Source of the DNA: an uncultured bacterium | Lineage (GTDB): Bacteria; Cyanobacteriota; Cyanobacteriia; Cyanobacteriales; JAABRE01 | Assembly (NCBI GenBank): GCA_964413275.1 | Contig: CAYPSO010000004.1 | Location: 2,520 to 66,519 of the forward strand | Direction of reading: 5' to 3' | Length of the DNA stretch: 64,000 nt | Shown: in pieces, positions 1 through 64,000 of the stretch | How positions within the stretch are numbered: the first letter of the stretch is position 1 | Layout: the number at the start of each line of letters is the position of its first letter | Program-made: the position numbers and the translations under genes | Notes under the pieces: generated by a model | What the model saw: only the letters and a program-made list of their open reading frames with translations | The model's database searches: none | Told to the model about the DNA's origin: nothing

Positions 1-518
1 GGAATTTACAAATGTTACAACGTCCTTTATCGGCAGTAATTCCCGTTGCGGAAATGGAAGCAGTTTTAGATAGTTTTCCCGAATTTTATACTCAGTATTA
101 TCATCAGAAAATGCTTCATAAGTTAGGGTTTGAACGCTTAGAATTTTTGGCAACTGAAGAATTAGTCGATTTGACTTTACAATTATTATTTTTAACTAAA
201 GTTAATTATCATCAGTTTTTCGCCCAACTCAGGCAAAAATTTTCTTGGCAATGGCGTGAGGATGTTAATTTTATTTTGCAGGATTTAGAATTTTTAGTAT
301 CTAGGGAAGAAATTCCTATTTTAAAGCGTTGGTGCTGGTGTTATCATCAATTATTATTAGAGCGATCGCTCAAGGAATTAAAAGATATTGGTCAGTGCCT
401 TCAAGAAACTAACCCTAAATTAGTATTACTTAAATCAGAAATAGAGTCTGTTTGGAATTCAATTTCTGAAGCAGATAATTGGCAGCCATTTTTTACATTA
501 TTAGAACAACTTAATTAA
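1..518 (+). CDS. C-terminal part of a SelO/YdiU (UPF0061)-family protein; 5' end lies outside the window
   Basis: The frame is open from the window edge (no stop before the ATG at 12). The C-terminal pattern ETNPKLVLLKSEIE...WQPFFTLLEQL resembles the NPK(Y/F)VLRN...PF tail of SelO proteins. Recognised by eye only. Confidence 0.45.
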   Translation, partial: NLQMLQRPLSAVIPVAEMEAVLDSFPEFYTQYYHQKMLHKLGFERLEFLATEELVDLTLQLLFLTKVNYHQFFAQLRQKFSWQWREDVNFILQDLEFLVSREEIPILKRWCWCYHQLLLERSLKELKDIGQCLQETNPKLVLLKSEIESVWNSISEADNWQPFFTLLEQLN

Positions 519-543
519 ATGTAATATAGTAAAAAAAGAGTGA

Positions 544-737
544 ATGAAAGTCAAAGATGTTTTAAAGAAATTAGACCAAGATGGCTGGTATCAAATTAGA
601 ATGCGTGGTAGTCATAGGATATTGGCACATGATACTAAATCGGGAATAGTGTTGTACCGGGAAAATTAAGTTCAGATATACCTAAAGGAACATTATCAGC
701 AATTTTCAAACAAGCGCAAATAGGAGATGAAAAATGA
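544..737 (+). pseudogene. hicA: hicA-type toxin (mRNA interferase) disrupted by a 1-nt frameshift
   Basis: Frame 1 (544-669) gives MKVKDVLKKLDQDGWYQIRMRGSHRILAHDTKSGIVLYREN*. Shifting one base at about 652-656 continues as VPGKLSSDIPKGTLSAIFKQAQIGDEK*, ending at 737 and overlapping the hicB ATG (ATGA). Together these are a full-length HicA (GSH motif plus C-terminal GTL..I.KQA). Confidence 0.7.
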
Positions 738-949
738 AAGAATATGTAGTTATTTATGAAAAAGGTGAAACAAATTGGGGAGCAGTTTTTCCTGACTTAC
801 CCGGTTGTGTTAGTATTGGTGACACTTTAGAAGAAGTGCAAAGCAACATTAAAGAAGCAATTGAACTTTATCTAGAAGTATTAACAGAAAGAGGAGAAAA
901 AATACCAGAATTAACTACTCAAATTGGCACAGTACAAATAGTTGCTTAA
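734..949 (+). CDS. hicB: HicB-family antitoxin (UPF0150)
   Basis: 71 aa with the N-terminal YVVIYEKGETNWGAVFPDLPGCVSIGDTLEE signature typical of HicB. It lies immediately downstream of hicA with a 4-nt overlap. Confidence 0.8.
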   Translation: MKEYVVIYEKGETNWGAVFPDLPGCVSIGDTLEEVQSNIKEAIELYLEVLTERGEKIPELTTQIGTVQIVA

Positions 950-1089
950 TATCTTTTTGTCTCTTCTCGGTTAAGTATTTTTGGGTTCATCTCAAATTTG
1001 CAGAAAGAGTGAGAAAATAATAAAAAGAAGATAGAATTAAGTGATAGGCAAAAAGATAAATTGGAAGAAAACATAAAAGCCATAAGCTG

Positions 1090-1791
1090 TCACGCATTTA
1101 AATTAGTGGTTGCTTGAATAATTAAATAACATTCTTCTACTGTTTTTCTATTTTTCATGGCTTCAACTAAATCTTGATAGGCTTGTTTATTTCTTTCTAT
1201 GATATTTTTTGCTTGTAATTTAGCCCAATTTTCTTTTTGTTGATAAACTGATGAATCTAGTCCAAAAACCAAGAAAAGTTCTCTCAACTTAATGCGGTCA
1301 TCTTCGCCACCTAATGCTTTATTATAAATTAATTTTTCTGCTTCAATCCCTGCCATTAAAACAGTTGATAAACGTTCGGTAATTAATGGAATATTATTTT
1401 TTTCTGGTAAGTTATTTGTTTCAAAAATTACTCCTCCATTACCTATTTTTCCCTCTTTTAAACTTTCCCATGCAGTTAAAGTATAATCTGTGATGGGAAT
1501 ACCTAAGAAATAAGCTACTAAAAAATGTCCTGCTTCATGATAAATAACTCTTTCTTTTTCTTTAGTAGAAGCAAATAGATCTAAAACCAAGTTTATTCCT
1601 TTATTTTGTAAACTTAAAGTATCAATAGTAATTAATCCTAAAATAGTAAAAGTTATACCGGCAGGAACAAAAGGAGAAATATTTAATAAAGGACTAACTA
1701 AACTAGAAAGAGTCATAGTAAAAATTGCGATCGCAATTAAATTTAAACCAGTTTCTGACATATTTTTTTTAAATTTATAAATTGCCAACAA
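1090..1791 (-). CDS. Membrane protein with an FtsH-like (M41-type) HEAGH zinc-binding motif and no AAA+ module
   Basis: Hydrophobic N-terminal segments are followed by VIYHEAGHFLVAYFLG (HEXXH). This resembles the HEVGHAIVG motif of the true FtsH at 46187-48073. There is no Walker A/B. Confidence 0.5.
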   Translation of the reverse strand: MLAIYKFKKNMSETGLNLIAIAIFTMTLSSLVSPLLNISPFVPAGITFTILGLITIDTLSLQNKGINLVLDLFASTKEKERVIYHEAGHFLVAYFLGIPITDYTLTAWESLKEGKIGNGGVIFETNNLPEKNNIPLITERLSTVLMAGIEAEKLIYNKALGGEDDRIKLRELFLVFGLDSSVYQQKENWAKLQAKNIIERNKQAYQDLVEAMKNRKTVEECYLIIQATTNLNA

Positions 1792-1865
1792 TTAAATAAA
1801 GCGTAGGGTGGGCAATTTCAAAATTCATAGCTTTTAGCCGTTAGCTCTCTTGGTTGATTGGGTAT

Positions 1866-2010
1866 GCTGAGGAGACCTCAGCACCCCTCAACCGCTTTTA
1901 GCTTTTAGCTTGAGAATCCCCCCAGACCCCCCTTGGCAAGGGGGGTCTGGGGGGATGGGAGATTGTACTCACCGTTAAACAATTCCGTTAAAATCATAGA
2001 TTTTTAACGG
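1866..2010. repeat. Cluster of three perfect hairpins in one intergenic region
   Basis: 1866-1882: gctgagg-aga-cctcagc. 1918-1954: ccccccagacccccc-ttggcaa-ggggggtctgggggg (15-bp perfect stem). 1985-2010: ccgttaaaa-tcatagat-ttttaacgg. Flanked by a half copy of the GTAGGGTGGGCAA element (about 1803-1816) and short ttagc heptamers. Confidence 0.7.
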
Positions 2011-2099
2011 GGGTCTTAAACCCAGAGCTAATAGCCAATAGCTTTCTAGATAATATAATCAAGAAATTGCTCACCTTACAAAACTTTACTTTTCAAATC

Positions 2100-3224
2100 T
2101 TATTTACCGAAACCTTTACCTCGACTTTTAGACGGTAAACCAACACATTTTTCTAGTTGTGATAATAGTTTTTCGTGGTCTAAGTTTTGCCCAATTAATA
2201 CTAATTGAGTTTTCTTAGTTTTGCCATTCCATTCTTCATCTTCGATGGTAAAACGTTTACCACTTAGATGGAAAATATGACGATTGGGACTTTCATGAAA
2301 CCACATAATTCCTTTAGCTCGAAATACATTTTCTGGTAATTGATTATCGAGAAAATATTGGAATTTGCGAATAGATAAAGGCTTATCGCATTGAAAAGAA
2401 ACTGAAGTAAAACCATCATTTTCTAAATGATCCGAGTGATGGTGGTGGTGGTGGTCATGATCGTGATGATGATGGTGGTGATGGTGAGATTCATCAGTAC
2501 AATTTGAATCGTGACAATCATCATTATGGGTGGCATGGGCATCCTGCTCGTGAGTGTCATCAAAATATTTATCAGACTCAAAATAGCCAACACTAAGAAT
2601 TAGAGGCAAAGGTACTTGAGACTTAGCAGTACGCAAAACTCTCGCACCATTTTTAATATCTCTAATTCTAATTTCCAAAGAATCTACATCTGCTTCGTCA
2701 ACTAGATCGGTTTTATTCAGAACAATTATATCTCCATAAGCTATCTGACTATAGGCTGCTTCGCTGTTAAATAAATCTAAGCTAAAATTAGCGCAGTCAA
2801 CCATAGTAACAATGGAATCAAGACGAGTCATATCTCGTAACTCAGTGCCTAAAAAAGTTAGAGCCACAGGCAAAGGATCGGCTAAACCGGTGGTTTCGAC
2901 GACTAAATAATCAACCTTATCTTCCCTTTCTAACACCTTATAAACTGCATTTACTAAATCTTCATTGATGGTGCAGCAAATACAGCCGTTATTTAGTTCT
3001 ACCATAGAGTCATCGGTACTGATAATAAGTTCATTATCAATGCCAATTTCACCAAACTCATTGACTAACACCGCAGTTTTTAAACCCTGTTGATTGGTCA
3101 AAATATGATTGAGTAGAGTAGTTTTACCACTGCCAAGGAAACCAGTAATAATAGTAACAGGTAAGCCATGTTTGGCAGTATCCATTGCTTCAGTATCTGT
3201 AATTTGAGTTTGTGTTGTTGTCAT
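2100..3224 (-). CDS. COG0523 (CobW/HypB/UreG-class) G3E GTPase with a His-rich insert; putative zinc metallochaperone
   Basis: P-loop GFLGSGKTTLLNHIL, CXCC motif GCICCT, NKTD, and the histidine tract HHHHHHHHDHDHHHHHH before the C-terminal CobW_C-like domain. Confidence 0.85.
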   Translation of the reverse strand: MTTTQTQITDTEAMDTAKHGLPVTIITGFLGSGKTTLLNHILTNQQGLKTAVLVNEFGEIGIDNELIISTDDSMVELNNGCICCTINEDLVNAVYKVLEREDKVDYLVVETTGLADPLPVALTFLGTELRDMTRLDSIVTMVDCANFSLDLFNSEAAYSQIAYGDIIVLNKTDLVDEADVDSLEIRIRDIKNGARVLRTAKSQVPLPLILSVGYFESDKYFDDTHEQDAHATHNDDCHDSNCTDESHHHHHHHHDHDHHHHHHSDHLENDGFTSVSFQCDKPLSIRKFQYFLDNQLPENVFRAKGIMWFHESPNRHIFHLSGKRFTIEDEEWNGKTKKTQLVLIGQNLDHEKLLSQLEKCVGLPSKSRGKGFGK

Positions 3225-3302
3225 AGAAAATTTTAAATAAACTCCTTCTTAATTTATTATTGCTTATTGTTTGTGTGAAATGTTGTTCTTGTAACTAAGA
3301 AA

Positions 3303-3323
3303 GCTAATCGCTAATCGCTAATT
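3303..3323. repeat. Heptanucleotide tandem repeat (STRR-like), 3 units of GCTAATC/GCTAATT
   Basis: Direct reading: gctaatc gctaatc gctaatt, just upstream of the cysS start. Confidence 0.8.
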
Positions 3324-3331
3324 ATTAAAAT

Positions 3332-4783
3332 ATGATGAATTTGACTGTTTATAATACCCTTACCCGTCAAAAAGAAACTTTTTCTCCCTTAGAAGACAAA
3401 AAAGTACGGATGTACTGCTGTGGTATCACCGTTTATGATTATTGTCATTTAGGCCATGCTAGAACTTGTTTAGTTTGGGATATAGTACGTTCTTATTTAG
3501 AATGGCGAGGTTATGAAGTTCAATATATTCAAAATTTTACTGATATTGACGATAAAATTTTAAATCGCGCTCGTCAAGAAGGAACATCTATGGAATCGGT
3601 TTCCGAACGTTTTATCGCTGCTTATTTTGAAGATATGGAACGTTTAGGAGTCAGAAAAGCAGACGCTTATCCCCGTGCTACCCATAGCTTAGATGGTATT
3701 AAAAGATTAGTTTATGAACTAGAACAAAAGGGCTACGCTTATCCGTCTGAAGGGGATGTTTATTATTCAGTACGCAAGTTTGAAGGTTATGGTAAACTTT
3801 CGGGGCGTAAATTAGAGGATTTACAAGCAGGAGCAAGCGGTAGGGTTGAAATTGCAGATACTGAAGCAGTTAAGAAAAAAGATCCCTTTGATTTTGCTCT
3901 GTGGAAAGCATCTAAACCCGGTGAGCCTTCTTGGGAATCAAACTGGGGGGCAGGGCGGCCAGGTTGGCATATAGAATGTTCTGCTATGGTTAGAGATAGA
4001 TTGGGAGAAACTATAGATATTCATGTGGGTGGTAGCGATTTAATTTTTCCTCACCATGAAAATGAAATTGCCCAATCAGAAGCAGTTACGGGGAAACCCT
4101 TGGCTAGATATTGGTTGCATAATGGCATGGTTAAGGTAGATGGGGATAAAATGTCCAAATCCTTGGGAAATTTCACCACAATTCGGGATTTATTAGACAA
4201 ATTTGACCCTATGGCCGTGAGGCTATTTATTTTACAAGCCCATTATCGTAAACCCGTTGATTTTACCGATGAAGCCTTACAAGCTGCTACCAATGGCTGG
4301 CATACTCTCAAACAGGGTTTATTATTTAAACAAGAATATGGAGAAAAATTAGGTTGGGATAATTCTTCTGTAAATATTGATGAGAAGTTAGCTTTAGATT
4401 TTCAAAAAACAGTAGATGATGACTTTAATTTTACGGGTGGTTTAGCGGTTTTATTTGAAATAGCTAAAAATTTAATTAAAGAAGGTAATATTCTAGTACA
4501 TCAAGGGAAAACAGAAACTTCTACTGATGAATTAGAAAAACAATGGCATACTTTAGTACAATTATCAGCAGTATTTGGCTTTAAAGCAGAAATTGAAAGT
4601 AAGTTTGATAATGAAAATAATGGGTTAACAGATGCACAAATTGAAGCCTTAATTACCGCAAGAACTACAGCTAAAAAAGCTAAAAATTTTGCTGAAGCAG
4701 ATCGTATTCGCAATCAATTAAAAGCCGAAGGGATTAATTTAATCGATCAACCCGGAGGTATGACTACATGGCATCGAAATTAA
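3332..4783 (+). CDS. cysS: Cysteine--tRNA ligase
   Basis: Class I signatures HLGHAR (HIGH) and KMSKSLGN (KMSKS). Zinc-site residues are present (CGITVYDYCH, ECSAM, HHENE). Start could be 3332 or 3335. Confidence 0.95.
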   Translation: MMNLTVYNTLTRQKETFSPLEDKKVRMYCCGITVYDYCHLGHARTCLVWDIVRSYLEWRGYEVQYIQNFTDIDDKILNRARQEGTSMESVSERFIAAYFEDMERLGVRKADAYPRATHSLDGIKRLVYELEQKGYAYPSEGDVYYSVRKFEGYGKLSGRKLEDLQAGASGRVEIADTEAVKKKDPFDFALWKASKPGEPSWESNWGAGRPGWHIECSAMVRDRLGETIDIHVGGSDLIFPHHENEIAQSEAVTGKPLARYWLHNGMVKVDGDKMSKSLGNFTTIRDLLDKFDPMAVRLFILQAHYRKPVDFTDEALQAATNGWHTLKQGLLFKQEYGEKLGWDNSSVNIDEKLALDFQKTVDDDFNFTGGLAVLFEIAKNLIKEGNILVHQGKTETSTDELEKQWHTLVQLSAVFGFKAEIESKFDNENNGLTDAQIEALITARTTAKKAKNFAEADRIRNQLKAEGINLIDQPGGMTTWHRN

Positions 4784-4807
4784 ATATTTTCAACAGATGC
4801 AAGCAAA

Positions 4808-7800
4808 ATGAATAACTTGAATATTCGACAAATACTCCAAAAAAATATTCCCCTAATTATCTTAACTTTATTCGGATTTTTAGGGAATTTCTGGCATATC
4901 CCGATGTTTTTCGGGATTGATTTTCTTTTGGGTAGTATATTTGTCTTATTAATTGTTTATTATTATGGTTTTATTCCAGGTGTAATTGCTAGTATTATTG
5001 CTGCTAGTTATACTTATCAACTTTGGGGACATCCCTATGCAATTATTATTTTTACTTTAGAAACTGTATTTGTCGGTTGGCAATTACGTCGTGGTCAAGA
5101 TAATATTGTATTTTTATCAGCAATTTATTGGTTAATAATAGGTATTCCTTTAATATTATTATTTTATGGTTTAATTTTATCAGTACCTTGGTATGGTACT
5201 ATTTTAATAGTTTTTAAACAATCTGTTAATGGGATATTTAATGGTTTAGTCGCTAATTTAATTATAAATTATTTACCTTTAGATAAGATATTAGGTTACA
5301 AAAGTAATATTAAGCAACTATCTCTACAACAAACAATTTCTAATCTATTAATATCTTTTGTATTTTTGCCAGTTTTAATTATTACTATTTTAAACGGTCA
5401 ACAAATTATTAAAACCATTGAAAATCAGATAACTATTGAGTTAAATTCCGTTACTCAACCCATAGTAGCAAATACCAATTTTTGGTATGAACAACATTTT
5501 TATTCTGTAAGACAATTATCCCAAGTTGCCGCGCAAGCTGATGATATTTCGGTTTTACAAAATAATATAACTTTACTCAAAAACTCTTTACCTGATTTTC
5601 TACAAATGTGTGTTACTGATGTGGATGGTAACATAATTGCTGCTGAACCTAATCTTAAAGAAAAAGGGCAAACAATAATTGGTACTAATATCAGTAATAA
5701 ACTTGAATTTAAGCAAACTAAAGCTACTTTAACAGCTATTGCTACTGATGTTCATGTTGATGATAATTATCCTTTACCCCATGTAGGAATTATGCTTCCT
5801 ATTTTGGTTAATAATCAATTTCAAGGTATTGCCTATGGTTCTTTAAATATAGAACAAATCAAGAAAGTGTTAACTGAAAGTGTTAGAGAAGAATCATTAA
5901 AAATAACATTAATAGATAGAAATAATAAAATTATTACTACCACAGGCACAACTCTTAATAATATGGACGAATTTAAACCAAAACAAAATCGAGAAATTCG
6001 TCCTCTTAATTCTAATATATATCAATCTTTACCTAAAGCAAATGGCACACCTATTATGGTGCGTTGGCATGAATCATTTTATGTTAAAGAGATTGGATTT
6101 TCCTCAACTATTCCTTGGAAAATAATAGTAGAAATTCCGACCAATAGCTATATAGATTATATTCAAGAATTATATGTTAAAAGTTTAGCCTTAATGTTAT
6201 TAATTACGGTATTAGCATTATTTATCGCAATTATTTTAAGCAAAAAATTAGTAAAACCTTTATTAATTTTAACCAATTTGACTAATAATTTACCAGCAAA
6301 ATTAGCAGAAGATAATACTAGCATAGAATTACCTGATAGTACCATTCAAGAAATTGCGACATTAAGTTATAATTTTAAATTAATGGTAGAAGTTTTTAAA
6401 CAACAATTTCACGAAATTAAACAAGTTAATAACAACTTAGAAGATAACATTAATGAAAGAACTAACGCATTATTAAAATTAAATAATGAATTAAGGGTTG
6501 AAATTACAGAAAGAGAATATATTCAGAAACAATTAATAGAAAAAGAAGAAAGATATGATTTAGCAGTTTCTGGCACTAATGATGGAATCTGGGATTGGCA
6601 TTTAAAACTTAATACTGTTTATTATTCTCCTACTTGGATGAGAATTTTAGGTTATAAATATCAATCTTTACCTACTCTAATTTCTAGTTGGTTAAATAAT
6701 ATACATCCTGATGATTTAGAAAAAACACTTACAGATATTAACAATCATATTAAACGAAAAACACAATTGTACGAAAATATTCATCGTGTTAAACATCGAA
6801 ATGGCCATTATATTTGGATTTCTGCTAAAGGAAAATGTATTTACGATGAAGAAGATAAACCCTATCGTTTAGTGGGAACAATTACTGATATTACTGATAA
6901 AAAAATAGCTGAAGAACAACTTAAAAAAGCAAAAGAAGAAGCAGAAACAGCTAATCGTAGTAAAAGTGAATTTTTAGCAACTATGAGTCATGAAATTCGC
7001 ACTCCGATGAATGCAGTTATTGGTATGACGGGGTTACTTTTAGATACACATTTAGATAAACAACAACGAGAGTTTGTCGAAATTATTCGGAATAGTGGCG
7101 ATGCTTTACTGACCATTATTAACGATATTCTTGATTTTTCTAAAATTGAATCTGGCAAATTAGAACTAGAAGAACAACCTTTTAATCTTCGTACTTGTAT
7201 TGAAGAATCTTTAGATTTACTAGCGTCAAAAGCTAGTAGTAAAAACCTTGAATTAGCTTATTTCATGACTCCCAATACTCCAGAAATAGTTATGGGAGAT
7301 GTGACCAGGTTAAGACAAATTTTGGTTAATTTAATTAGTAATGCTGTTAAATTTACCGAAACCGGTGAAGTAGTAATTTCCGTTGACTCAACCATAATTA
7401 ATGATCGGAAAAATAATTTAACAACTTGTTCAATTCAATTTTCTGTGCGTGATACGGGTATTGGTATTCCTCCTCAACGTATGGATAGATTATTTAAACC
7501 CTTTAGTCAAGTTGATGCTTCGACAACTCGTAATTATGGTGGTACTGGTTTAGGTTTAGTTATTAGTCATAGATTAACCACAATGATGGGTGGTCAAATG
7601 TGGGTAGAAAGTGGCGGTTTTTATGGTGGTAATCCACCGGAAAAATGGAATTGTCAACGTTCAAAAGTTGGTTGTACTTTCTTTTTTAATATTATTAGTA
7701 GTCCTGTGTATTCTTCTTGTTTAGTAAATCAGTTTGAATCTAATAATGTATTAGAAGATAAACAAGTATTAATTGTTGATGATAATCAGACTAATCGTCA

Positions 7801-8986
7801 GGTTTTAATTATGCAAACCCAATCTTTTGGCATGATTCCTTTAGCAGTATCTTCTGCCCAAGAAGCTTTAAATATTTTAAAAACAAAAAATACTTTTGAC
7901 TTAGCTATTCTTGATATGCAAATGCCACAAATGGATGGACTCATGTTAGCTAGAGAAATTCGTAATGCTCCATCTGGAAAAAATTTACCTTTAGTTATGC
8001 TAACTTCCATTGGTAATAATGAAATATCTGTAAGAAATTCAGATATTCATTGGGCAGCTTATTTGAATAAACCAATTAAACAGTCTCACCTTCATAATAT
8101 TTTAGTTAATATTTTTACTAAACAACCGATTAATCTTAATAAATCTCAATTATATTCAACAATTTTTGACTCACAAATGGGACAAAACTTACCATTAAAA
8201 ATTTTGTTAGCTGAAGATAATGTTGTTAATCAAAAAGTTGCCATTAATATTTTAAAACGTCTCGGTTATCGTGCTGATGTGGTAGCTAATGGTTTAGAAG
8301 TTTTAGAAGCCATAGCTCGCCAATTTTATGATGTGATTTTGATGGATGTACAAATGCCAGAAATGGATGGTTTAACTGCAACTCGTCAGATTAGGGAAAG
8401 AGAAAAACAATTAAGCCAAAAATCTCCTGTAATTATTGCTATGACAGCTAATGCGATGCAAGGAGATAAAGAAATTTGTTTAGAAGCAGGCATGAATGAT
8501 TATATTAGTAAACCTATCCGCGTTCAAGAATTAATAAATGCTTTATATCAATATGAATCTCATTATAATAGAAACAAAGAAATTATCGAACACAAAGAAG
8601 AAATAATGACTGATTCTAATAGTATTAGCCCTGCTACTTTAGATCAAACAGCTTGGAATGAATTGCTAGAGATAGTATCTGATGGAGATAATGAATTATT
8701 AATTGAATTAATTGATTCCTATTTAGAAGATGCTCCTGAATTAATCAAATCTATTCAAGAAGGTATTGCTAAATCAGAAGCTAGTTTATTACAAAGAGCA
8801 GCCCATACTCTTAAATCCAGTAGTGCTTCTTTAGGTGCTGCTACTCTTTCTGAATTTTGTAAACAATTAGAATTGATGGGCAGTAATGGAGAGATTACCC
8901 AAGCTAAATTAATGGTAAATGATTTATTGCTTGAATATCAAAGAACAGAAAAGGCTTTACGCTTAGAAATCGAGAAACTAAATTAA
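4808..8986 (+). CDS. Hybrid sensor histidine kinase: polytopic N-terminus, periplasmic sensor region, HAMP/coiled coil, PAS, HisKA, HATPase, two receiver domains and Hpt
   Basis: H-box SHEIRTPMN (His728, nt 6989-6991). G-boxes DTGIGIP and GGTGLGL. Receivers with DMQMPQMDG (Asp1036, nt 7913-7915) and DVQMPEMDG (Asp1180, nt 8345-8347). Hpt motif AAHTLKSSSASLGA (His1333, nt 8804-8806). PAS segment DGIWDWHL...YYSPTWMRILGY. Confidence 0.9.
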   Translation: MNNLNIRQILQKNIPLIILTLFGFLGNFWHIPMFFGIDFLLGSIFVLLIVYYYGFIPGVIASIIAASYTYQLWGHPYAIIIFTLETVFVGWQLRRGQDNIVFLSAIYWLIIGIPLILLFYGLILSVPWYGTILIVFKQSVNGIFNGLVANLIINYLPLDKILGYKSNIKQLSLQQTISNLLISFVFLPVLIITILNGQQIIKTIENQITIELNSVTQPIVANTNFWYEQHFYSVRQLSQVAAQADDISVLQNNITLLKNSLPDFLQMCVTDVDGNIIAAEPNLKEKGQTIIGTNISNKLEFKQTKATLTAIATDVHVDDNYPLPHVGIMLPILVNNQFQGIAYGSLNIEQIKKVLTESVREESLKITLIDRNNKIITTTGTTLNNMDEFKPKQNREIRPLNSNIYQSLPKANGTPIMVRWHESFYVKEIGFSSTIPWKIIVEIPTNSYIDYIQELYVKSLALMLLITVLALFIAIILSKKLVKPLLILTNLTNNLPAKLAEDNTSIELPDSTIQEIATLSYNFKLMVEVFKQQFHEIKQVNNNLEDNINERTNALLKLNNELRVEITEREYIQKQLIEKEERYDLAVSGTNDGIWDWHLKLNTVYYSPTWMRILGYKYQSLPTLISSWLNNIHPDDLEKTLTDINNHIKRKTQLYENIHRVKHRNGHYIWISAKGKCIYDEEDKPYRLVGTITDITDKKIAEEQLKKAKEEAETANRSKSEFLATMSHEIRTPMNAVIGMTGLLLDTHLDKQQREFVEIIRNSGDALLTIINDILDFSKIESGKLELEEQPFNLRTCIEESLDLLASKASSKNLELAYFMTPNTPEIVMGDVTRLRQILVNLISNAVKFTETGEVVISVDSTIINDRKNNLTTCSIQFSVRDTGIGIPPQRMDRLFKPFSQVDASTTRNYGGTGLGLVISHRLTTMMGGQMWVESGGFYGGNPPEKWNCQRSKVGCTFFFNIISSPVYSSCLVNQFESNNVLEDKQVLIVDDNQTNRQVLIMQTQSFGMIPLAVSSAQEALNILKTKNTFDLAILDMQMPQMDGLMLAREIRNAPSGKNLPLVMLTSIGNNEISVRNSDIHWAAYLNKPIKQSHLHNILVNIFTKQPINLNKSQLYSTIFDSQMGQNLPLKILLAEDNVVNQKVAINILKRLGYRADVVANGLEVLEAIARQFYDVILMDVQMPEMDGLTATRQIREREKQLSQKSPVIIAMTANAMQGDKEICLEAGMNDYISKPIRVQELINALYQYESHYNRNKEIIEHKEEIMTDSNSISPATLDQTAWNELLEIVSDGDNELLIELIDSYLEDAPELIKSIQEGIAKSEASLLQRAAHTLKSSSASLGAATLSEFCKQLELMGSNGEITQAKLMVNDLLLEYQRTEKALRLEIEKLN

Positions 8987-9041
8987 TAGAGAAGACAGGA
9001 GACAGTTTTTTCATTAAACATTAGACGAATTGCAGAAGTCA

Positions 9042-9063
9042 GGCAATAGGCAATAGGCAATAG
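9042..9063. repeat. Heptanucleotide tandem repeat, 3 units of GGCAATA
   Basis: ggcaata ggcaata ggcaata g, read directly downstream of the kinase gene. Confidence 0.8.
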
Positions 9064-9148
9064 TTAGATAAATTCAGGTTTTCTGTATTAGAATTGATTT
9101 ACGAGTTACTTATGCAAGAGGTCTATTGAACATTGATAAATGACAACC

Positions 9149-9237
9149 GCTAACTGCTAACTGCTAACTGCTAATCGCTAACAGCTAACCGCTAATCGCT
9201 AACAGCTAACAGCTAATTGCTAATCGCTAATCGCTAA
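9149..9237. repeat. Heptanucleotide tandem repeat array (STRR-like), about 13 units of GCTAANN
   Basis: gctaact x3, gctaatc, gctaaca, gctaacc, gctaatc, gctaaca x2, gctaatt, gctaatc x2, gctaa. Period is exactly 7 with no spacers. Confidence 0.9.
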
Positions 9238-9313
9238 AAAATTAGTTTTGTAATTTTTTGGTAAAGTTAGCCCTATTTCATTAGATAAGTAGTTAAAATA
9301 TGGCTAAAAAGAG

Positions 9314-11149
9314 ATGAACTATCTCCCAGTCATTATGAAAGATACTATTGAAATTAATACATTAGTTGACTTGCTCAGTTATAGAGCCACAACTCAGACA
9401 AATAAACACGCTTATAGTTTTTTAATTGACGGTAAAAAAGAAAGTGCTCCTTTAACTTATGGAGAATTACATCATCAAGCAAAAGCAATCGCTGCTTTTC
9501 TGCAACAGCAAAAAGTTAAAGGAGAAAGAGCCTTATTACTCTATCCCCAAGGATTAGAAGTAGTAGCCGCTTTTTGTGCTTGTTTATACGCAGGAGTAAT
9601 CGCAATTCCCGTGCCTCCTCCAGAATCGGGTAGATTAAAGCGCACTTTACCCAGATTGCGCTCCATTGTTAAAGATGCACAGGCATCTATTGTCCTCACT
9701 AATGCCAGTATTTTAGAATTAGTGGCTAATGTTGAGGATGAATTTCCTGAATTTGCCCAAATGCGTTGGATAGATACCGCCGAAGTGGATTTAAGTTTAG
9801 CGGATAAATGGGAAAATCCCCATGTTGATAAGGATACCCTAGCCTATTTACAATATACTTCTGGCTCAACTTCCACTCCTAAAGGCGTAATGTTAAGTCA
9901 CTATAACCTGATGCACCATGCCAGATATTTACAACAAGCCTGTGGTTATGAAGACAAAAGCGTTACCCTAACTTGGATGCCCTATTTTCACGATTATGGC
10001 TTAGTAGAAGGTATTACAGTGCCTTTATATAATGGGCATCCTTGCTATCTCATGTCACCTTTTGCCTTTATTAAACGCCCCATCCAATGGTTGCGGAATA
10101 TTGGTAAATATAAAGTTACCCATTCCCAAGCTCCTAACTTTGCCTACGATTTATGCGTCAGAAAAATTAGCCCTAAACAAATTGCTGAATTAGATTTAAG
10201 TAGCTGGGAAGCCGCCGGCAATGCAGCCGAGCCAATTAACCCCAAAGTATTGTTAGAGTTTGCTGATAAATTTGCCGAAGCAGGGTTTCAATGGACAAGC
10301 TTTGCACCTGCCTATGGATTAGCAGAATATACCCTTCTTGTTTCCAATAAACCCAAAGGTACAAAACCCGTATTTTGTGCTGTAGAAAGTGCCAGTTTAG
10401 AACAAGATAAAATTGTACCAGCAAATCCCGACCAAGAAGAAGGAGTAAGGATTTTACCTAGCTGTGGGCGATTGGTTTGTGATACCCAAGTAGCCATTGT
10501 ACATCCCGATACTCTTACCCGTTGCACTGAGGATGAAGTAGGAGAAATTTGGGTTAAAGATGAAAGTGTAGCCCAAGGATATTGGCAACGTATCGAAGAA
10601 ACAGAAAAAACCTTTCGAGCCTATACCAAAGATACACAAGAAGGGCCATTTTTACGCACAGGAGATTTGGGATTTTTTCGAGAAGGGGAATTATATATTA
10701 ATGGCAGGATTAAAGATTTAATTATTGTCAGAGGTACAAACCACTATCCCCAGGATTTAGAATGGAGCGTACAAAATCTTAACCCTGCTTTACGCCCGGA
10801 TTATGGTGCAGCCTTTTCTATTGAAGTTGAAGGAGAAGAACAAGTAGTTATCGTTCAAGAAATAGAAAGACGCACCGAAAATTTAGATGCAGAAAAAATA
10901 CTTGCAGACATCCGCCAAGAAATATCAGAACAACACGAACTACAATTATATGCGATCGTCTTAGCTAAATCTGGAACAATTCTGAAAACAGCTAGTGGTA
11001 AAATTCAACGTCGTGCTTGTCGTGCCAATTTTTTAGCAGGTAAAATTAATACCATTGCTGACTGGTGCGAAGACATTAAACAAAGCTCTAAATTTAAAAC
11101 TTTAGAAAAAGAAGTCGAAAATTTAGAAAATCGAATTAAAACTCATTAA
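9314..11149 (+). CDS. Fatty acyl-AMP ligase (FAAL; FadD32-like adenylating enzyme)
   Basis: AMP-binding core LQYTSGSTSTPKGVMLSH and AYGLAE, plus FLRTGDLGFFREGELYINGRIKDLIIVRGTNHYPQDLE, the typical FAAL C-terminal core. Immediately followed by ACAD and ACP genes. Start may be 9314 or the Met at 9335. Confidence 0.8.
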   Translation: MNYLPVIMKDTIEINTLVDLLSYRATTQTNKHAYSFLIDGKKESAPLTYGELHHQAKAIAAFLQQQKVKGERALLLYPQGLEVVAAFCACLYAGVIAIPVPPPESGRLKRTLPRLRSIVKDAQASIVLTNASILELVANVEDEFPEFAQMRWIDTAEVDLSLADKWENPHVDKDTLAYLQYTSGSTSTPKGVMLSHYNLMHHARYLQQACGYEDKSVTLTWMPYFHDYGLVEGITVPLYNGHPCYLMSPFAFIKRPIQWLRNIGKYKVTHSQAPNFAYDLCVRKISPKQIAELDLSSWEAAGNAAEPINPKVLLEFADKFAEAGFQWTSFAPAYGLAEYTLLVSNKPKGTKPVFCAVESASLEQDKIVPANPDQEEGVRILPSCGRLVCDTQVAIVHPDTLTRCTEDEVGEIWVKDESVAQGYWQRIEETEKTFRAYTKDTQEGPFLRTGDLGFFREGELYINGRIKDLIIVRGTNHYPQDLEWSVQNLNPALRPDYGAAFSIEVEGEEQVVIVQEIERRTENLDAEKILADIRQEISEQHELQLYAIVLAKSGTILKTASGKIQRRACRANFLAGKINTIADWCEDIKQSSKFKTLEKEVENLENRIKTH

Positions 11150-11151
11150 TG

Positions 11152-11176
11152 GTAGGGTGGGCAATGCCCACCCTAC
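11152..11176. repeat. 25-nt palindromic element GTAGGGTGGGCA-A-TGCCCACCCTAC
   Basis: Perfect 12-bp arms around one central base, starting 3 nt after the FAAL stop codon. Related copies occur at 31425-31446 and, as a half copy, at about 1803-1816. Confidence 0.85.
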
Positions 11177-11206
11177 TTTAAAAAATTCATCATTTTTACT
11201 AAAATC

Positions 11207-13015
11207 ATGACAAAATTAAAACAATATCGGTTAGCCGAAAAATTAGAACAAGATTTAGGAAGTCCAGAAAATCCCGATAACCTATTATCCTATAAACAAG
11301 TAATTGACATCGACGAAACTGAAGAATTTCCCCATAAAGAAATTGAATGGCTTTATAACTGGAAATTACAACATCATTATATTCCTGTTAACTGCGGAGG
11401 CGAATTTACGAGTTTTGAAGAATTTTTAGCTTATGTTAGGGTATTAGCTCGTAGGGATTTAACCACAGGAATTGCTTTTACTACCTTATTTTGGTCTTTT
11501 ATTACTTGGATGGCTGGTACAGAAGAACAAAAACGCAATTTATCCCATTATATTCGAGAAGAACATGGGGCAATGTGCTTAGGTTATTCTGAAAAAGAGC
11601 ATGGTGCAGATTTAGTCGGTGGCGATTTAACTGCTACAAAAGTTGAAGGCGGTTATCTTTTAAATGGGGAAAAATGGCCGATAAACAGAGCTACTATTTC
11701 AGGAGTTTCCTATATTTTAGCCCGTACAGATTCAGAAGGTGGAGCTAGATGCCTATCATTATTTATGGTAGAAAAAAGTAAGATAGATGCCAATAATTAT
11801 TACAATTTACCAAAAATTCTAACCCACGGAATCCGTGCTTCTGATATGAGCGGTATTGGTTTTAAAGATTGTTTTGTACCCGATTCTATGTTAATTGGGG
11901 AAGAAGGACAAGGTTTAGAAATTGCCCTCAAAGGATTCCAAATTACCCGTACTTTATGCGCTGCTTTTTCTCACGGTGCTGCCGATACCGCCCTGAGAAC
12001 TACTTTAAAATTTGCTTTAAATCGTGTAATTTACGAGAAAACCGTTTTTGATATGCCCCAACCTCGTAAAGTTTTGACTGACGCTTTTTTAGATATTTTA
12101 ATTTGCGATTGTGAAAGTATAGGAGCAGCTAGGGGTTTTCATATTGTACCCGAACAATTTAGTGTTTGGGCAGCAGTGGTTAAATATTTTGTTCCCATGC
12201 AATTGGAAAATATGGTTAACAATATTTCTGCTGTTTTAGGCTCACGTTTTTATCTGCGAGAAGAACATGATTTTGGCATATTCCAAAAAGCACTTAGGGA
12301 TAATGCCATTATTAGTGTTTTTGATGGTAGCACGGTAGTTAATTTACACGCTTTAATTCTGCAATTTCGTCAATTAGCTAAATATCGTGCCAGAAGAAAA
12401 CCCAAAATCATGGAGGGTATTCAACAACGTTTAGAAGCTATTTTTAGTTTAGAGCAAGATGTGCCAACCTTTGAGCCGCAGAAATTAGAATTATTTGGTA
12501 GAGGTGCAGATGATGGTTTACAAGGTTTAGAAATTGCCCTGCAGCAACTAGAAGATTTACAAAATACATCAGAAGTAGATAAGGAGGTGTTAGCTCATCT
12601 CACTCGTTTGGGTAATATGGTTTTAGAAGAGTTAAATACTCACGATGAATTAATCGCCCAATCTAAGTTTGAATATGGACATAATCAATCCCCTGAATTA
12701 TTTGAAATGGCCAAGAAATATTGCACCTTGCACGCTGCTGCTTGTTGCTTACATATGTGGCTTTATAATCGTCAAAATTTAGGGGAATTTTTTGCCCAAG
12801 GTGAATGGTTAGTGTTAGCTTTACATCGGCTTTTACGAACTATGAAACCTTTATCTTATAGCATATCTGAAACTTACGAAAACAATTTAACTCAAGAAAT
12901 GGTTAAACTATATCAATTCGAGAAAATGTTTTCGATTGTACCTTTCCAATTAGCCCAACTTAACCCAAAAGAGGATATTAAAAATGACAGTAACCAACTC
13001 CAATTCCAAGTCTAA
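11207..13015 (+). CDS. Acyl-CoA dehydrogenase-fold flavoprotein, probably acting on acyl-ACP, with a long C-terminal extension
   Basis: ACAD-like core (MCLGYSEKEHGADL, LNGEKWPINRA, GEEGQGLEIALKGFQITR). Length is 602 aa against about 380-400 aa for canonical ACADs. The gene sits between the FAAL and ACP genes and overlaps the ACP start by 32 nt. Confidence 0.7.
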   Translation: MTKLKQYRLAEKLEQDLGSPENPDNLLSYKQVIDIDETEEFPHKEIEWLYNWKLQHHYIPVNCGGEFTSFEEFLAYVRVLARRDLTTGIAFTTLFWSFITWMAGTEEQKRNLSHYIREEHGAMCLGYSEKEHGADLVGGDLTATKVEGGYLLNGEKWPINRATISGVSYILARTDSEGGARCLSLFMVEKSKIDANNYYNLPKILTHGIRASDMSGIGFKDCFVPDSMLIGEEGQGLEIALKGFQITRTLCAAFSHGAADTALRTTLKFALNRVIYEKTVFDMPQPRKVLTDAFLDILICDCESIGAARGFHIVPEQFSVWAAVVKYFVPMQLENMVNNISAVLGSRFYLREEHDFGIFQKALRDNAIISVFDGSTVVNLHALILQFRQLAKYRARRKPKIMEGIQQRLEAIFSLEQDVPTFEPQKLELFGRGADDGLQGLEIALQQLEDLQNTSEVDKEVLAHLTRLGNMVLEELNTHDELIAQSKFEYGHNQSPELFEMAKKYCTLHAAACCLHMWLYNRQNLGEFFAQGEWLVLALHRLLRTMKPLSYSISETYENNLTQEMVKLYQFEKMFSIVPFQLAQLNPKEDIKNDSNQLQFQV

Positions 13016-13370
13016 TCAAGAAGTAGAAACAGTACAAAACTGGTTGATAGATAAACTTGCCGAACAACTTTCTTTAGATTCTCAAACTATTAGTATTAGT
13101 GAATCTTTAACCCGTTATGGTTTAGATTCCATTGACGCAGTAACCATGGTTGGTGACTTAGAAGATTGGCTTGATTTAGAGTTACCCTCAACCCTATTTT
13201 GGGATTACCCAACTATCGAAAAATCTTCCCAATATTTAGCCGAAAATTTTGATTTATCTGAGTCTTTAAGCGAGACTGAAACGAGTAGTAAACCAGCAGA
13301 AAAAACACCAGAGCCAGTTGGTGCAGCTTCTAGTAAAGGTGGTTTATTTGGTCGTTTAATGGGTAGATAA
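12984..13370 (+). CDS. Standalone acyl carrier protein with an extended Ser/Thr/Pro-rich C-terminal tail
   Basis: Phosphopantetheine attachment motif YGLDSIDAV (Ser49, nt 13128-13130). An AGAGGA Shine-Dalgarno-like sequence precedes the ATG inside the upstream gene. The tail ends GGLFGRLMGR. Confidence 0.8.
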   Translation: MTVTNSNSKSNQEVETVQNWLIDKLAEQLSLDSQTISISESLTRYGLDSIDAVTMVGDLEDWLDLELPSTLFWDYPTIEKSSQYLAENFDLSESLSETETSSKPAEKTPEPVGAASSKGGLFGRLMGR

Positions 13371-13473
13371 ATAGGATTTTCCTACTTACTTCTGATGGGA
13401 AAAGTTGGTGTTTACCTATTAAGCCAACTCACTCCCTATTTATAATTAAAATTTTAAATAAAAAAATAAAGCC

Positions 13474-14931
13474 TTGAATTACTCAGATTTTTCTTTTTGG
13501 TGGATCTTAATACTATTTTGTATTCCTTTTTTTTCCATTCGTTTTTTAGCAAATCAATTTAATCTTTGGCGAGGCATTTTTGATGGTATTGGTTTGGCAG
13601 CTTTGTCAATGATCCTGTTTTATAATGCTAGTCCTGCTAGTTTTATTATTTTTATATTTGAGATAATTGTTAACTATTTGATGGTGCAGTATATGCTCCG
13701 TCGTCAGGGGGCTGAAGCTAAATTCATCGCCACAATTATTATTATTTTTGATGTAGCTGTTTTAGCTTATTTTAAATATTTGACATTTTTTGTAGAAGAT
13801 ATTGTGGGCTTAGTTTTTTCACTACCTCAAAATTGGCAAAGTAGTTTTCCTATTCCTATTAGTAATAGAATCCCTCCGGGGGTTTCTTTTTATACATTTC
13901 AAATGGTTGCTTTTGTCGTCGATTCTCTTAATTCTCGCAAAAAGAAACCGATTGAATTTCTCGATTATATCAATTTTATTGCCTTTTTCCCTCAAATTGT
14001 GGCAGGGCCAATTGAAAGAAGAATAGATTTATTACCACAAATTAGTAAATTCAAGTTTAAATTTACCGCAGAAAATTTTGATGAGGGTTTTCGTTGGATT
14101 TCTTTAGGGTTATTCATGAAATTTGTTTTGGCTGATAATATTTCTCCCTATATTGAATTAAATGAAAGTGCTAATCCTTGGATAATTTGGTTTTTTGCTT
14201 TCTTATTTACTCTGAAAATTTATTTTGATTTTGCCGGTTATAGTTTTATGGCAATGGGTTTAGCCAGAATGTTAGGAGTTAAACTAACAGTTAATTTTTT
14301 AGCCCCTTATACCTCTCAAAGTATTAACGAATTTTGGCGCAGATGGCATATTACTTTAAGCACCTGGTTTAGAGATTACGTTTTTATTCCTTTAATGGGA
14401 TCGAAAAAACAGTTAGCAGCAACATTTTTATTTATTACTTTTACTTTATCTGGTTTTTGGCATGGTGCAGCTTGGAATTTTATTATTTGGGGTGCATATC
14501 ACGGTGCTTTGTTATTAGTATTACGCTATTTAGGAAGACCATTTCAAAGATTTATCAGTCAGTATTTAAAGAGATCAGAATTTATTTCGTGGGGTTTAAC
14601 TTTTGGTTCGGTTATTCTCGGTTGTTTATTCTTTATGGAAACAAATACTGGGAGATTATTTACTAAGTTGAAAACAATTATTACTCCTTGGGATTATTCT
14701 CTTACTAATTTAGGAGATTTTATTCATTCATATAGTCCTAATGAAGGATGGACTTTAATTTTTACTTTATTATTAGCTGTAATTGTTTTATTATTGGAGT
14801 TTATGGCAGTTTGGCAAAATAAATTTGAATATGAATTATTATTATCTCCTTGGGTATCGAGAAGTTTATTAGGTTTAACTATTTTATTAGCTGCCAATGA
14901 ACCTTCTGAATTTATTTATTTTGCATTTTAA
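13474..14931 (+). CDS. MBOAT-family membrane O-acyltransferase (DltB/AlgI-like)
   Basis: Polytopic protein with FWRRWHITLSTWFRDYVFIPL and the conserved-His motif SGFWHGAAWNF (His330, nt 14461-14463). TTG start in the ORF track. Confidence 0.85.
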   Translation: MNYSDFSFWWILILFCIPFFSIRFLANQFNLWRGIFDGIGLAALSMILFYNASPASFIIFIFEIIVNYLMVQYMLRRQGAEAKFIATIIIIFDVAVLAYFKYLTFFVEDIVGLVFSLPQNWQSSFPIPISNRIPPGVSFYTFQMVAFVVDSLNSRKKKPIEFLDYINFIAFFPQIVAGPIERRIDLLPQISKFKFKFTAENFDEGFRWISLGLFMKFVLADNISPYIELNESANPWIIWFFAFLFTLKIYFDFAGYSFMAMGLARMLGVKLTVNFLAPYTSQSINEFWRRWHITLSTWFRDYVFIPLMGSKKQLAATFLFITFTLSGFWHGAAWNFIIWGAYHGALLLVLRYLGRPFQRFISQYLKRSEFISWGLTFGSVILGCLFFMETNTGRLFTKLKTIITPWDYSLTNLGDFIHSYSPNEGWTLIFTLLLAVIVLLLEFMAVWQNKFEYELLLSPWVSRSLLGLTILLAANEPSEFIYFAF

Positions 14932-15095
14932 AGGTTATGAAAAAGTTAGTTAGTTATTTAAGAAACTTTATTGGAATAAAAATATTACCGAAAAATGTAA
15001 AACTTTCGTTATGCTTTCAGATACCATATATTTAGTTTGAATTAGTAAAATTAGAGTCTTGAGTTAATTATTGTACAGTTTTAATAAAAGTAAGA

Positions 15096-16658
15096 ATGAT
15101 AAATAATAGCTTAAAAAACAATACCTTTATATATTTATTGCTTATTTTAGCACTTGCTACTTTGATGAGAGTTTTTTTACTCGAATCAATTCCTAGTGGT
15201 TTTTCTTGTGATGAAGCTGCCAATGGTTATGAATCTTACTCAATTGCAGAAACTCTACGAGATCGATATGGTAAATTTTTGCCTGCTTTTATTAATCCTT
15301 TAAAAAATGATGCTAAAGAGGCCCTATATTTTTATTTGACAGTTCCGTTTATTAAAATTTTGGGTCTTAATGAGTTTGCGACTAGACTTCCAGCTGCTTT
15401 GCTCGGAGTATTAACGGTTTTAACGGTTTATTTGCTTGCTCAAGAAATTTTCAATAAAAAAGTTGGATTGATTTCTGCTCTACTTTTATCCGTTAGCCCT
15501 TGGCATATACACTTTAACCGCATTGCTTTTAGGCTTAATTTGTTACCCTTATTATTTTGTCTAGGAGTTTTATTTTTCGTCAAAAGCTTTAAGCAACCTA
15601 AATATCTTCCTTTAAGTAGTTTTCTGTTTGCATTGAGTCTATACACTTATAATTCGGCTAGAGTTTTTGTACCACTTTTTTTACTTTGTCTTACAATCAT
15701 TTTTTGGAAACATCTATGGAAAAACAAAAAAACTACAGTTATCTCTTTTGTTCTTTTTTTGTTTATCTTTTTGCCTCTGTTGGATTTTTGGATGTCTCCG
15801 GCAGGAATGGCACGAGCTAGAGGAACTGGTTTAGAAAGTAACTTTTTTGTTATCTTAAAGAACTACTTTTCACATTTTAATCCGAACTTTTTATTTTTCA
15901 ACGGAAGATCAGTAATCACTGAAAATCCCTCTAAAATGGGCGAACTTTATTTCTTTGAAATTATAACAGTTCCTTTAGGGATTCTAAAGTTGATTCGAGA
16001 AAAAGTAAAGGCAAAAATGATTTTACTGCCGTGGCTATTATTATATCCCATACCCGCGACTTTGGTTGGTTCAGCAAGTCCTCAACGCTCAATAATAGGA
16101 GTTCCTTTGTTTGCAATAATTTCAGCTATTGGTATTGCCTATTTAATAGATACTTGGAGTTATAAAAGGCAAACGATAGCCTTAGCTGCTGGACTTATTT
16201 TAATGGGCAATTTGACATTCTTTTCCTATCAATATTTTATCAATTATCCACCTGAAGCAGCAAAGCTATGGAATTATGGACTAAAAGAAGCAATTGACTT
16301 TTCAGAAAAAAGTTCTTATGGTGGTTTTGTGCTGAGTAGTGATACGAATAGTGGTTGTTATGCCATACATGATTTTATCTCTCATATTCCTTTTTATACT
16401 CGATATCCTCCACAAAAATATCAGCAATCACCTATTCCTCCTTGGGTGAAAGGCTCACAGGATAAAGTTTATTCTCTTGGTAAATATCATCTTATGTCTA
16501 TATCAAAACAAGACAATTTAAGGACAGAATACTTATATATTCTTCGTCCAGAGGAAATATCAACATTGGAATCCAAAGGATACAAGTGGAAAGAGATTTA
16601 TACAGTTAAAGATTCTCAAGGTATCGAGTATTTGAAATTAGTTGAAATCTATAGCTAA
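15096..16658 (+). CDS. GT-C fold glycosyltransferase (family 39/83, ArnT/PMT-like)
   Basis: About 12 predicted TM helices. The first-loop acidic motif FSCDEAANGYESYS and the PWHIHF segment are typical of ArnT/PMT_2-type polyprenyl-phosphate-sugar-dependent transferases. Confidence 0.65.
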   Translation: MINNSLKNNTFIYLLLILALATLMRVFLLESIPSGFSCDEAANGYESYSIAETLRDRYGKFLPAFINPLKNDAKEALYFYLTVPFIKILGLNEFATRLPAALLGVLTVLTVYLLAQEIFNKKVGLISALLLSVSPWHIHFNRIAFRLNLLPLLFCLGVLFFVKSFKQPKYLPLSSFLFALSLYTYNSARVFVPLFLLCLTIIFWKHLWKNKKTTVISFVLFLFIFLPLLDFWMSPAGMARARGTGLESNFFVILKNYFSHFNPNFLFFNGRSVITENPSKMGELYFFEIITVPLGILKLIREKVKAKMILLPWLLLYPIPATLVGSASPQRSIIGVPLFAIISAIGIAYLIDTWSYKRQTIALAAGLILMGNLTFFSYQYFINYPPEAAKLWNYGLKEAIDFSEKSSYGGFVLSSDTNSGCYAIHDFISHIPFYTRYPPQKYQQSPIPPWVKGSQDKVYSLGKYHLMSISKQDNLRTEYLYILRPEEISTLESKGYKWKEIYTVKDSQGIEYLKLVEIYS

Positions 16659-16820
16659 ACTTTTATTGTAATCACTAATAGTTTAACGCCATTAAATTAC
16701 AATTAAAAAGTTAAAGCGAGTAAAATGTGTCAATAAATGTTATATTTGGCGATAAAATCTAAATTATTAATAATTTCATTTTTAAACCTAAACTAGGATT
16801 ATCTAAAATAAATTAGATAT

Positions 16821-18455
16821 ATGAAAACAAAAACGATTATTGGCATAACTTTAATGATATTAGCCTTATTATTTGGCTTTGTTACTCGAATTGTTAGTGT
16901 TTTACAATATGTTACTTTTGATATAGGGCCAGATCCAGATCAAATTAGAGATGCTTTTATCGTCATGAAAATGTGGCAAGGAGAATTTCCTAAACTTGGC
17001 CCACCAGCCTATGGACTTGGCCTTGGTGGACATCACATTTTACCTCTTTACTACTACATTTTTTTTCCATTTACTCTTTTAGGAGGGAATCCAGCTTTTC
17101 AAGCATTACCTAATGCTTTGTTTTCTTTTCTATCAATTCCACTGTTAATTTTATTGGTTTATAAACTTTTAGAAGATATTAATTATTCTCAAAGAATTTT
17201 ATTAACTGGATTGGCTGGATTCTGGTATAGTAGCCTTTTTGGAGATATATTTATTAGCAATTTTCAATGGAATCCTAGTTCGATACCTTTTTTCTTTCTT
17301 AGCTTTGTAATTATTTATGATTTACAAATAAAAAATAAGTTTTCTTGGGGAATTCAATGTTGTTTATGGGCTATCAATGGAGTTATTTTTGCAATCCTAC
17401 TTAGCTTGCATAGTTCAACATTATTTGTTATGCCTATTGTTTTTATAATTAGTATATTTTTATATGTATTTAAGATTTTAAAAGAAAGAAAAGAAAATAA
17501 ATTTTTAATCTTACCAATAATAAGTTGTCTATCAGCTTTTTTAGCTTTAACTCCCTATTGGATTGGCGAATTTAGTAGTAAATTTAGTAATACAAAAGCT
17601 ATACTTAAAACTATTAGAGCAGGTTCTAGTTCTTCAGATATTTCATTACCAGCTTATATATGGGTTAAAATTTCTAACCTAGTTATGAACTACTTAAATT
17701 TAGTACGCCAGGCCTATTTTTGGAATTCATCACTATTTTATTTAGTAGTTTCAGCTATTTTCCTCACTATTATTACTTTTTCTGCTATTTCCAAGTTTCG
17801 AGGTAATAAATATATTTGGTCTATCTTAATTTCTAGCCTAGGGGTGTTTCTCCTTGCTGCTGCCAATATTGAAGCAAATAAATCTGTTTTCTACTATAAA
17901 ATAATAATCTTACCTTTGCCCATAATCTTGACAATAGTAACTCTTGCCTACTCCAATTTTTCTGCAAAAATTAGAGTTTTTTTCTATGGATTTACTACTA
18001 TAGTATTAATTTTATCTCTATTTAATAATTTATTTTATGATTATAGCTTTATGCTCGCTAAATATGGAAAAACCAGATTACTTAATACACAAGAAATTAC
18101 CCAAATAATGAGAAAAATACCAGCAAGCTCAACCATTTGCGATCCCAGAATAAGTCGTAAAAGAAAAGTTAGAAATCAATATAATTACATTGATACATAT
18201 GTTGTTAAGAACGATATAAAAACAGTCGATGTTTGTGAAGCGGGCAATTATGTAATACATCCTAAAAGATTTTTACAGATTGAGGGTAATTTTTTAAATA
18301 ATAACAACTATCAAGAAACTTATTTTTTAGAACCTTCATATCAAGGAGATTTGAAATTATGGCCTATTTTAAAAGTTTCAGAAAATGAAAATATTGCAAG
18401 ACCAGCAAAACTCTTTTTAGAGATAGGAACAGCTTATGTTTATCTACTTGAATGA
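16821..18455 (+). CDS. Polytopic membrane protein, probable second GT-C-type glycosyltransferase
   Basis: Many TM helices followed by a soluble C-terminal domain, the same architecture as the preceding gene. An acidic first loop (FDIGPDPDQIRD) is present. No strong motif match, so the assignment rests on architecture and context. Confidence 0.4.
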   Translation: MKTKTIIGITLMILALLFGFVTRIVSVLQYVTFDIGPDPDQIRDAFIVMKMWQGEFPKLGPPAYGLGLGGHHILPLYYYIFFPFTLLGGNPAFQALPNALFSFLSIPLLILLVYKLLEDINYSQRILLTGLAGFWYSSLFGDIFISNFQWNPSSIPFFFLSFVIIYDLQIKNKFSWGIQCCLWAINGVIFAILLSLHSSTLFVMPIVFIISIFLYVFKILKERKENKFLILPIISCLSAFLALTPYWIGEFSSKFSNTKAILKTIRAGSSSSDISLPAYIWVKISNLVMNYLNLVRQAYFWNSSLFYLVVSAIFLTIITFSAISKFRGNKYIWSILISSLGVFLLAAANIEANKSVFYYKIIILPLPIILTIVTLAYSNFSAKIRVFFYGFTTIVLILSLFNNLFYDYSFMLAKYGKTRLLNTQEITQIMRKIPASSTICDPRISRKRKVRNQYNYIDTYVVKNDIKTVDVCEAGNYVIHPKRFLQIEGNFLNNNNYQETYFLEPSYQGDLKLWPILKVSENENIARPAKLFLEIGTAYVYLLE

Positions 18456-18509
18456 TATTTTTAAAATAGATATTTGAATATTATTATTAATTTAAAAAAA
18501 AGCAATTAA

Positions 18510-19481
18510 ATGAATAAAAATCAGACAGTTCTCTCCATTATTATCCCACTTTATAATGAATCTCAAGGAATAGATTATCTTTTTGAGAGACTTTTTAATG
18601 TCTTAAATAATCTAGAAATTTCCCATGAAATTATTTGTATTGATGATGGTAGTAAGGATAATACCTTGGAATTATTAATTAAATATAGTAATGAAAATAC
18701 CAATATTAAGGTTATTAGCTTATCACGTAATTTTGGTAAAGAAATTGCTTTGACGGCAGGACTCGATCGTGCTTGTGGTGCGGCAGTAATACCAATTGAT
18801 GCTGATTTACAAGATCCTCCCGAACTTATAAACGAGATGCTTAACAAATGGAGAGAAGGTTATGAGGTTGTCTATGCTGTAAGGCAATCACGCCAAGGAG
18901 AAAGCTTTCTGAAACGTTTTACCGCATACGCTTTTTATAAAATAATTGGTGTTTTAAGCGGAGTACCCATTCCCTCTAATACAGGTGATTTTCGATTATT
19001 AGATCGCAAAGTTGTTGAAGCTCTTAAACAAATACCCGAACGTTCTAGATTTATGAAAGGTTTATTTGCTTGGGTTGGCTTTAAACAAACTGCTATATTT
19101 TTTCATCGAGAGCCAAGATTTAAAGGTGAAACAAGTTGGAATTATTGGAAACTTTGGAACTTTGCCATTGATGGGATCACATCATTTAGCTTACTACCCT
19201 TAAAGGTTTGGACTTATATTGGTTTTTTGGTCTCTTTCTTTTCATTACTATATGCTAGTTTCTTACTAATAAGAACTTTGATTTTTGGTGTAGATGTTCC
19301 GGGTTATGCATCCGTGATGGTTTCTGTTTTATTTTTAGGAGGTATTCAGCTATTAACTCTAGGTATTTTTGGAGAATACTTAGGTCGTGTCTATGAGGAA
19401 GTAAAACAACGTCCGCTCTACCTAGTTCGAGAATTATATGGATTTAATTCTGAAAATAAAAAAGAGAAATTAGTTAAATAA
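18510..19481 (+). CDS. GT2 polyprenyl-phosphate glycosyltransferase (GtrB/ArnC/DPM1-like)
   Basis: LSIIIPLYNE, DDGSKDNT and PIDADLQDPPELI (DXD region), plus two C-terminal TM helices as in GtrB/ArnC. Confidence 0.85.
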   Translation: MNKNQTVLSIIIPLYNESQGIDYLFERLFNVLNNLEISHEIICIDDGSKDNTLELLIKYSNENTNIKVISLSRNFGKEIALTAGLDRACGAAVIPIDADLQDPPELINEMLNKWREGYEVVYAVRQSRQGESFLKRFTAYAFYKIIGVLSGVPIPSNTGDFRLLDRKVVEALKQIPERSRFMKGLFAWVGFKQTAIFFHREPRFKGETSWNYWKLWNFAIDGITSFSLLPLKVWTYIGFLVSFFSLLYASFLLIRTLIFGVDVPGYASVMVSVLFLGGIQLLTLGIFGEYLGRVYEEVKQRPLYLVRELYGFNSENKKEKLVK

Positions 19482-19530
19482 TATAGATATATATGTACTT
19501 GTAGTTTGATAAGGTTTAAGGAAAAAAGTC

Positions 19531-20541
19531 ATGAAATATTCACGTTTATTAACATGGGCATTATTTGCAGCAGGCTTCTGGTCAGCCGGATTTATATACA
19601 ATGTTTATATTGGCGGCTATCCTAGTTGGCTGCGAGCTATGTATGGATTAAAAATAACACTAGCTCAAGAAATCGAGCAACCCAAAATTATTATTGCAGG
19701 AGGTTCAGGGGTTCAGTACACTATTAACTCCGATGTCATGGAAGAGGCTTTAGGTATGCCGGTGATGAACTTGGGAACTAACGGAGGAATTGGTTTAAAT
19801 GTTCTACTACCAAGTATTATAGATCAAGTAAATCCGGGGGATATTATACTACTAATTCCTGAGTATCCTTTTCTATTAGATGATGACGGACTAGATCGAC
19901 TCTCAGCAACCTTTGGTTTAGTGATTGGCCGGCCTGGGCTTGGAGGTGTACCTCCCAAGGATTTGGCTCAAAATACCCTGGCTTTAGGTATTCCTTCTTT
20001 ACAAGCACTGGTAAAAACAGGACAAGATTTTGTGCAGGAGGGACGAGTTGATTACTATGGCGATCCCTTAACGAAAAGGGGAGATGCTACTATCGAACTA
20101 ACTCGTCAGGGAAAATGGTGGAAATTATCTATTGACTCTCCGGTTAGCAAACACACTATAGAGAGCCTGCATCAATTTAAAAAGGATGTAGAACTACGTG
20201 GGGGAACTTTAGTATTATCTTTGCCTGTAATTTATGGCAAAAACGACGAAAAAAACCTTAATAATATTCAGAAAACTGCTGATGCCTTATCTGAAGTTGC
20301 TCCTACCCTCTACAATCCTAAAACCCTCAACATTGAAAGCAACTCTGATTTATTTGCAGATACCCACTACCATCTCAAAAAATCTGCTAGGATAATGCGA
20401 TCGCAGCAACTTGCAGAGCAACTTCGAGAAAAAATACCTCAATTTTCATCGATTTCTCAGAAAAATAGTGAATACACAATAGACTTCTTGAATTCGTCAG
20501 GCAATAGGGAACAGGCAAAAGGCAACAGTCTAGGAAATTGA
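19531..20541 (+). CDS. N-terminally membrane-anchored protein; candidate SGNH/DltD-like acyl-transfer partner of the MBOAT
   Basis: One N-terminal TM helix (LTWALFAAGFWSAGFIYNVYI), then IIIAGGSGVQY (Ser59) and the near-C-terminal FADTHYHL (Asp277/His279/His281). The order resembles SGNH blocks I and V. The last about 14 codons are encoded by a heptamer repeat. Assignment is inferential. Confidence 0.35.
   Translation: MKYSRLLTWALFAAGFWSAGFIYNVYIGGYPSWLRAMYGLKITLAQEIEQPKIIIAGGSGVQYTINSDVMEEALGMPVMNLGTNGGIGLNVLLPSIIDQVNPGDIILLIPEYPFLLDDDGLDRLSATFGLVIGRPGLGGVPPKDLAQNTLALGIPSLQALVKTGQDFVQEGRVDYYGDPLTKRGDATIELTRQGKWWKLSIDSPVSKHTIESLHQFKKDVELRGGTLVLSLPVIYGKNDEKNLNNIQKTADALSEVAPTLYNPKTLNIESNSDLFADTHYHLKKSARIMRSQQLAEQLREKIPQFSSISQKNSEYTIDFLNSSGNREQAKGNSLGN
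20499..20526. repeat. Degenerate heptanucleotide repeat (AGGCAAN) inside the 3' end of a CDS
   Basis: aggcaat agggaac aggcaaa aggcaac, which translates as the C-terminal ...GNREQAKGN... of ORF 19531-20541. Confidence 0.7.
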
Positions 20542-20625
20542 TAATTTCGATATTGCTATTTATTACTTTTCTACGAGTGCAAGAGGTCTAATAAACAAAT
20601 AGAAAATATAAAAATGGGACATACA

Positions 20626-21918
20626 TTAAAGTACCCTTAAAACACTAGGAATAGTTTGAATTGCTTCTGAACTTTTAATTTCGGCTAAAGCTTGACGGAA
20701 ATTGCCTTCTTTTACATCATGGGTAACTACCACAATTTCAGCCATGTTATTTTTAAAACCGATTTGAACTACAGACTCTAAACTAACTTGATGATTACCG
20801 AAACAAGTTCCTAAATGACCGATAACGCCGGGTAAATCTGTCGATAGGAAACGGGCATAAAATCTAGTCACAAGTTCTTCTATCGGTTGCATGGTGCAGT
20901 AATGCTGGTGAGAACAACTGAGTAAGGGATCTAAATTGTTGTTTTTACCACTACTTTCGAGAATACCCACAATGTTCATTATATCGGCAACTACCGCACT
21001 GGCTGTAGGCCCTGCCCCCGCACCGGGGCCATAAAACATGACTTGCCCTAAAGGTTCACCTTCCACTAGAATTGCGTTATATACGCCATTAATACTTGCT
21101 AAGGGGTGTTCTTTAGAGACTAAACTAGGATGTACTCTCACCTGTAATTCTTCACTATCTGCATTGGTTTGCTCGGCAATGGCAAGTAATTTGATTTCAA
21201 AACCTAATTTTTCGGCATAGTTAATATCAGTGGCGGTAATTTGACGAATGCCTTCGCAATGTATTTGTTCCCTTTTCACCCTACCTGCAAAGGCAATAGA
21301 AGTAAGAATAGCAATTTTATCAGCAGCATCCCAACCATCGACATCGGCGGTGGGATCGGCTTCTGCATAACCTAAATCTTGGGCTTCCTTGAGAACGACC
21401 GCAAAATCAGTACCATGAGCACTCATTTGAGTTAAAATGTAGTTTGTTGTCCCGTTTACTATACCTATTACTCTTTTAATTCGATTTACACCTAAAGATT
21501 GCTTGAGAGGTTTAATAATGGGAATGCCTCCGCCTACAGCAGCTTCTAACAGTACATATACTCCTGCTTCATTAGCTGCGGTATAAATTTCATCACCATA
21601 ACGGGCAATTACAGCTTTGTTAGCCGTGACAATATGTTTATGATGGGCGATCGCTTGAAGAATTAAACTTCTAGCTGGTTCTAATCCACCCATTAATTCG
21701 ACTATAATATCTATATCTGGATCTGTGACAATAGATTCTAAATCGGTAGTAAGTATATCTGCGGGTAAATCTATTTGACGTTGTTTAGAGAGCGATCGCA
21801 CTCCAGCTTTTTTAATTTTAATTTTCTGTAATAATGGATTACGGCCAGCAGGATTTAATAAAATATCTGTCGTTCCTGTGCCTACCGTTCCTAATCCTAA
21901 TAAACCGATATTATACAT
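20626..21918 (-). CDS. hom: Homoserine dehydrogenase
   Basis: N-terminal NAD-binding GLLGLGTVG, the catalytic-domain pattern NKA...GYAEADPT.DV.G.DAA.K, and a C-terminal ACT-like domain. Confidence 0.9.
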   Translation of the reverse strand: MYNIGLLGLGTVGTGTTDILLNPAGRNPLLQKIKIKKAGVRSLSKQRQIDLPADILTTDLESIVTDPDIDIIVELMGGLEPARSLILQAIAHHKHIVTANKAVIARYGDEIYTAANEAGVYVLLEAAVGGGIPIIKPLKQSLGVNRIKRVIGIVNGTTNYILTQMSAHGTDFAVVLKEAQDLGYAEADPTADVDGWDAADKIAILTSIAFAGRVKREQIHCEGIRQITATDINYAEKLGFEIKLLAIAEQTNADSEELQVRVHPSLVSKEHPLASINGVYNAILVEGEPLGQVMFYGPGAGAGPTASAVVADIMNIVGILESSGKNNNLDPLLSCSHQHYCTMQPIEELVTRFYARFLSTDLPGVIGHLGTCFGNHQVSLESVVQIGFKNNMAEIVVVTHDVKEGNFRQALAEIKSSEAIQTIPSVLRVL

Positions 21919-21942
21919 AATTTTTTACTTAACAATATTTCA

Positions 21943-22431
21943 ATGAATTTAGATCAACAATTAGAGATTATCATTAAAGATGCACCTAAATATGGTGTTC
22001 CTTCTCTTGTAATGCAACAAGCCGTTACTCCTATTCTCAGATTATTCGCAGAACAATTGCAAGCCAAGGAATATTACATTTTGCAAACTTCTGCACAAGA
22101 ATTACTTTTAACTACTTTAACTAATATTGAAAAACCTAACTTAGAAAAAAAGGTTATTTATGCTTTTGCTACTGTAGAAAATGCCCTTAATTTTGAATCA
22201 AAATCTGAGCAAACACTTTATCCTCAACCTATTTTAGTCACAGAACTTTTGTTTCAATTATTTTCTCTAAAATCAGTAGATAGTCTAATTTTTGTTGAAA
22301 AATCTGGAGACTTAAATAAACAAATAGAAGTTAGTCGTAACACTTTACAAAAATTAATAGAAAGTAACCTTGAAAAACTTGTAAAAATAAACAAAAATAA
22401 ATCAAATAATATCCCTCCTAATCTTGCTTAA
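21943..22431 (+). CDS. Hypothetical protein
   Basis: 162-aa ORF with no recognisable motif. It sits 14 nt upstream of the next gene, suggesting co-transcription. Confidence 0.4.
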   Translation: MNLDQQLEIIIKDAPKYGVPSLVMQQAVTPILRLFAEQLQAKEYYILQTSAQELLLTTLTNIEKPNLEKKVIYAFATVENALNFESKSEQTLYPQPILVTELLFQLFSLKSVDSLIFVEKSGDLNKQIEVSRNTLQKLIESNLEKLVKINKNKSNNIPPNLA

Positions 22432-22445
22432 AATCTATTTTTATC

Positions 22446-22922
22446 ATGAACAATGTTAATAAATTCCAATTAATAGATATTTATCCTTGTCCTTTATGTC
22501 GTCGAGGGCAACTAAGGCAAATTGTCTTAATGGATGCTATGGGTTGTAATTTTTGTAATCATATTTTTACAGCTAATTTAGAACAACAAATTCTCACCAT
22601 AGCAGATAATCAATTACCTTTAAGTTGGCGTTGGCATGGGAACAAATGGAAAAATGTTAGAAAAGAAGGAGTAAATATTGGTTTAGGATATTTAATTTTA
22701 GGAACTATTATAGTTTTACTGCCTACTTTTATTATTGCTTGTTCTGTTTATATATTTCCACCATTACCGGGGAGTAGATTATCTTGGTTTCCAATATTTT
22801 GGATTATAGCCACTTTTATAGCTCATTTAACTTGTTTAATTTGGCTTATTTTAGAATATTATCAATTTCCTCTAGGAATTTATCTAAGGGTAATCAATAG
22901 AAGGTTGAGAAATTCTGTTTAG
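22446..22922 (+). CDS. Zinc-ribbon membrane protein (paralog of 37765-38259)
   Basis: YPCPLCRRGQL...GCNFCNHIF (CxxC...CxxC), then WRWHGNKWKN and two or three TM helices. The same architecture and motifs occur in ORF 37765-38259. Confidence 0.6.
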   Translation: MNNVNKFQLIDIYPCPLCRRGQLRQIVLMDAMGCNFCNHIFTANLEQQILTIADNQLPLSWRWHGNKWKNVRKEGVNIGLGYLILGTIIVLLPTFIIACSVYIFPPLPGSRLSWFPIFWIIATFIAHLTCLIWLILEYYQFPLGIYLRVINRRLRNSV

Positions 22923-22993
22923 CAATTAGCTTTTAGCAATTAGCAATTAGCTTTTAGCAATTAGCGATTAGCGATTAGCTTTTAGCGATTAGT
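22917..22993. repeat. Heptanucleotide tandem repeat array, about 11 units of NNTTAGC (reverse complement of the GCTAANN family)
   Basis: gtttagc aattagc ttttagc aattagc aattagc ttttagc aattagc gattagc gattagc ttttagc gattag. The first unit supplies the TAG stop (22920-22922) of the upstream CDS. Confidence 0.9.
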
Positions 22994-23016
22994 TAATAAC
23001 GAATAACTAATAATCA

Positions 23017-24249
23017 CTACGAACCACGAACTATAATTTCTATCAACTGTTCTAAAATTAATGATATATGAGTCCAATGAGTACCACCTTGACAAAATAC
23101 GATATAAGGCTCTCGTAATGGCCCATCAGCCGACAATTCTGAGGTACTACCATCAATAAAAGTACCACCTGCCATAACTAACTCACTCTCATAACCCGGC
23201 ATCGGCGCAGGTACAGGATCGAGATATGAGCCAATGGGAGAATATTGCTGAATTTGACGACAGAAAGCAATTAATTTCTCCTTTGAACCTAATTTAACTC
23301 CCTGAATTATATCTCTACGGGGTAAAAAAGGTTTGGGATTGACTTCATAACCCAATTTATCAAATACGTAGGCGATTAAATGACTACTTTTGATGGCTTC
23401 TCCTACCATTTGAGGAGCAAGAAATAAACCTTGGAATAATAAACGATTTTGGTCAAAGGTTGCGCCTCCACTACTACCAATTCCGGGGGCAGTTAAACGA
23501 CAGGCTGCCATTTCTACAAATTCTGTTTTGCCCGCAATATATCCTCCTGCGGTGACAATTGTTCCCCCTGGATTCTTAATTAATGAGCCAGCCATTAAAT
23601 CTACACCCACTGCCGTAGGTTCTTTTGATTCAATAAATTCTCCATAACAGTTATCGACAAAACAGACTGTATTAGGGTTTTGCTTTTTAATAATTTCAAC
23701 AATTCGAGCAATTTCTGCAATAGATAAACTAGAACGCCAAGAATAGCCACAGGAGCGTTGAATTAAGGCTAAACGGGTATTATTTTTAATAGCAGTTTCT
23801 AGTCCTTCCCAGTCAATAGTACCTTGCTCAGTAAGTTCTAATTCTCGATAGGAAATCTTAAAGTCTGCTAAACTGCCTTGATTTTCGCCTCTTAAACCAA
23901 TAACTTCTTCTAAAGTATCATAAGGTCTTCCGGCTACAGCTAACATTTCATCTCCGGGCCTGAGAATACCATATAAAGCAGAGGCGATCGCATGAGTACC
24001 AGAAACAAATTGCACTCTAACCACCGCACTTTCTGCCCCCATTACTTCTGCATAAACTCGATCTAAAATTTCCCTACCTAAATCATCATGACCGTAACCA
24101 CTGACACTGCTAAAATGATGTACTCCGACTTTATGTTGAGAAAAAGCATTTAATATTTTTTTAAGATTTGTCTTAATTTGACCATCTATAGAAGCAAACG
24201 TAGGCAATAAAGCTCTTTCTGCTTCTTCAATCAATAATTTAGTATCCAT
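23017..24249 (-). CDS. YnbB / aluminium-resistance-family PLP-dependent protein (Cys/Met-metabolism lyase-like)
   Basis: The N-terminal pattern ...KILNAFSQHKVGVHHFSSVSGYGHDDLGRE... and overall length are typical of this family. Confidence 0.65.
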   Translation of the reverse strand: MDTKLLIEEAERALLPTFASIDGQIKTNLKKILNAFSQHKVGVHHFSSVSGYGHDDLGREILDRVYAEVMGAESAVVRVQFVSGTHAIASALYGILRPGDEMLAVAGRPYDTLEEVIGLRGENQGSLADFKISYRELELTEQGTIDWEGLETAIKNNTRLALIQRSCGYSWRSSLSIAEIARIVEIIKKQNPNTVCFVDNCYGEFIESKEPTAVGVDLMAGSLIKNPGGTIVTAGGYIAGKTEFVEMAACRLTAPGIGSSGGATFDQNRLLFQGLFLAPQMVGEAIKSSHLIAYVFDKLGYEVNPKPFLPRRDIIQGVKLGSKEKLIAFCRQIQQYSPIGSYLDPVPAPMPGYESELVMAGGTFIDGSTSELSADGPLREPYIVFCQGGTHWTHISLILEQLIEIIVRGS

Positions 24250-24410
24250 AAACTAATTTCAAATAATGATGTAAATAAGTGTAAAATTAAATACGGTCTT
24301 GGGAAAAAATTGTTGCTTTTCATGCTAACCATAATTAAAACGACCTTAATTAAAACATGGGAGTGTCACAATCTCCAAGACAGGTTTTTAAATTCAGATT
24401 CGGGTAACTA

Positions 24411-25226
24411 ATGACTGTTGCAACATCAAATAAACTAAGTCTCGATTGGGCGATCATTGTATATATGGCTACAATTCACCTAATAGCCTTACTGGCTGTG
24501 TTTCCTAGTAATTTTAGCTGGGGTGCAATAGGAGTAGCTTTTGTGCTGTATTGGATTACAGGTGGATTAGGGATAACTTTGGGCTACCATCGTTTAGTAT
24601 CCCACCGTAGTTTTGAAGTCCCTAAATTTTTAGAATATTTTTTCGTTCTCTGTGGTACTCTTGCTTGTCAAGGTGGGCCTATTGATTGGATTGGTTTACA
24701 TCGTATTCATCATAAATATTCAGATACTCAACCTGATCCTCATGATTCTAATAAAGGGTTTTGGTGGAGTCATATGGGTTGGATGCTTTATAATGTACCT
24801 GCTCAAACTGATGTACCTCGTTACACTAAAGATATTTGTGACGATCCTGTTTATCAATTTTTCCAAAAATTCTTTATCCCTATTCAAGTTGTCCTAGGAT
24901 TACTTCTTTATTGGTGGGGGGGTTGGCCCTTTGTAATTTGGGGGATTTTTGTCAGATTGGTTGTGGTATTCCATTTTACTTGGTTTGTTAATAGTGCTAC
25001 CCATAAGTTTGGTTATCAGAGTCATGAGTCAAACGATCAATCAAAAAATTGTTGGTGGGTTGCTTTATTGACCTTTGGTGAAGGTTGGCACAACAATCAT
25101 CATGCTTATCAATATTCTGCTCGTCATGGCTTACAATGGTGGGAAATTGATATAACTTGGATGACTATTAAGTTGTTACAATTATTTGGCTTGGCTAATA
25201 ATATTAAACTAGCACCCAAAAACTGA
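24411..25226 (+). CDS. desC: Acyl-lipid delta-9 fatty acid desaturase
   Basis: Three histidine boxes: HRLVSH, HRIHHKYSD and GEGWHNNHHAYQYSARHG. Four TM helices. Confidence 0.9.
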   Translation: MTVATSNKLSLDWAIIVYMATIHLIALLAVFPSNFSWGAIGVAFVLYWITGGLGITLGYHRLVSHRSFEVPKFLEYFFVLCGTLACQGGPIDWIGLHRIHHKYSDTQPDPHDSNKGFWWSHMGWMLYNVPAQTDVPRYTKDICDDPVYQFFQKFFIPIQVVLGLLLYWWGGWPFVIWGIFVRLVVVFHFTWFVNSATHKFGYQSHESNDQSKNCWWVALLTFGEGWHNNHHAYQYSARHGLQWWEIDITWMTIKLLQLFGLANNIKLAPKN

Positions 25227-25232
25227 ATTAAT

Positions 25233-25274
25233 AGTTATTGGTTATTGGTTATTGTTTGTTAGTTATTTGCTATT
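25233..25274. repeat. Heptanucleotide tandem repeat, about 6 units of (A/G)GTTATT-like
   Basis: agttatt ggttatt ggttatt gtttgtt agttatt tgctatt, immediately after the desC stop. Confidence 0.75.
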
Positions 25275-25452
25275 TATCCAGTTGAAATAACAGTTAATAA
25301 ACAAAAATAAAATTTCTGCTAATAACTAATAACTTTCAATTCAATTATTTAAGTTAACTAGCTAGCATTTACTGATTATTAAAAATAATAAAGTTATGGA
25401 GCAGGCATTACACCTGCAAAAAAAGATAATTTCTTTGAGAATTCCAATCAAA

Positions 25453-25968
25453 TTACGTTACTGACTTGGGCAACTTACGAAAGTTTTTAGAATATATTTC
25501 TATCTCAAGATTATTATCTTCTCGACTAACTAAAGAGCGTCTCACTTGACCTAAATATAAAGGCTCAGTTATCCCATCTTGGGAATGTAATAAAGTCCTT
25601 ACCCTAACAGTTAATAAATCGTCTGCTACACCGCCTCTACCAGTAGAAAATAGATCGTTAACTGCCTGTTTTAAAGTTGCTTCTACTTGATTTTCAGTAA
25701 CTTGAGGAGCGATATTCACCACAGCTTGATTAGCTCCGTTATCATAAACTAAACCATAACGTACTGCTCCGGGGATAGTAGTTTTAGCAAATAAACCCAA
25801 GCTTAAACCAAATAAGCCAATAGTTAATACACCTAAAAAACTAGTTATCCCCACTAAACGAAAACGTATTCCCCACTGTAAAATAAAAGCAAGAATAGTT
25901 AAGACTAAGCCGACAACAGTTAAGATAGCTGACCATTTTGTATAACTTAAAAAACCAGATTCAATCAT
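25453..25968 (-). CDS. Ycf51-like membrane protein (DUF2518-type)
   Basis: Two N-terminal TM helices (LQWGIRFRLVGITSFLGVLTIGLFGL) and the soluble-tail pattern LVYDNGANQ...YLGQVRR, recalled from cyanobacterial and plastid Ycf51. Confidence 0.5.
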   Translation of the reverse strand: MIESGFLSYTKWSAILTVVGLVLTILAFILQWGIRFRLVGITSFLGVLTIGLFGLSLGLFAKTTIPGAVRYGLVYDNGANQAVVNIAPQVTENQVEATLKQAVNDLFSTGRGGVADDLLTVRVRTLLHSQDGITEPLYLGQVRRSLVSREDNNLEIEIYSKNFRKLPKSVT

Positions 25969-26000
25969 TATTATTCTAAATTTATTTACAATTTATTAGT

Positions 26001-26459
26001 TTACAAGTATTTTTCCATTTTATATCTTTCAAAAGATACTTCTCCATATTTAACAGTTTCCATGGCTATAATTGAAAAACCGCATTTTTTGAATAGTGGT
26101 TGAGAAAAAAAACTGGCTTCTGTATAAAATCTTTTTATATTTTGTTCTATACCTTTTTGTAGCACATAAAGAAGAATTTTTTGACCATAACCTTGACGAT
26201 AAAAAAGAGGATTTACATATAAAGAAGCAATATGACCATTATTTTCTAATCCACAAAAAGCAATGATTTGATTTTGCTCTTGGATGAGATATGTTTTTGG
26301 TACAAAAATAAAGTCTTTAAACTTAGATTCATTATCTGGAGAAGCTGACCAAGCGGCTACTTGCTCCTGAGAATAAAGTAAAGGAGCAATTTTTCTTACT
26401 GATTGACGATATATATCCACTAATATAAGATAATCTTCTTCAGTAGCCAATCTAAACAT
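26001..26459 (-). CDS. GNAT-family N-acetyltransferase
   Basis: 152 aa with the acetyl-CoA-binding motif YRQGYGQKILLYVLQKG (R/Q-x-x-G-x-G/A). Confidence 0.75.
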   Translation of the reverse strand: MFRLATEEDYLILVDIYRQSVRKIAPLLYSQEQVAAWSASPDNESKFKDFIFVPKTYLIQEQNQIIAFCGLENNGHIASLYVNPLFYRQGYGQKILLYVLQKGIEQNIKRFYTEASFFSQPLFKKCGFSIIAMETVKYGEVSFERYKMEKYL

Positions 26460-26545
26460 AATTATTGTTAATTTGGATTGCTTATTTAAGAAGGGTAATT
26501 ATTGATGATAATATATTCTATCAAATTACCCAATCTTAGAGTTGT

Positions 26546-27511
26546 TTAACTTCTTTGAACTTCTGCAAAAATTTCTGCTAAAATCTCTTGAGCGCCTTGT
26601 TGTTTGAGCAGATTAGCTAAATCAATTCCTAATTTTTCTGCGTCTTTTCTATCTCCACTAACTTCATCTTTAATTAATCTCTGACCATCTAAACTAGCAA
26701 CCATTCCAGTTAAGCTTAAGGTATCCCCTTCTATACTGGTATTAACTCCAATAGGTACTTGACAACCACCTTCTAATTCTCGTAAAAACGATCTTTCGGC
26801 ATAACAACGATCTCTACTTTCAGAATGTTCTAAAACTTTTAATAAGGTTAATATATTCTCGTCACCTTCTCTACATTCAATACCTAATGCACCTTGTCCC
26901 ACTGCGTGTAAACTAATCTCAGGAGGAATAACCTGATGAATGCGATCGCCAAAATCTAGTCTTTGTAACCCTGCTACTGCTAAAATAATGGCATCATATT
27001 CTCCTGCATCTAATTTAGCTAATCTAGTATTAACATTACCCCGTACATCTTTAAATTCTAAATGGGGAAAATGATGGCGTAATTGAGCTAATCTTCTTAA
27101 AGAAGAAGTACCAATTACTGAACCTTCTGCTAAAGTGTCTAGTTGCTTATCTTTATGCTTTTCGTTAACTACTAAAGCATCAGCAGGATTTTCCCTTTTT
27201 GTGACGCAGCCTAGCATTAAACCTTCAGGCAAATTAGTCGGTAAATCTTTTAAGGAATGGACGGCTAAATCAGTTTCCTTACTAAGCATTCCTACTTCTA
27301 ATTCTTTGGTAAATAAACCTTTATCACCAATTTTAGCCAAAGGTACATCTAAAATCTTATCGCCTTGGGTACTCATTTTTTCTACCTCAAATTCAATCTC
27401 AGGAAAATGCTTTTTTAACTCCCCTTGTACCCAATAAGTTTGAACTAAGGCTAATTGGCTTTTACGAGTACCAATGCGTACTGTGCGTTGAGATGTACTT
27501 GCAGATGTCAT
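26546..27511 (-). CDS. hemC: Hydroxymethylbilane synthase (porphobilinogen deaminase)
   Basis: [37 protein letters not shown] and the cofactor-Cys region EGGCQVPIG. Confidence 0.95.
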
Positions 27512-27688
27512 ATATTCTCTCTATATAATTATATTAAAGGACTCGATCTAGAGTACCGTAGTGTTACACCCCAAGTTCATTTTTTTTTTGTTCTTTTTCT
27601 GAAACTTTACATATATTTACAATTCAAGATGGTAACTATGGAAAGATAGAAGAAAGAAGAAAGGTAATTTTGACAAAATTTTAAATGT

Positions 27689-28432
27689 ATGCAAGATAAA
27701 TCTATTGATAATACTAATGTAACTAAACCCATAATCATTAGATTAGAAGAAATTACTAAAATCTATGGTCAAGGGGCAACTACTGTTAACGCACTTGCAA
27801 ATGTTAATTTAATTATACAACAAGGTGAATATTGTTCTATTATGGGGGCTTCTGGTTCGGGTAAATCTACTTTGATGAATATTATAGGCTGTTTAGATCG
27901 TCCTACTTCTGGCAGATATTACCTTGATAATCTTGATGTTTATTCTTTGAATGATAATCAATTAGCGGAAATTCGTAATTTAAAAATTGGTTTTGTTTTT
28001 CAACAATTTCATCTTTTACCCCAAATGACTGCTCTAGAAAATGTGATGTTACCGATGGTTTATGCAGGGATTAACCTCACAGAAAGAAAAGAAAGGGCTA
28101 CTGTTGCCTTAGAAAAAGTAGGTCTGGCTAATCGTCTTATTAGTAAGCCTAATCAGTTATCTGGAGGACAACAGCAAAGAGTCGCCATCGCCCGTGCCAT
28201 TGTCAATAATCCTGTTATTTTATTGGCAGATGAACCAACAGGTGCTTTAGATTCTCATACTACTCAAGAAGTTTTAGAGATTTTTACCGAATTAAATATC
28301 AATGGCATGACAGTAATAATGGTCACCCATGAAACTGATGTTGCTAAAGTTTCTCGGCGTATTGTTTGGTTTAAAGATGGTGAAATAGTCCACTCAAATC
28401 TTACTCCAGAGGAATTATCAGTTACTTATTAA
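27689..28432 (+). CDS. ABC transporter ATP-binding protein (MacB/LolD/DevA-type)
   Basis: Walker [11 protein letters not shown]-loop, signature [14 protein letters not shown] and Walker [13 protein letters not shown]. There is no adjacent permease gene. Confidence 0.85.
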
Positions 28433-28489
28433 GACATCGAGCCGAGATTTTTTTTTTCTGGAAATCAATTTCTATAAAACAGACAAATC

Positions 28490-29944
28490 CTAATCGTTCA
28501 GACAATTATCTTTTAATTTACTCAATAAAGTAACAATTTCATCAATTGTTTGACGCTGATTTTTTCCACTTTGAATTGAATTATTAACAATAATACTAAA
28601 CACTAAAGATTCCGAATCTTGTCTTTGTAAATAACCAGATAATGCAGAAACTCCAGTTATAGTTCCCGTTTTTCCTTGTATTTTTTCCACAAGATTAGTA
28701 TCTTGAAAACGATTTTCTAAAGTTCCACTAACTCCTGTAACTGCTAAAGATTTTTGATAAATTTCTCCATTATCAGTTTTTATCATTAATCTTAAAGTTT
28801 CTGTTAATGCTTCTGGAGTGACTAAATTTTGACGGGATAAACCAGAACCATCAGCTAACATATAACTATCAGGATTAACACCTAAATCAGTTAAAATGTC
28901 TTTAACAATATCATTATTTTTCGACTCTAGTTGCATAATTTTCAAGAGAGCTTCAGCAAATAAATTATTACTATTCTGATTAATTTCTGTAATTAAATTA
29001 CTTAATTTGTCAGAATTAATAACCATAAAATTATTAGCTATTTCAAAAGTATCATCTTGACTATTAATTAATTTTGCTTTTTTGATTTTAATACCTTCAG
29101 ATAATAGCAATCTTTGTAAAAATTCCAAAAAATAACTAGCAGGATCGAGAATTGCTAAACCCCATATATCTGGTTCATTATCCAATGCTAACTCTCCCCT
29201 AATTGCTAAAGTTGGCTTACCTAAAAGTTCATGAATACTAATATTATAAGGAGTTTCTTTTTCTACTGTTATTGCTTGATTATCAATTTGCCACTGACGG
29301 GCGGCAATTTCATCTGACCATTTTAACTGGACATATTTACCTATTTTGTTGGGTAAAATAGTTAAAGTAACTGCATTTTCATTAAGCATTAAACTATTAA
29401 CACTAGGGGCATAATAAGTAACTAAATCAGACCATTCCCAACTAGGATTAATAGCAAATTCAGGAAAATAAGTATCATCAACTCTTAATTCATCAATACT
29501 AATAATACCTTGTTTTTTTAGCTGATTAACTAATTCTTGTAAATCCTCAGTTTTTAAGCTAGGATCGCCTCTACCTACCACAGTCAGGGAAGTTAAATTA
29601 GGAGGTTTTCCCTTAATATAAATAGGAGTAGCAATAGAATAATCAGCACCTAATTTTAATAAACTAGCAGCAGTAATCAGTAATTTTACATTAGAAGCAG
29701 GAATAAAAAATTTATCTCTATTTAAAGAATAAATAACCTCTCCAGACTGCAAACTTTTAACAAAAATTCCCCACGTAGCTCGACTCCATTCCTGACGATT
29801 TATAATATGATCAATATTCTCATCAAGATTATTTTTACAAATAGAATTTATATTAATCTGCGGTTCAATTTGTTGAGCTTGAACATTAATGGAAGCTGAA
29901 AGAAATAATAAAGTTAAAAAAAATCGAGTAAACTTAATGAACAT
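28490..29944 (-). CDS. dacB: D-alanyl-D-alanine carboxypeptidase/endopeptidase (PBP4, peptidase S13)
   Basis: Signal peptide, SxxK motif PASNVKL, and GKTGT(I/L) near the C-terminus (KTG box). Confidence 0.8.
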   Translation of the reverse strand: MFIKFTRFFLTLLFLSASINVQAQQIEPQININSICKNNLDENIDHIINRQEWSRATWGIFVKSLQSGEVIYSLNRDKFFIPASNVKLLITAASLLKLGADYSIATPIYIKGKPPNLTSLTVVGRGDPSLKTEDLQELVNQLKKQGIISIDELRVDDTYFPEFAINPSWEWSDLVTYYAPSVNSLMLNENAVTLTILPNKIGKYVQLKWSDEIAARQWQIDNQAITVEKETPYNISIHELLGKPTLAIRGELALDNEPDIWGLAILDPASYFLEFLQRLLLSEGIKIKKAKLINSQDDTFEIANNFMVINSDKLSNLITEINQNSNNLFAEALLKIMQLESKNNDIVKDILTDLGVNPDSYMLADGSGLSRQNLVTPEALTETLRLMIKTDNGEIYQKSLAVTGVSGTLENRFQDTNLVEKIQGKTGTITGVSALSGYLQRQDSESLVFSIIVNNSIQSGKNQRQTIDEIVTLLSKLKDNCLND

Positions 29945-30073
29945 TCATTTAAACAATAAAAATATAAATTAATAATCAATAATACTTAAAGTTATAATAT
30001 CACTAAGAGGACTTGGACAAACATCATAGATTTATCGTTAAAATTTTTGAAAACACAAGGAGATAACCCAATT

Positions 30074-31417
30074 ATGTACGATTATGATTTATTTGTAATT
30101 GGTGGTGGTTCTGGAGGCATAGCTACCGCTAGACGTGCTGCTCAATATGGTGCTAAGGTAGGATTGGCCGAGAATGATCGCTTAGGTGGTACTTGTGTTA
30201 ATAGAGGTTGTATTCCTAAAAAATTAATGGTATATGCTTCCCATTTTCCTGACTTATTTGAGGAAGCAGAAGGTTATGGCTGGAGTAAGGCAACAAGTAC
30301 CTTAGATTGGTCAAGAATGCTTACTGCTGTTAATAATGAAGTAGAAAGATTAAATGGAATTTATCAACGAATGTTAGATAATTCCAAGGTAGCAATCTAT
30401 AGAGAATATGCTAAATTTATTGATGCTCATACCATAGAAGTTGGAGATAAAAAAATAACAGCAGATAAAATATTAATTGCTGTGGGTGGTTATCCCATTA
30501 AACCTGATATTCCTGGTATGGAATATACTATTACTTCAGATGATATGTTTCATCTTCCCGAACAACCGAAACATATAGTTATTTTTGGTGGTGGTTATAT
30601 CGGTGTAGAATTTGCTTGTATCATGCATGGTTTGGGTTCAAAGGTAACACAAATTATTAGAAAAGATTTAATTCTTAATGGTTTTGATGAAGATTTACGT
30701 CAAGAAATTCAAGAAGGAATGAAAAATCATGGTATTAATATTATCAGTGGTCATCAAATTACAGGGATTGAAAAAACAGAAACTGGTTTAAAAGTTAGCT
30801 TGGAAGGTGAAGATTCTGATGTAATTTTAGCCGATGCTGTGAGTTTATCTGCGACGGGAAGAATACCTAATATTAAAAATTTAGGTTTAGAAAATGCAGG
30901 AGTAGAGTTAGAAAACGGAGCAGTTAAAACCGATCAATATAGTCAAACTTCCCAAGAAAATATTTACGCAGTGGGAGACTGTACTAATACTATTTATTTA
31001 ACTCCTGTTGCTATTAATGAAGGTAGAGCTTTTGCTGATACTCATTTTGGCGGGCAATCTCGGATTATGAGTTATGAAAACGTTCCCACCGCAATTTTTA
31101 GTACCCCAGAAGCAGCAACTGTGGGCTTAACGGAAGCAGAAGCAAGGGAAAAATATGGGGATAAAATAAAAATTTATCGTAGTAAATTTAGACCAATGTA
31201 TTATACATTGACTGGAAAAGATGAAAAAACTTTAATGAAGTTGATAGTCGATGAAAGCACTGATAAAGTATTAGGGGCTCATATGGTTGGTAATTATGCC
31301 GCAGAAATAATTCAAGGAGTAGCTATTGCTTTGAAAATGGGGGCTAAAAAAGCTGATTTTGATGCAACTGTGGGTATTCATCCGAGTACAGCAGAAGAAT
31401 TTGTGACGATGCGTTAA
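30074..31417 (+). CDS. gor: Glutathione-disulfide reductase
   Basis: YDLFVIGGGSGG, redox-active GGTCVNRGCIPKK, and C-terminal HPSTAEEFVTMR. I prefer the ATG at 30074, preceded by AAGGAG, over the TTG at 30047 in the ORF track. Confidence 0.85.
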   Translation: MYDYDLFVIGGGSGGIATARRAAQYGAKVGLAENDRLGGTCVNRGCIPKKLMVYASHFPDLFEEAEGYGWSKATSTLDWSRMLTAVNNEVERLNGIYQRMLDNSKVAIYREYAKFIDAHTIEVGDKKITADKILIAVGGYPIKPDIPGMEYTITSDDMFHLPEQPKHIVIFGGGYIGVEFACIMHGLGSKVTQIIRKDLILNGFDEDLRQEIQEGMKNHGINIISGHQITGIEKTETGLKVSLEGEDSDVILADAVSLSATGRIPNIKNLGLENAGVELENGAVKTDQYSQTSQENIYAVGDCTNTIYLTPVAINEGRAFADTHFGGQSRIMSYENVPTAIFSTPEAATVGLTEAEAREKYGDKIKIYRSKFRPMYYTLTGKDEKTLMKLIVDESTDKVLGAHMVGNYAAEIIQGVAIALKMGAKKADFDATVGIHPSTAEEFVTMR

Positions 31418-31424
31418 TGTTACT

Positions 31425-31446
31425 GAGTGGGCAATGCCCACCCTAC
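31425..31446. repeat. Partial copy of the GTGGGCA-A-TGCCCACCCTAC palindromic element
   Basis: gagtgggcaatgcccaccctac, 8 nt after the gor stop and between convergent genes. It could act as a bidirectional terminator hairpin. Confidence 0.8.
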
Positions 31447-31503
31447 AAAACTTTTACTCTTAAAATCTAGTTATTTGCTGATGCAACAAATCCATAAAAA
31501 TTG

Positions 31504-31893
31504 TTACTTCTTGAGATTCCACATTTGTCTCTTTATTCGCCATTCTCCTGATTTTTCTTGATTAAGAAGCCAAGTTTTGGTAGCTTTGAATGAATTTTTT
31601 TTGCCCTCAGCGTAGTCAACAGTTGTTATATCTACTTCGGCAATTCCGTATATCCATTGATCGTTAATTAACAAAGCATCAATAGGTCGAGATTTTATAC
31701 TCCATTTTGCAACATCATAATCCTTTTGTTCGCTTTGGGCAATTTGGTCTGGGCCATATTCAGGCTCGGAGCCTGGTGGAATCCGAATTGCATCTGAGGC
31801 AAATAGCTTTCCATAAGCGATAGAATCACTTGCATTAACTGCTGTCTGATAGTTATCACACATTGCACTAACAATTTTATTTGCATTAATCAT
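31504..31893 (-). CDS. SnoaL-like / NTF2-fold (DUF4440-type) protein
   Basis: 129 aa, with ...YGKLFASDAIRIPPG... and the C-terminal ...W(L/V)..Q..SGEWRI.R..W pattern typical of NTF2-like small proteins. Confidence 0.5.
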   Translation of the reverse strand: MINANKIVSAMCDNYQTAVNASDSIAYGKLFASDAIRIPPGSEPEYGPDQIAQSEQKDYDVAKWSIKSRPIDALLINDQWIYGIAEVDITTVDYAEGKKNSFKATKTWLLNQEKSGEWRIKRQMWNLKK

Positions 31894-32006
31894 AAGTTTT
31901 ACTTCCTTTTTTCAAACCAGTTATCGGTTTTACCTTCAAAGAAAAATTTTTACTTATTCTCTAATACCTATAAATGAAGATATAACCGAATTTTGACAGA
32001 GGTAGT

Positions 32007-32207
32007 TTATGTCTTGATACTAATTATTTTATCAAAATTAATAAGTAAACATGAAAAAAAGTCTTGATCGTAAGGACTAAGTTCGATTCCTCTAGATGTT
32101 TTTGTAACATAAAGTATATCGCCGTTACTAATATGTAACTTTTCTAAAAGTTCTTTGGGCAATATTATTCCTGTTGAATTTCCTAAAGTAGTTACTTTAA
32201 CTTTCAT
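32007..32207 (-). CDS. AbrB/MazE/SpoVT-domain antitoxin-like protein with no adjacent toxin
   Basis: MKVKVTTLGNSTGIILPKELLEKLHISNGDILYV is a swapped-hairpin AbrB-type DNA-binding domain. The C-terminal third has no family resemblance, and no PIN or MazF ORF follows. Confidence 0.6.
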   Translation of the reverse strand: MKVKVTTLGNSTGIILPKELLEKLHISNGDILYVTKTSRGIELSPYDQDFFSCLLINFDKIISIKT

Positions 32208-32251
32208 AGATGTTAACTAAACTTAATTTTGTTATTTTATTAAACAATAAC

Positions 32252-32276
32252 AAAAAAAACAGGCCTAAATGCCTGT
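32252..32276 (-). terminator. Rho-independent terminator of guaA
   Basis: On the minus strand: acaggc-atttag-gcctgt followed by TTTTTTTT, about 50 nt after the guaA stop. Confidence 0.7.
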
Positions 32277-32324
32277 TCTACAAAGAGATAGATTTTAACT
32301 AATCTAAGCAATTAATCAAAAATA

Positions 32325-33998
32325 TTATTCCCATTCAATAGTGCCGGGGGGTTTAGAAGTAATATCATAAACTACCCGATTTACCCCTTTGACTTCATTA
32401 ACAATGCGATTAGAAATTATTTCTAGCAATTCATAGGGAACTTTTGCCCAATCGGCTGTCATACCATCTTCACTGGTAATAAACCTCAATACCACCGGGT
32501 GAGCATAAGTGCGTTTATCTCCCATAACTCCGACACTACGGATAGGTAATAAAACGGCAAAAGCTTGCCAATAGTCGTGATAAACTCCTTGTTTACTAAT
32601 TTCATCTCTGACAATGAAATCAGCATCTCTAAGGATATTTAGTCTTTCTGAGGTAACTTCTCCAATGATTCTAATGGCTAAACCGGGGCCAGGAAAAGGA
32701 TGACGACGGACGATTTCTTCTGGAAGTCCGATACTACGGCCAACATTTCTCACCTCATCTTTAAAAAGCTTACGCAAAGGTTCAACTAATTTAAAGCGTA
32801 GATTCTTGGGTAATCCACCCACATTATGATGGCTCTTAATTTTAACTGCAATCCTTTCCCCAGTTTTGGGATCGACGTTAGTATCCGCAGACTCAATGAC
32901 ATCAGGGTAGAGTGTACCTTGAGCTAGGTAATCAAAAGGGCCTAAACGGTTGGATTCTTCTTCAAAAACTTGAATAAATTCATGGCCAATACGACGACGT
33001 TTTTCTTCGGGATCTAATATTCCTTTAACTTGTTCTAAAAAACGTTCGCGAGCATTAATATATTGAACTGGTATATGAAATTTTTGATCGAATATATCCA
33101 CTAATCTTTCTGGCTCACCTTTGCGCATGAAACCTTGATCGATGAACATACAAGTAAGTTTATCTCCGATCGCTCTGTGAAGTAAAAAAGCTAGGGTAGA
33201 GGAGTCAACTCCACCAGATAGGGCAAGTAATACTCGTTTTTCACCTACTTTAGCTCTAATTTCCCTAATGGACTCTTCTACAAAGGCTTCCATTGTCCAA
33301 GTTGGTTCGCATTCGCAGATGTGATAGACAAAGTTACGAATTAAGGCAATACCACCTTGAGAATGAACGACTTCGGGATGAAATTGAACTCCAAAGATCT
33401 GTTTTTTGTGATCGGCGATGGCCGCACAAGGTGTATTATCTGTATGGGCTAGAACCACAAAACCTTCTGGTAATCGAGTACATGAGTCACCGTGACTCAT
33501 CCACATGGTTGAACCATCTTCTACATTGGTTAACAAATCAGTGGGATCGTCTATATTCAAAGAAGCTTTACCATATTCTCCACGTTTAGACCTTTCTACT
33601 CCTCCTCCTAACTGTTGAACCATTAACTGCATACCATAACAAACACCCAAAATCGGAATCCCTAGATGAAAAATCTCTGGATCGCATTGAGGTGCGCCTG
33701 GATCGTAAACTGAATTAGGACCACCTGAGAGTATAATCCCTTGGGGAGCTAATGTTCGTAATTGTTCTGCTGTAGTGCGATAGGATAACACTTCAGAATA
33801 TACTTGGGTTTCTCTAATTCTTCTAGCAATTAATTCAGAATATTGAGAGCCAAAATCAAGGATAACTAACATTTGACGGTCGGCATAAGCCCCCGAATCG
33901 AATTCGGGAGACACGCCCTCACGATTAATTTCATTTGTTAAGGTTTGATTTGGTTCTAATTCCTGAGGGGATAGGGGTTGAGTTGGTGTGTGTACCAT
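32325..33998 (-). CDS. guaA: GMP synthase (glutamine-hydrolysing)
   Basis: GATase domain ([29 protein letters not shown]), ATP-PPase P-loop SGGVDSS, and C-terminal PPGTIEWE. The N-terminal about 42 aa are unconserved, so the start could be the internal Met (MLVILDF). Confidence 0.95.
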
Positions 33999-34108
33999 GA
34001 TTTAAAACTAATCTAGAGTAAGAAGGGAACAGACTATAATAATTAATTAAAATAGCCATTTTATTAAGATTTATTACAAAGTAAAAATTATAAATTCTTA
34101 CTATCATA

Positions 34109-35206
34109 TCACAAAAAAGATAATAACTTCTGCCCATAGACACTGGTAATAATAATATTTCGTTGGCGATCGAATAAAACAGAGCCTACAGTTATGTGAA
34201 GTTGACTGTGATTAAAAATGTATTCTTGAGAACGTCGATCTATGGTAGATGCGATCGCACCGTAAACTAAATTAACCCAATTATTATCTAAACTGCGTAA
34301 TAACTGTAAAGCATCTTCAGTGGTGGAGCTAGTAAATATTTTTGGTAAAATATCTGCCGGTAAGCCTAAATTACCACAAATAGCCGTTAAAATTTCTAAT
34401 CTACCATCGGCTAAATGATGATGAGTATGAAATATTCCACCAGCTAATTTAATTAATTTACCATGATAACCAAATAATAAAATGGATTTAACTCCTTGGG
34501 TAGCCGCACTGACTAACATTGGGCCTAACCAATTAGCTGTTTTAATTAGTTGTTCGGGATTAATACCCATTTTTTGAGCTAAATCTAATCCATTTTCTCC
34601 AATACAAAACACTAAAGTATCAAATTTTTTGGCTTTTTCTGTTAATTCCTGTTGATATAAATCTAATTGTTGAGGTGAAGATAAGGGCTGAGAAATTCCT
34701 CCTGTACCAAGTAAGGATAATCCCTCAATAATACCAAAAGCACTATTTGATGTGCGAGTAGCTAATTCTCGACCTTCAGGTAAAATAACAGTTACAATAA
34801 TTTGCTGATTGGATAATAATAATTTGCTTAAATTATGGGTAATAATATTACGAGCATAATTATATATAGCAGGCTGATTAGTGTTAATATTAATACCAAT
34901 TCCTTCGCCTCCTTTGATAATAATTGGTTGAAAATTATTATCATCTATGGTAATTAATTCCACCATTGACCAAATAGGAGTATTACGAGTTAAATCAAGA
35001 TTATCACCCGGATCTGAACGAGTAATTCCTATGGCAATATTGTCAGTAATTTTGGCAATTTGTTCGATGTTAATTGAGACAGTTTCAGGAGGATTAATTA
35101 AGTCTAATTCTACTGATAAAATAGAATTTTTACTTTTTAATTTAAGTAAAGCAGCCACGGCAGAAGCACAGGCAAAAACTGGTAAAGTGTATCCTTGGCG
35201 TAACAT
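34109..35206 (-). CDS. cbiD: Cobalt-precorrin-5B C(1)-methyltransferase
   Basis: The N-terminal LRQGYTLPVFACASAVAAL and the GGISxPLS-type region, together with the length, are typical of CbiD. Confidence 0.75.
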   Translation of the reverse strand: MLRQGYTLPVFACASAVAALLKLKSKNSILSVELDLINPPETVSINIEQIAKITDNIAIGITRSDPGDNLDLTRNTPIWSMVELITIDDNNFQPIIIKGGEGIGININTNQPAIYNYARNIITHNLSKLLLSNQQIIVTVILPEGRELATRTSNSAFGIIEGLSLLGTGGISQPLSSPQQLDLYQQELTEKAKKFDTLVFCIGENGLDLAQKMGINPEQLIKTANWLGPMLVSAATQGVKSILLFGYHGKLIKLAGGIFHTHHHLADGRLEILTAICGNLGLPADILPKIFTSSTTEDALQLLRSLDNNWVNLVYGAIASTIDRRSQEYIFNHSQLHITVGSVLFDRQRNIIITSVYGQKLLSFL

Positions 35207-35273
35207 AGATTATTTTATAATATTTTAAAATTAAATTAATATTATCCCCTATACAATAACATTTTTTATGAAC

Positions 35274-35314
35274 CGCAGAGAGCGCAGAGGAAGCAGAGGA
35301 AACAAGAGAGAGAA
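35274..35314. repeat. Short purine-rich GCAGAG(G/A) direct-repeat element
   Basis: cgcagagagcgcagaggaagcagaggaaacaagagagag in the cbiD/SDR divergent intergenic region. It resembles dispersed small repeats seen in other cyanobacterial genomes (recollection only). Confidence 0.4.
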
Positions 35315-35383
35315 ATGTTCACGAATCGTTTATAATTGCTATATATTAAATTATTAAACAATACAATACAATAATCAATAATT

Positions 35384-36346
35384 ATGAAAGCGTTAGTTAC
35401 AGGAGCAAATGGGTTTACCGGTTCTCATTTAGTTAAAGCTTTATTAACTAAAGTTTACTCTGTTAGGGCGTTAGTTCGTAAATCTAGTGATTTATCCCGT
35501 TTAGAAAATTTAGATATAGAAATAGTTTATGGAGATATTACTGATAAAAGTAGTTTAGAAGAAGCAATAAAAGATATAGATATGGTATTTCATATTGCTG
35601 CCTATGTTGAGTTAGGCTTAGTAGATGAGGATAAAATGAGAAAAATTAATGTTGAAGGTACTAGAAATGTTTTAGAAGTTGCCTTTAATAATAATGTTCA
35701 AAAAATGATTTATTGCAGCACAATTGGAATTTTTGGTGACTCTCAAGGAAAAGTAATTGATGAAACATTTAAGCGTACTCAAACAGATTTTTCTTCCGCT
35801 TATGATATTACTAAATACGAAGCACAACAGTTAGTAAATGAATATGCAAACAAAGGATTACCAGTAATAAGTGTAATGCCATCTGGAATTTTTGGAGCAG
35901 ACGATCCCCATTTTGGGCCGGTAATTAAATTATTTTTAAATAATAAATTCAAATTTTGGGTTGGAGGAGAAAGAGTTACAGGAATTGTTCATGTAGATGA
36001 TGCAGTAGAAGCCATGATTTTAGCAGCAGAAAAAGGAAAAGTAGGGGAATATTATATATTATCTGCTGGAGATTTAACCACCAGAGAAATGTTTGCAATT
36101 TTAGGGAAAAAAACAGGTGTTTCTGTACCGAATGAAGTGCCAAAATTTATCGCTCAAATTCTTGGTAATATCCTTGATATAATCGGACGAATTACTTCAT
36201 GGAATCCGCCTTTAGGCAAAGAAAGATTGCATTATGTTTACGAAAGATGTGTAAGGGTAACAGGAGAAAAAGCTCGCCGAGAATTAGGTTGGCAACCTCG
36301 CTCTGTGGAGCAAACTTTAATTGATATTCTTAATGATTTGAAATGA
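35384..36346 (+). CDS. NAD(P)-dependent epimerase/dehydratase-family SDR (dihydroflavonol-reductase-like)
   Basis: Rossmann motif VTGANGFTGSHLV and catalytic YxxxK (YDITKYEAQ). Confidence 0.75.
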   Translation: MKALVTGANGFTGSHLVKALLTKVYSVRALVRKSSDLSRLENLDIEIVYGDITDKSSLEEAIKDIDMVFHIAAYVELGLVDEDKMRKINVEGTRNVLEVAFNNNVQKMIYCSTIGIFGDSQGKVIDETFKRTQTDFSSAYDITKYEAQQLVNEYANKGLPVISVMPSGIFGADDPHFGPVIKLFLNNKFKFWVGGERVTGIVHVDDAVEAMILAAEKGKVGEYYILSAGDLTTREMFAILGKKTGVSVPNEVPKFIAQILGNILDIIGRITSWNPPLGKERLHYVYERCVRVTGEKARRELGWQPRSVEQTLIDILNDLK

Positions 36347-36362
36347 CAAATTATTTGTTATT

Positions 36363-36397
36363 CGTTAGCATTTAGCGATTAGCGATTAGCTGTTAGC
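36363..36397. repeat. Heptanucleotide tandem repeat, 5 units of NNTTAGC
   Basis: cgttagc atttagc gattagc gattagc tgttagc. Confidence 0.85.
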
Positions 36398-36407
36398 AAT
36401 CATTAAA

Positions 36408-36426
36408 CATTAAACAATGTTTAATG
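36408..36426. repeat. Perfect 19-nt palindrome between convergent genes
   Basis: cattaaaca-a-tgtttaatg. An AT-rich stem located between two different heptamer arrays. Confidence 0.6.
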
Positions 36427-36433
36427 AAATGAC

Positions 36434-36489
36434 CTCTTACTTCTTACCTCTTACTTCTTACCTCTTACTTCTTACTTCTTACTTCTTAC
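36434..36489. repeat. Heptanucleotide tandem repeat, 8 units of (C/T)TCTTAC
   Basis: ctcttac ttcttac ctcttac ttcttac ctcttac ttcttac ttcttac ttcttac, ending 15 nt from the stop of the proA-like gene. Confidence 0.9.
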
Positions 36490-36503
36490 CTCCTATCTTC
36501 TAA

Positions 36504-37754
36504 TTACCCTTGAACAACTTGTGTTAAAGTAGTTAAAGTATCCAAACCAATTAAACCTCGACGATAACCTTTTTGGTTAGATACTCCTAAAAATACTGAT
36601 TCTCCCCCTTTAGGATTGCGATAAAAACGAGGAGAAGAATTAATATAAACTAATGCACTATCAACTCCCATGGCAAATTGACGACTTTCATTGTAGGATT
36701 CTGTTATTAAACAGTCAGCATGACCACTACTATAATGATTAATCCAAGCAATAGCTTTATCTATCGCTTCAACTTTTTTAAAAGCTACTATTTTTGCTAA
36801 ATAAGGTTTTCCCCATTCTCCTTTTTGCATAGGAGTAAGTTGCTCTGGAAATTCTGCAACTAAATTATCATCTCCTCTCAGAATAAAACCTTTTTCTTCT
36901 AAATTATTAAATAATCTAATTAAAGAAGATGGTTTATGATTACTATTAATTAATACTTTTTCAATGGCATTTACTGGATCTGGTTCACTAGCATGACTAT
37001 CAATAATTATCGTTCTTACTAAGTCTAAATCGCCGCTACTACTCCAATAAAGATAACAGTTACTCATGGCAGATTTTAAAACAGGAATTGTTGATAATTC
37101 TGTTACTTGTTCAATTAAACTAGGTCTGCCATAAGGAATTACTAAATTAATATATTTATCTTTACTTAATAAATCTTGAATTGAAGAACCTTGCTCTGTA
37201 GAAAGAAATTGTACACAATTTTTAGGTAATTCTGCTTGTTCTAAAGCATTTTGTAATATATCAGCAATAACAGCATTAGAATGACTTGCCTCACTACTTC
37301 CTCGTAAAATTAAACTGTTACCACTTTTTAAACATAAACCAGCAGCTATAATTCCTAATTCTGGAAAAGCTTCATAAATTAAAGCAATAACTCCGAGGGG
37401 TTTTCTTTGACAATAGGTTTGTCCTAATTGTAATTGATAGGAAGCATTAATAACTTTTTCTAATGGATCGGATAAATTACTTAATTGATTTAAAATATTA
37501 ATGGTATCATTAAGTCTTTCTGGAGTTAATTTTAACCAATCAATAATCAATTCTGGCACAGCCATCTCTCGGCTAATTTCTAGGTCAAGGGTATTTGCTT
37601 CTAAAACTTCATCAGCCGAGTTTTTCAATCCTTTAGCTATTTCTTTAATGCCTCTACTTCTGTCTATTCCTTTAGTTTTTTCTAACTCTAGAAAACTTTG
37701 ATAAACCCGCTTAAGAGAAGTAAATATGGGATTAGGAGAAATATTATTTTTCAT
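36504..37754 (-). CDS. Gamma-glutamyl phosphate reductase (ProA) homolog lacking the catalytic cysteine
   Basis: ProA-like over its whole length (LDLEISRE..., PLGVIALIYEAFPE, LILRGSSEA, IPYGRPSLI, STIPVL). The ALDH catalytic motif C-N-A-x-E-x-L-L is PVNAIEKVLI here (Val261, nt 36972-36974). Confidence 0.7.
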   Translation of the reverse strand: MKNNISPNPIFTSLKRVYQSFLELEKTKGIDRSRGIKEIAKGLKNSADEVLEANTLDLEISREMAVPELIIDWLKLTPERLNDTINILNQLSNLSDPLEKVINASYQLQLGQTYCQRKPLGVIALIYEAFPELGIIAAGLCLKSGNSLILRGSSEASHSNAVIADILQNALEQAELPKNCVQFLSTEQGSSIQDLLSKDKYINLVIPYGRPSLIEQVTELSTIPVLKSAMSNCYLYWSSSGDLDLVRTIIIDSHASEPDPVNAIEKVLINSNHKPSSLIRLFNNLEEKGFILRGDDNLVAEFPEQLTPMQKGEWGKPYLAKIVAFKKVEAIDKAIAWINHYSSGHADCLITESYNESRQFAMGVDSALVYINSSPRFYRNPKGGESVFLGVSNQKGYRRGLIGLDTLTTLTQVVQG

Positions 37755-37764
37755 AATTTTAATT

Positions 37765-38259
37765 TTAACGACGATGGGATAACCAAACTATTATTGCAGG
37801 TATGATAGCACTAATAACAGCGACCATCGCCCAAATAAGGATACCCAATCCCATAGAAGAATTTAAAGCCAAAGGTAGCCAAATTATTAATAATAAAGTA
37901 ATAATTCCAGAAGCTATAGGCAGATAGGTATTACCTATATTTTTATTAGCAATTTGCCAACGTTTTCCTGTCCATTTCCACGCTTTTTTATAGGGATAAA
38001 CAGATGATAATTGTTCGATAAATTCTTGATTTTTATCAATTATAAAGATGTGCTGGCATTTTTCACAACCCAAAGCTTCTGTTAAGGTTATCGGTTGTAA
38101 AAGTCCTTTACAACAAGGACAAGGATATTCTTTGTTTAGATCTATTTTATATTTGTTTTGATACCGCACCTGTCCAATTTGTTTAATTAAAAATTTAATA
38201 AAGAAACTAATTTTATAATAGCTTTTAGCAGTTAGCTTTTTATTACCTTTATAATTCAT
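37765..38259 (-). CDS. Zinc-ribbon membrane protein (paralog of 22446-22922)
   Basis: YPCPCCKGLL...GCEKCQHIF, then WKWTGKRWQ and TM helices. The N-terminal about 40 codons overlap a heptamer-repeat patch, so the true start is uncertain. Confidence 0.55.
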   Translation of the reverse strand: MNYKGNKKLTAKSYYKISFFIKFLIKQIGQVRYQNKYKIDLNKEYPCPCCKGLLQPITLTEALGCEKCQHIFIIDKNQEFIEQLSSVYPYKKAWKWTGKRWQIANKNIGNTYLPIASGIITLLLIIWLPLALNSSMGLGILIWAMVAVISAIIPAIIVWLSHRR

Positions 38260-38269
38260 AAATCATTCC

Positions 38270-39403
38270 CTATTCAGGAATGATTTCAGTAACGACTCTT
38301 TCTCCTTTACTACTGGTAACTACCATGCTTTTTTCGGTGAGTTTCCCGACAGCTTTACTTCCAGTAGCTACAAATTGGGGGTTAGTTTGTTGATAAATTA
38401 CATTTCCTTCTGCGGTAAACATTTCTTGCTTCATATTCCAGGTCAAGTAATTAGAATATAGTTTGGCTTCTTGATTTGTATTTTCCCCTGTAACCCCACT
38501 ATTTAAGTAGGCTATTTGCTCCTCTAAATCGACTTTTCCCTTATTCCCTGTCACTGTTATTTGTTGTTCTTTATCAATGATCTGAATAGGGGTTTCTGTG
38601 GTAACTATGCGAGAATTGAGATGCCAACTTGCTGATTTAGTAGCCATTTGTAAAGATGGTTCTAATGAGTTTAACTCAACATTATTTTCTAAACGAGCAA
38701 TTTCGGTTTTTAAGTTTATTTCACCTTTTTGGGCTTGTAAACGGTCAGTAACCGTTGTATTCTGATACCTTTCAATATCTAAGGGCACATCTACTAAAAT
38801 TAATTCTTGTTTTATATTCCAGATTAAATGCTCGGTTTTGAATTGTATTGGTGGTTTGTTACTTTTACCTAAAATCTGTCCACTTATATCTAATTTTTCT
38901 TCTTTGGTTAAATATTTCCCTTCTTTAGCAGATACTTTTAACTTAGGATGAGTTGCCATAATCTGATTATGCACCATTAAGAGATTCTCTTGAGGTCGCC
39001 ATTGGGCTTGTTGACACTTAATTTCTATGGCATTACGTTGATCTATGGCAATTATTTCATCTTCTAACCAAACAATTTCACCATTTTGTTCGATTTTTCC
39101 CTTGGCTGCACTAACTTTTAAGACAATTTCCCCATCTTGATATAAATTACCAGAAAGATTTTCTAATTGAGCAATTTTTTTATCTTGACTATAGGATGCT
39201 TGTTCGGCTTTTATTTTCCATAAAGTTTGACCTTCAGGATTAGCTTGTTCTAGGGTAATATTTTTAAATATTAAGCGGCTTTCCTCATTTTCAGTATTAT
39301 TGTTATTAGAATTTTCTGGAGGTGGAGGAGAGACAACTTTTGACTTTCCACAACCAGAAATAATAACTAATAACAAAAAAAATAAAGCAATTTTTAATCT
39401 CAA
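38270..39403 (-). CDS. Periplasmic lipoprotein with repeated OstA/LptA/LptC-like beta-jellyroll segments
   Basis: Lipobox VIISGC. Repetitive ...L.G.V.L...G......A..... segments are typical of OstA_N-type domains. Assignment is by pattern only. Confidence 0.4.
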   Translation of the reverse strand: MRLKIALFFLLLVIISGCGKSKVVSPPPPENSNNNNTENEESRLIFKNITLEQANPEGQTLWKIKAEQASYSQDKKIAQLENLSGNLYQDGEIVLKVSAAKGKIEQNGEIVWLEDEIIAIDQRNAIEIKCQQAQWRPQENLLMVHNQIMATHPKLKVSAKEGKYLTKEEKLDISGQILGKSNKPPIQFKTEHLIWNIKQELILVDVPLDIERYQNTTVTDRLQAQKGEINLKTEIARLENNVELNSLEPSLQMATKSASWHLNSRIVTTETPIQIIDKEQQITVTGNKGKVDLEEQIAYLNSGVTGENTNQEAKLYSNYLTWNMKQEMFTAEGNVIYQQTNPQFVATGSKAVGKLTEKSMVVTSSKGERVVTEIIPE

Positions 39404-39446
39404 TTTTTTAATTACCTAGTCAAGCAAATTTAAACTATTTTGGTGA

Positions 39447-40040
39447 TTATTGATCTAAAATACCAAACCCAGAAAAGGTTCGATAAGGACTACTATGTTT
39501 AGGATCTTTTTGAATATCCTCTTTAATTTGTTCGAGGTCGATATAACGATCGGCCACATTAATTAAACTATCGCTGGTCATCGATCGCAAACTAACTACT
39601 TCTACTCTAGCACCACGATAACTAACTGCATCTACTGCATAGGCTAAATCCCCATCTCCACTAACTAATACTGCGCTATCATAAGCACCCACCAGAGCCA
39701 TCAAATCTACGGCAATCTCCACATCAAGGTTCGCCTTTTTTGAGCCATCGGGTAATTGTACTAAATCTTTAGCAATCACTCGATAACCATTACGACGCAT
39801 CCACAACAAAAATCCTTGCTGTTTTTCGTTGGTTCGATCTACTCCTGTATAAAAAAAGGAGCGCAACAATCTTGAACCACCAGTCAAGCGAGAAAGCAAT
39901 TTTGTATAATCAATTTCTATGCCCAACTGTAGGGCAGCGTAAAATAGATTAGAGCCATCTATAAAAATAGCAACTCTACCCCTATTCTCCAACACCTGTT
40001 CCGGCGTGAAGACTGGGTCACTATCAAAATTATCTAACAT
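39447..40040 (-). CDS. NYN-domain (LabA/DUF88-like) protein
   Basis: RVAIFIDGSNLFYAA, RSFFYTG and LVSGDGDLAYAV are the conserved acidic motifs of LabA-like NYN nucleases. Confidence 0.75.
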   Translation of the reverse strand: MLDNFDSDPVFTPEQVLENRGRVAIFIDGSNLFYAALQLGIEIDYTKLLSRLTGGSRLLRSFFYTGVDRTNEKQQGFLLWMRRNGYRVIAKDLVQLPDGSKKANLDVEIAVDLMALVGAYDSAVLVSGDGDLAYAVDAVSYRGARVEVVSLRSMTSDSLINVADRYIDLEQIKEDIQKDPKHSSPYRTFSGFGILDQ

Positions 40041-40165
40041 TTTTTATGCCTCAGTTTTTATTTTAAAAAAGTTTTTTATTTTAGTTACCTTCATCTATAA
40101 CTCATTTTGCTAATATATAGCTTTAATTTCTGATAATTTTAACAATTTCTTCAATTATCTTGTAC

Positions 40166-41755
40166 TTAAATTTCAATACGAGCAAAAATTGGATGAGTTT
40201 TATTTAGGTTTTGATTAGCAGGAAGTTTTCCCCATTGAGAATGCAAGTCGAATAAACGGGCTTGATTAATTTGATTTTTATTATTAAAGTCTAAATTAAA
40301 TCCAAGTTGTTGATAAATATCACGGCTTAAATCAGGAATGATAGGTGATAATAAATAAGCCGATAATCTAACTGATTCGAGAACTGCATATAAAGTCTCC
40401 TCAACTTCTGATTGTTTCCCTTGTTTAAATAAAGTCCAAGGGGCCGTTTCATCAATAAATTTATTACTAGCTCGAATCAAATTAAAAACTGCTTCACAAG
40501 CTTGTGAAAATTGTAAGTTATCGTAAAAACAATTAACCTTACTACCCAATTCTAACCCAAGTTTTTTTAAAATATTATCATCTGTAACATTAATACAAGT
40601 TAATTGAGGTAAGGTAGATTGACAATATTTCTTCAACATTCCTAAAGTACGATTAAGTAAATTACCTAAATCGTTTGCCAAATCAGCGTTTAGGACTTCG
40701 ATAAAGCGTTGTTCGTTAAAGTCTCCATCCTTGCCAAATTCTATTTCTTTAATGAAATAATATCTCACTGCATCTGCACTATAACGCTCAATTAAATCGA
40801 AAGGATCTAAAGTATTTCCTAAACTTTTTCCCATTTTTTGACCATCTTTAGTTAAAAAGCCGTGACCAAATACTTTATTAGGTAAAGGTAATTGTGCAGA
40901 CATTAACATTGCCGGCCAATAAACTGCATGAAAACGCAGAATATCTTTACCAATTAAATGCAAATTAATCGGCCACCATTTAGCTAAAGCATTATCTAAA
41001 TTTACCTCATCTTCTGGGTTTAATAATGCTGTTACATAACCAAGTAAAGCATCAAACCAAACATAAATTGTATGGGAGGGATCGACGGGTAAAGGGAAAC
41101 CCCAAGGTACATTTACACGAGATATGGAGAAGTCTTGTAATCCCTGTTTAACAAAATTTAATACTTCATTTCTTCGAGTTTCTGGCTGAATAAATTCAGG
41201 ATTTTTTTGGTAAAATTCTTCTAATTGTTGCTGATATTTTGATAGTTGAAAGAAATAATTTTGCTCATCTCTCCACTCAGCTTCTTTGTTAAGATGAATT
41301 GCACAATGATGACCGTTAACTAATTCTCTTTTTTCTTTAAATTCTTCACAGGCTACACAATACCAACCTTGTTGTCGATCTAAATATATATCTCCTCGAT
41401 CCCAAACTCGTTGGAAAAATTGTTTTACTATTTCTGCATGATTAGGTGAGGTTGTACGACTAAAGCGATCGTATTGAATATTGAGTTTATGCCACAATTG
41501 TTGAAAACTGGTTACAATTGCGTCGCAATGTAGTTGGGGATCGATTCCTTTGGCTTCGGCGGTGCGTTGGATTTTTAGCCCATGTTCATCTGTACCCGTA
41601 ATAAATAAAACATCTTTGCCTTGTAGTCTTTGCCAACGAGCGATCGCATCAGCAACAATGGTAGTATAAGCACTACCTATATGAGGAATATCATTTACAT
41701 AATATAAAGGTGTGGTTAAGGCAAATTTTTTTAAATTAGTTTCTTGATTACTCAT
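40166..41755 (-). CDS. metG: Methionine--tRNA ligase
   Basis: YYVNDIPHIGSAYTT (HIGH-type), the zinc-knuckle region CVACEEF...HHC, and KMGKSLGN (KMSKS). Confidence 0.95.
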   Translation of the reverse strand: MSNQETNLKKFALTTPLYYVNDIPHIGSAYTTIVADAIARWQRLQGKDVLFITGTDEHGLKIQRTAEAKGIDPQLHCDAIVTSFQQLWHKLNIQYDRFSRTTSPNHAEIVKQFFQRVWDRGDIYLDRQQGWYCVACEEFKEKRELVNGHHCAIHLNKEAEWRDEQNYFFQLSKYQQQLEEFYQKNPEFIQPETRRNEVLNFVKQGLQDFSISRVNVPWGFPLPVDPSHTIYVWFDALLGYVTALLNPEDEVNLDNALAKWWPINLHLIGKDILRFHAVYWPAMLMSAQLPLPNKVFGHGFLTKDGQKMGKSLGNTLDPFDLIERYSADAVRYYFIKEIEFGKDGDFNEQRFIEVLNADLANDLGNLLNRTLGMLKKYCQSTLPQLTCINVTDDNILKKLGLELGSKVNCFYDNLQFSQACEAVFNLIRASNKFIDETAPWTLFKQGKQSEVEETLYAVLESVRLSAYLLSPIIPDLSRDIYQQLGFNLDFNNKNQINQARLFDLHSQWGKLPANQNLNKTHPIFARIEI

Positions 41756-41915
41756 TATGTATATAATTGTTTAGTTTTCTAAATAATCCATTGTAGTGGC
41801 AAATACCGCTCAAATTGTCATCTTTTCAGACAACCGTATTCAATGATACGAACTTTTTCTGGTGGGTAAAATACCTACTATAATTTGAATTAGTGTATAT
41901 TTACCTAATTCGTAA

Positions 41916-42692
41916 ATGCAAGTTGTTCAAAAGGTTTCTGATGTTAGTTTTTTGACTCCTAAGCCCATTAAATCTAATTATCCTCTATTTATCTATTTAC
42001 CCGGTATGGATGCCACAGGGAAGCTATTACATACTCAAGTAGATGATTTAACTAGACATTTTGATATTAGGTGTTTATCAATTGCCCCAAATAATTTAAG
42101 TGATTGGGATAATTTAGCTTCCCAGGTTATAGATTTAATTATAGAAGAATTAAGAAATCGCAAGTATCAGTCGGTGTATCTCTGTGGCGAATCCTTTGGT
42201 GGTTGTTTGGCTTTAAAAATAGCTACCATTGTTCCTTGGTTATTTCAGAAGATTATTTTAGTTAATCCCGCCTCTTCATTTAAGCAACAACCTTTACTTA
42301 GTTTTGGCATTCCTTTAACTCAATGGTTGCCTGATTTTTTATATCAAGGTTCAACATCAGTCTTATTACCCTTTTTAGCATCCACAGGTAGAATTAAAGA
42401 ATGCGATCGCCAAAAGTTATTAAATGCCATGAATTCTTTACCTTTAAATACTGTTAGTTGGCGTTTATCTTTACTCAGAGATTTTATGATTAAACCCCAA
42501 GATTTATCGAAATTAATTCAACCAGTCTTAATTATGGCTAGTGGTGCAGATTTGTTATTACCATCTATTAATGAAGCTAAACGATTACTTAATTATTTTC
42601 CCAATGGAATATTAAAAATATTACCCCATAGCGGTCATGCTTGTTTATTAGAAAAAGAAGTTAATCTTCATCAAATCTTAAAGGATTGGTAA
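41916..42692 (+). CDS. Alpha/beta-fold hydrolase
   Basis: Nucleophile elbow GESFGG, and a C-terminal His in LPHSGHACLLE. Confidence 0.7.
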   Translation: MQVVQKVSDVSFLTPKPIKSNYPLFIYLPGMDATGKLLHTQVDDLTRHFDIRCLSIAPNNLSDWDNLASQVIDLIIEELRNRKYQSVYLCGESFGGCLALKIATIVPWLFQKIILVNPASSFKQQPLLSFGIPLTQWLPDFLYQGSTSVLLPFLASTGRIKECDRQKLLNAMNSLPLNTVSWRLSLLRDFMIKPQDLSKLIQPVLIMASGADLLLPSINEAKRLLNYFPNGILKILPHSGHACLLEKEVNLHQILKDW

Positions 42693-42701
42693 TTTTTGAG
42701 A

Positions 42702-44054
42702 ATGATAAAAAAACATTGGCAAGCTTTGATAAAATTTGTTTGCATAATTTTTCTGATAATCGTAACTAATTCATTAATTAATGCTCAGGAAAATTTAACA
42801 CCTCAAAACAAACTTAATCAAGCTCCAGTGGTTTTTAATAACGAAACTCTTTTTGTCATTCAAGAAAAATTTGGCCCTGCTTCCCTACAACAACGAGCCC
42901 AAGAAATAAGTACCAGAATTGAAGGAATAGCTAAAGATTTCTCCATTCCTTTAGATTCCCTGCAAATAGCAGAAGTAGAAGGAGTCGTAATTGTTTCCTC
43001 AAAAGATACAGCCCTTGTGGGTATTACAGAAGCTGATGCCAAAGCCGCAGGTATGTCTCAACAGAAATTAGCTGAAAATTATCTCCAAAAAATAAAAATT
43101 TCTATCATTAAATATAGAAAAGAACATAGTTTAATTAAATTAATCCAAAACTGGTTTTCTAACCCAATTACGATCAAGCTAATAACAATTTGTATTGGCA
43201 TTTTAGTTATTAATTTTATTTTCCGATCCCTGAGTCATTCACTACCCGGCTATATTCAAGATACAGAGGCAAGCTATCGCCTTCGCAAGGTTATCACTCT
43301 TATTGGTTATTTTGTAGTTGTCCTTTTCATCACTATTGTTTTTAGCGATCGCTTAGGTCAATTAACTGTAGTTTTTGGAGTAATTGGTGCAGGTATTGCT
43401 TTTGCACTTCAGGAAGTCATTGCTAGTGTTGCGGGTTGGATTGCCATATCTCTGGGGCAGTTTTATCACCCCGGTGACAGAGTGCAACTTGGAGGAATTA
43501 TGGGGGATGTGATTGACATTAGTATTTTACGAACCACAGTTATGGAGATTGGAGCTTGGGTTAAAGCTGACTTGTATAATGGGCGTATTGTCCGTATTGC
43601 TAATAGTTTTGTCTTCAAAGAACCAGTTTTCAACTATTCTGCGGATTTTCCCTTTGTTTGGGATGAAATTATTATTCCAGTCAAATATGGAAGCGATCAT
43701 CATTTAGCTAGAGAAATTCTCCAGCAAGTAGCCGAAGAAGTTGTGGGAGAATATGTGCCTCGTGCGAAGATACATTGGCAGCAGATGGTACACAAATATC
43801 TGATTGAAGATGCGAGGGTTGAGCCGGTGGTTACTTTAGTTACAACGGACAATTGGATAGAATTTACTCTGCGTTACGTTGTTGATTATAAGTATCGACG
43901 GGGAAAAAGAGATCGGATTTTCACCCGTATTCTCGATGAATTTTTAGAGACAAAAGGTACTGTTGCCTACGCTTCAACTACAGTGCATCTTGTTGAAACT
44001 CCTGTGTTTGATGTTAGAGTAATGGATGGGAAAAAAGGAGATCATAAGGTTTAA
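42702..44054 (+). CDS. Mechanosensitive ion channel (MscS family) with an N-terminal periplasmic extension
   Basis: MscS core GDRVQLGGIMGDVIDISILRTTV preceded by TM helices. I prefer the ATG at 42702 over the TTG at 42696. Confidence 0.8.
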   Translation: MIKKHWQALIKFVCIIFLIIVTNSLINAQENLTPQNKLNQAPVVFNNETLFVIQEKFGPASLQQRAQEISTRIEGIAKDFSIPLDSLQIAEVEGVVIVSSKDTALVGITEADAKAAGMSQQKLAENYLQKIKISIIKYRKEHSLIKLIQNWFSNPITIKLITICIGILVINFIFRSLSHSLPGYIQDTEASYRLRKVITLIGYFVVVLFITIVFSDRLGQLTVVFGVIGAGIAFALQEVIASVAGWIAISLGQFYHPGDRVQLGGIMGDVIDISILRTTVMEIGAWVKADLYNGRIVRIANSFVFKEPVFNYSADFPFVWDEIIIPVKYGSDHHLAREILQQVAEEVVGEYVPRAKIHWQQMVHKYLIEDARVEPVVTLVTTDNWIEFTLRYVVDYKYRRGKRDRIFTRILDEFLETKGTVAYASTTVHLVETPVFDVRVMDGKKGDHKV

Positions 44055-44132
44055 ATCACTTATTTGAAATAATGACTACTCTTTCAACCAGTAAGTTAAA
44101 TACGTAACAACTTAGATTTATTATTAACAATT

Positions 44133-44175
44133 AAACAGAAAAATGGAGTTGGGGTTGCGCTATTAACCCCATCTC
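44133..44175 (-). terminator. Probable rho-independent terminator of the radical SAM gene
   Basis: On the minus strand: gagatggggtt-aatagcgc-aaccccaactc (11-bp stem with 1 mismatch) followed by CATTTTTCTGTTT. It lies between convergent genes. Confidence 0.55.
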
Positions 44176-44183
44176 AACTGAGA

Positions 44184-45782
44184 TTAATTGATACTTACTA
44201 ATTCAGTATTTTTCGGTTGAATTGGTACATAATTCTCCATTTTAGTTTCAATTTCATTGCGCACAATTAAACGATAGTCAATAAAATGTTCCAAGTGAGC
44301 GCAATTGGTTAAGTAGTGTTTTAATATCCTGGGGTTACGGTTCATAATTGAAAATAACTGCTGCCAAAATTGCCAGCGAGTATTACGTTTTATCCCTTGT
44401 CGCCAACAAATCAAAAATAATGCCTGTATATCTTTTAATTCTGGTAATTGAAATTTTTTCTTGTGGGGTTTAAGCTTCATATTAATAAAGTGACGGTAAA
44501 CTCTTGCCAAATAGCGATCTGGTTCATATAATTCCCAAAAGCATTGGACATATTCTTTGGCAATTTCTTCTATGGGACGAGTTGGCACAAAATTAATTAA
44601 GGTTGTCTGGTGAATATTCGCCTCACTCTCAGTTTCTAATAAACGTCCTTCTTTTTGAAGACGATGGGATAGTGCAGTATTCGGTAAAGCTTGTAGCATA
44701 CTAAGCAGTGCTTGAGGAATAGCAGTAGCTTCTACAAAGTCAATAATGCGATCGCCTGCCCCCGGTTTTTCTCCATCAAACCCAATGATAAACCCAGCCA
44801 TAACTCTTAATCCAGCTTGATTAATTGTTTGCACTGACTCGATCAAAGACTTACGAGTGTTTTGAAATTTTTGAGTCATTGATAGGCTATCCGTGTCAGG
44901 GGTTTCAATACCCAAAAATACAGCACTAAAATTAGCTGCAATCATCATTTCCAGAAGTTCTTGATCTTGGGCTAAATCAACGGAGGCTTCTGTGGAAAAA
45001 CTAAAGGGGTATTCATGTTCTACCATCCAGGGAATAAGTTCTCGCAGTAACAGTTTGACATTGCGTTTATTACCAATGAAATTGTCATCTACAACAAAGA
45101 TCGATCGCCGCCAACCCAAATCATAGAGAGTTTGTAACTCTTGCAGAAGTTGAGTCGGTGATTTCGTTCGTGGTTTACGTCCATAAAGCACGATGATGTC
45201 GCAAAATTCGCATTGGTAGGGGCAACCCCTTGAAAACTGAACTGACATATCACTGTAAGCCTTCAGATTCAATAAATCAAATCGAGGAATGGGTGTGGTG
45301 GTGACATCTGGTTTTTCTCCCTGCGCACGAAAAATACCTGAAGTTTTTCCTTGTTTTATACTTTCTACAAACAGAGGTAAAGTAATTTCCCCTTCATCCA
45401 AAACTAAAAAATCTGCTCCTGCTTCCAAAGCAAACTCAGGTACAGAAGTAACATAAGGCCCTCCTACCGCAACTTTTTTACCCCTTCGCTTTGATTCTTC
45501 AATCAAAAACTGCATATCCTCCTTCTGCACAATCATGCCGGAAATAATTACTAATTCTGCCCAGTACCAGTCTGCATCTGTTTGATAGGCAACATTGCGA
45601 TCTACTAAGCGAAACTCCCAGTTTTGGGGCAAAATAGCCGCAACAGTGATTAAACTCAAAGGTGGAAGGGAAACTTTACGGCCAATAAGTTCCAGTGCTT
45701 TATCAAAAGACCAGAAAGATTTTGGGAAAAGGGGATACAATAATAAAACTCGCATAATTATATAGTTAATCGGTTTATTCAC
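44184..45782 (-). CDS. B12-binding-domain radical SAM protein (with a DUF4070-type C-terminus)
   Basis: N-terminal B12-binding-like Rossmann segment, the radical SAM cluster motif SRGCPYQCEFCD (CxxxCxxC), and a long helical C-terminal region. Confidence 0.75.
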   Translation of the reverse strand: MNKPINYIIMRVLLLYPLFPKSFWSFDKALELIGRKVSLPPLSLITVAAILPQNWEFRLVDRNVAYQTDADWYWAELVIISGMIVQKEDMQFLIEESKRRGKKVAVGGPYVTSVPEFALEAGADFLVLDEGEITLPLFVESIKQGKTSGIFRAQGEKPDVTTTPIPRFDLLNLKAYSDMSVQFSRGCPYQCEFCDIIVLYGRKPRTKSPTQLLQELQTLYDLGWRRSIFVVDDNFIGNKRNVKLLLRELIPWMVEHEYPFSFSTEASVDLAQDQELLEMMIAANFSAVFLGIETPDTDSLSMTQKFQNTRKSLIESVQTINQAGLRVMAGFIIGFDGEKPGAGDRIIDFVEATAIPQALLSMLQALPNTALSHRLQKEGRLLETESEANIHQTTLINFVPTRPIEEIAKEYVQCFWELYEPDRYLARVYRHFINMKLKPHKKKFQLPELKDIQALFLICWRQGIKRNTRWQFWQQLFSIMNRNPRILKHYLTNCAHLEHFIDYRLIVRNEIETKMENYVPIQPKNTELVSIN

Positions 45783-46186
45783 CCGTTACTGCGTTATCTC
45801 CATCTAATCTAACAGCAATTGCTGACTCAAAAACTTTACGGTTGTAATTTGCAAAATTTTAAAGCAAGTAATATTTATTTATCCGCGATAAAAAAAATCA
45901 GGCAACCAACTTCTTACAATACTTTAGTGTCTGATTTATACAGATATTTAAGATGAAATCTTTATTAGATAGGACTTTCAGGATTTTTTTTCGGAAAAAA
46001 GTGCAAGGTTTTTGGAGATTAGCATGGAACAGGCTTGCATTTTTACTACTCAGATTCCTAAATTTAGCAGTAGGGAATAACCGAAACTCTTGTCTGCTAT
46101 TCCCTGTGGCCTCTTGCCTATCCCAACCAGCCAAGGAGTTCAGCAAACCCTACTTAAAAATTCCCCTTTTCAGAGGGATTTTAAAA

Positions 46187-48073
46187 TTAAAGTTGAGGAA
46201 CAAATTGTTCCTTTTCAGGTACTGTGGTATATTCAGCTACAATTTGACGAAATTCTTCGCCGTCAATGGTTTCTTTCTCAATTAATAAATCAACTAAACG
46301 ATCGATCACTTCCCTATTGTCTTTAACAATTTTACGAGCAATTTGATGAGCTTGTTCTGCGATCGCCTTTACTTGATCGTCAATACGAGAAGCAACTTGT
46401 TCTGAATATTCAGCACGATTCATTAAACCACCACCAAGGAAAACTTCACCGCTTTGACTTTCCAAGGAAAGTAGCCCTAAATTACTCATGCCAAAACGAG
46501 TTACCATTTGTCTGGCCATACCGGAAACTTGCTGTAAGTCTCCACCTGCACCAGTTGTCACCTCATCGTAACCAAAAATTTCTTCTTCAGCAGCACGGCC
46601 ACCTAATGCACCAGAAATACGTGCCATTAACTGTGCCTTAGTGGTTAAGCCTTGTTCTTCATTAGGAGTAAACCAAGTTAAACCTTGGGCTTGTCCACGA
46701 GGAATTAAGGTAACTTTCTGTACGGGATCGTGATCTTTTAATAAAGTACCAACAATGGCGTGGCCAACTTCATGATAAGCAATTAATCGCTTACTCTTAC
46801 TGTCAACTAAAGGAGTTCCTTCCATACCAGCAATTACTCGATCCACTGCATCGTCAACTTCTAACATGGTAATAGCTTCTTTACGACGACGAGCGGTTAA
46901 AATTGCCGCTTCATTAAGTAGATTAGCTAAGTCAGCACCACTGAAACCGGGGGTACGACGGGCGATCGCTTCTAAGGAAATTTCTGGGGCTAATTTCTTA
47001 TTGCGAGCATGAACTTCTAAAATACCAATACGCCCTTTAATATCGGGAGGATCGACGCTTACTTGACGGTCAAAACGACCGGGACGCATTAAGGCAGAAT
47101 CAAGCACGTCAGGGCGGTTTGTAGCCGCAATAATGATAATTCCGGTATTTCCTTCAAAACCATCCATTTCAGTTAATAACTGATTGAGGGTTTGTTCTCG
47201 CTCATCATTACCGCCACCGATACCAGCACCACGTTGACGACCTACGGCATCAATTTCATCAATAAAGATTAAACAGGGAGCATTTTCTTTGGCTTTTTTA
47301 AATAAATCTCGAACTCTCGAAGCACCAACACCCACAAACATTTCTACAAATTCAGAACCAGAAATACTGAAGAAAGGCACACCAGCTTCACCGGCGATGG
47401 CTTTAGCGAGTAAAGTTTTACCAGTACCCGGAGGCCCAATTAATAATACACCTTTAGGAATGCGCGCGCCAACTGCGGTAAAACGTTCGGGTTGCTTTAA
47501 AAAGGTTACAACTTCTTGTAATTCTTCTTTGGCTTCATCAATACCTGCCACATCATCAAACATTATTCCTGTTTTTGCTTCCATCATGAAACGAGCTTTG
47601 GATTTACCAAAATTCATCGCTTGACCTGGGCCACCGGGCATATTATTAGAACGACGGAATAAGAAAAATAAAGCACCAATTAATAAAATAGGGAAAATTA
47701 AGTTACCCAATAGACCCCAGATTGCTCCATTACTTTGTAGAGGATGGGAATCTAAGGCAACATTAGAGGCTCTTAATTTAGAGATTAACTCAGGAGAATC
47801 ACTAGGTAAATCAACCCTTAATTTTTGTAAACGGTTATCTAGATCGGGATCGATAGCTTGTACAATAGCAGTGCGTCCACCTTCATAGAGATCGACACTA
47901 GCAACTCTTCCAGCATCTATATATTCTAGAAAACGACCATAACTCATACGAGTGCTGGCAGTATTATTACCTAGATTAGCTCCAGTTGGGGAAAAAGTCC
48001 CTTGCCAGAGGAAAAAGCCTATTACTAAAGCGGGTAATGTCCAAAGTAGTAATGTTTTCCAAGAAAGTTTCAT
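46187..48073 (-). CDS. ftsH: ATP-dependent zinc metalloprotease FtsH
   Basis: Walker A GPPGTGKT, Walker [13 protein letters not shown] region, and zinc site HEVGHAIVG. Two N-terminal TM helices. Confidence 0.97.
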
Positions 48074-48349
48074 ATTTTTGTTTAAGTTTATTTTAATTGC
48101 GTTACAGAAGTCAGAATTACAGTTGTTGCTGTATTACCTTATTATTTTATATTTGTCAAGTTTTTTTTGCTATTAAATTAACTTCTTAATATAATGTAAC
48201 GTATTTCTCATAATTCTGGCAAGAACGATTTGTTATAAGTAGGAGTAACATGAATTTAACTAAAAAAAGCAAACTTTAAGAAATTATGGAAGCCCAAGAA
48301 AAAACCATTCTTACCGACCAAAAATTCGCCGTTGGTACTTTATAGTCTT

Positions 48350-49891
48350 TTAAGATAATTTGATCAGTAATCCCAAGATTTTTTTTGATGTGGGAGTTAA
48401 CAAAGTGCGACGATAAGCATCGGCTGCTTTTTTGATTGCGTCTGCTTGGGTTGGGTAAGAATGGATCACCCCAGATAAACCATTTAAACCGATTTTATTG
48501 ACCATAGCGGCGGTTATTTCTGAAATCATCTCTCCTGCATGGGATGCGACAATGGTTGCTCCTAAAATTTTATCTGAGCCTTTTTGGTGATGGATTTTCA
48601 CGAAACCTTCGGTTTCACCATCGGCGATTGCCCTATCAACGGTACTCATTAAAATTTTAATGGTTTCGTATTGAATATCTTGTTCTTGTAGTTGATGTTC
48701 GTATAGCCCGACATGGGCAATTTCTGGATCGGTATATGTTACCCAAGGTATAACTAAATCACTAAATTTAGATTTACCAAAACCGAAGGGAGAGAAAAGT
48801 GTATTTTTAATCACAATTCTAGCGGCTGAGTCAGCAGTGTGAGTAAATTTATAGGGTAAACAAATATCCCCTGCTGCAAAGATTTTAGGATTAGTGGTTT
48901 GGAGATAATCATTGATTTTTACACCGTAGCGATCGTATTCTACTCCTACAGTTTCTAAATTTAAACCTTCTATATTGGGAGTTCTTCCCGCACCGATTAA
49001 AATTTCTTCAACAATAATTGACTCTTGAATACCATTAGAAATATAGTCAATTTTTTTACCTCGATCTGTCTTTTCGACTTTCAATAATTGAGCGTTTAAA
49101 ACTAAGTTAATCTTTTCCTTTATAAAGGTATTTTGTAAAATTTCTGCTGCGTCAACATCTTCCTTATTTAAAATGCGATCGTGTTTATGAAATAGGGTAA
49201 CATTTGCTCCTAAACGATGGAAAGCTTGAGCTAATTCACAACCAATAGGCCCACCGCCAATAACCGCTAAACTTTTGGGTAATTCTGTTAAAGAGAAAAT
49301 AGTTTCATTGGTATGAAAACCAGCTTCTTCAATGCCTTCAATTTTTGGTTTAACTGCTCTTGCTCCTGTAGCAATAACGGCTTTTTTATAGGACAATTTT
49401 TGACCATTAACTTCGACAGAATTAGTACCCAAAAAACTAGCTTCTCCTAAAAAAACATCTATCCCTAAATTACGAAATCTTTCCGCAGAATCATGGTGAC
49501 TAATTCCTGCACGAATTTTACGCATTCTTGCCATTACTAGGGAAAAATTTATTTCAGTTTCTGTTACATTAATCCCTAATTCTTTAGCTTTTAAAATTTC
49601 TCCTATTACTTTAGCTGAGCGAATAATAGCTTTAGAAGGAACACAACCAAAATTTAAACAATCTCCTCCCATTAAATATTTTTCAACTAAAGCAATTTTT
49701 AGTCCTAAATTCAAACCTGCTGCACCGGCTGCCACAACTAAACCGGCTGTGCCAGCACCAATTACGACTAAATCATATTTATCTTTGGGGTTAGGATTAA
49801 CCCAGTCAGAAGGATGAACATAGGAGATTAATTTTTGATTATGTTCATCTAATGGCAAAAGATTTATGTTAGAAAAAGATTGGTGTGTCAT
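48350..49891 (-). CDS. Class I pyridine nucleotide-disulfide oxidoreductase (MerA-like/dihydrolipoamide-dehydrogenase-like)
   Basis: FAD motif VVIGAGTAG, the redox-active disulfide GGDCLNFGCVPSK, an NAD(P) motif, and a C-terminal dimerisation domain. There is no N-terminal HMA domain and no C-terminal Cys pair, so this is not a bona fide MerA. Confidence 0.75.
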   Translation of the reverse strand: MTHQSFSNINLLPLDEHNQKLISYVHPSDWVNPNPKDKYDLVVIGAGTAGLVVAAGAAGLNLGLKIALVEKYLMGGDCLNFGCVPSKAIIRSAKVIGEILKAKELGINVTETEINFSLVMARMRKIRAGISHHDSAERFRNLGIDVFLGEASFLGTNSVEVNGQKLSYKKAVIATGARAVKPKIEGIEEAGFHTNETIFSLTELPKSLAVIGGGPIGCELAQAFHRLGANVTLFHKHDRILNKEDVDAAEILQNTFIKEKINLVLNAQLLKVEKTDRGKKIDYISNGIQESIIVEEILIGAGRTPNIEGLNLETVGVEYDRYGVKINDYLQTTNPKIFAAGDICLPYKFTHTADSAARIVIKNTLFSPFGFGKSKFSDLVIPWVTYTDPEIAHVGLYEHQLQEQDIQYETIKILMSTVDRAIADGETEGFVKIHHQKGSDKILGATIVASHAGEMISEITAAMVNKIGLNGLSGVIHSYPTQADAIKKAADAYRRTLLTPTSKKILGLLIKLS

Positions 49892-49908
49892 AATATTTAA
49901 AATGAATT

Positions 49909-50694
49909 TTATTCAATAGGTTCTAAAACTGCATTATTTAAGGCTTTTCTTGCTATTTTGGTGACATATAAAGTAACCGCTACTGTCGCAATAAAACCGA
50001 TAATTCTAATAGTCCATTGAGCAACAGGATTAGCGGTGGCTGTTTCCGTACCAATGGTGGCTAAATTACCAGCTAACGAACCAATATAAACATACATGAT
50101 TGTCCCCGGAATCATCCCCACTGAACCAATCACATAATCTTTGAGGGAAACTCCTGTCACACCATAGGCATAATTAAGTAAATTAAAGGGGAAAACAGGA
50201 GATAAGCGGGTTAAGAGAACTATTTTTAATCCTTCTTTACCAACTGCTTGATCTATCGCCCTAAATTTATCATTACCGGCAATTTGTTGCGCTACCCAAC
50301 CTCTTGCTATATATCTACCTACTAAAAAAGCACCTGTTGCTCCAAGAGTTGCGCCAATAAAGACAAAAATTGAACCAAATACTATTCCAAACACTACCCC
50401 TGCTCCTAAAGTGAGAATTGAACCGGGGAGAAAGGCTACAGTAGCGATAATATAAAGAAGGATAAAGGCTATAGCTCCCACCGCACCTAAATTATCAATC
50501 CATACTAAAGCATTGAGCAACCATTCTTGAGGATTAAACCCACTCCCAGCAGTTTCTTGGGCTAAAACTGGATTGGCCACTAAAACCATACTCATGGTAA
50601 AAGTCGAGAAAGCTAAAATAGTAAAACCCTGCCAAGATGGTAATTTTTTGGGGGTAAAATGATTTTTAATTTTCCGAAGATTAATTGAAAACAT
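49909..50694 (-). CDS. TVP38/TMEM64 (DedA-superfamily) membrane protein
   Basis: Polytopic protein with LTRLSPVFPFNLLNYAYG, characteristic of the family. It is a tandem paralog of the next gene. Confidence 0.75.
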   Translation of the reverse strand: MFSINLRKIKNHFTPKKLPSWQGFTILAFSTFTMSMVLVANPVLAQETAGSGFNPQEWLLNALVWIDNLGAVGAIAFILLYIIATVAFLPGSILTLGAGVVFGIVFGSIFVFIGATLGATGAFLVGRYIARGWVAQQIAGNDKFRAIDQAVGKEGLKIVLLTRLSPVFPFNLLNYAYGVTGVSLKDYVIGSVGMIPGTIMYVYIGSLAGNLATIGTETATANPVAQWTIRIIGFIATVAVTLYVTKIARKALNNAVLEPIE

Positions 50695-50699
50695 AAAAT

Positions 50700-51431
50700 T
50701 TAGTCTCCCTCAAGGGTATTTCTGAGCGTTTTTTTGGCAAAATTTGTGAAATAAATAGTTAAGCTAATGGTGGCAATTAATCCAATAATTCTCATTAACC
50801 AACGTAAAAGTTCGGTTTCTCTGGTAATTGGGGGTGACATATCAATGCTTACTAAATCAGTGGCTAAAGAGCCAAAATAAACGTACATGACTGTACCCGG
50901 AATCATCCCTAATGAACCTAATATATAATCCTTTAGGGAAATTTGACTAATACCGAAGAAATAGTTTAAAAGATTAAAGGGAAATAGAGGGGAAAGACGA
51001 GTTAAAAAGACGATTTTCCAGCCCTTTTGGGCGATAGCTCGATCTAGCTTTTTAAATTGATGGTATTTCAGCAATTGAGAATTAACCCAATCTTGACAAA
51101 AATAACGTCCTAATAAAAAAGCTGCTACTGCTCCTAAACTAGCAGCAATTAAAACAATAATACTTCCCCACCACAATCCGTATAAACAACCTCCTTTCAT
51201 GGTTAAAATTGAACCGGGGATTAAACATAAAGTTGCTATATTGTAAATACAAATAAAGAAAATGCAACCGATTATCCCCAGATTTTTAACTTCTGTTAAA
51301 GAACTTTGCCAGAATTGTTGTACATTAAAATTATGAAAAATCCAGAACCCAAGGGCGAATAAAACACCGCTCAAAATAAATTTGACAGCTTTTTTTTGAT
51401 TAGTGGTGAGATATTTGTTTCTTGGGATCAT
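50700..51431 (-). CDS. TVP38/TMEM64 (DedA-superfamily) membrane protein
   Basis: LTRLSPLFPFNLLNYFFG, with the same architecture as 49909-50694. The intergenic gap is 5 nt. Confidence 0.75.
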   Translation of the reverse strand: MIPRNKYLTTNQKKAVKFILSGVLFALGFWIFHNFNVQQFWQSSLTEVKNLGIIGCIFFICIYNIATLCLIPGSILTMKGGCLYGLWWGSIIVLIAASLGAVAAFLLGRYFCQDWVNSQLLKYHQFKKLDRAIAQKGWKIVFLTRLSPLFPFNLLNYFFGISQISLKDYILGSLGMIPGTVMYVYFGSLATDLVSIDMSPPITRETELLRWLMRIIGLIATISLTIYFTNFAKKTLRNTLEGD

Positions 51432-51457
51432 AAATTTTTAGATTGATTAATTATTAA

Positions 51458-51985
51458 TTATTTAGGAAAATTACCAGCTAAATGAGAGAAAGTTACTTTA
51501 CCCATTTCCCCTGGCATTTCTCCATGAGTTTGGTTATCGGCATGATAAGCAACTACTAACATTTGATAGTTATTAGCGGATACAGTAATAGTTTTTGTCG
51601 CATTACCATTACTATCAGCACGGAAGAAATTATTTTGAACTCCTCCCGCAGGTCCCATGTCCATACCCACAATCTTTTTATTTACCCACCAAAAAGTATA
51701 AAGTCCATTGGGGACTAATCCTTGAGCTTTCACTGTAACTTGATAGTTGTTGGTACGAGGAATAGGAGTTGTCGAAATTTGAGCTTTGGCACTTAACCAT
51801 TTTTCTTTGGTAAAATTGCTAGGAAGACCATCTTGATCTGTTGCCATTAAGCCAGCTATATTTTGTGCGATAAGTTGTTGGCTTTGTTGTCTTACAGGCT
51901 TTAGCTTCAAAGTTTCAGCATTAACATAACTGACAGTTGCGGAAAGTAATAAAATAGTTGTACTACCCAAAAGTAAACGTTTCAT
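51458..51985 (-). CDS. Secreted protein of unknown function
   Basis: Signal peptide MKRLLLGSTTILLLSATVSYVNA with the predicted cleavage site before ET. I prefer the Met at 51985, preceded by AAGGA, over 52018. The mature part is beta-rich and has an HADNQTHG(E)MPGEMG segment. Confidence 0.5.
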   Translation of the reverse strand: MKRLLLGSTTILLLSATVSYVNAETLKLKPVRQQSQQLIAQNIAGLMATDQDGLPSNFTKEKWLSAKAQISTTPIPRTNNYQVTVKAQGLVPNGLYTFWWVNKKIVGMDMGPAGGVQNNFFRADSNGNATKTITVSANNYQMLVVAYHADNQTHGEMPGEMGKVTFSHLAGNFPK

Positions 51986-52066
51986 AGAATAATATCCTTG
52001 CTTAAATTGTAAATTCATAAAAGATACGATGCCGATGGGAAAATGGATTTAAAATTTATCCAAAAA

Positions 52067-52720
52067 TTATCTTTGAGTAAATTTCAAAATATCAAGAATT
52101 ATTTGAGGTTCAAGTCTATTCCTATAATCAGAATCCACAAAGCTATGAATAATTACTCCATCTTGAGCGACAATATAAGTAGCAGGAATTGGTAATTGAT
52201 AAGATTCATCTCCATTAGAAGCGGGGAGATTAATCCCAAAACTTTGATAAATGGGGCGTAATGGTTCTGCTACTGTAAAGGTTAAGCCAAATTCATGGGC
52301 TACTTTATTACCGACATCGCTTAAAACTTCAAAACTTAGCTCATTTTTTTCTACCGTTGATAGAGAATTATCAGGAGTTTGAGGAGAAATTGCCACTAAA
52401 GTTGCACCTGCTTGTTTGATTTCTGCTAAACGTAACTGTAAAGCTCGCAACTCTAAACTACAATAAGGACACCATCCACCCCGATAAAAGGAAATAACTA
52501 CCTTTGATGTTGTTAATAGATCTTGAATATTGACAAATTTTCCTGTGGCATTGGGCAAGGTAAAATTAGGTATTGTATCTCCTTGTTGGAGAGCATTTTC
52601 CACAATCTCGGAATTAATTAAATCAATAGCACTTTTTTCCATTAAATTTTTGACATCTTCAGATAACATTGATTGCATATTGATTGATACATTGGTTAAA
52701 TCTTCTTGTAAACTCATCAA
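52067..52720 (-). CDS. Peroxiredoxin-like thioredoxin-fold protein (AhpC/TSA, PRX_like2-type)
   Basis: FYRGGWCPYCSLELRAL (a CxxC embedded in the AhpC/TSA context). Confidence 0.7.
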   Translation of the reverse strand: MMSLQEDLTNVSINMQSMLSEDVKNLMEKSAIDLINSEIVENALQQGDTIPNFTLPNATGKFVNIQDLLTTSKVVISFYRGGWCPYCSLELRALQLRLAEIKQAGATLVAISPQTPDNSLSTVEKNELSFEVLSDVGNKVAHEFGLTFTVAEPLRPIYQSFGINLPASNGDESYQLPIPATYIVAQDGVIIHSFVDSDYRNRLEPQIILDILKFTQR

Positions 52721-52743
52721 ATTTCTCCTTATGATAAAAAAGG

Positions 52744-53766
52744 CTAAAAAGAGCCAAAAAATCCGGGATAAACAAAGGCAAAAGCAGTGGAGCTAGGAAT
52801 AACTTTACCGTCTAATTCTTCCACAACCACTGTATTTAGCTCTTGCTCCCAACGGGCGCGAATTTGCCGAGAGCCAAAATTGACAATTTTCTCACCAACT
52901 TGTTTGATTTCTTCATGGGAAAATTGTTGACTGATACCAGAAAAGTGATTATGGGGGGTTTTTCCATCTGTTTCCCAGACATAACTAATAATTGCTTTAG
53001 GATGAAGTTTTCTTTCCTCTTGATGGCGTACCGGAAAAACAAGCTCCTCATTAGTGGTATAAGTACCGTAAGGATATTTAAAATAATCCCGCTCGTGACC
53101 AGTTTTTGTGGCTAAAATTTGACTATCAGGGTATTTTTTCAGCCAGTCTCTTAAGGTAGTTTTGACCGTAGCAACTCGCTCCAGAGAAACATTAACCTTT
53201 TTACCAACAACCCCTAATCCCCAAGGTTGAGAATATAAAGTATCATCGCGGCGATCGTACATTACTAAACAACTTTGGTAAAGTTTTCCTGATACTCCAT
53301 AGGTGCTATCACCTCTGTTAAAAGCCACAATCGTGTCACACAAAGGACAATAGGAAATAGTAAGATTAGTGCCTCCTACAGTATCATTAACAATTTCATG
53401 CCAATTCATAATCCCTAGTGGATAGGCTTTTGCTTCTCCATTAACTACTACACCGATAACTAATTCATCTTGATTAAAAGGGGTTGTTTTGCTAGTATCA
53501 AAAACAGGATTATCAATACTAGGAATACCGTCTTTAGGAGGCCCACCATTTAGAAGTTCGCTTAATTCAATCCGAGTATTTTTCGCTGGATCTAGGTTTT
53601 GTTTTCTTAAATCTGCTAACTCTTGAGTTTGATCTTTAAAATGCTGGGTTAGGGAAAAATGACGCAGTTTAAAATCATCAAAACTTTCTGCTTTTAAGAT
53701 TAATGTGCCTAAAGTTAATATGGCTAGTCCTACATTACTTAAGGCTATGATTATGTTTTTTTTCAT
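52744..53766 (-). CDS. DUF3179-family protein, exported or membrane-anchored
   Basis: N-terminal hydrophobic anchor, then KDGIPSIDNPVF, NGEAKAYPL..MNWHEIVND and YCPLCDT, as recalled for DUF3179. Confidence 0.6.
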   Translation of the reverse strand: MKKNIIIALSNVGLAILTLGTLILKAESFDDFKLRHFSLTQHFKDQTQELADLRKQNLDPAKNTRIELSELLNGGPPKDGIPSIDNPVFDTSKTTPFNQDELVIGVVVNGEAKAYPLGIMNWHEIVNDTVGGTNLTISYCPLCDTIVAFNRGDSTYGVSGKLYQSCLVMYDRRDDTLYSQPWGLGVVGKKVNVSLERVATVKTTLRDWLKKYPDSQILATKTGHERDYFKYPYGTYTTNEELVFPVRHQEERKLHPKAIISYVWETDGKTPHNHFSGISQQFSHEEIKQVGEKIVNFGSRQIRARWEQELNTVVVEELDGKVIPSSTAFAFVYPGFFGSF

Positions 53767-53821
53767 GATTAACGACCTTTTTAATTAGGCGATAAAAGTT
53801 GATAATAGTCACAATAAATGC

Positions 53822-54220
53822 TTAATTATCAATAGTCCAAAGAGTATCTAAATCTCTAAGCAAATAAAGAGTAAAGCAAGCCGCTAACATGGGAAAAGCT
53901 GTAAAAAATAGCAGATTTTCAAAGGGTGCTAGGTATTGTTTTAATGAGGAAAAAGTAGAAACAGAATGAAAAAATAACACCAATAGATAAGTCCATTTTT
54001 TTTGAAAACCTGCTACAAATCCCAAGACAATTACTAATTGAATTGCCCCGATCAGATAAATTAAGCCATTATTTAAACCAGATATAAAATAGAAATTCTG
54101 GAAAATTTTGGCGGCATGATCTGGATTAATAAATTTGTCTAAAGTCCACATAATCATGACGATAAATACACTGAGACGAAGCAACAGTAAGGTCAGGGGT
54201 ATGCGCTGGTTTTGTTTCAT
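53822..54220 (-). CDS. Small four-TM membrane protein (DoxX-like)
   Basis: LLLLRLSVFIVMIMWTLDKFINP resembles the DoxX N-terminal helix. Weak assignment. Confidence 0.35.
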   Translation of the reverse strand: MKQNQRIPLTLLLLRLSVFIVMIMWTLDKFINPDHAAKIFQNFYFISGLNNGLIYLIGAIQLVIVLGFVAGFQKKWTYLLVLFFHSVSTFSSLKQYLAPFENLLFFTAFPMLAACFTLYLLRDLDTLWTIDN

Positions 54221-54265
54221 GTTAAGTTGGCTTGTATTCTTCTCTTTAAAGATACGAAGTCAATC

Positions 54266-55159
54266 TCAAAATGGATTTAAAACATTTGTAACTAGATTTT
54301 GATTGGCTATCCCTAATTCAATCAGAACAATCGCACCGACAATTATAAATAAGATACCCATACTACGCTCAAGTAATTTTTGTGACAATTTAGTTGCCAC
54401 AATTGAACCAAATTGCGCTCCAATTAAGACTCCGGGGGCGGTAAAAATAACTAGATTAAGAACGGTTGTTAATTCCTCATTTCCTGCTTGAATAAACTGT
54501 ATTACATGACCCACAGAGGCGGTTAAAGCGGTGATTGCAACAATAAAAACACTGGTTGCTACTGCTACTTGACTGGGAACTTTACACCGTTGAATTAAGA
54601 AAAAGCCATTTAATTCTCCTAAACCTGTGGATAGCATACCTAAAAATAATGCACCAATGCCAATGAGGAGACGACCTTCTGTATGGTTAGCAACGGTATA
54701 ACAAAAGCTTTGTCCATCTCTACTGGTAATACAGGTTTGAGGGTGATTGGTTTGATGGCTTTGGATGTCTCGATCTAATAATTTAATATCTCTAGTTTCG
54801 GGACTTCTCAAAAAACTATCAGCTATGACAAATAAACCAACTCCCAACATTGCTTTTAAGGCTTCGGGAGGAATTAATTTACCCAACCAAGTACCGAATA
54901 AAGCTACAGGAATGCTAACTATTAAGAGCATTTTTCCTAGTTGAAAATCGATTAATCCTTTACGAATATAGGCAAATAAACCACTGGAAAAACCAAAAAC
55001 TTCCGTAATTAAACCCGTACCAATTGCCACCTCTGTGGGTAATTTTAAAGCTAAGATAAACAACGGTGTAAAAAAAGTTGCTCCTTCCACTCCTGAAGCC
55101 ATAGCAATGGTAGCAATAACCATTGAAATAGGAAACATAAACCAATATTCAAAACTCAT
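54266..55159 (-). CDS. TauE/SafE-family anion (sulfite-type) exporter
   Basis: Two homologous 4-TM halves with G-rich helices (GVEGATFFTPL; GLGELNGFFL), separated by a roughly 50-aa cytoplasmic loop. Confidence 0.6.
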   Translation of the reverse strand: MSFEYWFMFPISMVIATIAMASGVEGATFFTPLFILALKLPTEVAIGTGLITEVFGFSSGLFAYIRKGLIDFQLGKMLLIVSIPVALFGTWLGKLIPPEALKAMLGVGLFVIADSFLRSPETRDIKLLDRDIQSHQTNHPQTCITSRDGQSFCYTVANHTEGRLLIGIGALFLGMLSTGLGELNGFFLIQRCKVPSQVAVATSVFIVAITALTASVGHVIQFIQAGNEELTTVLNLVIFTAPGVLIGAQFGSIVATKLSQKLLERSMGILFIIVGAIVLIELGIANQNLVTNVLNPF

Positions 55160-55163
55160 GTAA

Positions 55164-56159
55164 TTAAGTTAAAGCACCTCCACAACTCGAACCTGAACCT
55201 GCCGTACAACCATAACAATGGGGTGCTGTAGCTATGGTTTCAATTACATCTAAACTACCCATTTCTAATAGTTTAGCAATGGTTAAAATTTCTCCATTAG
55301 CAGTTTTTGAAGGCAAATTTTCCATCTGATTAAAATCACAATCATAAACATTACCTAAGTAGTCAATTGATAATTGATTGCGACACATTAAATTATTCAC
55401 AGTATGAGAATTAAAATTAGACTCCAGAAAACTTAAATAACACTCATTTAGTTTCTGTGCTTCTAAGTAGAATTTAGTTCTACCTATGGGTAAATTAGTA
55501 ATGGTTAATAGGCTATTAAAGTAAATTTCAAAATGTCCTCGTAAGAATCTTTTATAATCTTGTTCTAACTTGATTTGATCTGGAGTTAAAGAGAAATTTT
55601 GAGAAGTGGGTAATTTCGGATTATAAACAAGATCGAGGATTAAATTAGGATTGAGTCCATAGCCTAAATTATTTAACCATTGTATAGCCTTAATTGAGCT
55701 ATGATAAACTCCTTTTCCTCGCATTAGTTCCACATTATCTTCTAAATAACAGGGTAAAGAAGCTACAATTTTTACCTCATTTTTAACACAATATTCGGGA
55801 ATATCTGCAAAACCTTCTTCAAAATAAATAGTTAAATTAGACCTGACAATTATCTCTTTTTGGTATTTTTTGGCAGTTTCTACTAAAGGTTTAAAACCAT
55901 AATTTAATTCCGGCGCACCACCTGTTAAATCTACAGTTTTAATTTGAGGGAATTTACCTATTAATTCTCTTAATTGCTCGCAAACTACTTTAGTTAATTC
56001 CTCAGTGCGTTGTGGACTAGCCTCTACATGACAATGCTGACAAGCAAGATTACATTTTTTACCTAAATTAATTTGTAAAACTGTAATCTTATTTTTGCTT
56101 AAAACTTTACCTATTTTATCTTGAAATGGGGTTAATTCTGGCAAGATTTTAGTTTTCAT
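55164..56159 (-). CDS. arsS: Radical SAM / Cys-rich-tail enzyme of the ArsS (arsenosugar biosynthesis) family
   Basis: Cluster motif GKKCNLACQHCHVEA (CxxxCxxC) and the distinctive C-terminal tail APHCYGCTAGSGSSCGGALT. It lies 38 nt downstream of an ArsM-like methyltransferase. Confidence 0.6.
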   Translation of the reverse strand: MKTKILPELTPFQDKIGKVLSKNKITVLQINLGKKCNLACQHCHVEASPQRTEELTKVVCEQLRELIGKFPQIKTVDLTGGAPELNYGFKPLVETAKKYQKEIIVRSNLTIYFEEGFADIPEYCVKNEVKIVASLPCYLEDNVELMRGKGVYHSSIKAIQWLNNLGYGLNPNLILDLVYNPKLPTSQNFSLTPDQIKLEQDYKRFLRGHFEIYFNSLLTITNLPIGRTKFYLEAQKLNECYLSFLESNFNSHTVNNLMCRNQLSIDYLGNVYDCDFNQMENLPSKTANGEILTIAKLLEMGSLDVIETIATAPHCYGCTAGSGSSCGGALT

Positions 56160-56197
56160 GTTTGATTCTTTTTATTTATTAAGCCAATGGCACTTAT

Positions 56198-57160
56198 TTA
56201 ACAACAGCCGCCTCCCTGATAATGCCAGGTAGAATTAGTAATTAAAATTTCTGAAAATCTACTTAATTTAGCAGCAGTTTTATCACAAACAAAACTTGGA
56301 ATCCCTTTCCTTAAGATATGTCCAGCTTGGTCGTCAAAAAAATCTAAATTACCATGATAAATTGCCGTTTTTCCGGTAAAAATACAAGCTCCATCTTCGG
56401 GAATAGCTACTTTAAAAGAAACAGTGTCCAAACTTTCTAATAATAATGGTTCATCGAGTTGATAATTATGAATGTCTAACAAGCGATAAGGGCGACGAGT
56501 TCTAATTTCTACTTGTCCAAAACCATTATCAATTAAATGTTTGATATATTGCTCGTAGGTTAAAGCTCCAGATAAACACATAGCCCGTAACCGTTCATCT
56601 TTTTGTAAATGGGGGGGAATTGGACGAGTTGCGATAGGATCGCTCATTAATAAACGTCCGCCCGGTTTTAAGACTCGAAAAACTTCTTTTAAAGCCTTAT
56701 TTAAGTCTTCGGGTTCAAAAATATTAAATAAACAATTTTGGGCTACTAAATCTACAGATTCATCAACAACGGGTAAATTAAAAGCGTCACCATCCCTAAT
56801 ATCTACAAAATTTTCCTCAAACCAGTCATTTCCTATAGCTGCAACTTTGAGGTTTAAACGGGCTGCTTCTCGCATAGATGCTACGGGATCGACGGCTATT
56901 ACTCCACCTTGACGACGGGTAAAATAAGCAAATTGTAAAGCTTCTAAACCTCCTCCCACTCCTACATATAATATTTTAGGGTTATTCACTAATTCGTCGG
57001 GGTGAATAGTTGTACCGCAACCATAGTTCATATCCTGCATATTCGGAGGGATTTTGAGGCCGGGTAATTGTAAAGGACTACTCTGGACACAACATAAACC
57101 AATTTCTGGTATCTGAGCAACTTCACTATAAAATTGAGCGGTGGTTTCTAAATAAGTCAT
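56198..57160 (-). CDS. SAM-dependent methyltransferase with ArsM-like cysteine architecture
   Basis: SAM motif ILYVGVGGG and VLKPGGRLLMSD. Cysteines sit at ArsM-like positions (GLCC, NYGCGTT, AQNCLFN, AMCLSGA), and the C-terminus is an unusual GGGCC. Confidence 0.55.
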   Translation of the reverse strand: MTYLETTAQFYSEVAQIPEIGLCCVQSSPLQLPGLKIPPNMQDMNYGCGTTIHPDELVNNPKILYVGVGGGLEALQFAYFTRRQGGVIAVDPVASMREAARLNLKVAAIGNDWFEENFVDIRDGDAFNLPVVDESVDLVAQNCLFNIFEPEDLNKALKEVFRVLKPGGRLLMSDPIATRPIPPHLQKDERLRAMCLSGALTYEQYIKHLIDNGFGQVEIRTRRPYRLLDIHNYQLDEPLLLESLDTVSFKVAIPEDGACIFTGKTAIYHGNLDFFDDQAGHILRKGIPSFVCDKTAAKLSRFSEILITNSTWHYQGGGCC

Positions 57161-57323
57161 GTTAATCTGAACTAAATATTTTTCTTGTTTGTCAATTCTT
57201 TTATTAATACGAAACTGAAGGGTAAAAAGGATTTAATTAGTATTTTTTTGAGAAAATCAAATCCATTTTCAATTTAGGTTCGTATCCTTTTTATCTATGA
57301 TAGATTCTGAGGAAAAAAATTTA

Positions 57324-57566
57324 ATGAAAGTTCAACATCTAGCTAAACTGGTAATTGTATCTATCTTTGCTTTGGGGCTGACGGTAGCTTGTACTAATCC
57401 TTGTGGGGCAAAGACAAAAGATTCTGGTACGGGTACAAATACTAATCAAGTTGATCCTTGTGCTGGAAAAGATAACCCTTGTGCTGGAAAAGATAACCCT
57501 TGTGCTGGAAAAGATGACCCTTGTGCTGGAAAAGATGACCCTTGTGCTAGTAAAAATAACAATTAG
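57324..57566 (+). CDS. Small exported (possibly lipidated) protein made of Cys-containing heptad repeats
   Basis: Signal peptide MKVQHLAKLVIVSIFALGLTVAC (weak lipobox). The mature part is CTNPCGAK...VDPCAGK DNPCAGK DNPCAGK DDPCAGK DDPCASK NNN. GAGGA lies 10 nt upstream of the ATG at 57324, which I prefer over 57297. Confidence 0.65.
   Translation: MKVQHLAKLVIVSIFALGLTVACTNPCGAKTKDSGTGTNTNQVDPCAGKDNPCAGKDNPCAGKDDPCAGKDDPCASKNNN
57450..57554 (+). repeat. Five tandem 21-bp repeats (coding)
   Basis: Units gat-aac/gac-cct-tgt-gct-gga-aaa. Units 2 and 3 are identical, unit 4 differs from them by one base, and unit 5 differs from unit 4 only at gga->agt. Confidence 0.95.
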
Positions 57567-57630
57567 CCCAACAGTTAAATGTAGATTAAATCAAATTTTT
57601 GTTGCTATGATGCCAAGCTCTAGGTTATAA

Positions 57631-58188
57631 ATGATGCTTTCCAATCAGACAGATATAGAGGTATTTCAAGCTTTGCGTTCGGGTAATTTGGAAGCTTTAG
57701 GTGTCCTTTACCAACGCTATGGGGAGGTTGTTTACCGTGTCGCCTTAAAAATGTTAGCTAATCAGCAAGAAGCTGAAGATTTAACCCAAGAAGTGTTTCT
57801 TTATCTTCATCATGGTGGCAAATATGATGCCACACGGGGTTCGATGTTGGTTTTTCTTCTTACTTTAACTCGTTCTAAAGCTATAGATCGTCATCGTCAG
57901 ATTAAGGCTCAATGGCAACGGGTTCAACGTTGGTTTCATGGTTTTCCCACCAATGAAGGAGGTAGTTTAATGGATAAAATTGCTCTTAAAGAAATGTCTG
58001 ATTTAGTTAGGGGAGCAATTGCTCAATTACCAGAGTCTCATCAACAAGTTTTATCTATGGCTTATTTTGATGGTTTAAGTCAATCAGAAATTGCCTCTCA
58101 CTTAAATATGCCCCTTGGTACGGTAAAAACCTATAAAAGTAAAGGTTTATTGAAACTTAGAGAATTATTACAAGATTTAATTAAATAA
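57631..58188 (+). CDS. ECF (group IV) RNA polymerase sigma factor
   Basis: Region 2 (YRVALKMLANQQEAEDLTQEVFL) and the region 4 helix-turn-helix (LSQSEIASHLNMPLGTVKTYKSKGL). Followed 6 nt later by an anti-sigma gene. Confidence 0.9.
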   Translation: MMLSNQTDIEVFQALRSGNLEALGVLYQRYGEVVYRVALKMLANQQEAEDLTQEVFLYLHHGGKYDATRGSMLVFLLTLTRSKAIDRHRQIKAQWQRVQRWFHGFPTNEGGSLMDKIALKEMSDLVRGAIAQLPESHQQVLSMAYFDGLSQSEIASHLNMPLGTVKTYKSKGLLKLRELLQDLIK

Positions 58189-58194
58189 ATAATT

Positions 58195-58926
58195 ATGTCA
58201 GAAGAAATTAAAGAACTTTTAGCTAGTTATGTTTTAGGAGACTTGACTTCGGAAGAGGTAGCCAAAGTTAAAAAACTTTTGGCGACTAACCCTGAATTAA
58301 AAGAAGAAGTAGAAAGTTTAAAACAAATCTTGGCTCTTTTCCCCCTGAGCTTACCAGAAGTTGATTTACCTGAAGATTTGGGCGATCGCATTTTGCAAGC
58401 AGCTTCTGAGCATAGGAAAAATCTCTTATGGCTCAAAATTAAGAAAAAAAAACGCCCATTCACAATTTTAGTAGGAACTCTGGCTATGGGAGCGATCACC
58501 ATTCTTGGACTTTTCAACTATCGCCTTCAACAAAAACTTGCGACTACTCAAGAGAAACTTTCTGATTATGAGACAACTATTGCCATTTTACGTCAACCTA
58601 GTAATCGTTTGTTATCTTTACAAGGAACAGAATTAAGTCCTCGTGCTTCTGGCAGCTTGATGGTAAATCCTAATTCAGCCACCATAATATTGACCTTAGA
58701 AAATTTAACTACCCTATCTCAAGACAAGATTTATCGAATTTGGGGGATTCAAAACGAGCAAAAAATTTATTGTGGAGAATTTAACACAGATCCACAAGGT
58801 AAGGTTTTACTTCAACTTCCTTTAGATGCTGATATGTTGGATTCAGTAGGGGTAATTATTACGGTCGAACCCTTACAGAAATTTTCTGTTCCTAAAGGGG
58901 AAACAGTTATGATTGGAACTATTTAA
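58195..58926 (+). CDS. Anti-sigma factor with a single TM helix and an RskA-type extracytoplasmic C-terminal domain
   Basis: N-terminal anti-sigma helix pattern LLASYVLGDLTSEE...V..LL, TM helix FTILVGTLAMGAITILGLF, and the C-terminal YRIWGIQNEQKIYCGEFNTDPQGK...VIITVEP, typical of RskA domains. Confidence 0.75.
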   Translation: MSEEIKELLASYVLGDLTSEEVAKVKKLLATNPELKEEVESLKQILALFPLSLPEVDLPEDLGDRILQAASEHRKNLLWLKIKKKKRPFTILVGTLAMGAITILGLFNYRLQQKLATTQEKLSDYETTIAILRQPSNRLLSLQGTELSPRASGSLMVNPNSATIILTLENLTTLSQDKIYRIWGIQNEQKIYCGEFNTDPQGKVLLQLPLDADMLDSVGVIITVEPLQKFSVPKGETVMIGTI

Positions 58927-59127
58927 CTTTATGAATAATTATTAGAGGATAGGGAAAAGATACGGGCAAAATAGAACAGGATGTGAAGAAATGTAACCAT
59001 TATCTACAGATGATTATTCAACAGGAAAAAACCCATAATATTTGTAACTAGCAAATTACGTTAATAGAGTGCGTTACATTTCATTAACGCACCCTACGAC
59101 TCAAACTAATTATCAATTGTCAGTTGA

Positions 59128-60333
<1,206 letters not shown>

Positions 60334-60757
60334 CTAAATATCTCCCAACTTAAAATTAAATAGTTTATCTAGAAATCTCTAATTTAGACTTTCGTCATAG
60401 GTATTGATTCTAGACCTAAAAGATTGCTTTTATTTAGCCTACCATTGTCAGGCTACCCTCAAGCTAGTTAAGAGGATATTGATGACACGATCTATCCAGT
60501 CCAGATCGATTAGCACCATAACAAGTTCATTCAGAAAAAACTGTTAAGCTTGAAACCTTGTAGAGAGAATTTTGTTCTGATAAGATGCTTTTAACCAGAT
60601 TAAACCTAAATTATTTTTGGTTTAATTATTAAACCGAGCAAGCTATATACATTTATTATTATTTGGGAGCAATCCTAAAAACTTAATTAAATAAAAGTTA
60701 GGCTTGCTTAGATAATATGATATGAGTTAACAAAAGATTTTAAATCAGAGGGAGGCT

Positions 60758-61759
60758 ATGAGCACTCAGTTAGACCGTGTGGTTATTATAGGTGTCGCCG
60801 GCGATTCCGGATGCGGTAAATCTACTTTTTTACGCCGCCTAGAAGATTTGTTCGGTAACGAGTTTATGACGGTTATCTGTCTTGATGATTATCATAGCCT
60901 TGACCGTCAAGGCAGGAAAGCGGCAGGAGTTACAGCACTCGATCCTAAAGCTAATAATTTTGACTTAATGTATGAGCAAGTTAAGGCTCTCAAAAATGGT
61001 CAGGCCATTGATAAACCAATTTACAATCATGAAACTGGTTTATTAGATCCTCCTGAAAGGATCGAACCGAATAAAGTGATTGTTATTGAAGGACTTCATC
61101 CTCTTTATGACGAAAGAGTTCGTTCTTTAATCGATTTTGGGGTATATCTTGATATTTCTGATGATGTCAAAATTAATTGGAAAATTCAACGGGATATGGC
61201 TGAAAGAGGCCATACCTATGAAGATATTCTCGCTTCGATTAACGCTAGAAAACCAGATTTTAGTGCTTATATTGAACCACAAAGGGAATTTGCTGATGTG
61301 GTAATTCAGGTTTTACCAACTCAGTTGGTTGAAGATAAGCAAAGTCCTCTTTTGCGAGTGCGTTTAATTCAAAAAGAAGGAATTGAAGGTTTTGAACCTG
61401 TTTATTTATTCGATGAGGGTTCGACTATTGACTGGAGACCTTGTGGACGTAAGTTAACTTGTGCTTATCCCGGAATTAAGATGTATTATGGCCCTGATAA
61501 TTATTATGGTCATGAAGTCTCTGTTTTGGAGATAGACGGTCAATTCGACAATCTTGAAGAGATGATCTATGTTGAAAGTCATCTAAGCAAGACAGGAACT
61601 AAGTTCTATGGTGAAATGACTGAGTTATTACTCAAGCATAAGGATTATCCCGGTACTAATAATGGAACTGGGCTTTTCCAAGTTTTGGTCGGCTTGAAAA
61701 TGCGAGAATCCTATGAATATATCACTTCCGGTGCGGGTAAAGTAACCGCCGAAGTCTAA
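60758..61759 (+). CDS. prk: Phosphoribulokinase
   Basis: P-loop GVAGDSGCGKST, CLDDYH, and EGLHPLYDERVR, typical of cyanobacterial and plant PRK. Confidence 0.95.
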   Translation: MSTQLDRVVIIGVAGDSGCGKSTFLRRLEDLFGNEFMTVICLDDYHSLDRQGRKAAGVTALDPKANNFDLMYEQVKALKNGQAIDKPIYNHETGLLDPPERIEPNKVIVIEGLHPLYDERVRSLIDFGVYLDISDDVKINWKIQRDMAERGHTYEDILASINARKPDFSAYIEPQREFADVVIQVLPTQLVEDKQSPLLRVRLIQKEGIEGFEPVYLFDEGSTIDWRPCGRKLTCAYPGIKMYYGPDNYYGHEVSVLEIDGQFDNLEEMIYVESHLSKTGTKFYGEMTELLLKHKDYPGTNNGTGLFQVLVGLKMRESYEYITSGAGKVTAEV

Positions 61760-61771
61760 ATTCTTTTCTGT

Positions 61772-61801
61772 GGGGAGGAAAAATGCCTCCCCAATTTTTT
61801 T
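61772..61801 (+). terminator. Rho-independent terminator of prk
   Basis: ggggagg-aaaaatg-cctcccc followed by aaTTTTTTT, starting 13 nt after the prk stop. It lies inside the GTG-initiated ORF 61770-62090 of the track. Confidence 0.8.
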
Positions 61802-61832
61802 ATTTAGAAGTTTTATAATAGAAGAATTTTTT

Positions 61833-62090
61833 ATGAAGTTCTGGTTACTAATATTCGTTATTTTATTTATTTCAGTTGAACTTTTTGAGTGGTTAAAGGA
61901 TTTTGCTTTGCTTTTGCCTCTTCATGTTTTAGGAGGTGCTTTATTGGCGATCGCCTCTAATTATGATAAGGGAATTACTTCTGTTTTATCTTTTAAATCT
62001 ACCAAAACTGAATCTCCCCTAAGTCAGACTGCGACTTTAATTGAGGAAATAGGAGTTTTAGAGCAGTCGGAAAAAAACATTTCAAAGTAG
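61833..62090 (+). CDS. Small membrane protein (85 aa), hypothetical
   Basis: ATG at 61833 downstream of the terminator. Two hydrophobic helices (FWLLIFVILFISV; LLLPLHVLGGALLAIA). No family recognised. Confidence 0.35.
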   Translation: MKFWLLIFVILFISVELFEWLKDFALLLPLHVLGGALLAIASNYDKGITSVLSFKSTKTESPLSQTATLIEEIGVLEQSEKNISK

Positions 62091-62165
62091 TTTTCATATT
62101 AACCACGAACCACTGTACGGGCTTTCCTGCCGTTCGCCCATACAATAATCAGTAGTCAGTATTTG

Positions 62166-62216
62166 GCTAATCGCTAATCGCTAACCCCTAACACCTAACA
62201 CCTAACACCTAACACC
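62166..62216. repeat. Heptanucleotide tandem repeat that switches unit type (GCTAATC x2-3, then CCTAACA x4)
   Basis: gctaatc gctaatc gctaacc cctaaca cctaaca cctaaca cctaaca cc. Confidence 0.9.
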
Positions 62217-62342
62217 TTTCGCGTAACGTCAGTAAATTAATTTTCTTAGTCGTGAACAATTAGATTTTGGTATCTGTTTTGTCTATTTCAAAAACCTACT
62301 TTGAGTACAATCAAACACAATCTAAGGATTAAGGAAAAATCT

Positions 62343-64000
62343 ATGAGTGGAAATGAAGCCCGCGTTCAAGCAGTTCATAAAATTACAAATCGAGAATTAA
62401 TTCCCCCCAAAGCCCCAGAACGTTTAGAAGAAATATGGGCAGAAAACGTCTTTAATCTCACTAAAATGCAAGGGAGTTTGCCTAAAAGTGTCTTTAAATC
62501 GATTAAAAAAACAATTGTTACCGGTGAAAAACTCGATCCTTCCATTGCAGATGCTGTTGCCACCGCCATGAGAGACTGGGCAATGGCAAAAGGGGCACTC
62601 TATTACGCCCATGTATTTTATCCAATGACCAACTTAACCGCCGAAAAACACGATGGCTTCATTTCAGTACAGGGAGACGGCAACGTTATTTCAGAATTTT
62701 CTGGCAAAGTGCTAGTACAAGGAGAACCAGATGGTTCTTCGTTTCCCAATGGTGGTATTCGAGACACCTTTGAAGCACGGGGATATACAGGTTGGGATGT
62801 GACGAGTCCTGCCTATATCATGGAAACAGACAATGGTGCAACCTTGTGCATCCCTACGGTTTTTGTATCTTGGACAGGGGAAGCCTTAGATAAAAAAGTC
62901 CCTCTTTTGCGCTCCATTACAGCAATGGACAAAGCGGCTAACAAAGTTTTAAAGCTCTTAGGACACGAAAATGTTGCCCGTGTCAACTCTAGTTGTGGTG
63001 CTGAACAAGAATACTTTTTGATAGATACTAATTTTGCCAATCAACGTCCCGATCTTTTACTAGCAGGGCGAACACTATTTGGCAAAGCTCCCGCTAAAGG
63101 TCAGGAATTTGACGATCATTACTTTGGCGCAATCCCAGAACGAGTCCAAGTCTTTATGCAAGATGTTGAAGAAACTTTATATAAGCTCGGTATTCCCGCC
63201 AAAACCAGACATAACGAAGTAGCCCCCGGTCAATTTGAAATTGCACCTTTTTTTGAAGCGGCAAATGTAGCCAGCGATCATCAGCAGTTAATCATGACTG
63301 TTTTACGACATACAGCCAAAAAGCACGGTTTTACCTGCTTACTCCATGAAAAACCATTTGCTGGGATTAATGGCTCTGGAAAGCACGTTAACTGGTCTGT
63401 TGGCAACGCAACTCAAGGAAACTTGCTCGATCCAGGAGATTCTCCCCATGATAATGCTCAATTTCTAGTCTTTTGCGGTGCAGTGATTCGAGGTGTACAC
63501 AAATATGCACCCCTGATGCGGGCAGCCATTGCCACCGCCAGCAACGATCATAGACTTGGAGCAAATGAAGCACCTCCTGCTATTATGTCTGTTTATCTGG
63601 GGACACAATTAGAAGAAGTTTTTGAGCAGATTAAAACTGGAACAGTAACAGATTCCAAGCAGAAAGGTGTAATGGATCTTGGTGTTGATGTTTTGCCCTA
63701 TCTAACTAAAGATGCTGGCGACAGAAATCGCACATCTCCCTTTGCTTTTACTGGCAACCGCTTTGAATTTCGAGCAGTCGGTTCAAACCAGTCAGTATCA
63801 GGCCCCTTGATTGTCCTAAACACAATGCTGGCAGATTCCCTTGATTGGATCGGTAATCGCTTAGAAAATGAATTATCTAAGGGAGTCGAACTCAATACTG
63901 CGATTATCACTGTGCTTAAAGAAGTGATGGAAGAACATGGTGCTGTCGTATTTGGGGGTAATGGATATTCCGAAGAATGGCACAAGATGGCTGTCGAAGA
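62343..64000 (+). CDS. glnN: Type III glutamine synthetase (GlnN), 3' end outside the window
   Basis: My own translation from the ATG at 62343 is open to the window end (about 552 codons): [19 protein letters not shown]...EKHDGF...[26 protein letters not shown]...[11 protein letters not shown]...[14 protein letters not shown]...[18 protein letters not shown]...[20 protein letters not shown]...[17 protein letters not shown]. It is absent from the ORF track because no stop codon lies in the window. Confidence 0.9.

Follow-up and report, generated by a model that had tools for sequence, protein, structure and literature searches.

The window, by which we mean the whole 64,000-nucleotide stretch of DNA analysed, carries eight consecutive, co-oriented genes on the plus strand between positions 9314 and 20541, in the order FAAL, ACAD, ACP, MBOAT, PMT_2 GT-C, a 544-aa polytopic protein, GT2 and P8, the SGNH-like partner of the MBOAT. 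Checking the ORF coordinates and motifs against the sequence confirmed the layout given in an earlier note on this DNA, including every motif quoted there, with gaps of 164 nt or less and a single overlap of 32 nt (57, −32, 103, 164, 162, 54 and 49 nt, consecutively). Its assignments of the FAAL, ACAD, ACP, MBOAT, PMT-like GT-C and GtrB/ArnC-like GT2 were likewise supported by Pfam, NCBIfam and PDB matches. An identical gene order was found in three independent assemblies from two stromatolite metagenome runs.

The donor module

The FAAL, a fatty acyl-AMP ligase (9314–11149, plus strand; 611 aa, or 604 aa from position 9335, the start chosen by gene callers) consists of an AMP-binding domain (Pfam, 224 bits) and a DIP2-like C-terminal domain (AMP-dom_DIP2-like). 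It scored 445–512 bits against the NCBIfam FAAL models, in every case under the equivalog cut-off, and aligned end to end with the FAAL structure 7R7E (560 bits), with 3KXW giving 422 bits. The following gene (11207–13015, plus strand) encodes a 602-aa flavoprotein of the acyl-CoA dehydrogenase (ACAD) fold (Pfam Acyl-CoA_dh_M and _1) with a C-terminal extension of ~200 aa, presumed to be an acyl-ACP dehydrogenase, which matched butyryl-CoA dehydrogenase 5OL2 with 92 bits and MCAD with 76 bits. Asp373 of its FDGS motif (12323–12325) aligns with the catalytic Glu376 of MCAD and is invariant among 20 orthologues; because Asp replaces the usual Glu base, the reaction catalysed is uncertain.

The ACP (12984–13370, plus strand; 128 aa) is a stand-alone carrier of the PKS type (Pfam PP-binding, 55 bits) with its phosphopantetheine site at Ser49 (13128–13130) and an acidic tail that terminates in GGLFGRLMGR, and its top PDB matches are the ACPs 2N98 and 2AFD (Asl1650). 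The LTRYGLDSIDAVT core is invariant across orthologues, most of which also share a KGWGGLFGR-like C-terminal peptide, and the 32-nt overlap between the ACAD and ACP genes is kept in orthologues.

The MBOAT and its SGNH-like partner

The 485-aa MBOAT (13474–14931, plus strand; Pfam PF03062, 99 bits), with the conserved His330 at 14461–14463, ends in the hexapeptide FIYFAF (aa 480–485; 14911–14928, plus strand). This fits the FXYXXF acyl shuttle motif, the tyrosine being Tyr482, and F[IL/V]YFxF forms the terminus of all 34 distinct full-length related MBOATs examined. The motif and the role of its acyl-Tyr intermediate have been defined, and experiments on PatA/PatB showed that it delivers the acyl group to the SGNH protein paired with the MBOAT (PMC12148441). 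The window MBOAT shares this fused C-terminal Tyr shuttle with PatA/AlgI-type MBOATs and retains their RRWH arginines; judged by its sequence, it is of the PatA/AlgI type and not of the DltB type. The rewired Dlt system proposed in the earlier note was rejected: the MBOAT scored 188 bits against the NCBIfam DltB model (cut-off 375), it has a shuttle of its own, and no DltX-like microprotein was found near the locus. It also aligned with the DltB structure 6BUG (91 bits) over the RRWH...FWHG core.

The closest non-cyanobacterial relatives of this MBOAT are carrier-less MBOAT–partner pairs within Wzx/Wzy/GT4 polysaccharide clusters, which by analogy with PatA would use acetyl-CoA (PMC12148441). 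A grouping with carrier-less AlgI/PatA-type enzymes had been named beforehand as evidence against a carrier-fed MBOAT. Both the type and the carrier-less relatives were indeed found, but the linkage to the ACP is conserved in cyanobacteria, which argues that the cyanobacterial clade gained a carrier-protein donor independently. Compared with the carrier-less sister clade, this clade has invariant bulky-to-small replacements (W315A, W384C and Y388M), new lysines (K157, K158 and K312) and two insertions, changes that would be compatible with a bulkier acyl group and with an acidic protein as the donor.

The last gene (19531–20541, plus strand) encodes the 336-aa protein P8, which is predicted to be anchored by an N-terminal helix and has no sequence match in Pfam, NCBIfam or PDB. 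Its AF2 model (pLDDT 86.5, pTM 0.82; N-terminal helix 2–27) retrieved SGNH enzymes as the top Foldseek matches in the PDB, namely YxiM, rhamnogalacturonan acetylesterase, TesA and the OatA C-terminal domain. On this model P8 is SGNH-like, with a conserved putative triad of Ser59 (19705–19707), Asp277 (20359–20361) and His281 (20371–20373). Across 30 orthologues, GGSG, N80 and FADTHxHL do not vary, and the GGS and D-x3-H elements are common to most of the ~300-aa proteins encoded directly downstream of MBOATs in other phyla.

Conservation of the operon in cyanobacteria

In its widespread cyanobacterial form the operon reads FAAL-ACAD-ACP-MBOAT-P8, and genes for an NDH-2/SQR-like flavoprotein and a DCC1/LMF1-like membrane protein usually come next; the window lacks these two. 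The earlier note had called for a neighbourhood check on the FAAL-ACAD-ACP-MBOAT quartet, and this bore it out. Among P8 groups formed at 90% identity and having ~6 kb or more upstream of P8 (n=20), the quartet lies upstream of P8 on the same strand in 15; one has ACAD-ACP-MBOAT without the FAAL, one has MBOAT-P8 alone, and in three P8 adjoins glycan genes instead of the core. The core order is also present in L168 and L169 and, minus the FAAL, in L167. This conservation of gene order in other cyanobacteria means that the arrangement is not due to chance, and comparison of the loci identifies the acyl module as the conserved core of the system. In almost every cyanobacterial locus examined the ACP and MBOAT genes are direct neighbours, and theirs is the tightest link in the operon; in Rippkaea PCC 8801, ACAD-ACP-MBOAT remain together while the FAAL and P8 are located elsewhere. 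A second MBOAT of generic type, paired with a partner of its own, occurs in several loci.

Glycan genes in and around the operon

Three genes are inserted between the MBOAT and P8 in the window. The PMT_2/ArnT-like GT-C (15096–16658, plus strand; 520 aa; Pfam PMT_2, 57 bits), a lineage-specific insertion, has at least seven hydrophobic segments and CDEAANGYE in its first loop; apart from the window, only C. stanieri PCC 7202 has it here, and in L159 and L147 homologues are encoded downstream of the operon. The 544-aa polytopic membrane protein (16821–18455, plus strand), also a lineage-specific insertion, belongs to an undescribed family with no match in Pfam, NCBIfam or PDB. At least nine hydrophobic segments, an acidic first loop (FDIGPDPDQ) and a hydrophilic C-terminus of ~140 aa give it a putative GT-C-like topology. 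It aligned with its PMT_2 neighbour at equivalent positions (hhalign E=0.0046, probability only 7.5%), and its single-sequence AF2 model (pLDDT 41) is too low in confidence for use. C. stanieri and L167 share with the window the location of its gene, between the MBOAT and P8. The third gene encodes a GtrB/ArnC/PgfS-type polyprenyl-phosphate glycosyltransferase-like GT2 (18510–19481, plus strand; 323 aa; Pfam Glycos_transf_2, 110 bits) that scored 289 bits over its full length against PgfS and 181 bits against ArnC in NCBIfam, both under the equivalog cut-offs. It has a DAD motif at aa 97–99 and overlapping hydrophobic segments at aa 236–287, interpreted as the customary pair of C-terminal helices, and is found between the MBOAT and P8 in the window lineage only, being missing there in every other locus.

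The three inserted genes probably build or decorate the acceptor. The GT2/GT-C module that the earlier note coupled to the acyl genes stands outside the conserved system; its genes are a recent addition and separate the MBOAT from P8 only in the window's sub-clade. Across lineages, glycan genes accompany the operon in at least five different arrangements. Besides the GT-C/GT2 genes of the window operon and the GT-C genes of the C. stanieri operon, some loci have a polysaccharide-pyruvyl-transferase-like gene downstream. L159 contains PMT_2 genes and a member of a 'cell surface glycopolymer formation' family, and L129 carries a second MBOAT together with DUF1574, GDSL and TolC-like genes. In Rippkaea, P8 adjoins genes for a DegT aminotransferase and an LA_3751/2-family glycosyltransferase, both of which recur in Crocosphaera-type loci, as well as a WecA-like gene. 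Known bacterial MBOAT-SGNH pairs with FXYXXF are all glycopolymer acylators, acting on peptidoglycan, alginate, cellulose, teichoic acids and secondary cell wall polysaccharides (PMC12148441).

Proposed route and alternative explanations

The probable role of the operon is to acylate a surface glycan with a fatty acid. We favour, with a probability of roughly 0.55, a cyanobacterial MBOAT-SGNH transmembrane acylation system whose donor is a dedicated FAAL-ACAD-ACP module and not acyl-CoA. The data show the gene identities, the motifs, the fold of P8 and the conservation of gene order; the chemical steps, along with chain length, double bond and acceptor, are what we infer here. A free long-chain fatty acid would be adenylated by the FAAL and loaded on the Ser49-phosphopantetheine of the ACP. 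The VLCAD-like ACAD, using Asp373 as its base, would next oxidise the tethered chain; the simplest product would be a 2-enoyl-ACP. The acyl-ACP would dock at the cytoplasmic face of the MBOAT, where His330 would catalyse transfer to Tyr482 of the FIYFAF shuttle; on the periplasmic side the acyl group would pass to Ser59 of membrane-anchored P8, which would esterify a hydroxyl group on an extracytoplasmic acceptor; a cell-surface or exo-polysaccharide is the most probable candidate. The logic of ligase, carrier, MBOAT and anchored SGNH-like protein suggested by the earlier note holds, and the ACP-MBOAT adjacency and the fold and conserved Ser/Asp/His of P8 support it. A FAAL, a dehydrogenase and a dedicated carrier are joined here to a membrane enzyme pair of the kind that normally acetylates bacterial surface sugars, and, as the note had surmised, we found no description of a system of such composition in the papers searched. 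Several points count against this reading: we know of no bacterial precedent for a long acyl chain passing through a PatA-type MBOAT, the glycosyltransferase association is limited to a minority of loci, the NDH-2-like and DCC1/LMF1-like genes are not accounted for, and in one lineage, represented by 16 near-identical metagenome loci, neither a FAAL nor an ACAD or ACP lies within 8 kb of MBOAT-P8-flavoprotein.

In one alternative, the route from acyl-ACP through the MBOAT to P8 ends on something other than a polymeric glycan. Candidates are the head group of a membrane lipid, a sugar linked to polyprenyl phosphate, lipid A or LPS core, and a periplasmic or secreted protein; with a protein as acceptor, the system would be the bacterial equivalent of the lipidation carried out by Porcupine, HHAT and GOAT. 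Long-chain acylation of lipids and proteins is a known activity of eukaryotic MBOATs, the conserved core operon has no glycosyltransferase in most lineages, and the conserved flavoprotein and thiol-redox membrane protein (DCC1/LMF1-like) are atypical of polysaccharide loci. We nevertheless regard such an acceptor as fairly unlikely, given the glycopolymer substrates of the FXYXXF pairs (PMC12148441), the Wzx/Wzy setting of the sister MBOAT pairs and the recurrence of glycan genes beside the operon. It is also quite improbable, in our view, that MBOAT-P8 is an ordinary acetyl-CoA-dependent polysaccharide O-acetyltransferase, with FAAL-ACAD-ACP separately feeding another enzyme (in the synthesis of a lipid or natural product, for instance) and adjacency reflecting co-regulation in envelope biogenesis with no shared pathway. 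The carrier-less nearest relatives, the retained RRWH and Tyr shuttle and the lineage whose MBOAT-P8 has no donor genes nearby all favour it, as does the fact that cyanobacterial FAAL–ACP pairs usually serve PKS/NRPS or olefin pathways. Yet the loci examined show no conserved PKS, NRPS, condensation enzyme or other acyltransferase beside FAAL-ACAD-ACP, the ACP-MBOAT adjacency outlasts rearrangements that separate the FAAL and P8, the cyanobacterial MBOAT clade carries many invariant clade-specific changes close to the catalytic motifs, and acetylation could be provided in several loci by the second MBOAT and its partner. We give next to no weight to the eight genes being functionally unrelated chance neighbours from common families: promoter-like and terminator-like sites are no more frequent than in shuffled sequence, but no terminator-like hairpin was found in a plus-strand intergenic gap, the ACAD/ACP overlap is conserved, and the core order spans many cyanobacterial families even though orthologues are only 67–80% (MBOAT) and 45–79% (P8) identical.

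Gene content of the operon

The eight plus-strand open reading frames at 9314-20541, which an earlier note had read as a Dlt-like acylation module rewired for a fatty acid and coupled to a glycosylation module, were all recovered exactly in the window, with the coordinates and motifs quoted for them. In order, they encode a FAAL, an ACAD, an ACP, an MBOAT, a PMT_2 GT-C protein, a 544-aa polytopic protein, a GT2 and a 336-aa protein referred to here as P8 (19531-20541). The gaps between them measure 57, 103, 164, 162, 54 and 49 nt, and the ACAD and ACP genes overlap by 32 nt. The source is a cyanobacterium of a stromatolite metagenome, and the gene order has been assembled independently three times.

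Profile searches showed that the FAAL consists of an AMP-binding domain and a DIP2-like C-terminal domain. Its top NCBIfam matches were FAAL models, all scoring under their equivalog cut-offs, and it aligned over residues 16-584, with no large gaps, to the FAAL structure 7R7E (560 bits), with further matches to 3KXW (422 bits) and FadD32 (332 bits). As judged from sequence, it is close to structurally characterised FAALs. The 602-aa ACAD has the ACAD fold, with a full catalytic core that aligns with MCAD and butyryl-CoA dehydrogenase and a conserved C-terminal extension of ~200 aa, as in VLCAD-like enzymes. The usual Glu base is absent, the position of the catalytic Glu376 of MCAD being occupied by Asp373 (FDGS), which is invariant in 20 orthologues. 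Because an Asp base at the equivalent position is known in nitroalkane oxidase, activity with Asp373 as the putative base is plausible, while the reaction is uncertain.

The ACP is a PKS-type acyl carrier protein (DSI, Ser49) whose gene adjoins that of the MBOAT. Most of its orthologues continue into a ~40-aa acidic low-complexity linker followed by a conserved C-terminal KGWGG[LF][FW]x[RK] peptide, possibly a membrane element or a docking site for the MBOAT. In the window this tail reads GGLFGRLMGR (13335-13367, aa 118-128). Among the homologous loci collected from genomes and metagenomes (L-numbers), most orthologues of L004-L007 and L095-L151 have the tail, and it is wholly missing in one sub-clade (L105-L114, L159, L165).

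A promoter and terminator scan of the locus gave no enrichment over shuffled sequence, and Rfam returned no matches between 8 and 22 kb of the window. Directly upstream of the FAAL lies a gene for a 1392-aa hybrid histidine kinase (dCache, PAS, HisKA, two REC and Hpt domains; 4808-8986, plus strand), and a fatty-acid desaturase gene begins at about 24411 (plus strand), about 4 kb downstream of P8; neither adjoins the operon in other loci with listed flanking genes.

Conservation of the gene order in cyanobacteria

MBOAT orthologues with 67-80% identity were found across many cyanobacterial families, named sources including Rippkaea, Crocosphaera, Hydrococcus, Coleofasciculus, Moorena, Okeania, Aphanothece sacrum, Chroococcus, Gloeocapsa, Phormidesmis, Leptolyngbya and Romeria. 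With P8 or the MBOAT as anchor, loci were collected from metagenomes (77), cyanobacterial genomes (two, among the matches listed) and targeted look-ups (seven), and annotated using the window proteins as queries. The canonical arrangement, FAAL-ACAD-ACP-MBOAT-P8, is usually followed by a ~410-aa Pyr_redox_2 (NDH-2/SQR-like) flavoprotein and then by DCC1L, a polytopic protein of ~620 aa that is weakly similar to LMF1 and has a DCC1-like thiol-oxidoreductase domain at its centre, for example at 8270-11521 of L095 and at 1-807 and 10998-12860 of L005. No orthologue of either protein is present anywhere in the 64-kb window, and the proposed pathway does not account for them.

Grouping the loci by P8 sequence at 90% identity yielded 20 groups with about 6 kb or more upstream of P8. 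The earlier note had proposed examining whether the order of the four upstream genes is kept in related genomes, and FAAL-ACAD-ACP-MBOAT indeed precedes P8 on the same strand in 15 of these 20 cyanobacterial groups. One group has ACAD-ACP-MBOAT without FAAL, another has MBOAT-P8-flavoprotein only, and in the other three P8-DCC1L is divergent from DegT, a 152-aa protein and a glycosyltransferase of the LA_3751/2 family. Rippkaea PCC 8801 has this divergent arrangement and carries ACAD-ACP-MBOAT-flavoprotein about 45 kb away; since ACAD, ACP and MBOAT remain joined at that distance from P8, ACP-MBOAT is the most persistent adjacency. One lineage, sampled 16 times (VYK- and VYL-prefixed, Ga0315900 metagenomes; L121, L126, L128, L130-L132, L134, L136-L142, L144, L149), shows MBOAT-P8-flavoprotein, and within 8 kb no FAAL, ACAD or ACP is present. 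L126 of this lineage has genes for an epimerase, an FkbM-type methyltransferase and PPK2 as neighbours.

The operon is widespread, occurring in Chroococcales, Pleurocapsales, Oscillatoriales and Leptolyngbya-like groups, and it has no annotation at all, 'hypothetical' being the only label given to P8 and to the DCC1/LMF1-like protein. A literature search found no paper describing it.

Relationship and origin of the MBOAT

The MBOAT (13474-14931) matched PF03062 at 99 bits. Its His330, in an FWHG motif, aligns with the GFWHG of DltB (6BUG) and is invariant in 21 related sequences. The protein ends in FIYFAF, with Tyr482, matching the C-terminal FXYXXF 'acyl shuttle' hexapeptide defined in PMC12148441, and F[IL/V]YFxF terminates 34/34 distinct full-length related MBOAT C-termini examined. 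In Dlt this motif is carried by the microprotein DltX and not by the MBOAT (PMC12148441). Against the DltB model TIGR04091 the protein scored 188 bits (cut-off 375) and so is not a DltB equivalog, and its matches to DltB structures reached 91 bits compared with 250-420 bits for AlgI-like relatives. No DltX-like small ORF ending in FxYxxF was found near the locus. Because the FIYFAF motif is fused to the MBOAT and no such ORF lies nearby, the acceptor-side machinery is a PatA/AlgI-type MBOAT-SGNH pair and not a DltB/DltX/DltD set. As an evolutionary statement, the 'rewired Dlt' of the earlier note therefore does not stand: we rejected an origin from a Dlt operon on the relatives of the MBOAT and its fused shuttle motif, which point to a PatA/AlgI-type ancestor. 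A 56-aa ORF at 39943-40110 (plus strand) that ends in FIYNSFC was considered as a DltX-like microprotein and set aside; it overlaps a minus-strand gene (39447-40040), lies 25 kb off and is probably due to chance.

An exhaustive search of cluster representatives retrieved, as full-length matches of 36-44% identity, a sister group of the MBOAT. Four of its members, from Verrucomicrobiota-like and unassigned metagenomic contigs, were viewed in context: the MBOAT and a P8-like partner lie in Wzx/Wzy/GT4/WecG polysaccharide clusters or the like, and FAAL, ACAD and ACP are absent. Homologues of these three proteins were likewise found beside the MBOAT in 0/78 non-cyanobacterial GTDB genome loci (among the matches listed), one of which, from Aquimarina algicola, has a DltA-like ligase and an ACP. 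As the FAAL, ACAD and ACP are found neither in these four contexts nor in the background loci, the cyanobacterial system appears to be a glycan O-acyltransferase pair, originally carrier-less, that gained a FAAL-ACAD-ACP donor module, and the operon seems to converge on Dlt logic instead of descending from Dlt.

Relative to the carrier-less sister clade, the cyanobacterial MBOATs carry the invariant changes G308M, W315A, V322T, G333A, W384C, Y388M and Y304F, gain the lysines K157, K158 and K312, and have two insertions that contain invariant W121 and P356-F357. The clade-specific regions span aa 116-128, 157-158, 304-333, 356-363 and 384-388. Substitutions near the catalytic motifs, additional lysines and insertions would be compatible with an acidic donor protein and a larger acyl group.

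P8, an SGNH-like partner protein

An alignment-based AlphaFold model of P8 (pLDDT 86.5, pTM 0.82) has an N-terminal helix at residues 2-27. Its best fold matches in the PDB were SGNH enzymes (rhamnogalacturonan acetylesterase, YxiM, TesA and the OatA O-acetyltransferase domain), with a probability of 1.00 but TM-scores of only 0.35-0.5. No Pfam or NCBIfam family matched, sequence and profile searches of the PDB found nothing, and none of the described partner families (DltD, AlgX/AlgJ, DHHW, DUF1574) matched P8 at sequence level. GGSG (Ser59), N80 and FADTHxHL do not vary among 30 orthologues, and alignment with the MBOAT-downstream proteins of other phyla revealed a common core, GGS ... N ... 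D-x3-H-[LM], that points to a putative triad of Ser59, Asp277 and His281. The SGNH-type predicted fold, the N-terminal helix and the conservation of these three residues bear out the earlier description of the last protein as membrane-anchored and SGNH-like.

The P8 gene lies directly downstream of the MBOAT gene in most orthologous loci and, in the window, 4.6 kb downstream, past the glycosyltransferase insertion. Its homologues are all cyanobacterial and all called 'hypothetical proteins'. The gene after the MBOAT encodes, in many cases in Bacteroidota, Verrucomicrobiota and Clostridia (L008, L024, L027, L034, L047, L051, L055, L057, L064, L086-L088, L160), a ~300-480-aa protein with weak homology to P8 (25-146 bits). 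Ten P8-like partners, including that of the A. algicola locus L015, matched no Pfam family when scanned, and the partner family seems not to be curated. In some Clostridia the partner has a C-terminal region with sub-threshold LRR_5 matches, and two metagenome contigs carry tandem duplicate P8 genes (L092, 5098-7074; L093, 124-2219).

Glycosyltransferase genes within and around the operon

The 520-aa GT-C protein matched PMT_2 at 57 bits (cut-off 26) and has an acidic first loop, CDEAANGYE, in agreement with its earlier reading as ArnT/PMT-like. The GT2 matched PF00535 (110 bits), positions 8-308 of the 308-position PgfS model (289 bits) and ArnC (181 bits), with DAD at aa 97 and hydrophobic C-terminal segments between aa 236 and 287. 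Full-length PgfS/ArnC model matches, the DAD motif and C-terminal hydrophobic helices confirm the proposed GtrB/ArnC-like GT2; from these matches it would be a full-length GtrB/ArnC/PgfS-like enzyme, with all scores under the equivalog cut-offs and so below the level that would specify the sugar. The 544-aa protein had no match in Pfam, NCBIfam or the PDB. Its topology and acidic first loop fit GT-C, profile comparison with PMT_2 was weak (hhalign probability 7.5%), and a single-sequence AF2 model was unusable (pLDDT 41).

Among loci of the P8 sub-clade to which the window belongs, the genes inserted between MBOAT and P8 form a gradient, with none in L168 and L169, the 544-aa protein in L167, PMT_2 and the 544-aa protein in C. 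stanieri PCC 7202, and PMT_2, the 544-aa protein and GT2 in the window. The three genes are thus outside the conserved system. The glycosylation module of the earlier note is real as a set of genes, and glycan genes do recur near the operon, but it was given too much weight as it is not part of what is conserved. The low GC content (0.30) of the three genes was considered as a sign of foreign origin and discarded, being also expected from hydrophobic, Phe/Ile/Leu-rich membrane proteins.

Three-component periplasmic glycosylation systems such as GtrA/GtrB/Gtr(type), ArnC/ArnT and PgfS/PgfM1/PgfM2 similarly combine a GT2 with C-terminal transmembrane helices, making a polyprenyl-phosphate sugar, with polytopic GT-C enzymes working outside the membrane. 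The window differs in that its GT2 has no equivalog match (PgfS 289 vs 500 bits, ArnC 181 vs 529), there is no flippase gene, the second polytopic protein is not demonstrably a GT-C enzyme, and the module sits within an acylation operon.

Second generic MBOATs (~205-220 bits) occur after the operon in several cyanobacteria (L129, 13907-20440; L168, 13903-16644; L007, 15792-17354). Beside that of L129 lie genes for a TolC-like OEP, a GDSL lipase-like protein and two proteins of DUF1574, and the same locus has a second FAAL upstream.

Proposed pathway and alternatives

In the best-supported reading of the locus, in which we infer every chemical step, the FAAL would convert a fatty acid via acyl-AMP to acyl-S-ACP, and the ACAD would oxidise this to 2-enoyl-S-ACP. 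The acyl group would then pass to the MBOAT as an acyl-tyrosine (His330/Tyr482), to P8 as a Ser59 acyl-enzyme, and finally to a hydroxyl of an extracytoplasmic glycan, the target on which the inserted GT2 and GT-C enzymes of the window genome would also act. The succession from ligase to carrier, MBOAT and SGNH-like protein, as first suggested from the sequence, was right. Taken as a whole, the proposal that a PatA/AlgI-type MBOAT, conserved in cyanobacteria, was recruited to take a long-chain, ACAD-modified acyl group from a dedicated ACP and relay it through its tyrosine shuttle to an SGNH-like partner, lipidating a surface or extracellular glycan, is tentative, and we assign it a probability of about 0.4.

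The closest sequence relatives are of the PatAB/AlgIJ type and lie in polysaccharide clusters. Like the operon, PatA/PatB, AlgI/AlgJ/AlgX and WssH/WssI have a polytopic MBOAT, in which a catalytic His is combined with a fused FXYXXF at the C-terminus, and a partner of SGNH fold (Ser/His/Asp) that has its own gene and an N-terminal anchor; they have no carrier protein and use acetyl-CoA as donor, as demonstrated for PatA (PMC12148441). The cyanobacterial pair could then be an ordinary acetyl-CoA system standing beside an unrelated acyl module, a reading to which the lineage with MBOAT and P8 and no donor genes nearby would conform. Unlike in those systems, however, the FAAL, ACAD and ACP are encoded immediately upstream of the MBOAT, implying a long-chain, possibly unsaturated, acyl-ACP donor; and because the ACP gene is directly upstream of the MBOAT in nearly all loci, the context argues against a carrier-independent acyl-CoA donor. 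We regard the ordinary acetyl-CoA pair as unlikely, and mere chance adjacency of the genes as very improbable.

An acceptor other than a glycan is also unlikely, if slightly less so than the acetyl-CoA pair. Glycosyltransferases are absent from the conserved core in most lineages. Around it, a polysaccharide-pyruvyl-transferase-like gene sits after DCC1L; L159 carries, with two PMT_2 genes, a protein of the AZOBR_p60025 family ('cell surface glycopolymer formation'); DegT, a WecA-like gene and a glycosyltransferase of the LA_3751/2 family are present in Rippkaea; and L129 and L168 have their second generic MBOATs. Since glycan genes recur beside the operon in independent arrangements, they favour a glycan acceptor without proving one.

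If lipidation of a glycan as proposed is true, this would be the first bacterial MBOAT-SGNH system moving a fatty acid, and the second fed by a carrier protein after Dlt, of independent origin. In the model of PMC12148441, Dlt is carrier-fed, with D-Ala as cargo and the shuttle on DltX, and all other MBOAT-SGNH systems are acyl-CoA-fed, with acetyl cargo and a fused shuttle. The operon would combine the two, being fed by a carrier and having a fused shuttle, with a fatty acyl group as cargo; donor type would then be seen to evolve independently of shuttle architecture, and an acyl-Tyr relay to be able to carry lipids. It would also give a genetic basis for the hydrophobic, fatty-acid-bearing exopolymers of cyanobacteria. 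A surface glycan bearing lipid could alter the hydrophobicity of cells, their flocculation, the formation of mats or stromatolites and the tolerance of desiccation, and its pathway could offer a route to engineered amphiphilic polysaccharides.

Comparison with other carrier-fed systems

Dlt (DltA, DltC, DltB, DltX, DltD) resembles the pathway proposed for the operon in leading from a ligase through a carrier to an MBOAT and an anchored SGNH-like protein outside. In the operon, however, the ligase is a FAAL and not a D-Ala ligase (104 bits against the DltA model PRK04813, cut-off 476, with FAAL models and structures matching best), an ACAD is added, the Tyr shuttle is on the MBOAT itself instead of a DltX microprotein, and the host is a Gram-negative-type cyanobacterium without teichoic acids. 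As the lineage appears derived from carrier-less MBOAT pairs, the resemblance appears convergent.

The FAAL, ACP and ACAD triad itself has counterparts in the mycobactin mbt-2 locus (MbtM FAAL, MbtL ACP, MbtN acyl-ACP dehydrogenase and MbtK acyltransferase) and in LipA/LipB/LipD, the lipopeptide lipid-tail module of friulimicin. Such triads activate a fatty acid, desaturate it while tethered and pass it to a dedicated acyltransferase. The latter is a GNAT or C-domain in the cytoplasm with a peptide as its substrate, whereas the acyltransferase of the operon is a transmembrane MBOAT-SGNH pair. The sequence relation to mbt-2 is weak (MbtN model 18.5 bits, MbtM model 183 bits).

The cassette of A. 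algicola (Bacteroidota; L015, 1033-5160, NZ_VFWZ01000001.1) is similarly built from an adenylating enzyme, an 81-aa carrier, an MBOAT and a 307-aa partner. Unlike in the cyanobacterial operon, an ACAD is lacking and the ligase is a 494-aa DltA-like AMP-ligase that scored 34 bits against the FAAL. The cassette appears uncharacterised, and it indicates that MBOAT cassettes fed by a carrier and serving glycans are not confined to Dlt or to Firmicutes. It is embedded among EpsG, GT2 and GT4 genes, and a second MBOAT with a GDSL-like partner comes after it.

What the first reader, a model, noticed from the sequence alone, without database searches (positions are those of the whole stretch)
48350..57160. 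Ten-gene minus-strand operon linking ArsM-like/ArsS-like enzymes to thiol-redox, DedA/TVP38 and TauE membrane proteins
Seen: ten genes on one strand with intergenic gaps of 4-55 nt. In transcription order they are:
1. ArsM-like methyltransferase (Cys at GLCC, YGCGTT, NCLFN, MCLSGA; C-terminal GGGCC)
2. ArsS-like radical SAM enzyme (CNLACQHC; tail HCYGCTAGSGSSCGGA)
3. TauE/SafE permease
4. DoxX-like protein
5. DUF3179 (CPLC)
6. peroxiredoxin-like protein (WCPYC)
7. secreted unknown protein
8. TVP38/TMEM64 protein
9. second TVP38/TMEM64 protein
10. MerA-like flavoprotein disulfide reductase (CLNFGC) without MerA metal-binding extensions

Established:
- ArsM and ArsS catalyse the first steps of arsenosugar formation in Synechocystis: methylation, then 5'-deoxyadenosyl transfer to dimethylarsenite. 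Later steps are not assigned.
- Members of the ArsS family can be selenoproteins.
- TVP38/TMEM64 proteins occur fused to FAD-dependent disulfide oxidoreductases in other bacteria.
- DedA-superfamily and TauE proteins have been linked to selenite and sulfite handling.

Inference: the operon may be a complete metalloid/chalcogen (As, Se or Te) transformation and export system, in which the eight unassigned genes provide reduction, trafficking and export. Alternatively it may make an unknown organo-arsenic or organo-selenium product.
Basis: partly seen in the sequence, partly recalled or inferred. Interest (0 to 1): 0.7.

Follow-up and report, generated by a model that had tools for sequence, protein, structure and literature searches.

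The report
Arsenosugar genes wired to thiol-redox regulon
A cyanobacterium from a stromatolite has its two known arsenosugar-making genes (arsM, arsS) joined to eight membrane and thiol-redox genes, apparently under one alternative sigma factor; the same partners recur next to arsS in other bacteria, so they are concrete candidates for the unknown later steps of organic-arsenic metabolism.

Summary
In detail: ten minus-strand ORFs at 48350-57160, with gaps of 4-55 nt and every quoted motif present. Gene 1 passes NCBI's cut-off for arsenosugar ArsM (569 bits; cut-off 400). Gene 2 passes it for ArsS (403; cut-off 300).

The exact ten-gene order was found only in this contig, but every other gene turns up elsewhere beside arsS or its partners:
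- A VTT/DedA gene follows arsS in 13 of 35 dereplicated cyanobacterial lineages, often with the same FAD oxidoreductase.
- Nodularia spumigena has ArsM-ArsS-g7-VTT-Prx-FADOR.
- Unassigned metagenome contigs with a different composition have DUF3179-VTT-ArsS-TIGR04283-TIGR04282.
- TauE, DUF3179 and the CxxC "peroxiredoxin" form a CcdA/thioredoxin operon in Cyanobacterium aponinum.

New here: an ECF-type promoter motif (AATCC-N15-16-TCGTA) occurs five times in the window (0.26 expected). Four copies sit before arsM, DoxX, g7 and the divergent Cys-repeat/ECF-sigma/RskA operon. So this is probably three sub-operons plus a regulator operon forming one regulon.

Best reading: an arsenic-specific ArsM/ArsS core coupled to an NAD(P)H-driven thiol relay and DedA-type membrane proteins. 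It is not "complete": the window lacks the arsenosugar glycosyltransferases, ArsR, ArsC and Acr3. The biochemistry of the eight accessory genes is inferred. Verdict: new variant of a known kind.

The parts
56198..57160 (-). arsM: arsenosugar-type arsenite S-adenosylmethionine methyltransferase (320 aa)
   Evidence: NF038099 AsSugarArsM at 568.6 bits against cut-off 400, full length 2-320. Methyltransf_11/25 domains. 72-82% identical orthologues lie directly upstream of arsS in 22 of 35 dereplicated lineages.
55164..56159 (-). arsS: radical SAM enzyme that adenosylates DMAs(III) (331 aa)
   Evidence: TIGR04167 at 403.2 bits against cut-off 300. Radical_SAM plus DUF3641 domains. CNLACQHC cluster motif and Cys-rich tail. 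Reaction taken from PMC13598754.
54266..55159 (-). TauE/SafE-family permease of a Cys-rich subfamily (297 aa)
   Evidence: Pfam TauE at 115 bits. C143, C153, C192 and H218 are conserved in 113-121 of 121 homologues from several phyla. It is 82% identical to the last gene of the C. aponinum thiol operon. In L171 it occupies the position that ArsM-ArsS hold in other loci, next to ArsR, a Pst-like transporter and the ECF sigma pair.
53822..54220 (-). DoxX/MauE-like small membrane protein (132 aa)
   Evidence: Pfam DoxX at 23.9 bits (cut-off 23.6) and MauE at 18.7. Homologues: 76% in L015 beside ArsR-Pst-ArsM-ArsS, 73% in L082 beside VTT and DUF3179, 54% in L160.
52744..53766 (-). DUF3179 protein with an N-terminal signal or anchor and an invariant CPLC motif (340 aa)
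   Evidence: Pfam DUF3179 at 266 bits. C140 is conserved in 75 of 75 and C143 in 73 of 75 homologues. The family has UxxC/T selenoprotein members (PMC9312934). It lies adjacent to VTT-ArsS-GT in L132, L151 and L158 and to ArsS-GT in L140 and L157. It is 75% identical to the CMD::DUF3179 protein of C. aponinum.
52067..52720 (-). Thioredoxin-fold CxxC protein (AhpC-TSA/Redoxin domain, WCPYC; 217 aa)
   Evidence: Pfam AhpC-TSA at 97.7 bits. No NCBIfam peroxiredoxin model reaches its cut-off; SelL-related redox family at 27 bits. 69% identical to the C. aponinum operon member. Weak homologue (23%, E 1e-6) of c66, which sits between VTT and FADOR in Nodularia and Anabaena.
51458..52018 (-). g7: secreted Cys-free beta-sandwich protein; the homologues that carry an organism name are all cyanobacterial (probable start 51985)
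   Evidence: No Pfam or NCBIfam family. 67 homologues. Invariant H159, D161, T164, P169 and G170; near-invariant H165, H179, M121 and M172. AF2 model has pLDDT 80.7, with the core above 90. Best solved-structure matches are Cu,Zn-SOD-like folds, but weakly (E about 1e-3, TM 0.4-0.5). Contexts: ArsM-ArsS-g7-VTT-Prx-FADOR in Nodularia; g7-VTT-VTT-FADOR in Halotia; g7x2-GT2-rhodanese-TIGR04282 in L165.
50700..51431 (-). VTT/DedA (TVP38/TMEM64) membrane protein 1 (243 aa)
   Evidence: Pfam VTT_dom at 107 bits. Paired with a second VTT gene as in L004, L014, L015 and Halotia.
49909..50694 (-). VTT/DedA (TVP38/TMEM64) membrane protein 2 (261 aa, no Cys)
   Evidence: Pfam VTT_dom at 97 bits. A member of this VTT family follows arsS, or lies within 10 kb of it, in 13 of 35 dereplicated lineages. 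Fused to FADOR in L160.
48350..49891 (-). Class-I flavoprotein disulfide reductase (CLNFGC redox disulfide; 513 aa); not a MerA
   Evidence: NF004991 at 826 bits against cut-off 620. MerA TIGR02053 at 386 against cut-off 454. No metal-binding N-terminal domain and no C-terminal Cys pair. 68-74% identical orthologues sit next to VTT in L008, L011, L015, L028, L058, L075, L162, L164 and L170.
57208..57233 (-). ECF-type promoter-like motif upstream of arsM (AATCCTTTTTACCCTTCAGTTTCGTA)
   Evidence: 5 matches in the window against 0.26 expected. The same element precedes arsM in L004, L008, L011, L015, L017, L020 and L162.
54253..54277 (-). Second copy of the motif, overlapping the end of TauE, 32 nt before the DoxX start codon
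52025..52049 (-). Third copy of the motif, between gene 6 and g7
   Evidence: An equivalent copy lies upstream of g7 in Nodularia (L162 9776-9799) and upstream of VTT in L008.
57260..57284 (+). Fourth copy of the motif, driving the divergent Cys-repeat/sigma/anti-sigma operon (autoregulation)
   Evidence: The same motif lies upstream of the orthologous sigma gene in Nodularia (L162 15483-15459).
57297..57566 (+). Small lipoprotein-like ORF with five (D/N)PCAGKD repeats (probable start 57324)
   Evidence: It matches the N-terminal Cys-repeat part of c25 (46-56% identity), a protein that carries a thioredoxin domain in Nostocales, C. aponinum and Trichormus and precedes CcdA there.
57631..58188 (+). 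ECF sigma factor (185 aa, no Cys)
   Evidence: Pfam Sigma70_r2, Sigma70_r4 and Sigma70_ECF. 68% identical orthologue next to the Nodularia cluster. 42-45% relatives next to arsS in L008, L011, L014, L015, L017, L020 and L171.
58195..58926 (+). RskA-type transmembrane anti-sigma factor (243 aa)
   Evidence: Pfam RskA_C at 65 bits. 51% identical orthologue in Nodularia.

Best explanation
The locus is an ECF-sigma-controlled arsenic regulon. The arsenosugar-committing enzymes are hard-wired to an NAD(P)H-driven thiol:disulfide relay and to DedA-type membrane proteins.

Shown:
- ArsM and ArsS are family members at curated thresholds.
- Every accessory gene recurs with arsS or its partners in other genomes.
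- One promoter-like motif precedes arsM, DoxX, g7 and the sigma operon.

Established from the literature:
- ArsM methylates As(III).
- ArsS adds 5'-deoxyadenosyl to trivalent DMAs(III), giving DDMAA.

Inferred, proposed mechanism:
1. The RskA anti-sigma factor releases the ECF sigma factor in response to an envelope or thiol signal.
2. The sigma factor then fires four promoters: arsM-arsS-TauE, DoxX-DUF3179-CxxC protein, g7-VTT-VTT-FADOR, and its own operon.
3. FADOR takes electrons from NAD(P)H and passes them to the cytoplasmic CxxC protein (gene 6). This keeps ArsM's catalytic cysteines and the methylarsenic intermediates in the reduced, trivalent state that ArsS needs inside an oxygen-evolving cell.
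4. Membrane components (Cys-rich TauE, DoxX) and periplasmic proteins (DUF3179 CPLC, the Cys-repeat lipoprotein, His/Met-rich g7) extend thiol chemistry to the extracytoplasmic side, to bind or reduce arsenicals there.
5. The two VTT/DedA proteins move an arsenical intermediate, a product, or an arsenosugar lipid or carrier across the membrane.
For: Family membership of ArsM and ArsS.

Arsenic context of arsS elsewhere (ArsR, LMWP ArsC, ArsH-like, MIP, Acr3, PstS, PiT).

ArsS-VTT(-FADOR) linkage survives at least five different gene arrangements:
- L058: ArsM-ArsS-GT-VTT-FADOR
- L004: ArsM-ArsS-GT-VTT-VTT-FADOR
- L075: divergent arrangement
- L028: VTT-FADOR-ArsS
- L011, L008, L015: with the sigma pair in between
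- L043: ArsC-ArsS-VTT
VTT is near arsS in 13 of 35 lineages dereplicated at 90% identity. Chance would give roughly 2%, assuming 3 DedA genes per 3.6 Mb genome (PMC3836016).

Other supporting contexts:
- Nodularia has ArsM-ArsS-g7-VTT-Prx-FADOR followed by anti-sigma/ECF sigma.
- DUF3179-VTT-ArsS-TIGR04283-TIGR04282 occurs in contigs of different composition, with all three enzymes above curated cut-offs.
- L160 has a VTT::FADOR fusion together with the glycosyltransferases, an ArsM-like gene, DUF3179 and DoxX.
- The thiol-relay nature of genes 3, 5 and 6 is shown by the C. aponinum operon CysRepTrx x2-CcdA-TrxR-Trx-DUF3179-Prx-TauE.
- The CPLC motif and the TauE Cys triad are invariant or nearly so.
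- TauE sits in the ArsR-Pst-like/ECF sigma frame in L171.

Shared promoter motif: 5 hits in the window against 0.26 expected, with none of 100 shuffles reaching 5; four of the five are correctly oriented 12-47 nt upstream of the ORF start codons as called (32-47 nt from the homology-supported starts). Across 2.18 Mb of held loci there are 27 hits against 0-4 in shuffles, about 20 of them independent. The hits include sites in front of arsM, g7, VTT, the CysRepTrx gene, an arsR-Pst cluster and the sigma gene.

ArsS needs trivalent DMAs(III): PMC13598754. arsM and arsS are co-transcribed in Synechocystis: bioRxiv 10.1101/2022.09.23.509062. That ArsM turnover requires a disulfide reductant is my own knowledge of the ArsM/AS3MT mechanism and was not checked here.
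Against: - No experiment and no expression data exist for this locus.
- The accessory module occurs without arsM/arsS within 8-10 kb in C. aponinum, Trichormus, Halotia and Stanieria. It is therefore not arsenic-exclusive.
- 22 of 35 arsS lineages show no VTT in the fetched flanks, although many of those contigs are short.
- The window lacks CcdA, the usual transmembrane electron conduit. No evidence shows that TauE or DoxX can replace it.
- The VTT proteins have no redox residues and their substrate is unknown.
- The literature on the related Slr0305 proposes thylakoid and lipid roles and never mentions arsenic.
- The window's sigma factor lacks the redox-sensing Cys pair described for SigK-type factors.
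- The promoter assignment is by motif only.
Confidence: 0.45

Rival explanations
1. Co-regulated but biochemically separate. Genes 3-10 would be a general envelope and thiol-stress defence: a thiol:disulfide relay with DedA membrane-homeostasis proteins under a SigK/RskA-like ECF pair. arsM-arsS would merely have been recruited into the same regulon because trivalent arsenicals are thiol poisons. Under this reading the accessory proteins repair or protect thiols and never handle arsenic as a substrate.
For: The same accessory genes form operons without arsM/arsS:
- C. aponinum: CysRepTrx-CcdA-TrxR-Trx-DUF3179-Prx-TauE.
- Trichormus: CysRepTrx-CcdA-TrxR-Trx-VTT.
- Halotia: g7-VTT-VTT-FADOR.
- Stanieria: VTT-FADOR.
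RskA-type systems are linked to redox sensing in the literature (PMC7826278, PMC7509140). The TauE subfamily is conserved across phyla in non-arsenic contexts.
Against: A general stress module would not be expected to sit inside compact arsenosugar clusters across distant lineages. Examples are DUF3179-VTT directly upstream of ArsS-GT-GT in L132, L151 and L158; a glycosyltransferase between ArsS and VTT in L004 and L058; and g7 next to TIGR04282 in L165. The tight ArsS-VTT adjacency in about 40 Microcoleus-type loci that lack the other thiol genes points to a VTT role specific to the ArsS product.
Confidence: 0.3
2. A later-steps biosynthesis and trafficking set. The accessory genes would be true pathway components downstream of DDMAA. 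VTT/DedA proteins would act as flippases or scramblases for an arsenosugar lipid or a polyprenyl-phosphate-linked arsenosugar intermediate. The periplasmic proteins (DUF3179, g7) would process or bind the exported product. FADOR would supply reducing power.
For: - VTT sits between or beside ArsS and the GT2/DUF2064 glycosyltransferases (L004, L058, L132, L151, L158).
- The GT2 partners resemble polyprenyl-phosphate and dolichyl-phosphate sugar transferases (AglJ and PpgS hits).
- VTT proteins give a weak family-level hit to the undecaprenyl-phosphate transporter UptA.
- g7 lies directly beside an AglJ-like GT2 and TIGR04282 in L165.
Against: The window itself has no glycosyltransferase. The UptA hit is far below its cut-off (20-24 bits against 250). 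The model does not explain the fusion of VTT to a disulfide reductase. The model also gives no role to CcdA, Trx and the Cys-repeat proteins.
Confidence: 0.15
3. A non-arsenic metalloid or metal system (Se, Te or Hg). FADOR would act as a MerA-like metal or chalcogen reductase fed by VTT and TauE transporters, and the ArsM/ArsS-like enzymes would act on selenium or tellurium.
For: - ArsS, DUF3179 and Prx-like families all have selenoprotein members (NCBIfam names; PMC9312934).
- The best-studied cyanobacterial enzyme of this general type, Slr1849, is reported as a mercury reductase (PMC6741143).
- MerP-like and MerA-like genes lie on the same contig as one DUF3179-VTT-ArsS cluster (L151).
Against: - Genes 1 and 2 match the arsenosugar-specific models at full length and above their cut-offs.
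- Neighbours of arsS elsewhere are ars and phosphate genes, not sel, ter or mer genes.
- Gene 10 fails the MerA cut-off and lacks both MerA metal-binding extensions.
- There are no in-frame TGA codons or Sec machinery in the region, and every redox site is Cys.
Confidence: 0.07

Closest known systems
Synechocystis sp. PCC 6803 arsM-arsS arsenosugar operon (SsArsM slr0303; SsArsS)
   Same: The same two enzyme families in the same order, arsM then arsS, and co-transcribed in Synechocystis. ArsS adenosylates DMAs(III) to DDMAA. By gene numbering, the Tvp38/DedA gene slr0305 probably lies just downstream, which would match the ArsS-VTT adjacency seen here. That adjacency in Synechocystis is inferred and was not verified.
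   Different: Here the pair is followed by eight further genes and preceded by an ECF sigma/RskA pair. No role for DedA, a flavoprotein reductase, DUF3179, DoxX or TauE in arsenosugar synthesis appears in any paper I could search.
NCBI/TIGRFAMs 'rSAM/selenodomain-associated' arsenosugar set (TIGR04167 ArsS with TIGR04282 and TIGR04283 glycosyltransferases)
   Same: ArsS is the anchor. Related loci L004, L047, L058, L132, L140, L151, L157 and L158 carry these glycosyltransferases next to ArsS.
   Different: The window has neither glycosyltransferase in 64 kb. In their place, between arsS and the VTT genes, it has TauE-DoxX-DUF3179-CxxC protein-g7.
Cyanobacterial ars resistance islands (ArsR, Acr3/ArsB, ArsH, ArsC, with PstS and aquaporin)
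   Same: arsS sits inside such islands in Microcoleus and many other genomes. All are arsenic-related.
   Different: None of these genes is in the window. Control appears to be by an ECF sigma factor rather than by ArsR.
CcdA/DsbD-thioredoxin transmembrane reducing pathways (CcdA-ResA/TlpA type)
   Same: Genes 3, 5 and 6 and the Cys-repeat ORF are orthologues (50-82% identity) of members of a C. aponinum operon built around CcdA, a TrxR-like reductase and thioredoxins. The logic is the same: a cytoplasmic NAD(P)H reductase feeding extracytoplasmic CxxC proteins.
   Different: The window has no CcdA or thioredoxin. A 513-aa class-I flavoprotein replaces the TrxR-like enzyme. Whether TauE or DoxX carries electrons is unknown.
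MerA mercuric reductase, and Synechocystis Slr1849 'MerA-like'
   Same: The same superfamily and the same CxxxxC redox disulfide. MerA is the second-best NCBIfam hit.
   Different: Gene 10 scores below the MerA cut-off, has no HMA/NmerA domain, no C-terminal Cys pair, and no MerR, MerT or MerP nearby. Orthology to Slr1849 was not tested.
SigK-RskA (ECF18/19) sigma/anti-sigma pairs
   Same: An ECF sigma factor followed by an RskA_C anti-sigma factor, with an autoregulatory promoter-like motif.
   Different: The sigma factor here has no Cys, so the disulfide switch described for M. tuberculosis SigK cannot apply. ECF group membership was not determined.

Membership tests
Arsenosugar-type ArsM (NF038099) | Full-length match above NCBI's curated cut-off | tested here: met
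   568.6 bits against 400, residues 2-320 on model positions 1-321.
Arsenosugar-type ArsM (NF038099) | SAM-dependent methyltransferase fold with conserved As(III)-binding cysteines | tested here: inconclusive
   Methyltransf_11/25/31 domains are present and several Cys are present, but they were not mapped onto the catalytic Cys of a characterised ArsM.
Arsenosugar-type ArsM (NF038099) | Methylates As(III) to DMAs(III) | not testable with these tools
   Needs an enzyme assay.
ArsS (TIGR04167) | Full-length match above the curated cut-off, with the DUF3641 C-terminal domain | tested here: met
   403.2 bits against 300. DUF3641 at 174 bits.
ArsS (TIGR04167) | CX3CX2C radical SAM cluster motif | tested here: met
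   CNLACQHC in the translation.
ArsS (TIGR04167) | Encoded next to arsM | tested here: met
   38-nt gap on the same strand. The same pairing occurs in 22 of 35 lineages.
NCBI arsenosugar cluster (ArsS with TIGR04282 and TIGR04283) | Both glycosyltransferases encoded nearby | tested here: not met
   tblastn with the fused c40 representative finds nothing in the 64-kb window at E<=1e-3. The genes could lie elsewhere in the genome.
ars resistance operon | ArsR repressor, arsenate reductase and an arsenite efflux pump | tested here: not met
   No ArsR, ArsC, ArsH, MIP, Acr3, PstS or PiT homologue in the window.
MerA mercuric reductase | Score above the TIGR02053 cut-off | tested here: not met
   386 bits against 454. 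NF004991 is passed instead, at 826 against 620.
MerA mercuric reductase | C-terminal Cys pair and an N-terminal HMA domain | tested here: not met
   The C-terminus reads ...KKILGLLIKLS with no Cys pair, and there is no HMA hit.
DedA/VTT (TVP38/TMEM64) | VTT domain above the Pfam gathering score | tested here: met
   107.1 and 97.4 bits against 33.9.
TauE/SafE permease | Pfam TauE domain above the gathering score | tested here: met
   115.2 bits against 32.6. Sulfite or sulfoacetate export activity cannot be tested here.
DoxX | Pfam DoxX above the gathering score | tested here: inconclusive
   23.9 bits against 23.6, which is borderline. MauE scores 18.7, below its cut-off of 27.
Peroxiredoxin (BCP/PrxQ type) | Match to a curated peroxiredoxin model above its cut-off, with a peroxidatic-Cys motif | tested here: not met
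   The best model, NF006960, scores 66 bits against 140. The site is WCPYC, a thioredoxin-type CxxC. Only the AhpC-TSA/Redoxin fold is met.
CcdA/DsbD transmembrane reducing pathway | A DsbD_TM/CcdA membrane protein with two TM cysteines | tested here: not met
   No CcdA homologue in the window. It is present in related loci L004, L008, L011, L014, L015, L017, L020, L166 and L169.
ECF sigma / RskA anti-sigma pair | Sigma70_r2 and r4 domains, followed by an RskA_C protein | tested here: met
ECF sigma / RskA anti-sigma pair | Redox-sensing Cys pair in the sigma factor (SigK type) | tested here: not met
   The 185-aa sigma sequence has no Cys. The feature is described in PMC7509140 and PMC7826278.
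Cu,Zn superoxide dismutase (for g7) | Sod_Cu sequence family and metal-ligand pattern | tested here: not met
   No Pfam or NCBIfam hit. There is only a weak fold-level resemblance (Foldseek E about 1e-3, TM 0.38-0.5).

The most novel reading that the evidence does not exclude
The accessory genes would be the missing machinery of organoarsenical metabolism:
- The FADOR and CxxC-protein relay (with DUF3179 and the Cys-repeat protein outside the cell) would be the long-sought reductase system that converts pentavalent methylarsenicals, MAs(V) and DMAs(V), to the trivalent forms used by ArsM and ArsS.
- The ArsS-linked VTT/DedA proteins would transport or scramble an arsenical intermediate or an arsenosugar lipid.
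- The whole set would be switched on by a dedicated arsenic-responsive ECF sigma/RskA pair through the AATCC-N15-16-TCGTA promoter.
Probability: 0.2. Interest if true: 0.85.

Novelty: new variant of a known kind. Interest (0 to 1): 0.62.

Why it matters
Arsenosugars and arsenolipids are the main organic arsenic species in marine food webs. Only the first two biosynthetic enzymes (ArsM, ArsS) are known. The steps after DDMAA, the source of reducing power in oxygenic cells, and the transport and regulation of the pathway are all open questions.

This locus and its relatives name a short, recurring list of candidates: the VTT/DedA proteins, the NF004991 flavoprotein, a CxxC thioredoxin-fold protein, DUF3179, the g7 beta-sandwich protein, a Cys-rich TauE and DoxX. 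They also supply a predicted regulator and promoter. All of these can be tested by knock-outs and arsenic speciation in culturable or transformable strains, such as Nodularia spumigena and Synechocystis slr0305.

The result also gives a first functional context to two families of unknown function (DUF3179 and g7), and to the widespread VTT::disulfide-reductase fusions.

Tried and rejected
- **Ten-gene order elsewhere:** not found in any of the 80 arsS loci or the 80 DUF3179 loci. Only sub-modules recur.
- **Terminator and sigma-70 promoter scan:** uninformative. 42 promoter-like sites against 35.5 expected; 5 terminator-like sites against 6.4 expected, none of them in a gap between genes.
- **Rfam scan of 47500-59500:** nothing at E<=0.1, so no riboswitch or known regulatory RNA.
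- **DUF3179 against PDB sequences:** no relative.
- **DUF3179 structure:** The single-sequence model is unusable (pLDDT 36.5), so no fold search was run on it.
- **g7 fold:** only a weak SOD-like beta-sandwich resemblance. Rejected as evidence of SOD function.
- **CMD domain fused to DUF3179 in C. aponinum:** tested for a match to an arsenosugar-associated peroxidase-like family recalled from memory. It hit only generic AhpD models.
- **Verifying arsM-arsS-slr0305 adjacency in Synechocystis:** failed. The Xue et al. 2019 paper is not held. Slr0305 was not in the top 120 VTT hits. The Synechocystis CS-94 protein had no contig on record.
- **Fifth motif hit (33735-33760):** rejected as chance, because it lies inside guaA on the opposite strand and lacks the T-tract.
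- **Mobile-element origin:** considered and not supported. Composition is uniform and the flanks are core genes, ftsH and petH.

Full report
**1. The observation**

One search shows ten ORFs on the minus strand from 57160 down to 48350, separated by 38, 4, 45, 55, 23, 48, 26, 5 and 17 nt. An independent gene call on the source record, a 76.8-kb contig from a stromatolite metagenome (ERZ909567), gives the same ten genes. Base composition is even across the block and its flanks. The flanking genes are core genes, ftsH and a CpcD-domain ferredoxin-NADP reductase. No terminator-like site lies in any of the gaps between genes.

**2. Family assignments**

- Gene 1 matches NF038099, "arsenosugar biosynthesis arsenite methyltransferase ArsM", over its full length at 568.6 bits (cut-off 400).
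- Gene 2 matches TIGR04167, "arsenosugar biosynthesis radical SAM (seleno)protein ArsS", at 403.2 bits (cut-off 300), with Radical_SAM and DUF3641 domains.
- Gene 10 passes NF004991, "FAD-containing oxidoreductase" (826 against 620). It fails MerA (386 against 454) and has neither MerA extension.
- Genes 8 and 9 are VTT/DedA proteins. Gene 3 is TauE. Gene 5 is DUF3179.
- Gene 4 is only borderline DoxX (23.9 against 23.6).
- Gene 6 has the AhpC-TSA/Redoxin fold, but its WCPYC site is thioredoxin-like and it reaches no curated peroxiredoxin model.
- Gene 7 matches no family.

**3. Conservation around arsS**

A scan of one genome per species returned 80 cyanobacterial arsS loci with flanks of up to 10 kb where the contigs allowed. 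Mapping the window proteins onto them and clustering all neighbouring ORFs gave four results.

(a) arsS usually sits in an arsenic context. Its neighbours include ArsR, LMWP-type ArsC, an ArsH-like FMN reductase, an aquaporin, Acr3, PstS or a Pst-like ABC transporter, and PiT. The 64-kb window has none of these.

(b) A VTT gene accompanies arsS, and often the same 515-aa flavoprotein does too, in at least five different arrangements:
- ArsM-ArsS-GT-VTT-FADOR (L058)
- ArsM-ArsS-GT-VTT-VTT-FADOR (L004)
- FADOR-VTT divergent from ArsM-ArsS (L075)
- VTT-FADOR-ArsS (L028)
- ArsM-ArsS, then the convergent anti-sigma/ECF sigma pair, then CysRepTrx-CcdA-(Trx)-VTT-(VTT)-(Prx-like)-FADOR (L008, L011, L015)
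- ArsC-ArsS-VTT in about 40 Microcoleus-type loci (L043)

After dereplication at 90% ArsS identity there are 35 lineages. ArsM is present in 22, VTT in 13, FADOR in 6, and the glycosyltransferase and the ECF sigma factor in 3 each. With about three DedA genes per 3.6-Mb genome (PMC3836016), chance would place one within a 20-kb span in roughly 2% of cases. This is a rough estimate.

(c) "GT" is a fusion of TIGR04282 and TIGR04283, which NCBI names arsenosugar biosynthesis glycosyltransferases. The window has no copy.

(d) Genes 3-7 were absent from all 80 loci, apart from a 76%-identical DoxX in L015.

**4. Where genes 3-7 occur elsewhere**

*DUF3179.* A metagenome scan and mapping showed that close cyanobacterial homologues are mostly isolated. 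Distant homologues (about 35% identity), on contigs of different composition (GC about 0.5), sit directly in arsenosugar-type clusters. L132, L151 and L158 have DUF3179-VTT-ArsS-TIGR04283-TIGR04282. L140 and L157 have DUF3179-ArsS followed by the same two glycosyltransferases (gene order; GT identity by tblastn). In L132, ArsS scores 472 bits, TIGR04283 scores 284 and TIGR04282 scores 206, all above their cut-offs. An ECF sigma gene with a small anti-sigma gene lies nearby in L132, L151, L140 and L157. I read those two genes by eye from the sequence and did not test them.

L160 combines TIGR04282-like and GT2 genes, an ArsM-like methyltransferase, a different radical SAM enzyme, a 719-aa VTT::FADOR fusion (best hit NF004991, 530 bits), DUF547, a Pst-like transporter, DUF3179 and a 54%-identical DoxX.

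*Gene 7.* It belongs to a family of hypothetical proteins; those homologues that carry an organism name are all cyanobacterial. In two complete Nodularia spumigena genomes the order is ArsM-ArsS-g7-VTT-Prx-like-FADOR, followed by anti-sigma/ECF sigma (identities of 55-75%). Halotia has g7-VTT-VTT-FADOR. In L165 a doubled g7 precedes an AglJ-like GT2, a rhodanese, TIGR04282 (163 against 134), a B12-radical SAM enzyme, an ABC transporter and DoxX.

*TauE.* It belongs to an unusually conserved subfamily, 60-82% identical across cyanobacteria, Acidiferrobacterales, anammox bacteria, KSB1 and Bacteroidetes. C143, C153, C192 and H218 are conserved in 113-121 of 121 sequences.
- In Cyanobacterium aponinum it ends the operon CysRepTrx x2-CcdA-TrxR-like-Trx-CMD::DUF3179 (75% to gene 5)-Prx (69% to gene 6)-...-TauE (82%).
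- In Nostocales LEGE 11386 it follows ArsR and a Pst-like transporter and abuts the anti-sigma/ECF sigma pair. That is the exact frame which holds ArsM-ArsS in L008, L015 and L017. Remnants of Prx-like, FADOR and DUF3179 genes lie nearby.
- In a Bacteroidetes contig it precedes a related flavoprotein, with DoxX downstream.
- In two other genomes it stands alone.

*The thiol relay without arsenic genes.* A Trichormus-type contig has CysRepTrx x2-CcdA-TrxR-like-Trx-VTT. Stanieria has VTT-FADOR.

All ten genes are therefore tied into one co-localisation network. The window is a mosaic of three recurrent modules: (i) arsM-arsS; (ii) TauE/DoxX/DUF3179/CxxC protein; (iii) g7-VTT-VTT-FADOR.

**5. Regulation**

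Divergent from arsM lie three genes: a small lipoprotein-like ORF with five (D/N)PCAGKD repeats, an ECF sigma factor, and an RskA-type anti-sigma factor. Aligning the regions upstream of arsM by eye revealed a conserved element, AAATCCTTTTTAGCTTCAG(T/C)TTCGTATTA, shared by the window and the Nostocales loci. A related AATCC-N16-TCGTC element lies upstream of the sigma genes.

The pattern AATCC-N15-16-TCGTM occurs five times in the window against 0.26 expected, and none of 100 shuffles reached five. Four of the five lie in this locus, each correctly oriented, 12-47 nt upstream of the ORF start codon as called (32-47 nt from the homology-supported starts):
- before arsM (57233-57208)
- before the Cys-repeat/sigma/anti-sigma operon (57260-57284)
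- before DoxX (54277-54253)
- before g7 (52049-52025)

The fifth hit is inside guaA on the opposite strand and lacks the T-tract.

A stricter pattern finds 27 sites in the 2.18 Mb of loci I hold, against 0-4 in shuffles. About 20 are independent once the window/L001 duplicate and the two near-identical Nodularia strains are discounted. They include sites in front of arsM, g7, VTT, the CysRepTrx-CcdA operon, an ArsR-Pst cluster and the sigma gene.

This has the shape of an autoregulated ECF regulon. It predicts three sub-operons in the "ten-gene operon": arsM-arsS-TauE, DoxX-DUF3179-CxxC protein, and g7-VTT-VTT-FADOR. It is a motif-based prediction. RskA partners belong to the ECF18/19 groups, some of which sense redox state through a Cys pair. 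This sigma factor has no Cys, so any signal would have to pass through the anti-sigma factor.

**6. Protein-level clues**

- DUF3179 has an N-terminal signal or anchor and an invariant CPLC motif. The family includes UxxC/T selenoproteins, which argues that the motif is redox-active.
- Gene 7 models confidently (core pLDDT above 90) as a beta-sandwich. It resembles the Cu,Zn-SOD fold only weakly. It has invariant or near-invariant His, Asp and Met residues. A periplasmic ligand-binding role is plausible but unproven.
- VTT2 contains no Cys, so the VTT proteins are not redox carriers.

**7. Mechanism**

Established:
- ArsM supplies methylated trivalent arsenic.
- ArsS transfers 5'-deoxyadenosyl to DMAs(III) to give DDMAA.
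- arsM and arsS are co-transcribed in Synechocystis.

My best-supported model (confidence 0.45) is that the regulon couples these two enzymes to a dedicated reducing system and to membrane handling. In this model the flavoprotein and the cytoplasmic CxxC protein keep ArsM's cysteines and the methylarsenicals reduced. Cys-rich TauE, DoxX, DUF3179, the Cys-repeat lipoprotein and g7 act at or beyond the membrane. The VTT proteins move an arsenical or an arsenosugar lipid. These steps are all inferred.

The main rival (0.3) is that the accessory genes are a general envelope and thiol-stress module that is merely co-regulated with arsM-arsS. Its support is that the module occurs without arsM/arsS in four genomes. 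Against it stand the compact DUF3179-VTT-ArsS-GT-GT clusters and the tight ArsS-VTT pairs. A variant (0.15) makes the accessory genes true late-pathway and trafficking components. A Se, Te or Hg reading (0.07) is disfavoured by the family scores and the neighbours.

**8. Novelty**

The arsM-arsS pair and its glycosyltransferase partners are known. I found no paper that links DedA/TVP38, DUF3179, this flavoprotein, DoxX, TauE or an ECF sigma factor to arsS or to arsenosugars. Papers on the Synechocystis VTT protein Slr0305 discuss thylakoid and lipid roles only. By gene numbering, slr0305 probably lies next to arsM (slr0303) and arsS. I could not verify this.

I therefore class the locus as a new variant of a known kind. 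Its interest lies in the testable candidate list and the predicted regulon, not in any demonstrated new chemistry.

Noticed in passing
window 57455-57545 (within ORF 57297-57566, + strand): About four and a half tandem 21-bp units (CCTTGTGCTGGAAAAGATRAC) encode the (D/N)PCAGKD repeats, which place a Cys every seven residues. Longer homologues in other genomes add a C-terminal thioredoxin domain and precede CcdA. The window copy is the repeat part alone.
   Followed up: partly
window 54266-55159 (TauE) and homologues P0068-P0187: This TauE subfamily is 60-82% identical across cyanobacteria and several unrelated phyla. It keeps three Cys (143, 153, 192) and His218 almost invariant, which is unusual for a 'sulfite exporter' family and suggests a thiophilic substrate or redox role.
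   Followed up: partly
L171 13240-13661 (Nostocales cyanobacterium LEGE 11386): Short consecutive tblastn remnants of the Prx-like c66, FADOR and DUF3179 genes. This looks like a decayed copy of the module beside the ArsR-Pst-TauE/ECF sigma locus.
   Followed up: no
L165 10001-19847 (GCA_964639245.1): A doubled g7 (323 aa) heads a cluster with an AglJ-like GT2, a rhodanese, TIGR04282, a B12-binding radical SAM enzyme, an ABC transporter, DoxX and another glycosyltransferase. This may be a different organo-metalloid or glycolipid pathway that shares parts with the arsenosugar set.
   Followed up: partly
L160 1393-5644: A variant system: an ArsM-like methyltransferase below the ArsM cut-offs, a non-ArsS radical SAM enzyme (best hit the Rv1681 family, 102 bits) and a 719-aa VTT::FADOR fusion, together with the glycosyltransferases, a Pst-like transporter, DUF3179 and DoxX.
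   Followed up: partly
L151 594-2362: MerP-like and MerA-like genes lie about 7.5 kb from a DUF3179-VTT-ArsS-GT-GT cluster on the same contig.
   Followed up: no
L048 and L033 (record titles): Contigs labelled Candidatus Gracilibacteria and Tatlockia carry cyanobacterial-type arsS (69-72% identity; L033 also carries arsM at 73%). They are probably mis-binned cyanobacterial contigs in those MAGs.
   Followed up: no
window 33735-33760 (+): A fifth match to the loose promoter pattern lies inside guaA (minus strand, 32325-33998). It lacks the T-tract of the other four and is most likely a chance match.
   Followed up: yes
L001 484-1032 (about 8 kb upstream of arsM, beyond the window end): A 182-aa protein with a weak Thioredoxin_2 hit sits on the same contig just outside the window. 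It might be the missing thioredoxin-domain partner of the Cys-repeat ORF.
   Followed up: no
L008, L015, L017, L029, L171, L132, L151, L160: A Pst-like ABC transporter (PBP_like_2 protein, two permeases, an ATPase), often preceded by ArsR, recurs next to arsM-arsS or DUF3179. Its substrate (phosphate or an arsenical) is unknown.
   Followed up: partly

Follow-up and report, generated by a model that had tools for sequence, protein, structure and literature searches.

Gene organization of the locus

The window, that is, the whole stretch of 64,000 nucleotides analysed here, contains a small gene (hereafter the mini-gene) that is followed on the same strand by genes that encode an ECF sigma factor together with its anti-sigma factor, and from which ten minus-strand genes (57160 to 48350) diverge. 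The features of the locus are the following:

57324..57566 (including the stop codon), plus strand: mini-gene, predicted 80-aa Cys-repeat lipoprotein precursor (ORF list, homologues, orthologues in loci L212 and L213)
57324..57392, plus strand: residues 1-23, a signal peptide that ends in the lipobox LTVAC (sequence, lipobox rule)
57396..57413, plus strand: degenerate first unit NPCGAK (alignment)
57450..57554, plus strand: tandem array of five 21-bp units, each coding for (V/D)(D/N)PCA(G/S)K (Tandem Repeats Finder, codon register)
57567..57630, plus strand: 64-nt gap between mini-gene and sigma gene, free of terminator-like sites and ECF motifs
57631..58188, plus strand: ECF sigma factor, 185 aa, without Cys (Pfam Sigma70_r2/r4/ECF; NCBIfam PRK12519)
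58195..58926, plus strand: anti-sigma factor, 243 aa, N-terminal anti-sigma domain and RskA_C domain (Pfam PF10099 for RskA_C, E 8.7e-18)
56198-57160, minus strand: arsM (NCBIfam AsSugarArsM, 568.6 bits)
55164-56159, minus strand: arsS, radical SAM (TIGR04167 ArsS, 403 bits)
54266-55159, minus strand: TauE/SafE permease (Pfam TauE)
53822-54220, minus strand: DoxX-like membrane protein (Pfam)
52744-53766, minus strand: exported DUF3179 protein (Pfam)
52067-52720, minus strand: AhpC/TSA-type peroxiredoxin-like protein (Pfam)
51458-52018, minus strand: 186-aa exported protein without a family (Pfam)
50700-51431 and 49909-50694, minus strand: two VTT/DedA-type membrane proteins (Pfam)
48350-49891, minus strand: pyridine-nucleotide disulphide oxidoreductase (Pfam)

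The sigma factor, which scores 230 bits against NCBIfam PRK12519 (cutoff 222) and has 3820 homologues at E<=1e-20, comprises regions 2 and 4 only. Its gene directly precedes that of an anti-sigma factor which spans the membrane with one helix (residues ~88-107, 58456-58515) and carries RskA_C as its periplasmic domain, as is typical of ECF/RskA-type pairs (ECF18/19/214/290-like). The sole Cys of this periplasmic domain is Cys193 (58771-58773). The pairing of both genes is kept in 37 out of 38 related loci.

A small exported protein with Cys repeats

The reading frame of the mini-gene is open over 57297-57566, and ATG 57324 is its likely start, since the homologue alignments begin there, a GAGG lies 10 nt 5' of it and 57284 is the last position of the predicted promoter. 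The signal of the mini-protein combines a basic K2 and an uncharged h-region with residues SIFALG LT V A C23, which satisfy the PROSITE-type lipobox rule [LIVMFWSTAG]2-[LIVMFYSTAGCQ]-[AGS]-C, applied as a regular expression, and Cys23 is the predicted lipidated N-terminus. A lipobox also occurs in 22 of 32 cyanobacterial relatives, every stand-alone relative included, and most of the stand-alone ones moreover keep the NPCGAK unit right behind it. There are seven Cys in total (residues 23, 27, 46, 53, 60, 67 and 74) and, since Cys23 would be lipidated, the mature protein would expose six free thiols. Tandem Repeats Finder reports 5.0 copies of period 21 at 57456-57560 with 94% matches, and in codon register (57450-57554) the five heptads, near-identical at the DNA level, read VDPCAGK, DNPCAGK, DNPCAGK, DDPCAGK and DDPCASK. 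The mature chain of 58 residues has 7 Cys, 0 Met and a single hydrophobic residue (1/58), and AlphaFold2 returned neither secondary structure nor a fold (mean pLDDT 46.9), so that a disordered, charged, low-complexity chain is predicted. The mini-protein matched nothing in Pfam or NCBIfam, and the sole Rfam match was a sub-threshold rliB, taken as chance. In this regard, everything that the original prediction had read from the sequence about the ORF, its signal, the Cys residues, the heptads and the neighbouring genes holds on re-computation.

Orthologues of the repeat gene lie beside 78-80% identical sigma genes and carry 2 or 4 C-terminal units versus 5 in the window, which bears out the earlier suggestion that repeat number is variable. 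As regards strain-level copy number, independent short-read assemblies from the same project break within the repeat. The orthologues in L212 and L213 share with the mini-protein the N-terminus MKVQH..LGL.V.C.NPC.AK, and in L213 the peptide motif is kept through different synonymous codons. Conservation of the peptide motif across phyla, despite differing codons and periods, argues against chance and indicates that the mini-gene is a genuine, conserved gene for an exported protein.

A widespread family of PCA(G/A)K-repeat proteins

Exported PCA(G/A)K-repeat proteins form a widespread family, undescribed so far. We define it by a Sec or lipoprotein signal at the N-terminus and, behind it, at least 3 tandem units that have P-C-A-(G/A)-K as their core; the mini-protein, with its lipobox, NPCGAK and five units, has this layout, and its relatives have the same one. 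Sequence searches returned 11 homologues of the mini-protein (P0001-P0011), phmmer comparisons with cyanobacterial members gave E values from 4.5e-32 to 1e-8, and homology extends beyond the repeat, as the signal peptide and the N-proximal NPC(G/A)AK region are common to cyanobacterial members. A further 185 cluster representatives match at E<=1e-3 when clusters are searched, and a scan with a degenerate DNA pattern for the repeat found at least 120 genome loci. The repeats occupy the N-terminal part of exported proteins in Cyanobacteria, Proteobacteria, Rokubacteria and Nitrospinota, with 3 to 29 copies among the matches listed; the Cys and the preceding P of each unit are invariant across phyla, whereas spacer residues and period vary. 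No Pfam or NCBIfam model covers these repeats, and we found no paper on the family in searchable full text, where repeat strings matched plasmid names only. A widespread module without such a model is thus now named and delimited.

Family members either stand alone or are joined to thioredoxin, YHS or SoxA/TsdA-type cytochrome c domains (13, 6 and 35 cases, respectively, among the 120 loci listed) and, when fused, the repeat is always N-terminal to the periplasmic redox or metal domain among the matches listed. These fusions, together with the CcdA/DsbD_TM genes that adjoin some of the repeat genes, place the repeats in a thiol/redox context. The most conserved cyanobacterial neighbour is a thiol-dioxygenase-family cupin (at least 20 loci among the matches listed), for which a tblastn search of the window was negative. 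Most family members among the matches listed adjoin either such a thiol-dioxygenase-like cupin together with a two-component system or DUF6969 together with a cytochrome; DUF6969 had no match in full-text literature.

Arsenic-related genes recur beside the repeats. In the window, L212 and L213, arsM and arsS adjoin the sigma and repeat genes, and ArsS, ArsM-like or DUF3179 genes adjoin repeat proteins in six proteobacterial loci (L054, L033, L045, L060, L036 and L062), with DUF3179 in L033, L036, L060 and L062. This association is a minority pattern, since most family members adjoin unrelated partners among the matches listed.

A candidate promoter motif and the predicted regulon

A bipartite motif, ATCC-N16/17-CGT[AC], was found upstream of the sigma orthologues at 25 out of 35 loci and was absent from the scanned region at the other 10. 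Its strict form, AATCC-N14-16-TCGTA, has 5 matches in the window versus 0.41 expected, a number reached by 0 out of 100 shuffled sequences. Four of the five lie upstream of gene starts of the locus and point at them, three being intergenic and one placed over the last TauE codons:

57260..57284, plus strand: AATCCATTTTCAATTTAGGTTCGTA, predicted promoter of ECF type for the operon of mini-gene, sigma and anti-sigma genes, ending 39 nt before ATG 57324
57208..57233, minus strand: AATCCTTTTTACCCTTCAGTTTCGTA, second copy, 47 nt upstream of arsM, with an equivalent site in L212
54253..54277, minus strand: AATCCATTTTGAGATTGACTTCGTA, third copy, 32 nt upstream of the DoxX-like gene, overlapping the end of the TauE gene
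52025..52049, minus strand: AATCCATTTTCCCATCGGCATCGTA, fourth copy, upstream of the gene of the 186-aa exported protein

The fifth match (33735) is antisense within a GMP-synthase-like ORF and was treated as chance. A scan for sigma-70 promoters gave fewer matches than shuffled sequences, none of them intergenic in the region upstream of the mini-gene or directed toward it, and no terminators were found in the scanned intergenic region.

Given the usual autoregulation of ECF sigma factors, the presence of the bipartite motif, as seen in silico, upstream of both the mini-gene and most sigma orthologues leads us to infer that it is the promoter of this sigma factor. The original prediction had placed the mini-gene in an operon with the sigma/anti-sigma pair, and the three genes are very probably co-transcribed, since the 64-nt gap lacks a terminator or promoter motif of its own and the ECF-type motif precedes the ATG by 39 nt. 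Control of the divergent operon by the sigma factor, also proposed at that time, is probable as well, because the same motif stands before arsM, recurs at two internal positions and is found again before arsM and the VTT/oxidoreductase genes in an orthologous locus. In this line, the close-orthologue loci L212-L215 carry 2-4 strict motifs each versus ~0.12 expected, at sites upstream of the repeat and sigma genes as well as of arsM and the VTT operon. VTT and Pyr_redox genes follow a motif in L212 and L213, and in L215 a DoxX-like orthologue adjoins the sigma gene. Moreover, in L212 and L213 an oppositely oriented cupin and an NrtS-like gene lie between the repeat gene and the sigma gene, and the repeat gene bears its own motif copy. 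Repeat-thioredoxin genes near sigma orthologues all have the motif too (L079, L115, L128 with two genes, L157, L159, L160 and L164). The repeat gene thus has the sigma factor's own motif where both occur, which points to it as a target. In other cyanobacteria the motif of the same sigma family precedes an exported MsrA, a TlpA-like/CcdA pair and Met-repeat mini-lipoproteins. Altogether, these data supply a regulatory context for the repeat family, namely a cyanobacterial ECF/RskA sigma family for which both a promoter motif and a regulon are now predicted.

A proposed periplasmic thiol sink as output of the sigma response

We lean, by a modest degree, towards a reading in which the mini-protein is a lipoprotein made as an output of an autoregulated ECF regulon with four motif sites, where it acts as a periplasmic thiol sink. 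Release of the sigma factor by the anti-sigma factor would lead to transcription from the four sites that share AATCC-N14-16-TCGTA, starting at the mini-gene, at an arsM-arsS-tauE unit, at a doxX-DUF3179-peroxiredoxin unit and at a unit with the genes of the 186-aa protein, both VTT proteins and the disulphide oxidoreductase. The mini-gene would be the first gene of the autoregulated operon, ahead of the ECF sigma and the RskA-type anti-sigma genes. Its product, a disordered chain with six free thiols anchored at the periplasmic face of the membrane, would be an abundant and expendable sink that either binds thiol-reactive metalloids and soft metals or is oxidised instead of envelope proteins, whereas the remaining regulon members would detoxify or repair. 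Both the sink function and its ligand are what we infer from the sequence context: metal, metalloid and oxidant ligands are indistinguishable from sequence, and As(III) would be the best contextual candidate. The regulon would also put the arsenosugar genes arsM and arsS under an envelope-stress sigma factor and, if true, would tie metalloid metabolism to periplasmic thiol homeostasis. Within the window the locus lacks a CcdA/TlpA-type reductant supply or an Msr partner that could recycle an oxidised sink. The only redox candidates in the window are the peroxiredoxin-like protein and the disulphide oxidoreductase.

The original prediction had seen in the mini-protein a possible sensor or buffer that could gate the anti-sigma factor. 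As a periplasmic sensor or co-sensor, it would catch a metal, metalloid or oxidant with its thiols, engage the RskA domain and free the sigma factor, a role that would suit its place within the same predicted transcription unit as sigma and anti-sigma. The anti-sigma Cys is also suggestive, as Cys193 is found in 15 out of 34 anti-sigma relatives and co-varies with Cys-type targets: it is present in the window and the whole Nostocales-type subgroup with predicted Cys-repeat or thioredoxin lipoprotein targets, the position being Ser/Ala in another subgroup, whose targets are of the Met-repeat/MsrA kind, and Thr in the DUF4394 subgroup. This co-variation is nevertheless confounded by phylogeny. 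The co-occurrence of PCAGK-type repeats with ECF/RskA pairs, to which the prediction looked for support, was seen at just 3 of 30 cyanobacterial repeat loci and at no strong match outside Cyanobacteria (among the matches listed). The repeat gene is absent from the 22 closest metagenomic sigma/anti-sigma loci that the metagenome scan gave (sigma 41-54% identical) and, in L212 and L213, stands apart from the sigma gene with its own motif. Since most family members have no sigma neighbour and most sigma orthologues no repeat gene, a sensor is less likely than an output, and we regard it as unlikely. A universal role of the periplasmic Cys of the anti-sigma factor as redox sensor was rejected on its presence in those 15 of 34 relatives only; its co-variation with Cys-type targets, however, is such that the mini-protein may feed back onto the anti-sigma factor.

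Another reading takes the repeats for a specific carrier arm that hands As(III), sulfane sulfur or selenium to partner enzymes or transporters; here it would feed the arsenosugar pathway, and elsewhere its partners would be SoxA/TsdA-like cytochromes, thioredoxins and YHS domains. The constant N-terminal position of the repeats in all fusions listed and the adjacency of ArsS, ArsM or DUF3179 genes in several phyla speak for an arm, as does the fact that the SoxA family acts on a Cys of the carrier protein SoxY. ArsM and ArsS, however, have no signal peptide and are thus cytoplasmic, whereas the repeats are periplasmic, and a range of 3-29 copies among the matches listed agrees less with a defined site than with a spacer or bulk capacity. 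We consider a specific carrier improbable. A broader version, with a new class of periplasmic multi-thiol carrier arms whose loaded form also signals to the anti-sigma factor through Cys193, so that buffer and feedback are united in one molecule, seems to us decidedly improbable; As(III), sulfane sulfur or selenium would then be passed among SoxA/TsdA-like cytochromes, thioredoxins and YHS domains, and the regulon would include arsenosugar biosynthesis.

Very improbable, in turn, is a repeat that serves mainly as flexible spacer or tether, or as precursor for modification (e.g., by the thiol-dioxygenase-like cupin), with the free thiols not being the point. The disordered, low-complexity chain and the rank of the cupin among cyanobacterial neighbours would fit such a role, and bufferins are a precedent for the enzymatic modification of Cys peptides exported by Sec (PMC11626156). 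Still, the residues that are invariant across phyla are precisely the Cys and its P and not the spacer, the window has no cupin and the locus genes no MNIO/DUF692, and a stand-alone mature protein of 58 residues has nothing to tether. Finally, that the ORF is a chance frame across a DNA tandem repeat, as its shortness, low complexity and want of a curated family match might suggest, is hardly conceivable when orthologues share the signal peptide with repeats in different codons, the family spans several phyla, and the ORF is preceded at proper distances by a promoter motif and a ribosome-binding site.

Relationship with known systems

Bacterial metallothioneins of the SmtA/BmtA type are short, Cys-rich, soft-metal-binding cytoplasmic proteins that fold round a metal cluster, use also His ligands and have neither a signal peptide nor a regular heptad. 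The mini-protein, in contrast, is predicted to be exported, lipidated and disordered.

Its closest known analogues appear to be the ECF-controlled MrpX and bufferin peptides. MrpX of Azospira suillum, under SigF-NrsF control (PMC4436054), and BcrX of Brucella melitensis, under BcrS-AbcS control (PMC8315932), are Met-rich periplasmic peptides encoded beside an autoregulated ECF sigma/anti-sigma pair, directly activated by it and proposed to be sacrificial sinks (PMC4436054, PMC8315932). The likeness lies in a small exported peptide, rich in repeats of a sulfur amino acid, beside an ECF pair, whose control is predicted in our case, and not in sequence homology. Unlike both peptides, the mini-protein uses Cys instead of Met, which its mature chain lacks, and has a predicted lipid anchor; the anti-sigma factor is RskA-type and not NrsF-type, and the predicted co-regulated genes are related to arsenic and thiol redox. 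The window also lacks an MsrPQ partner, with no Msr gene among the locus genes. The Met-repeat mini-lipoproteins and exported MsrA that carry the same motif belong to cyanobacterial relatives of this sigma factor.

Bufferins (BufA, DUF2282 / BUF_6/12Cys) of Caulobacter are Sec-exported Cys peptides with a copper-buffering role in the periplasm; an ECF sigma/anti-sigma pair regulates them, and a DoxX protein is encoded in their cluster (PMC11626156). They fold, and the enzymes MNIO (DUF692) and DUF2063 convert their Cys into thiooxazoles (PMC11626156). An exported Cys-bearing peptide, an ECF pair and a DoxX gene are likewise present at our locus, but it differs in repeat architecture, in the lipobox and in the family of its sigma factor, and Pfam/NCBIfam searches gave no match to MNIO (DUF692) or DUF2063 among the 13 locus genes. 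If the mini-protein acts as proposed, the concept of expendable periplasmic peptides drawn from MrpX and bufferins would widen from Met and modified Cys to plain Cys.

With regard to the regulatory pair, a sigma gene followed by that of a single-pass RskA_C anti-sigma factor is also the arrangement of SigK/RskA (Mycobacterium tuberculosis, ECF19) and of the cyanobacterial sigG-sapG, which share as well a small, local and autoregulated regulon, predicted in the present case (PMC4105308, PMC7826278, PMC2758279). Against the NCBIfam SigK model the sigma factor scores 104.9 (cutoff 226). The redox switch of SigK relies on the disulphide formed by two conserved Cys of the sigma factor (PMC7826278), a mechanism that cannot apply to the window's 185-aa sigma factor because it has no Cys. 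According to a 2009 review, the sigG-sapG pair conserved in cyanobacteria had unknown targets (PMC2758279), and the sigma family described here may correspond to it.

A gene for a cysteine-repeat lipoprotein

The sequence of this region reads as the original prediction described it. Its small ORF (57297-57566) most likely encodes an 80-aa lipoprotein precursor starting at ATG 57324 (hereafter mini-protein; mini-gene, 57324-57566, + strand), since homologues align from that Met (MKVQHLAKL vs MKVKYLATL), a GAGG sits 10 nt 5' of it, and the predicted promoter, ending at 57284, makes ATG 57297 nearly leaderless. The lipoprotein signal spans residues 1-23, with a basic K2, an h-region without charge and a terminal LTVAC that fits a PROSITE-type lipobox rule; a lipobox is also present in 22 of 32 cyanobacterial relatives, every stand-alone one included. 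The 58 mature residues comprise 7 Cys, 8 Asp, 8 Asn, 7 Lys, 7 Gly, 6 Pro and a single hydrophobic residue and, as Cys23 is predicted to be lipidated, six free thiols would be left. In keeping with a disordered chain, the AlphaFold2 model built from an 8-sequence alignment has a mean pLDDT of 46.9 and shows no secondary structure.

Tandem Repeats Finder reports an array of period 21 with 5.0 copies and 94% matches, and a sixth, degenerate unit, NPCGAK, comes right after the lipobox. In codon register the array reads:

57450-57554, + strand: five units, VDPCAGK, DNPCAGK, DNPCAGK, DDPCAGK and DDPCASK

These units are almost identical in DNA, and the array looks like a recent expansion. The orthologue at L213 (L-numbers designate genome or metagenome loci fetched as relatives, with local coordinates and mechanically called ORFs) uses different synonymous codons while P and C stay invariant, which argues that selection acts on the peptide. 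A 76.7-kb contig from a stromatolite metagenome matches the window. Two independent short-read assemblies from the same project (L007, L009) break inside the 21-bp array at window position 57519, and a k=127 assembly reads through it.

An undescribed repeat family

Judged by its relatives in sequence databases, the mini-gene is a real gene of an undescribed family. A protein search gave eleven relatives with unit periods of 5 to 7 residues, eight of them being mini-lipoproteins from cyanobacteria that share the N-terminus and have 3-8 (N/D)PCA(G/A)K units. Of 1.84 billion cluster representatives, 185 matched a profile at E<=1e-3, 49 of them at E<=1e-10, and a degenerate DNA pattern of three consecutive units found at least 120 genome loci, the counts from this pattern being samples rather than a census because a TGT codon was demanded in unit one. 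The matches listed belong to Cyanobacteria, Beta-, Gamma- and Alphaproteobacteria, Rokubacteria and Nitrospinota; in every one the repeats sit after a signal peptide, and they number 3 to 29 units per protein, with P and C invariant in each unit and the spacer residues and period variable. No model in Pfam or NCBIfam covers the repeat, and a full-text literature search for its peptide strings gave nothing relevant.

Architectures of repeat proteins among the matches listed
Cyanobacteria: 10 stand-alone proteins, 13 fusions to thioredoxin (WCxxC) and 6 to a YHS domain
Other phyla: 45 stand-alone proteins, 35 fusions to SoxA/TsdA-type cytochrome c (Pfam PF21342) and 29 further long proteins, among them alphaproteobacterial ones of 330-516 aa

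At L018, L024, L031-L034, L048, L057, L062, L084 and others, proteobacterial cytochrome c proteins of the SoxA/TsdA type have NPCAAK repeats as their N-terminus. The alphaproteobacterial exported proteins of 330-516 aa (L020, L046, L071, L083, L108, L110, L116, L126) are built largely of CNPCAAK-type units; a single protein has up to 29 PCxx units among the matches listed.

The locus and its predicted promoters

The ECF sigma gene (57631-58188, + strand) begins 64 nt past the mini-gene stop and is followed by the anti-sigma gene (58195-58926, + strand; Pfam RskA_C, E 8.7e-18). The opposite strand holds ten genes from 57160 to 48350, and the flanking genes of the window are cyanobacterial, e.g., petH with a CpcD domain and prk. 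An Rfam match to the Listeria sRNA rliB at 58168-58286 (- strand), below the gathering score (26.8 against 40 bits) and lying within coding sequence, was set aside as chance.

Genes of the minus strand, 57160 to 48350
First five: arsenosugar-type ArsM, radical-SAM ArsS, TauE, DoxX-like, DUF3179
Last five: AhpC/TSA peroxiredoxin-like, 186-aa exported protein, two VTT/DedA, pyridine-nucleotide disulphide oxidoreductase

A search for bipartite words in the 300 nt that precede each sigma orthologue revealed ATCC-N16/17-CGT(A/C) in 25 of 35 loci, typically as cATCCaAT...agtCGTA/C, with 91-235 nt between it and the sigma start. An ECF sigma factor usually transcribes its own operon, and we therefore infer that this motif is the promoter of the sigma factor. 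Its strict form, AATCC-N14-16-TCGTM (M = A/C), occurs five times in the window against 0.41 expected from dinucleotide shuffles, 0 of 100 of which reached five. Four copies each point toward the gene of the locus that they precede, and three of these four share the 10-mer AATCCATTTT:

57260-57284, + strand: 39 nt before the mini-gene ATG
57233-57208, - strand: 47 nt before the arsM ATG
54277-54253, - strand: 32 nt before the DoxX-like gene
52049-52025, - strand: upstream of the 186-aa exported protein gene

The fifth match (33735-33760, + strand) is antisense within a GMP-synthase-like ORF (32325-33998, - strand) and probably due to chance. The 186-aa protein (51458-52018, - strand) has no family in Pfam or NCBIfam; the motif ends 6 nt before its ATG 52018, so its real start may be ATG 51985 (MKRLLLG...). 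Neither a motif copy nor a terminator-like site was found in the gap between mini-gene and sigma gene, and sigma autoregulation in this genome would thus have to run via the mini-gene promoter.

The sigma pair and the repeats in related genomes

Protein searches found nearer sigma orthologues with 70-82% identity, and four of their loci were fetched. L212 and L213 (sigma 80% and 78% identical) encode a mini-protein orthologue with the N-terminus MKVQHFATLATMSILSLGLIVGCANPCAAK, in the order mini-gene, opposite-strand cupin, NrtS-like gene, sigma and anti-sigma, with ArsS and ArsM just 3' and a VTT/globin/disulphide-oxidoreductase operon 5'. L214 (Coleofasciculus chthonoplastes, 74%) has an 8-unit repeat-thioredoxin fusion and CcdA, and L215 (Nostoc sp., 70%) a cupin and an orthologue of the window's DoxX-like protein, divergent from sigma. 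Since these four loci hold its parts, the gene set of the window recurs, rearranged, around the sigma factor. The C-terminal units number two in L212, four in L213 and five in the window, which bears out, between orthologues, the variable repeat number originally proposed. In some orthologous loci an NrtS-family gene, absent from the window, lies immediately 5' of sigma:

L212 4612-4845 (+), L213 4681-4914 (+), L162 838-1089 (-): NrtS-family membrane protein, 77-83 aa (NCBIfam NF038050, 103 bits)

The strict motif occurs 2-4 times per locus in L212-L215 against about 0.12 expected. Motif sites lie 5' of the mini-gene, sigma and the VTT operon in both L212 and L213, and of arsM in L212; 5' of the repeat-thioredoxin gene and sigma in L214; and 5' of sigma and an ArsR-type regulator/ABC operon in L215. 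Moreover, the motif is found on every repeat-thioredoxin gene near a sigma orthologue (L079, L115, L128 with two genes, L157, L159, L160, L164), and also on Met-repeat mini-lipoprotein, MsrA and TlpA-like genes of another sigma subgroup.

Co-occurrence of the repeats with ECF/RskA pairs, as in the window, did not emerge as a rule: only 3 of 30 cyanobacterial loci listed have sigma/anti-sigma homologues within 2-4 kb (L079, L115, L128), all Nostocales-type and with repeat-thioredoxin fusions. A metagenome scan with sigma gave 38 loci (41-56% identity) and a weaker one (33%); an RskA-type anti-sigma gene is directly 3' in 37 of the 38, and none of the 22 closest among these has a repeat gene. 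Upstream neighbours in repeat-less loci are a TlpA-like thioredoxin with CcdA, an exported MsrA, a cytochrome b561-type membrane protein with a Tat-signal protein, or a DUF4394-like protein. Mini-lipoproteins of Met-containing repeats (GDAMKK, DSMKK) lie divergent, upstream of sigma orthologues, at L141 945-1163 (-) and L143 3489-3794 (-). In a Nostocales-type subgroup (L157, L159, L160, L164), sigma, anti-sigma and cupin genes stand in a row, with repeat-thioredoxin and CcdA genes divergent.

The best-conserved neighbour of cyanobacterial repeat genes, found by phmmer in 20 of 30 loci among the matches listed, is a divergent, cytoplasmic cupin of about 203 aa, absent from the window. Its profile matches solved thiol dioxygenases, namely cysteine dioxygenase type I (6xb9, E 1.9e-15), 3-mercaptopropionate dioxygenase (3uss/4tlf, 6.8e-15) and mercaptosuccinate dioxygenase, and its three His ligands are invariant.

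L001 5092-5709 (-), L003 5178-5786 (-), L004 5289-5900 (-): cupin genes
L212 3898-4509 (-), L215 4165-4770 (-), L115 6512-7147 (+), and 14 further loci: cupin genes

A histidine kinase and a response regulator usually come after the cupin gene; elsewhere the sigma/anti-sigma pair precedes it. Where a repeat gene is paired with the cupin/two-component module, it has the motif in none of about 25 loci listed. As a rule, repeat genes appear to be regulated by the adjoining signal system, the ECF pair being one of two alternatives.

CcdA/DsbD_TM genes occur in 10 of 30 cyanobacterial repeat loci among the matches listed, often also with thioredoxin-like lipoproteins and a thioredoxin-reductase-like gene. 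In other phyla DUF6969, for which a literature search gave nothing, lies near repeat genes in 33 loci among the matches listed; other common non-cyanobacterial neighbours are YeeE/YedE sulfur-transport proteins, DUF302, multihaem cytochromes and DUF3179. ArsS homologues are near repeat proteins at L054 (divergent, 642 bp apart), L033 and L045, and at L060 ArsM-like and DUF3179 genes flank a repeat-cytochrome gene. The non-cyanobacterial L011 (GCA_973363985.1) encodes at 6001-6225 a 74-aa NPCAAK-repeat protein, whose gene neighbours are MauE-like, DsbD_TM, thioredoxin, CMD/AhpD-like, CzcCBA efflux and an NrsF-type anti-sigma/ECF sigma pair. By its gene content, L011 is a second, independent tie of the repeat family to predicted ECF-controlled metal/redox islands.

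Output or sensor

The regulon of the sigma family, predicted in silico, concerns sulfur chemistry of the envelope. It comprises lipoproteins with Cys or Met repeats, the thioredoxin/CcdA supply of reductant, MsrA, a peroxiredoxin-like protein and a disulphide oxidoreductase, with arsM and arsS in the window's lineage. The mini-protein is best read as a member of this putative regulon, its gene here being the promoter-proximal one of the sigma operon. A sensor role, as first suggested, seems less likely, and the idea that the mini-protein gates the anti-sigma factor is kept alive by one observation. Cys193 (58771-58773), the sole cysteine of the anti-sigma factor, lies in its periplasmic RskA domain, and among relatives (kept in 15 of 34) it tracks the subgroups with predicted Cys-repeat or thioredoxin lipoprotein targets, those with other targets having Ser/Ala or Thr; shared ancestry, however, explains this pattern equally well.

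By analogy with the MrpX, BcrX and bufferin peptides described below, the PCAGK lipoprotein would serve as an expendable or a sequestering thiol buffer on the membrane surface; the thioredoxin fusions and CcdA neighbours fit either role, because periplasmic thiols need to stay reduced. Its best contextual candidate ligand is As(III), judging from the arsenic genes that would share its regulation and from the ArsS, ArsM or DUF3179 genes that turn up again beside repeats in other phyla; copper, mercury, cadmium or oxidants are the alternatives.

The closest documented mechanisms are those of MrpX and BcrX, Met-rich periplasmic peptides that are induced by ECF pairs and, after sacrificial oxidation by hypochlorite, undergo repair (PMC4436054, PMC8315932), and of bufferins, copper-chelating Cys peptides that are exported by Sec and controlled by SigF-NrsF, with DoxX in the cluster (PMC11626156). 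Unlike MrpX, the mature mini-protein lacks methionine and has no Msr partner gene nearby, and in contrast to bufferins there is no MNIO or DUF2063 gene near the mini-gene. By this comparison it belongs to neither family, resembling them in outline only; the Met-repeat mini-lipoproteins of L141 and L143 do have the appearance of MrpX equivalents in cyanobacteria. Expendable periplasmic peptides under ECF control are known in kind, and what would be new is the undescribed cysteine-repeat module as the basis of one, with a far wider distribution and several domain fusions.

The sigma/anti-sigma pair has the architecture that defines ECF groups with RskA-like anti-sigma factors (PMC7826278). Identity with SigK was rejected, as the score of the NCBIfam SigK model falls under the cutoff and the SigK disulphide switch needs cysteine, which the sigma factor lacks. 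A possible counterpart of the pair is sigG-sapG, a sigma/anti-sigma pair conserved in cyanobacteria (PMC2758279).
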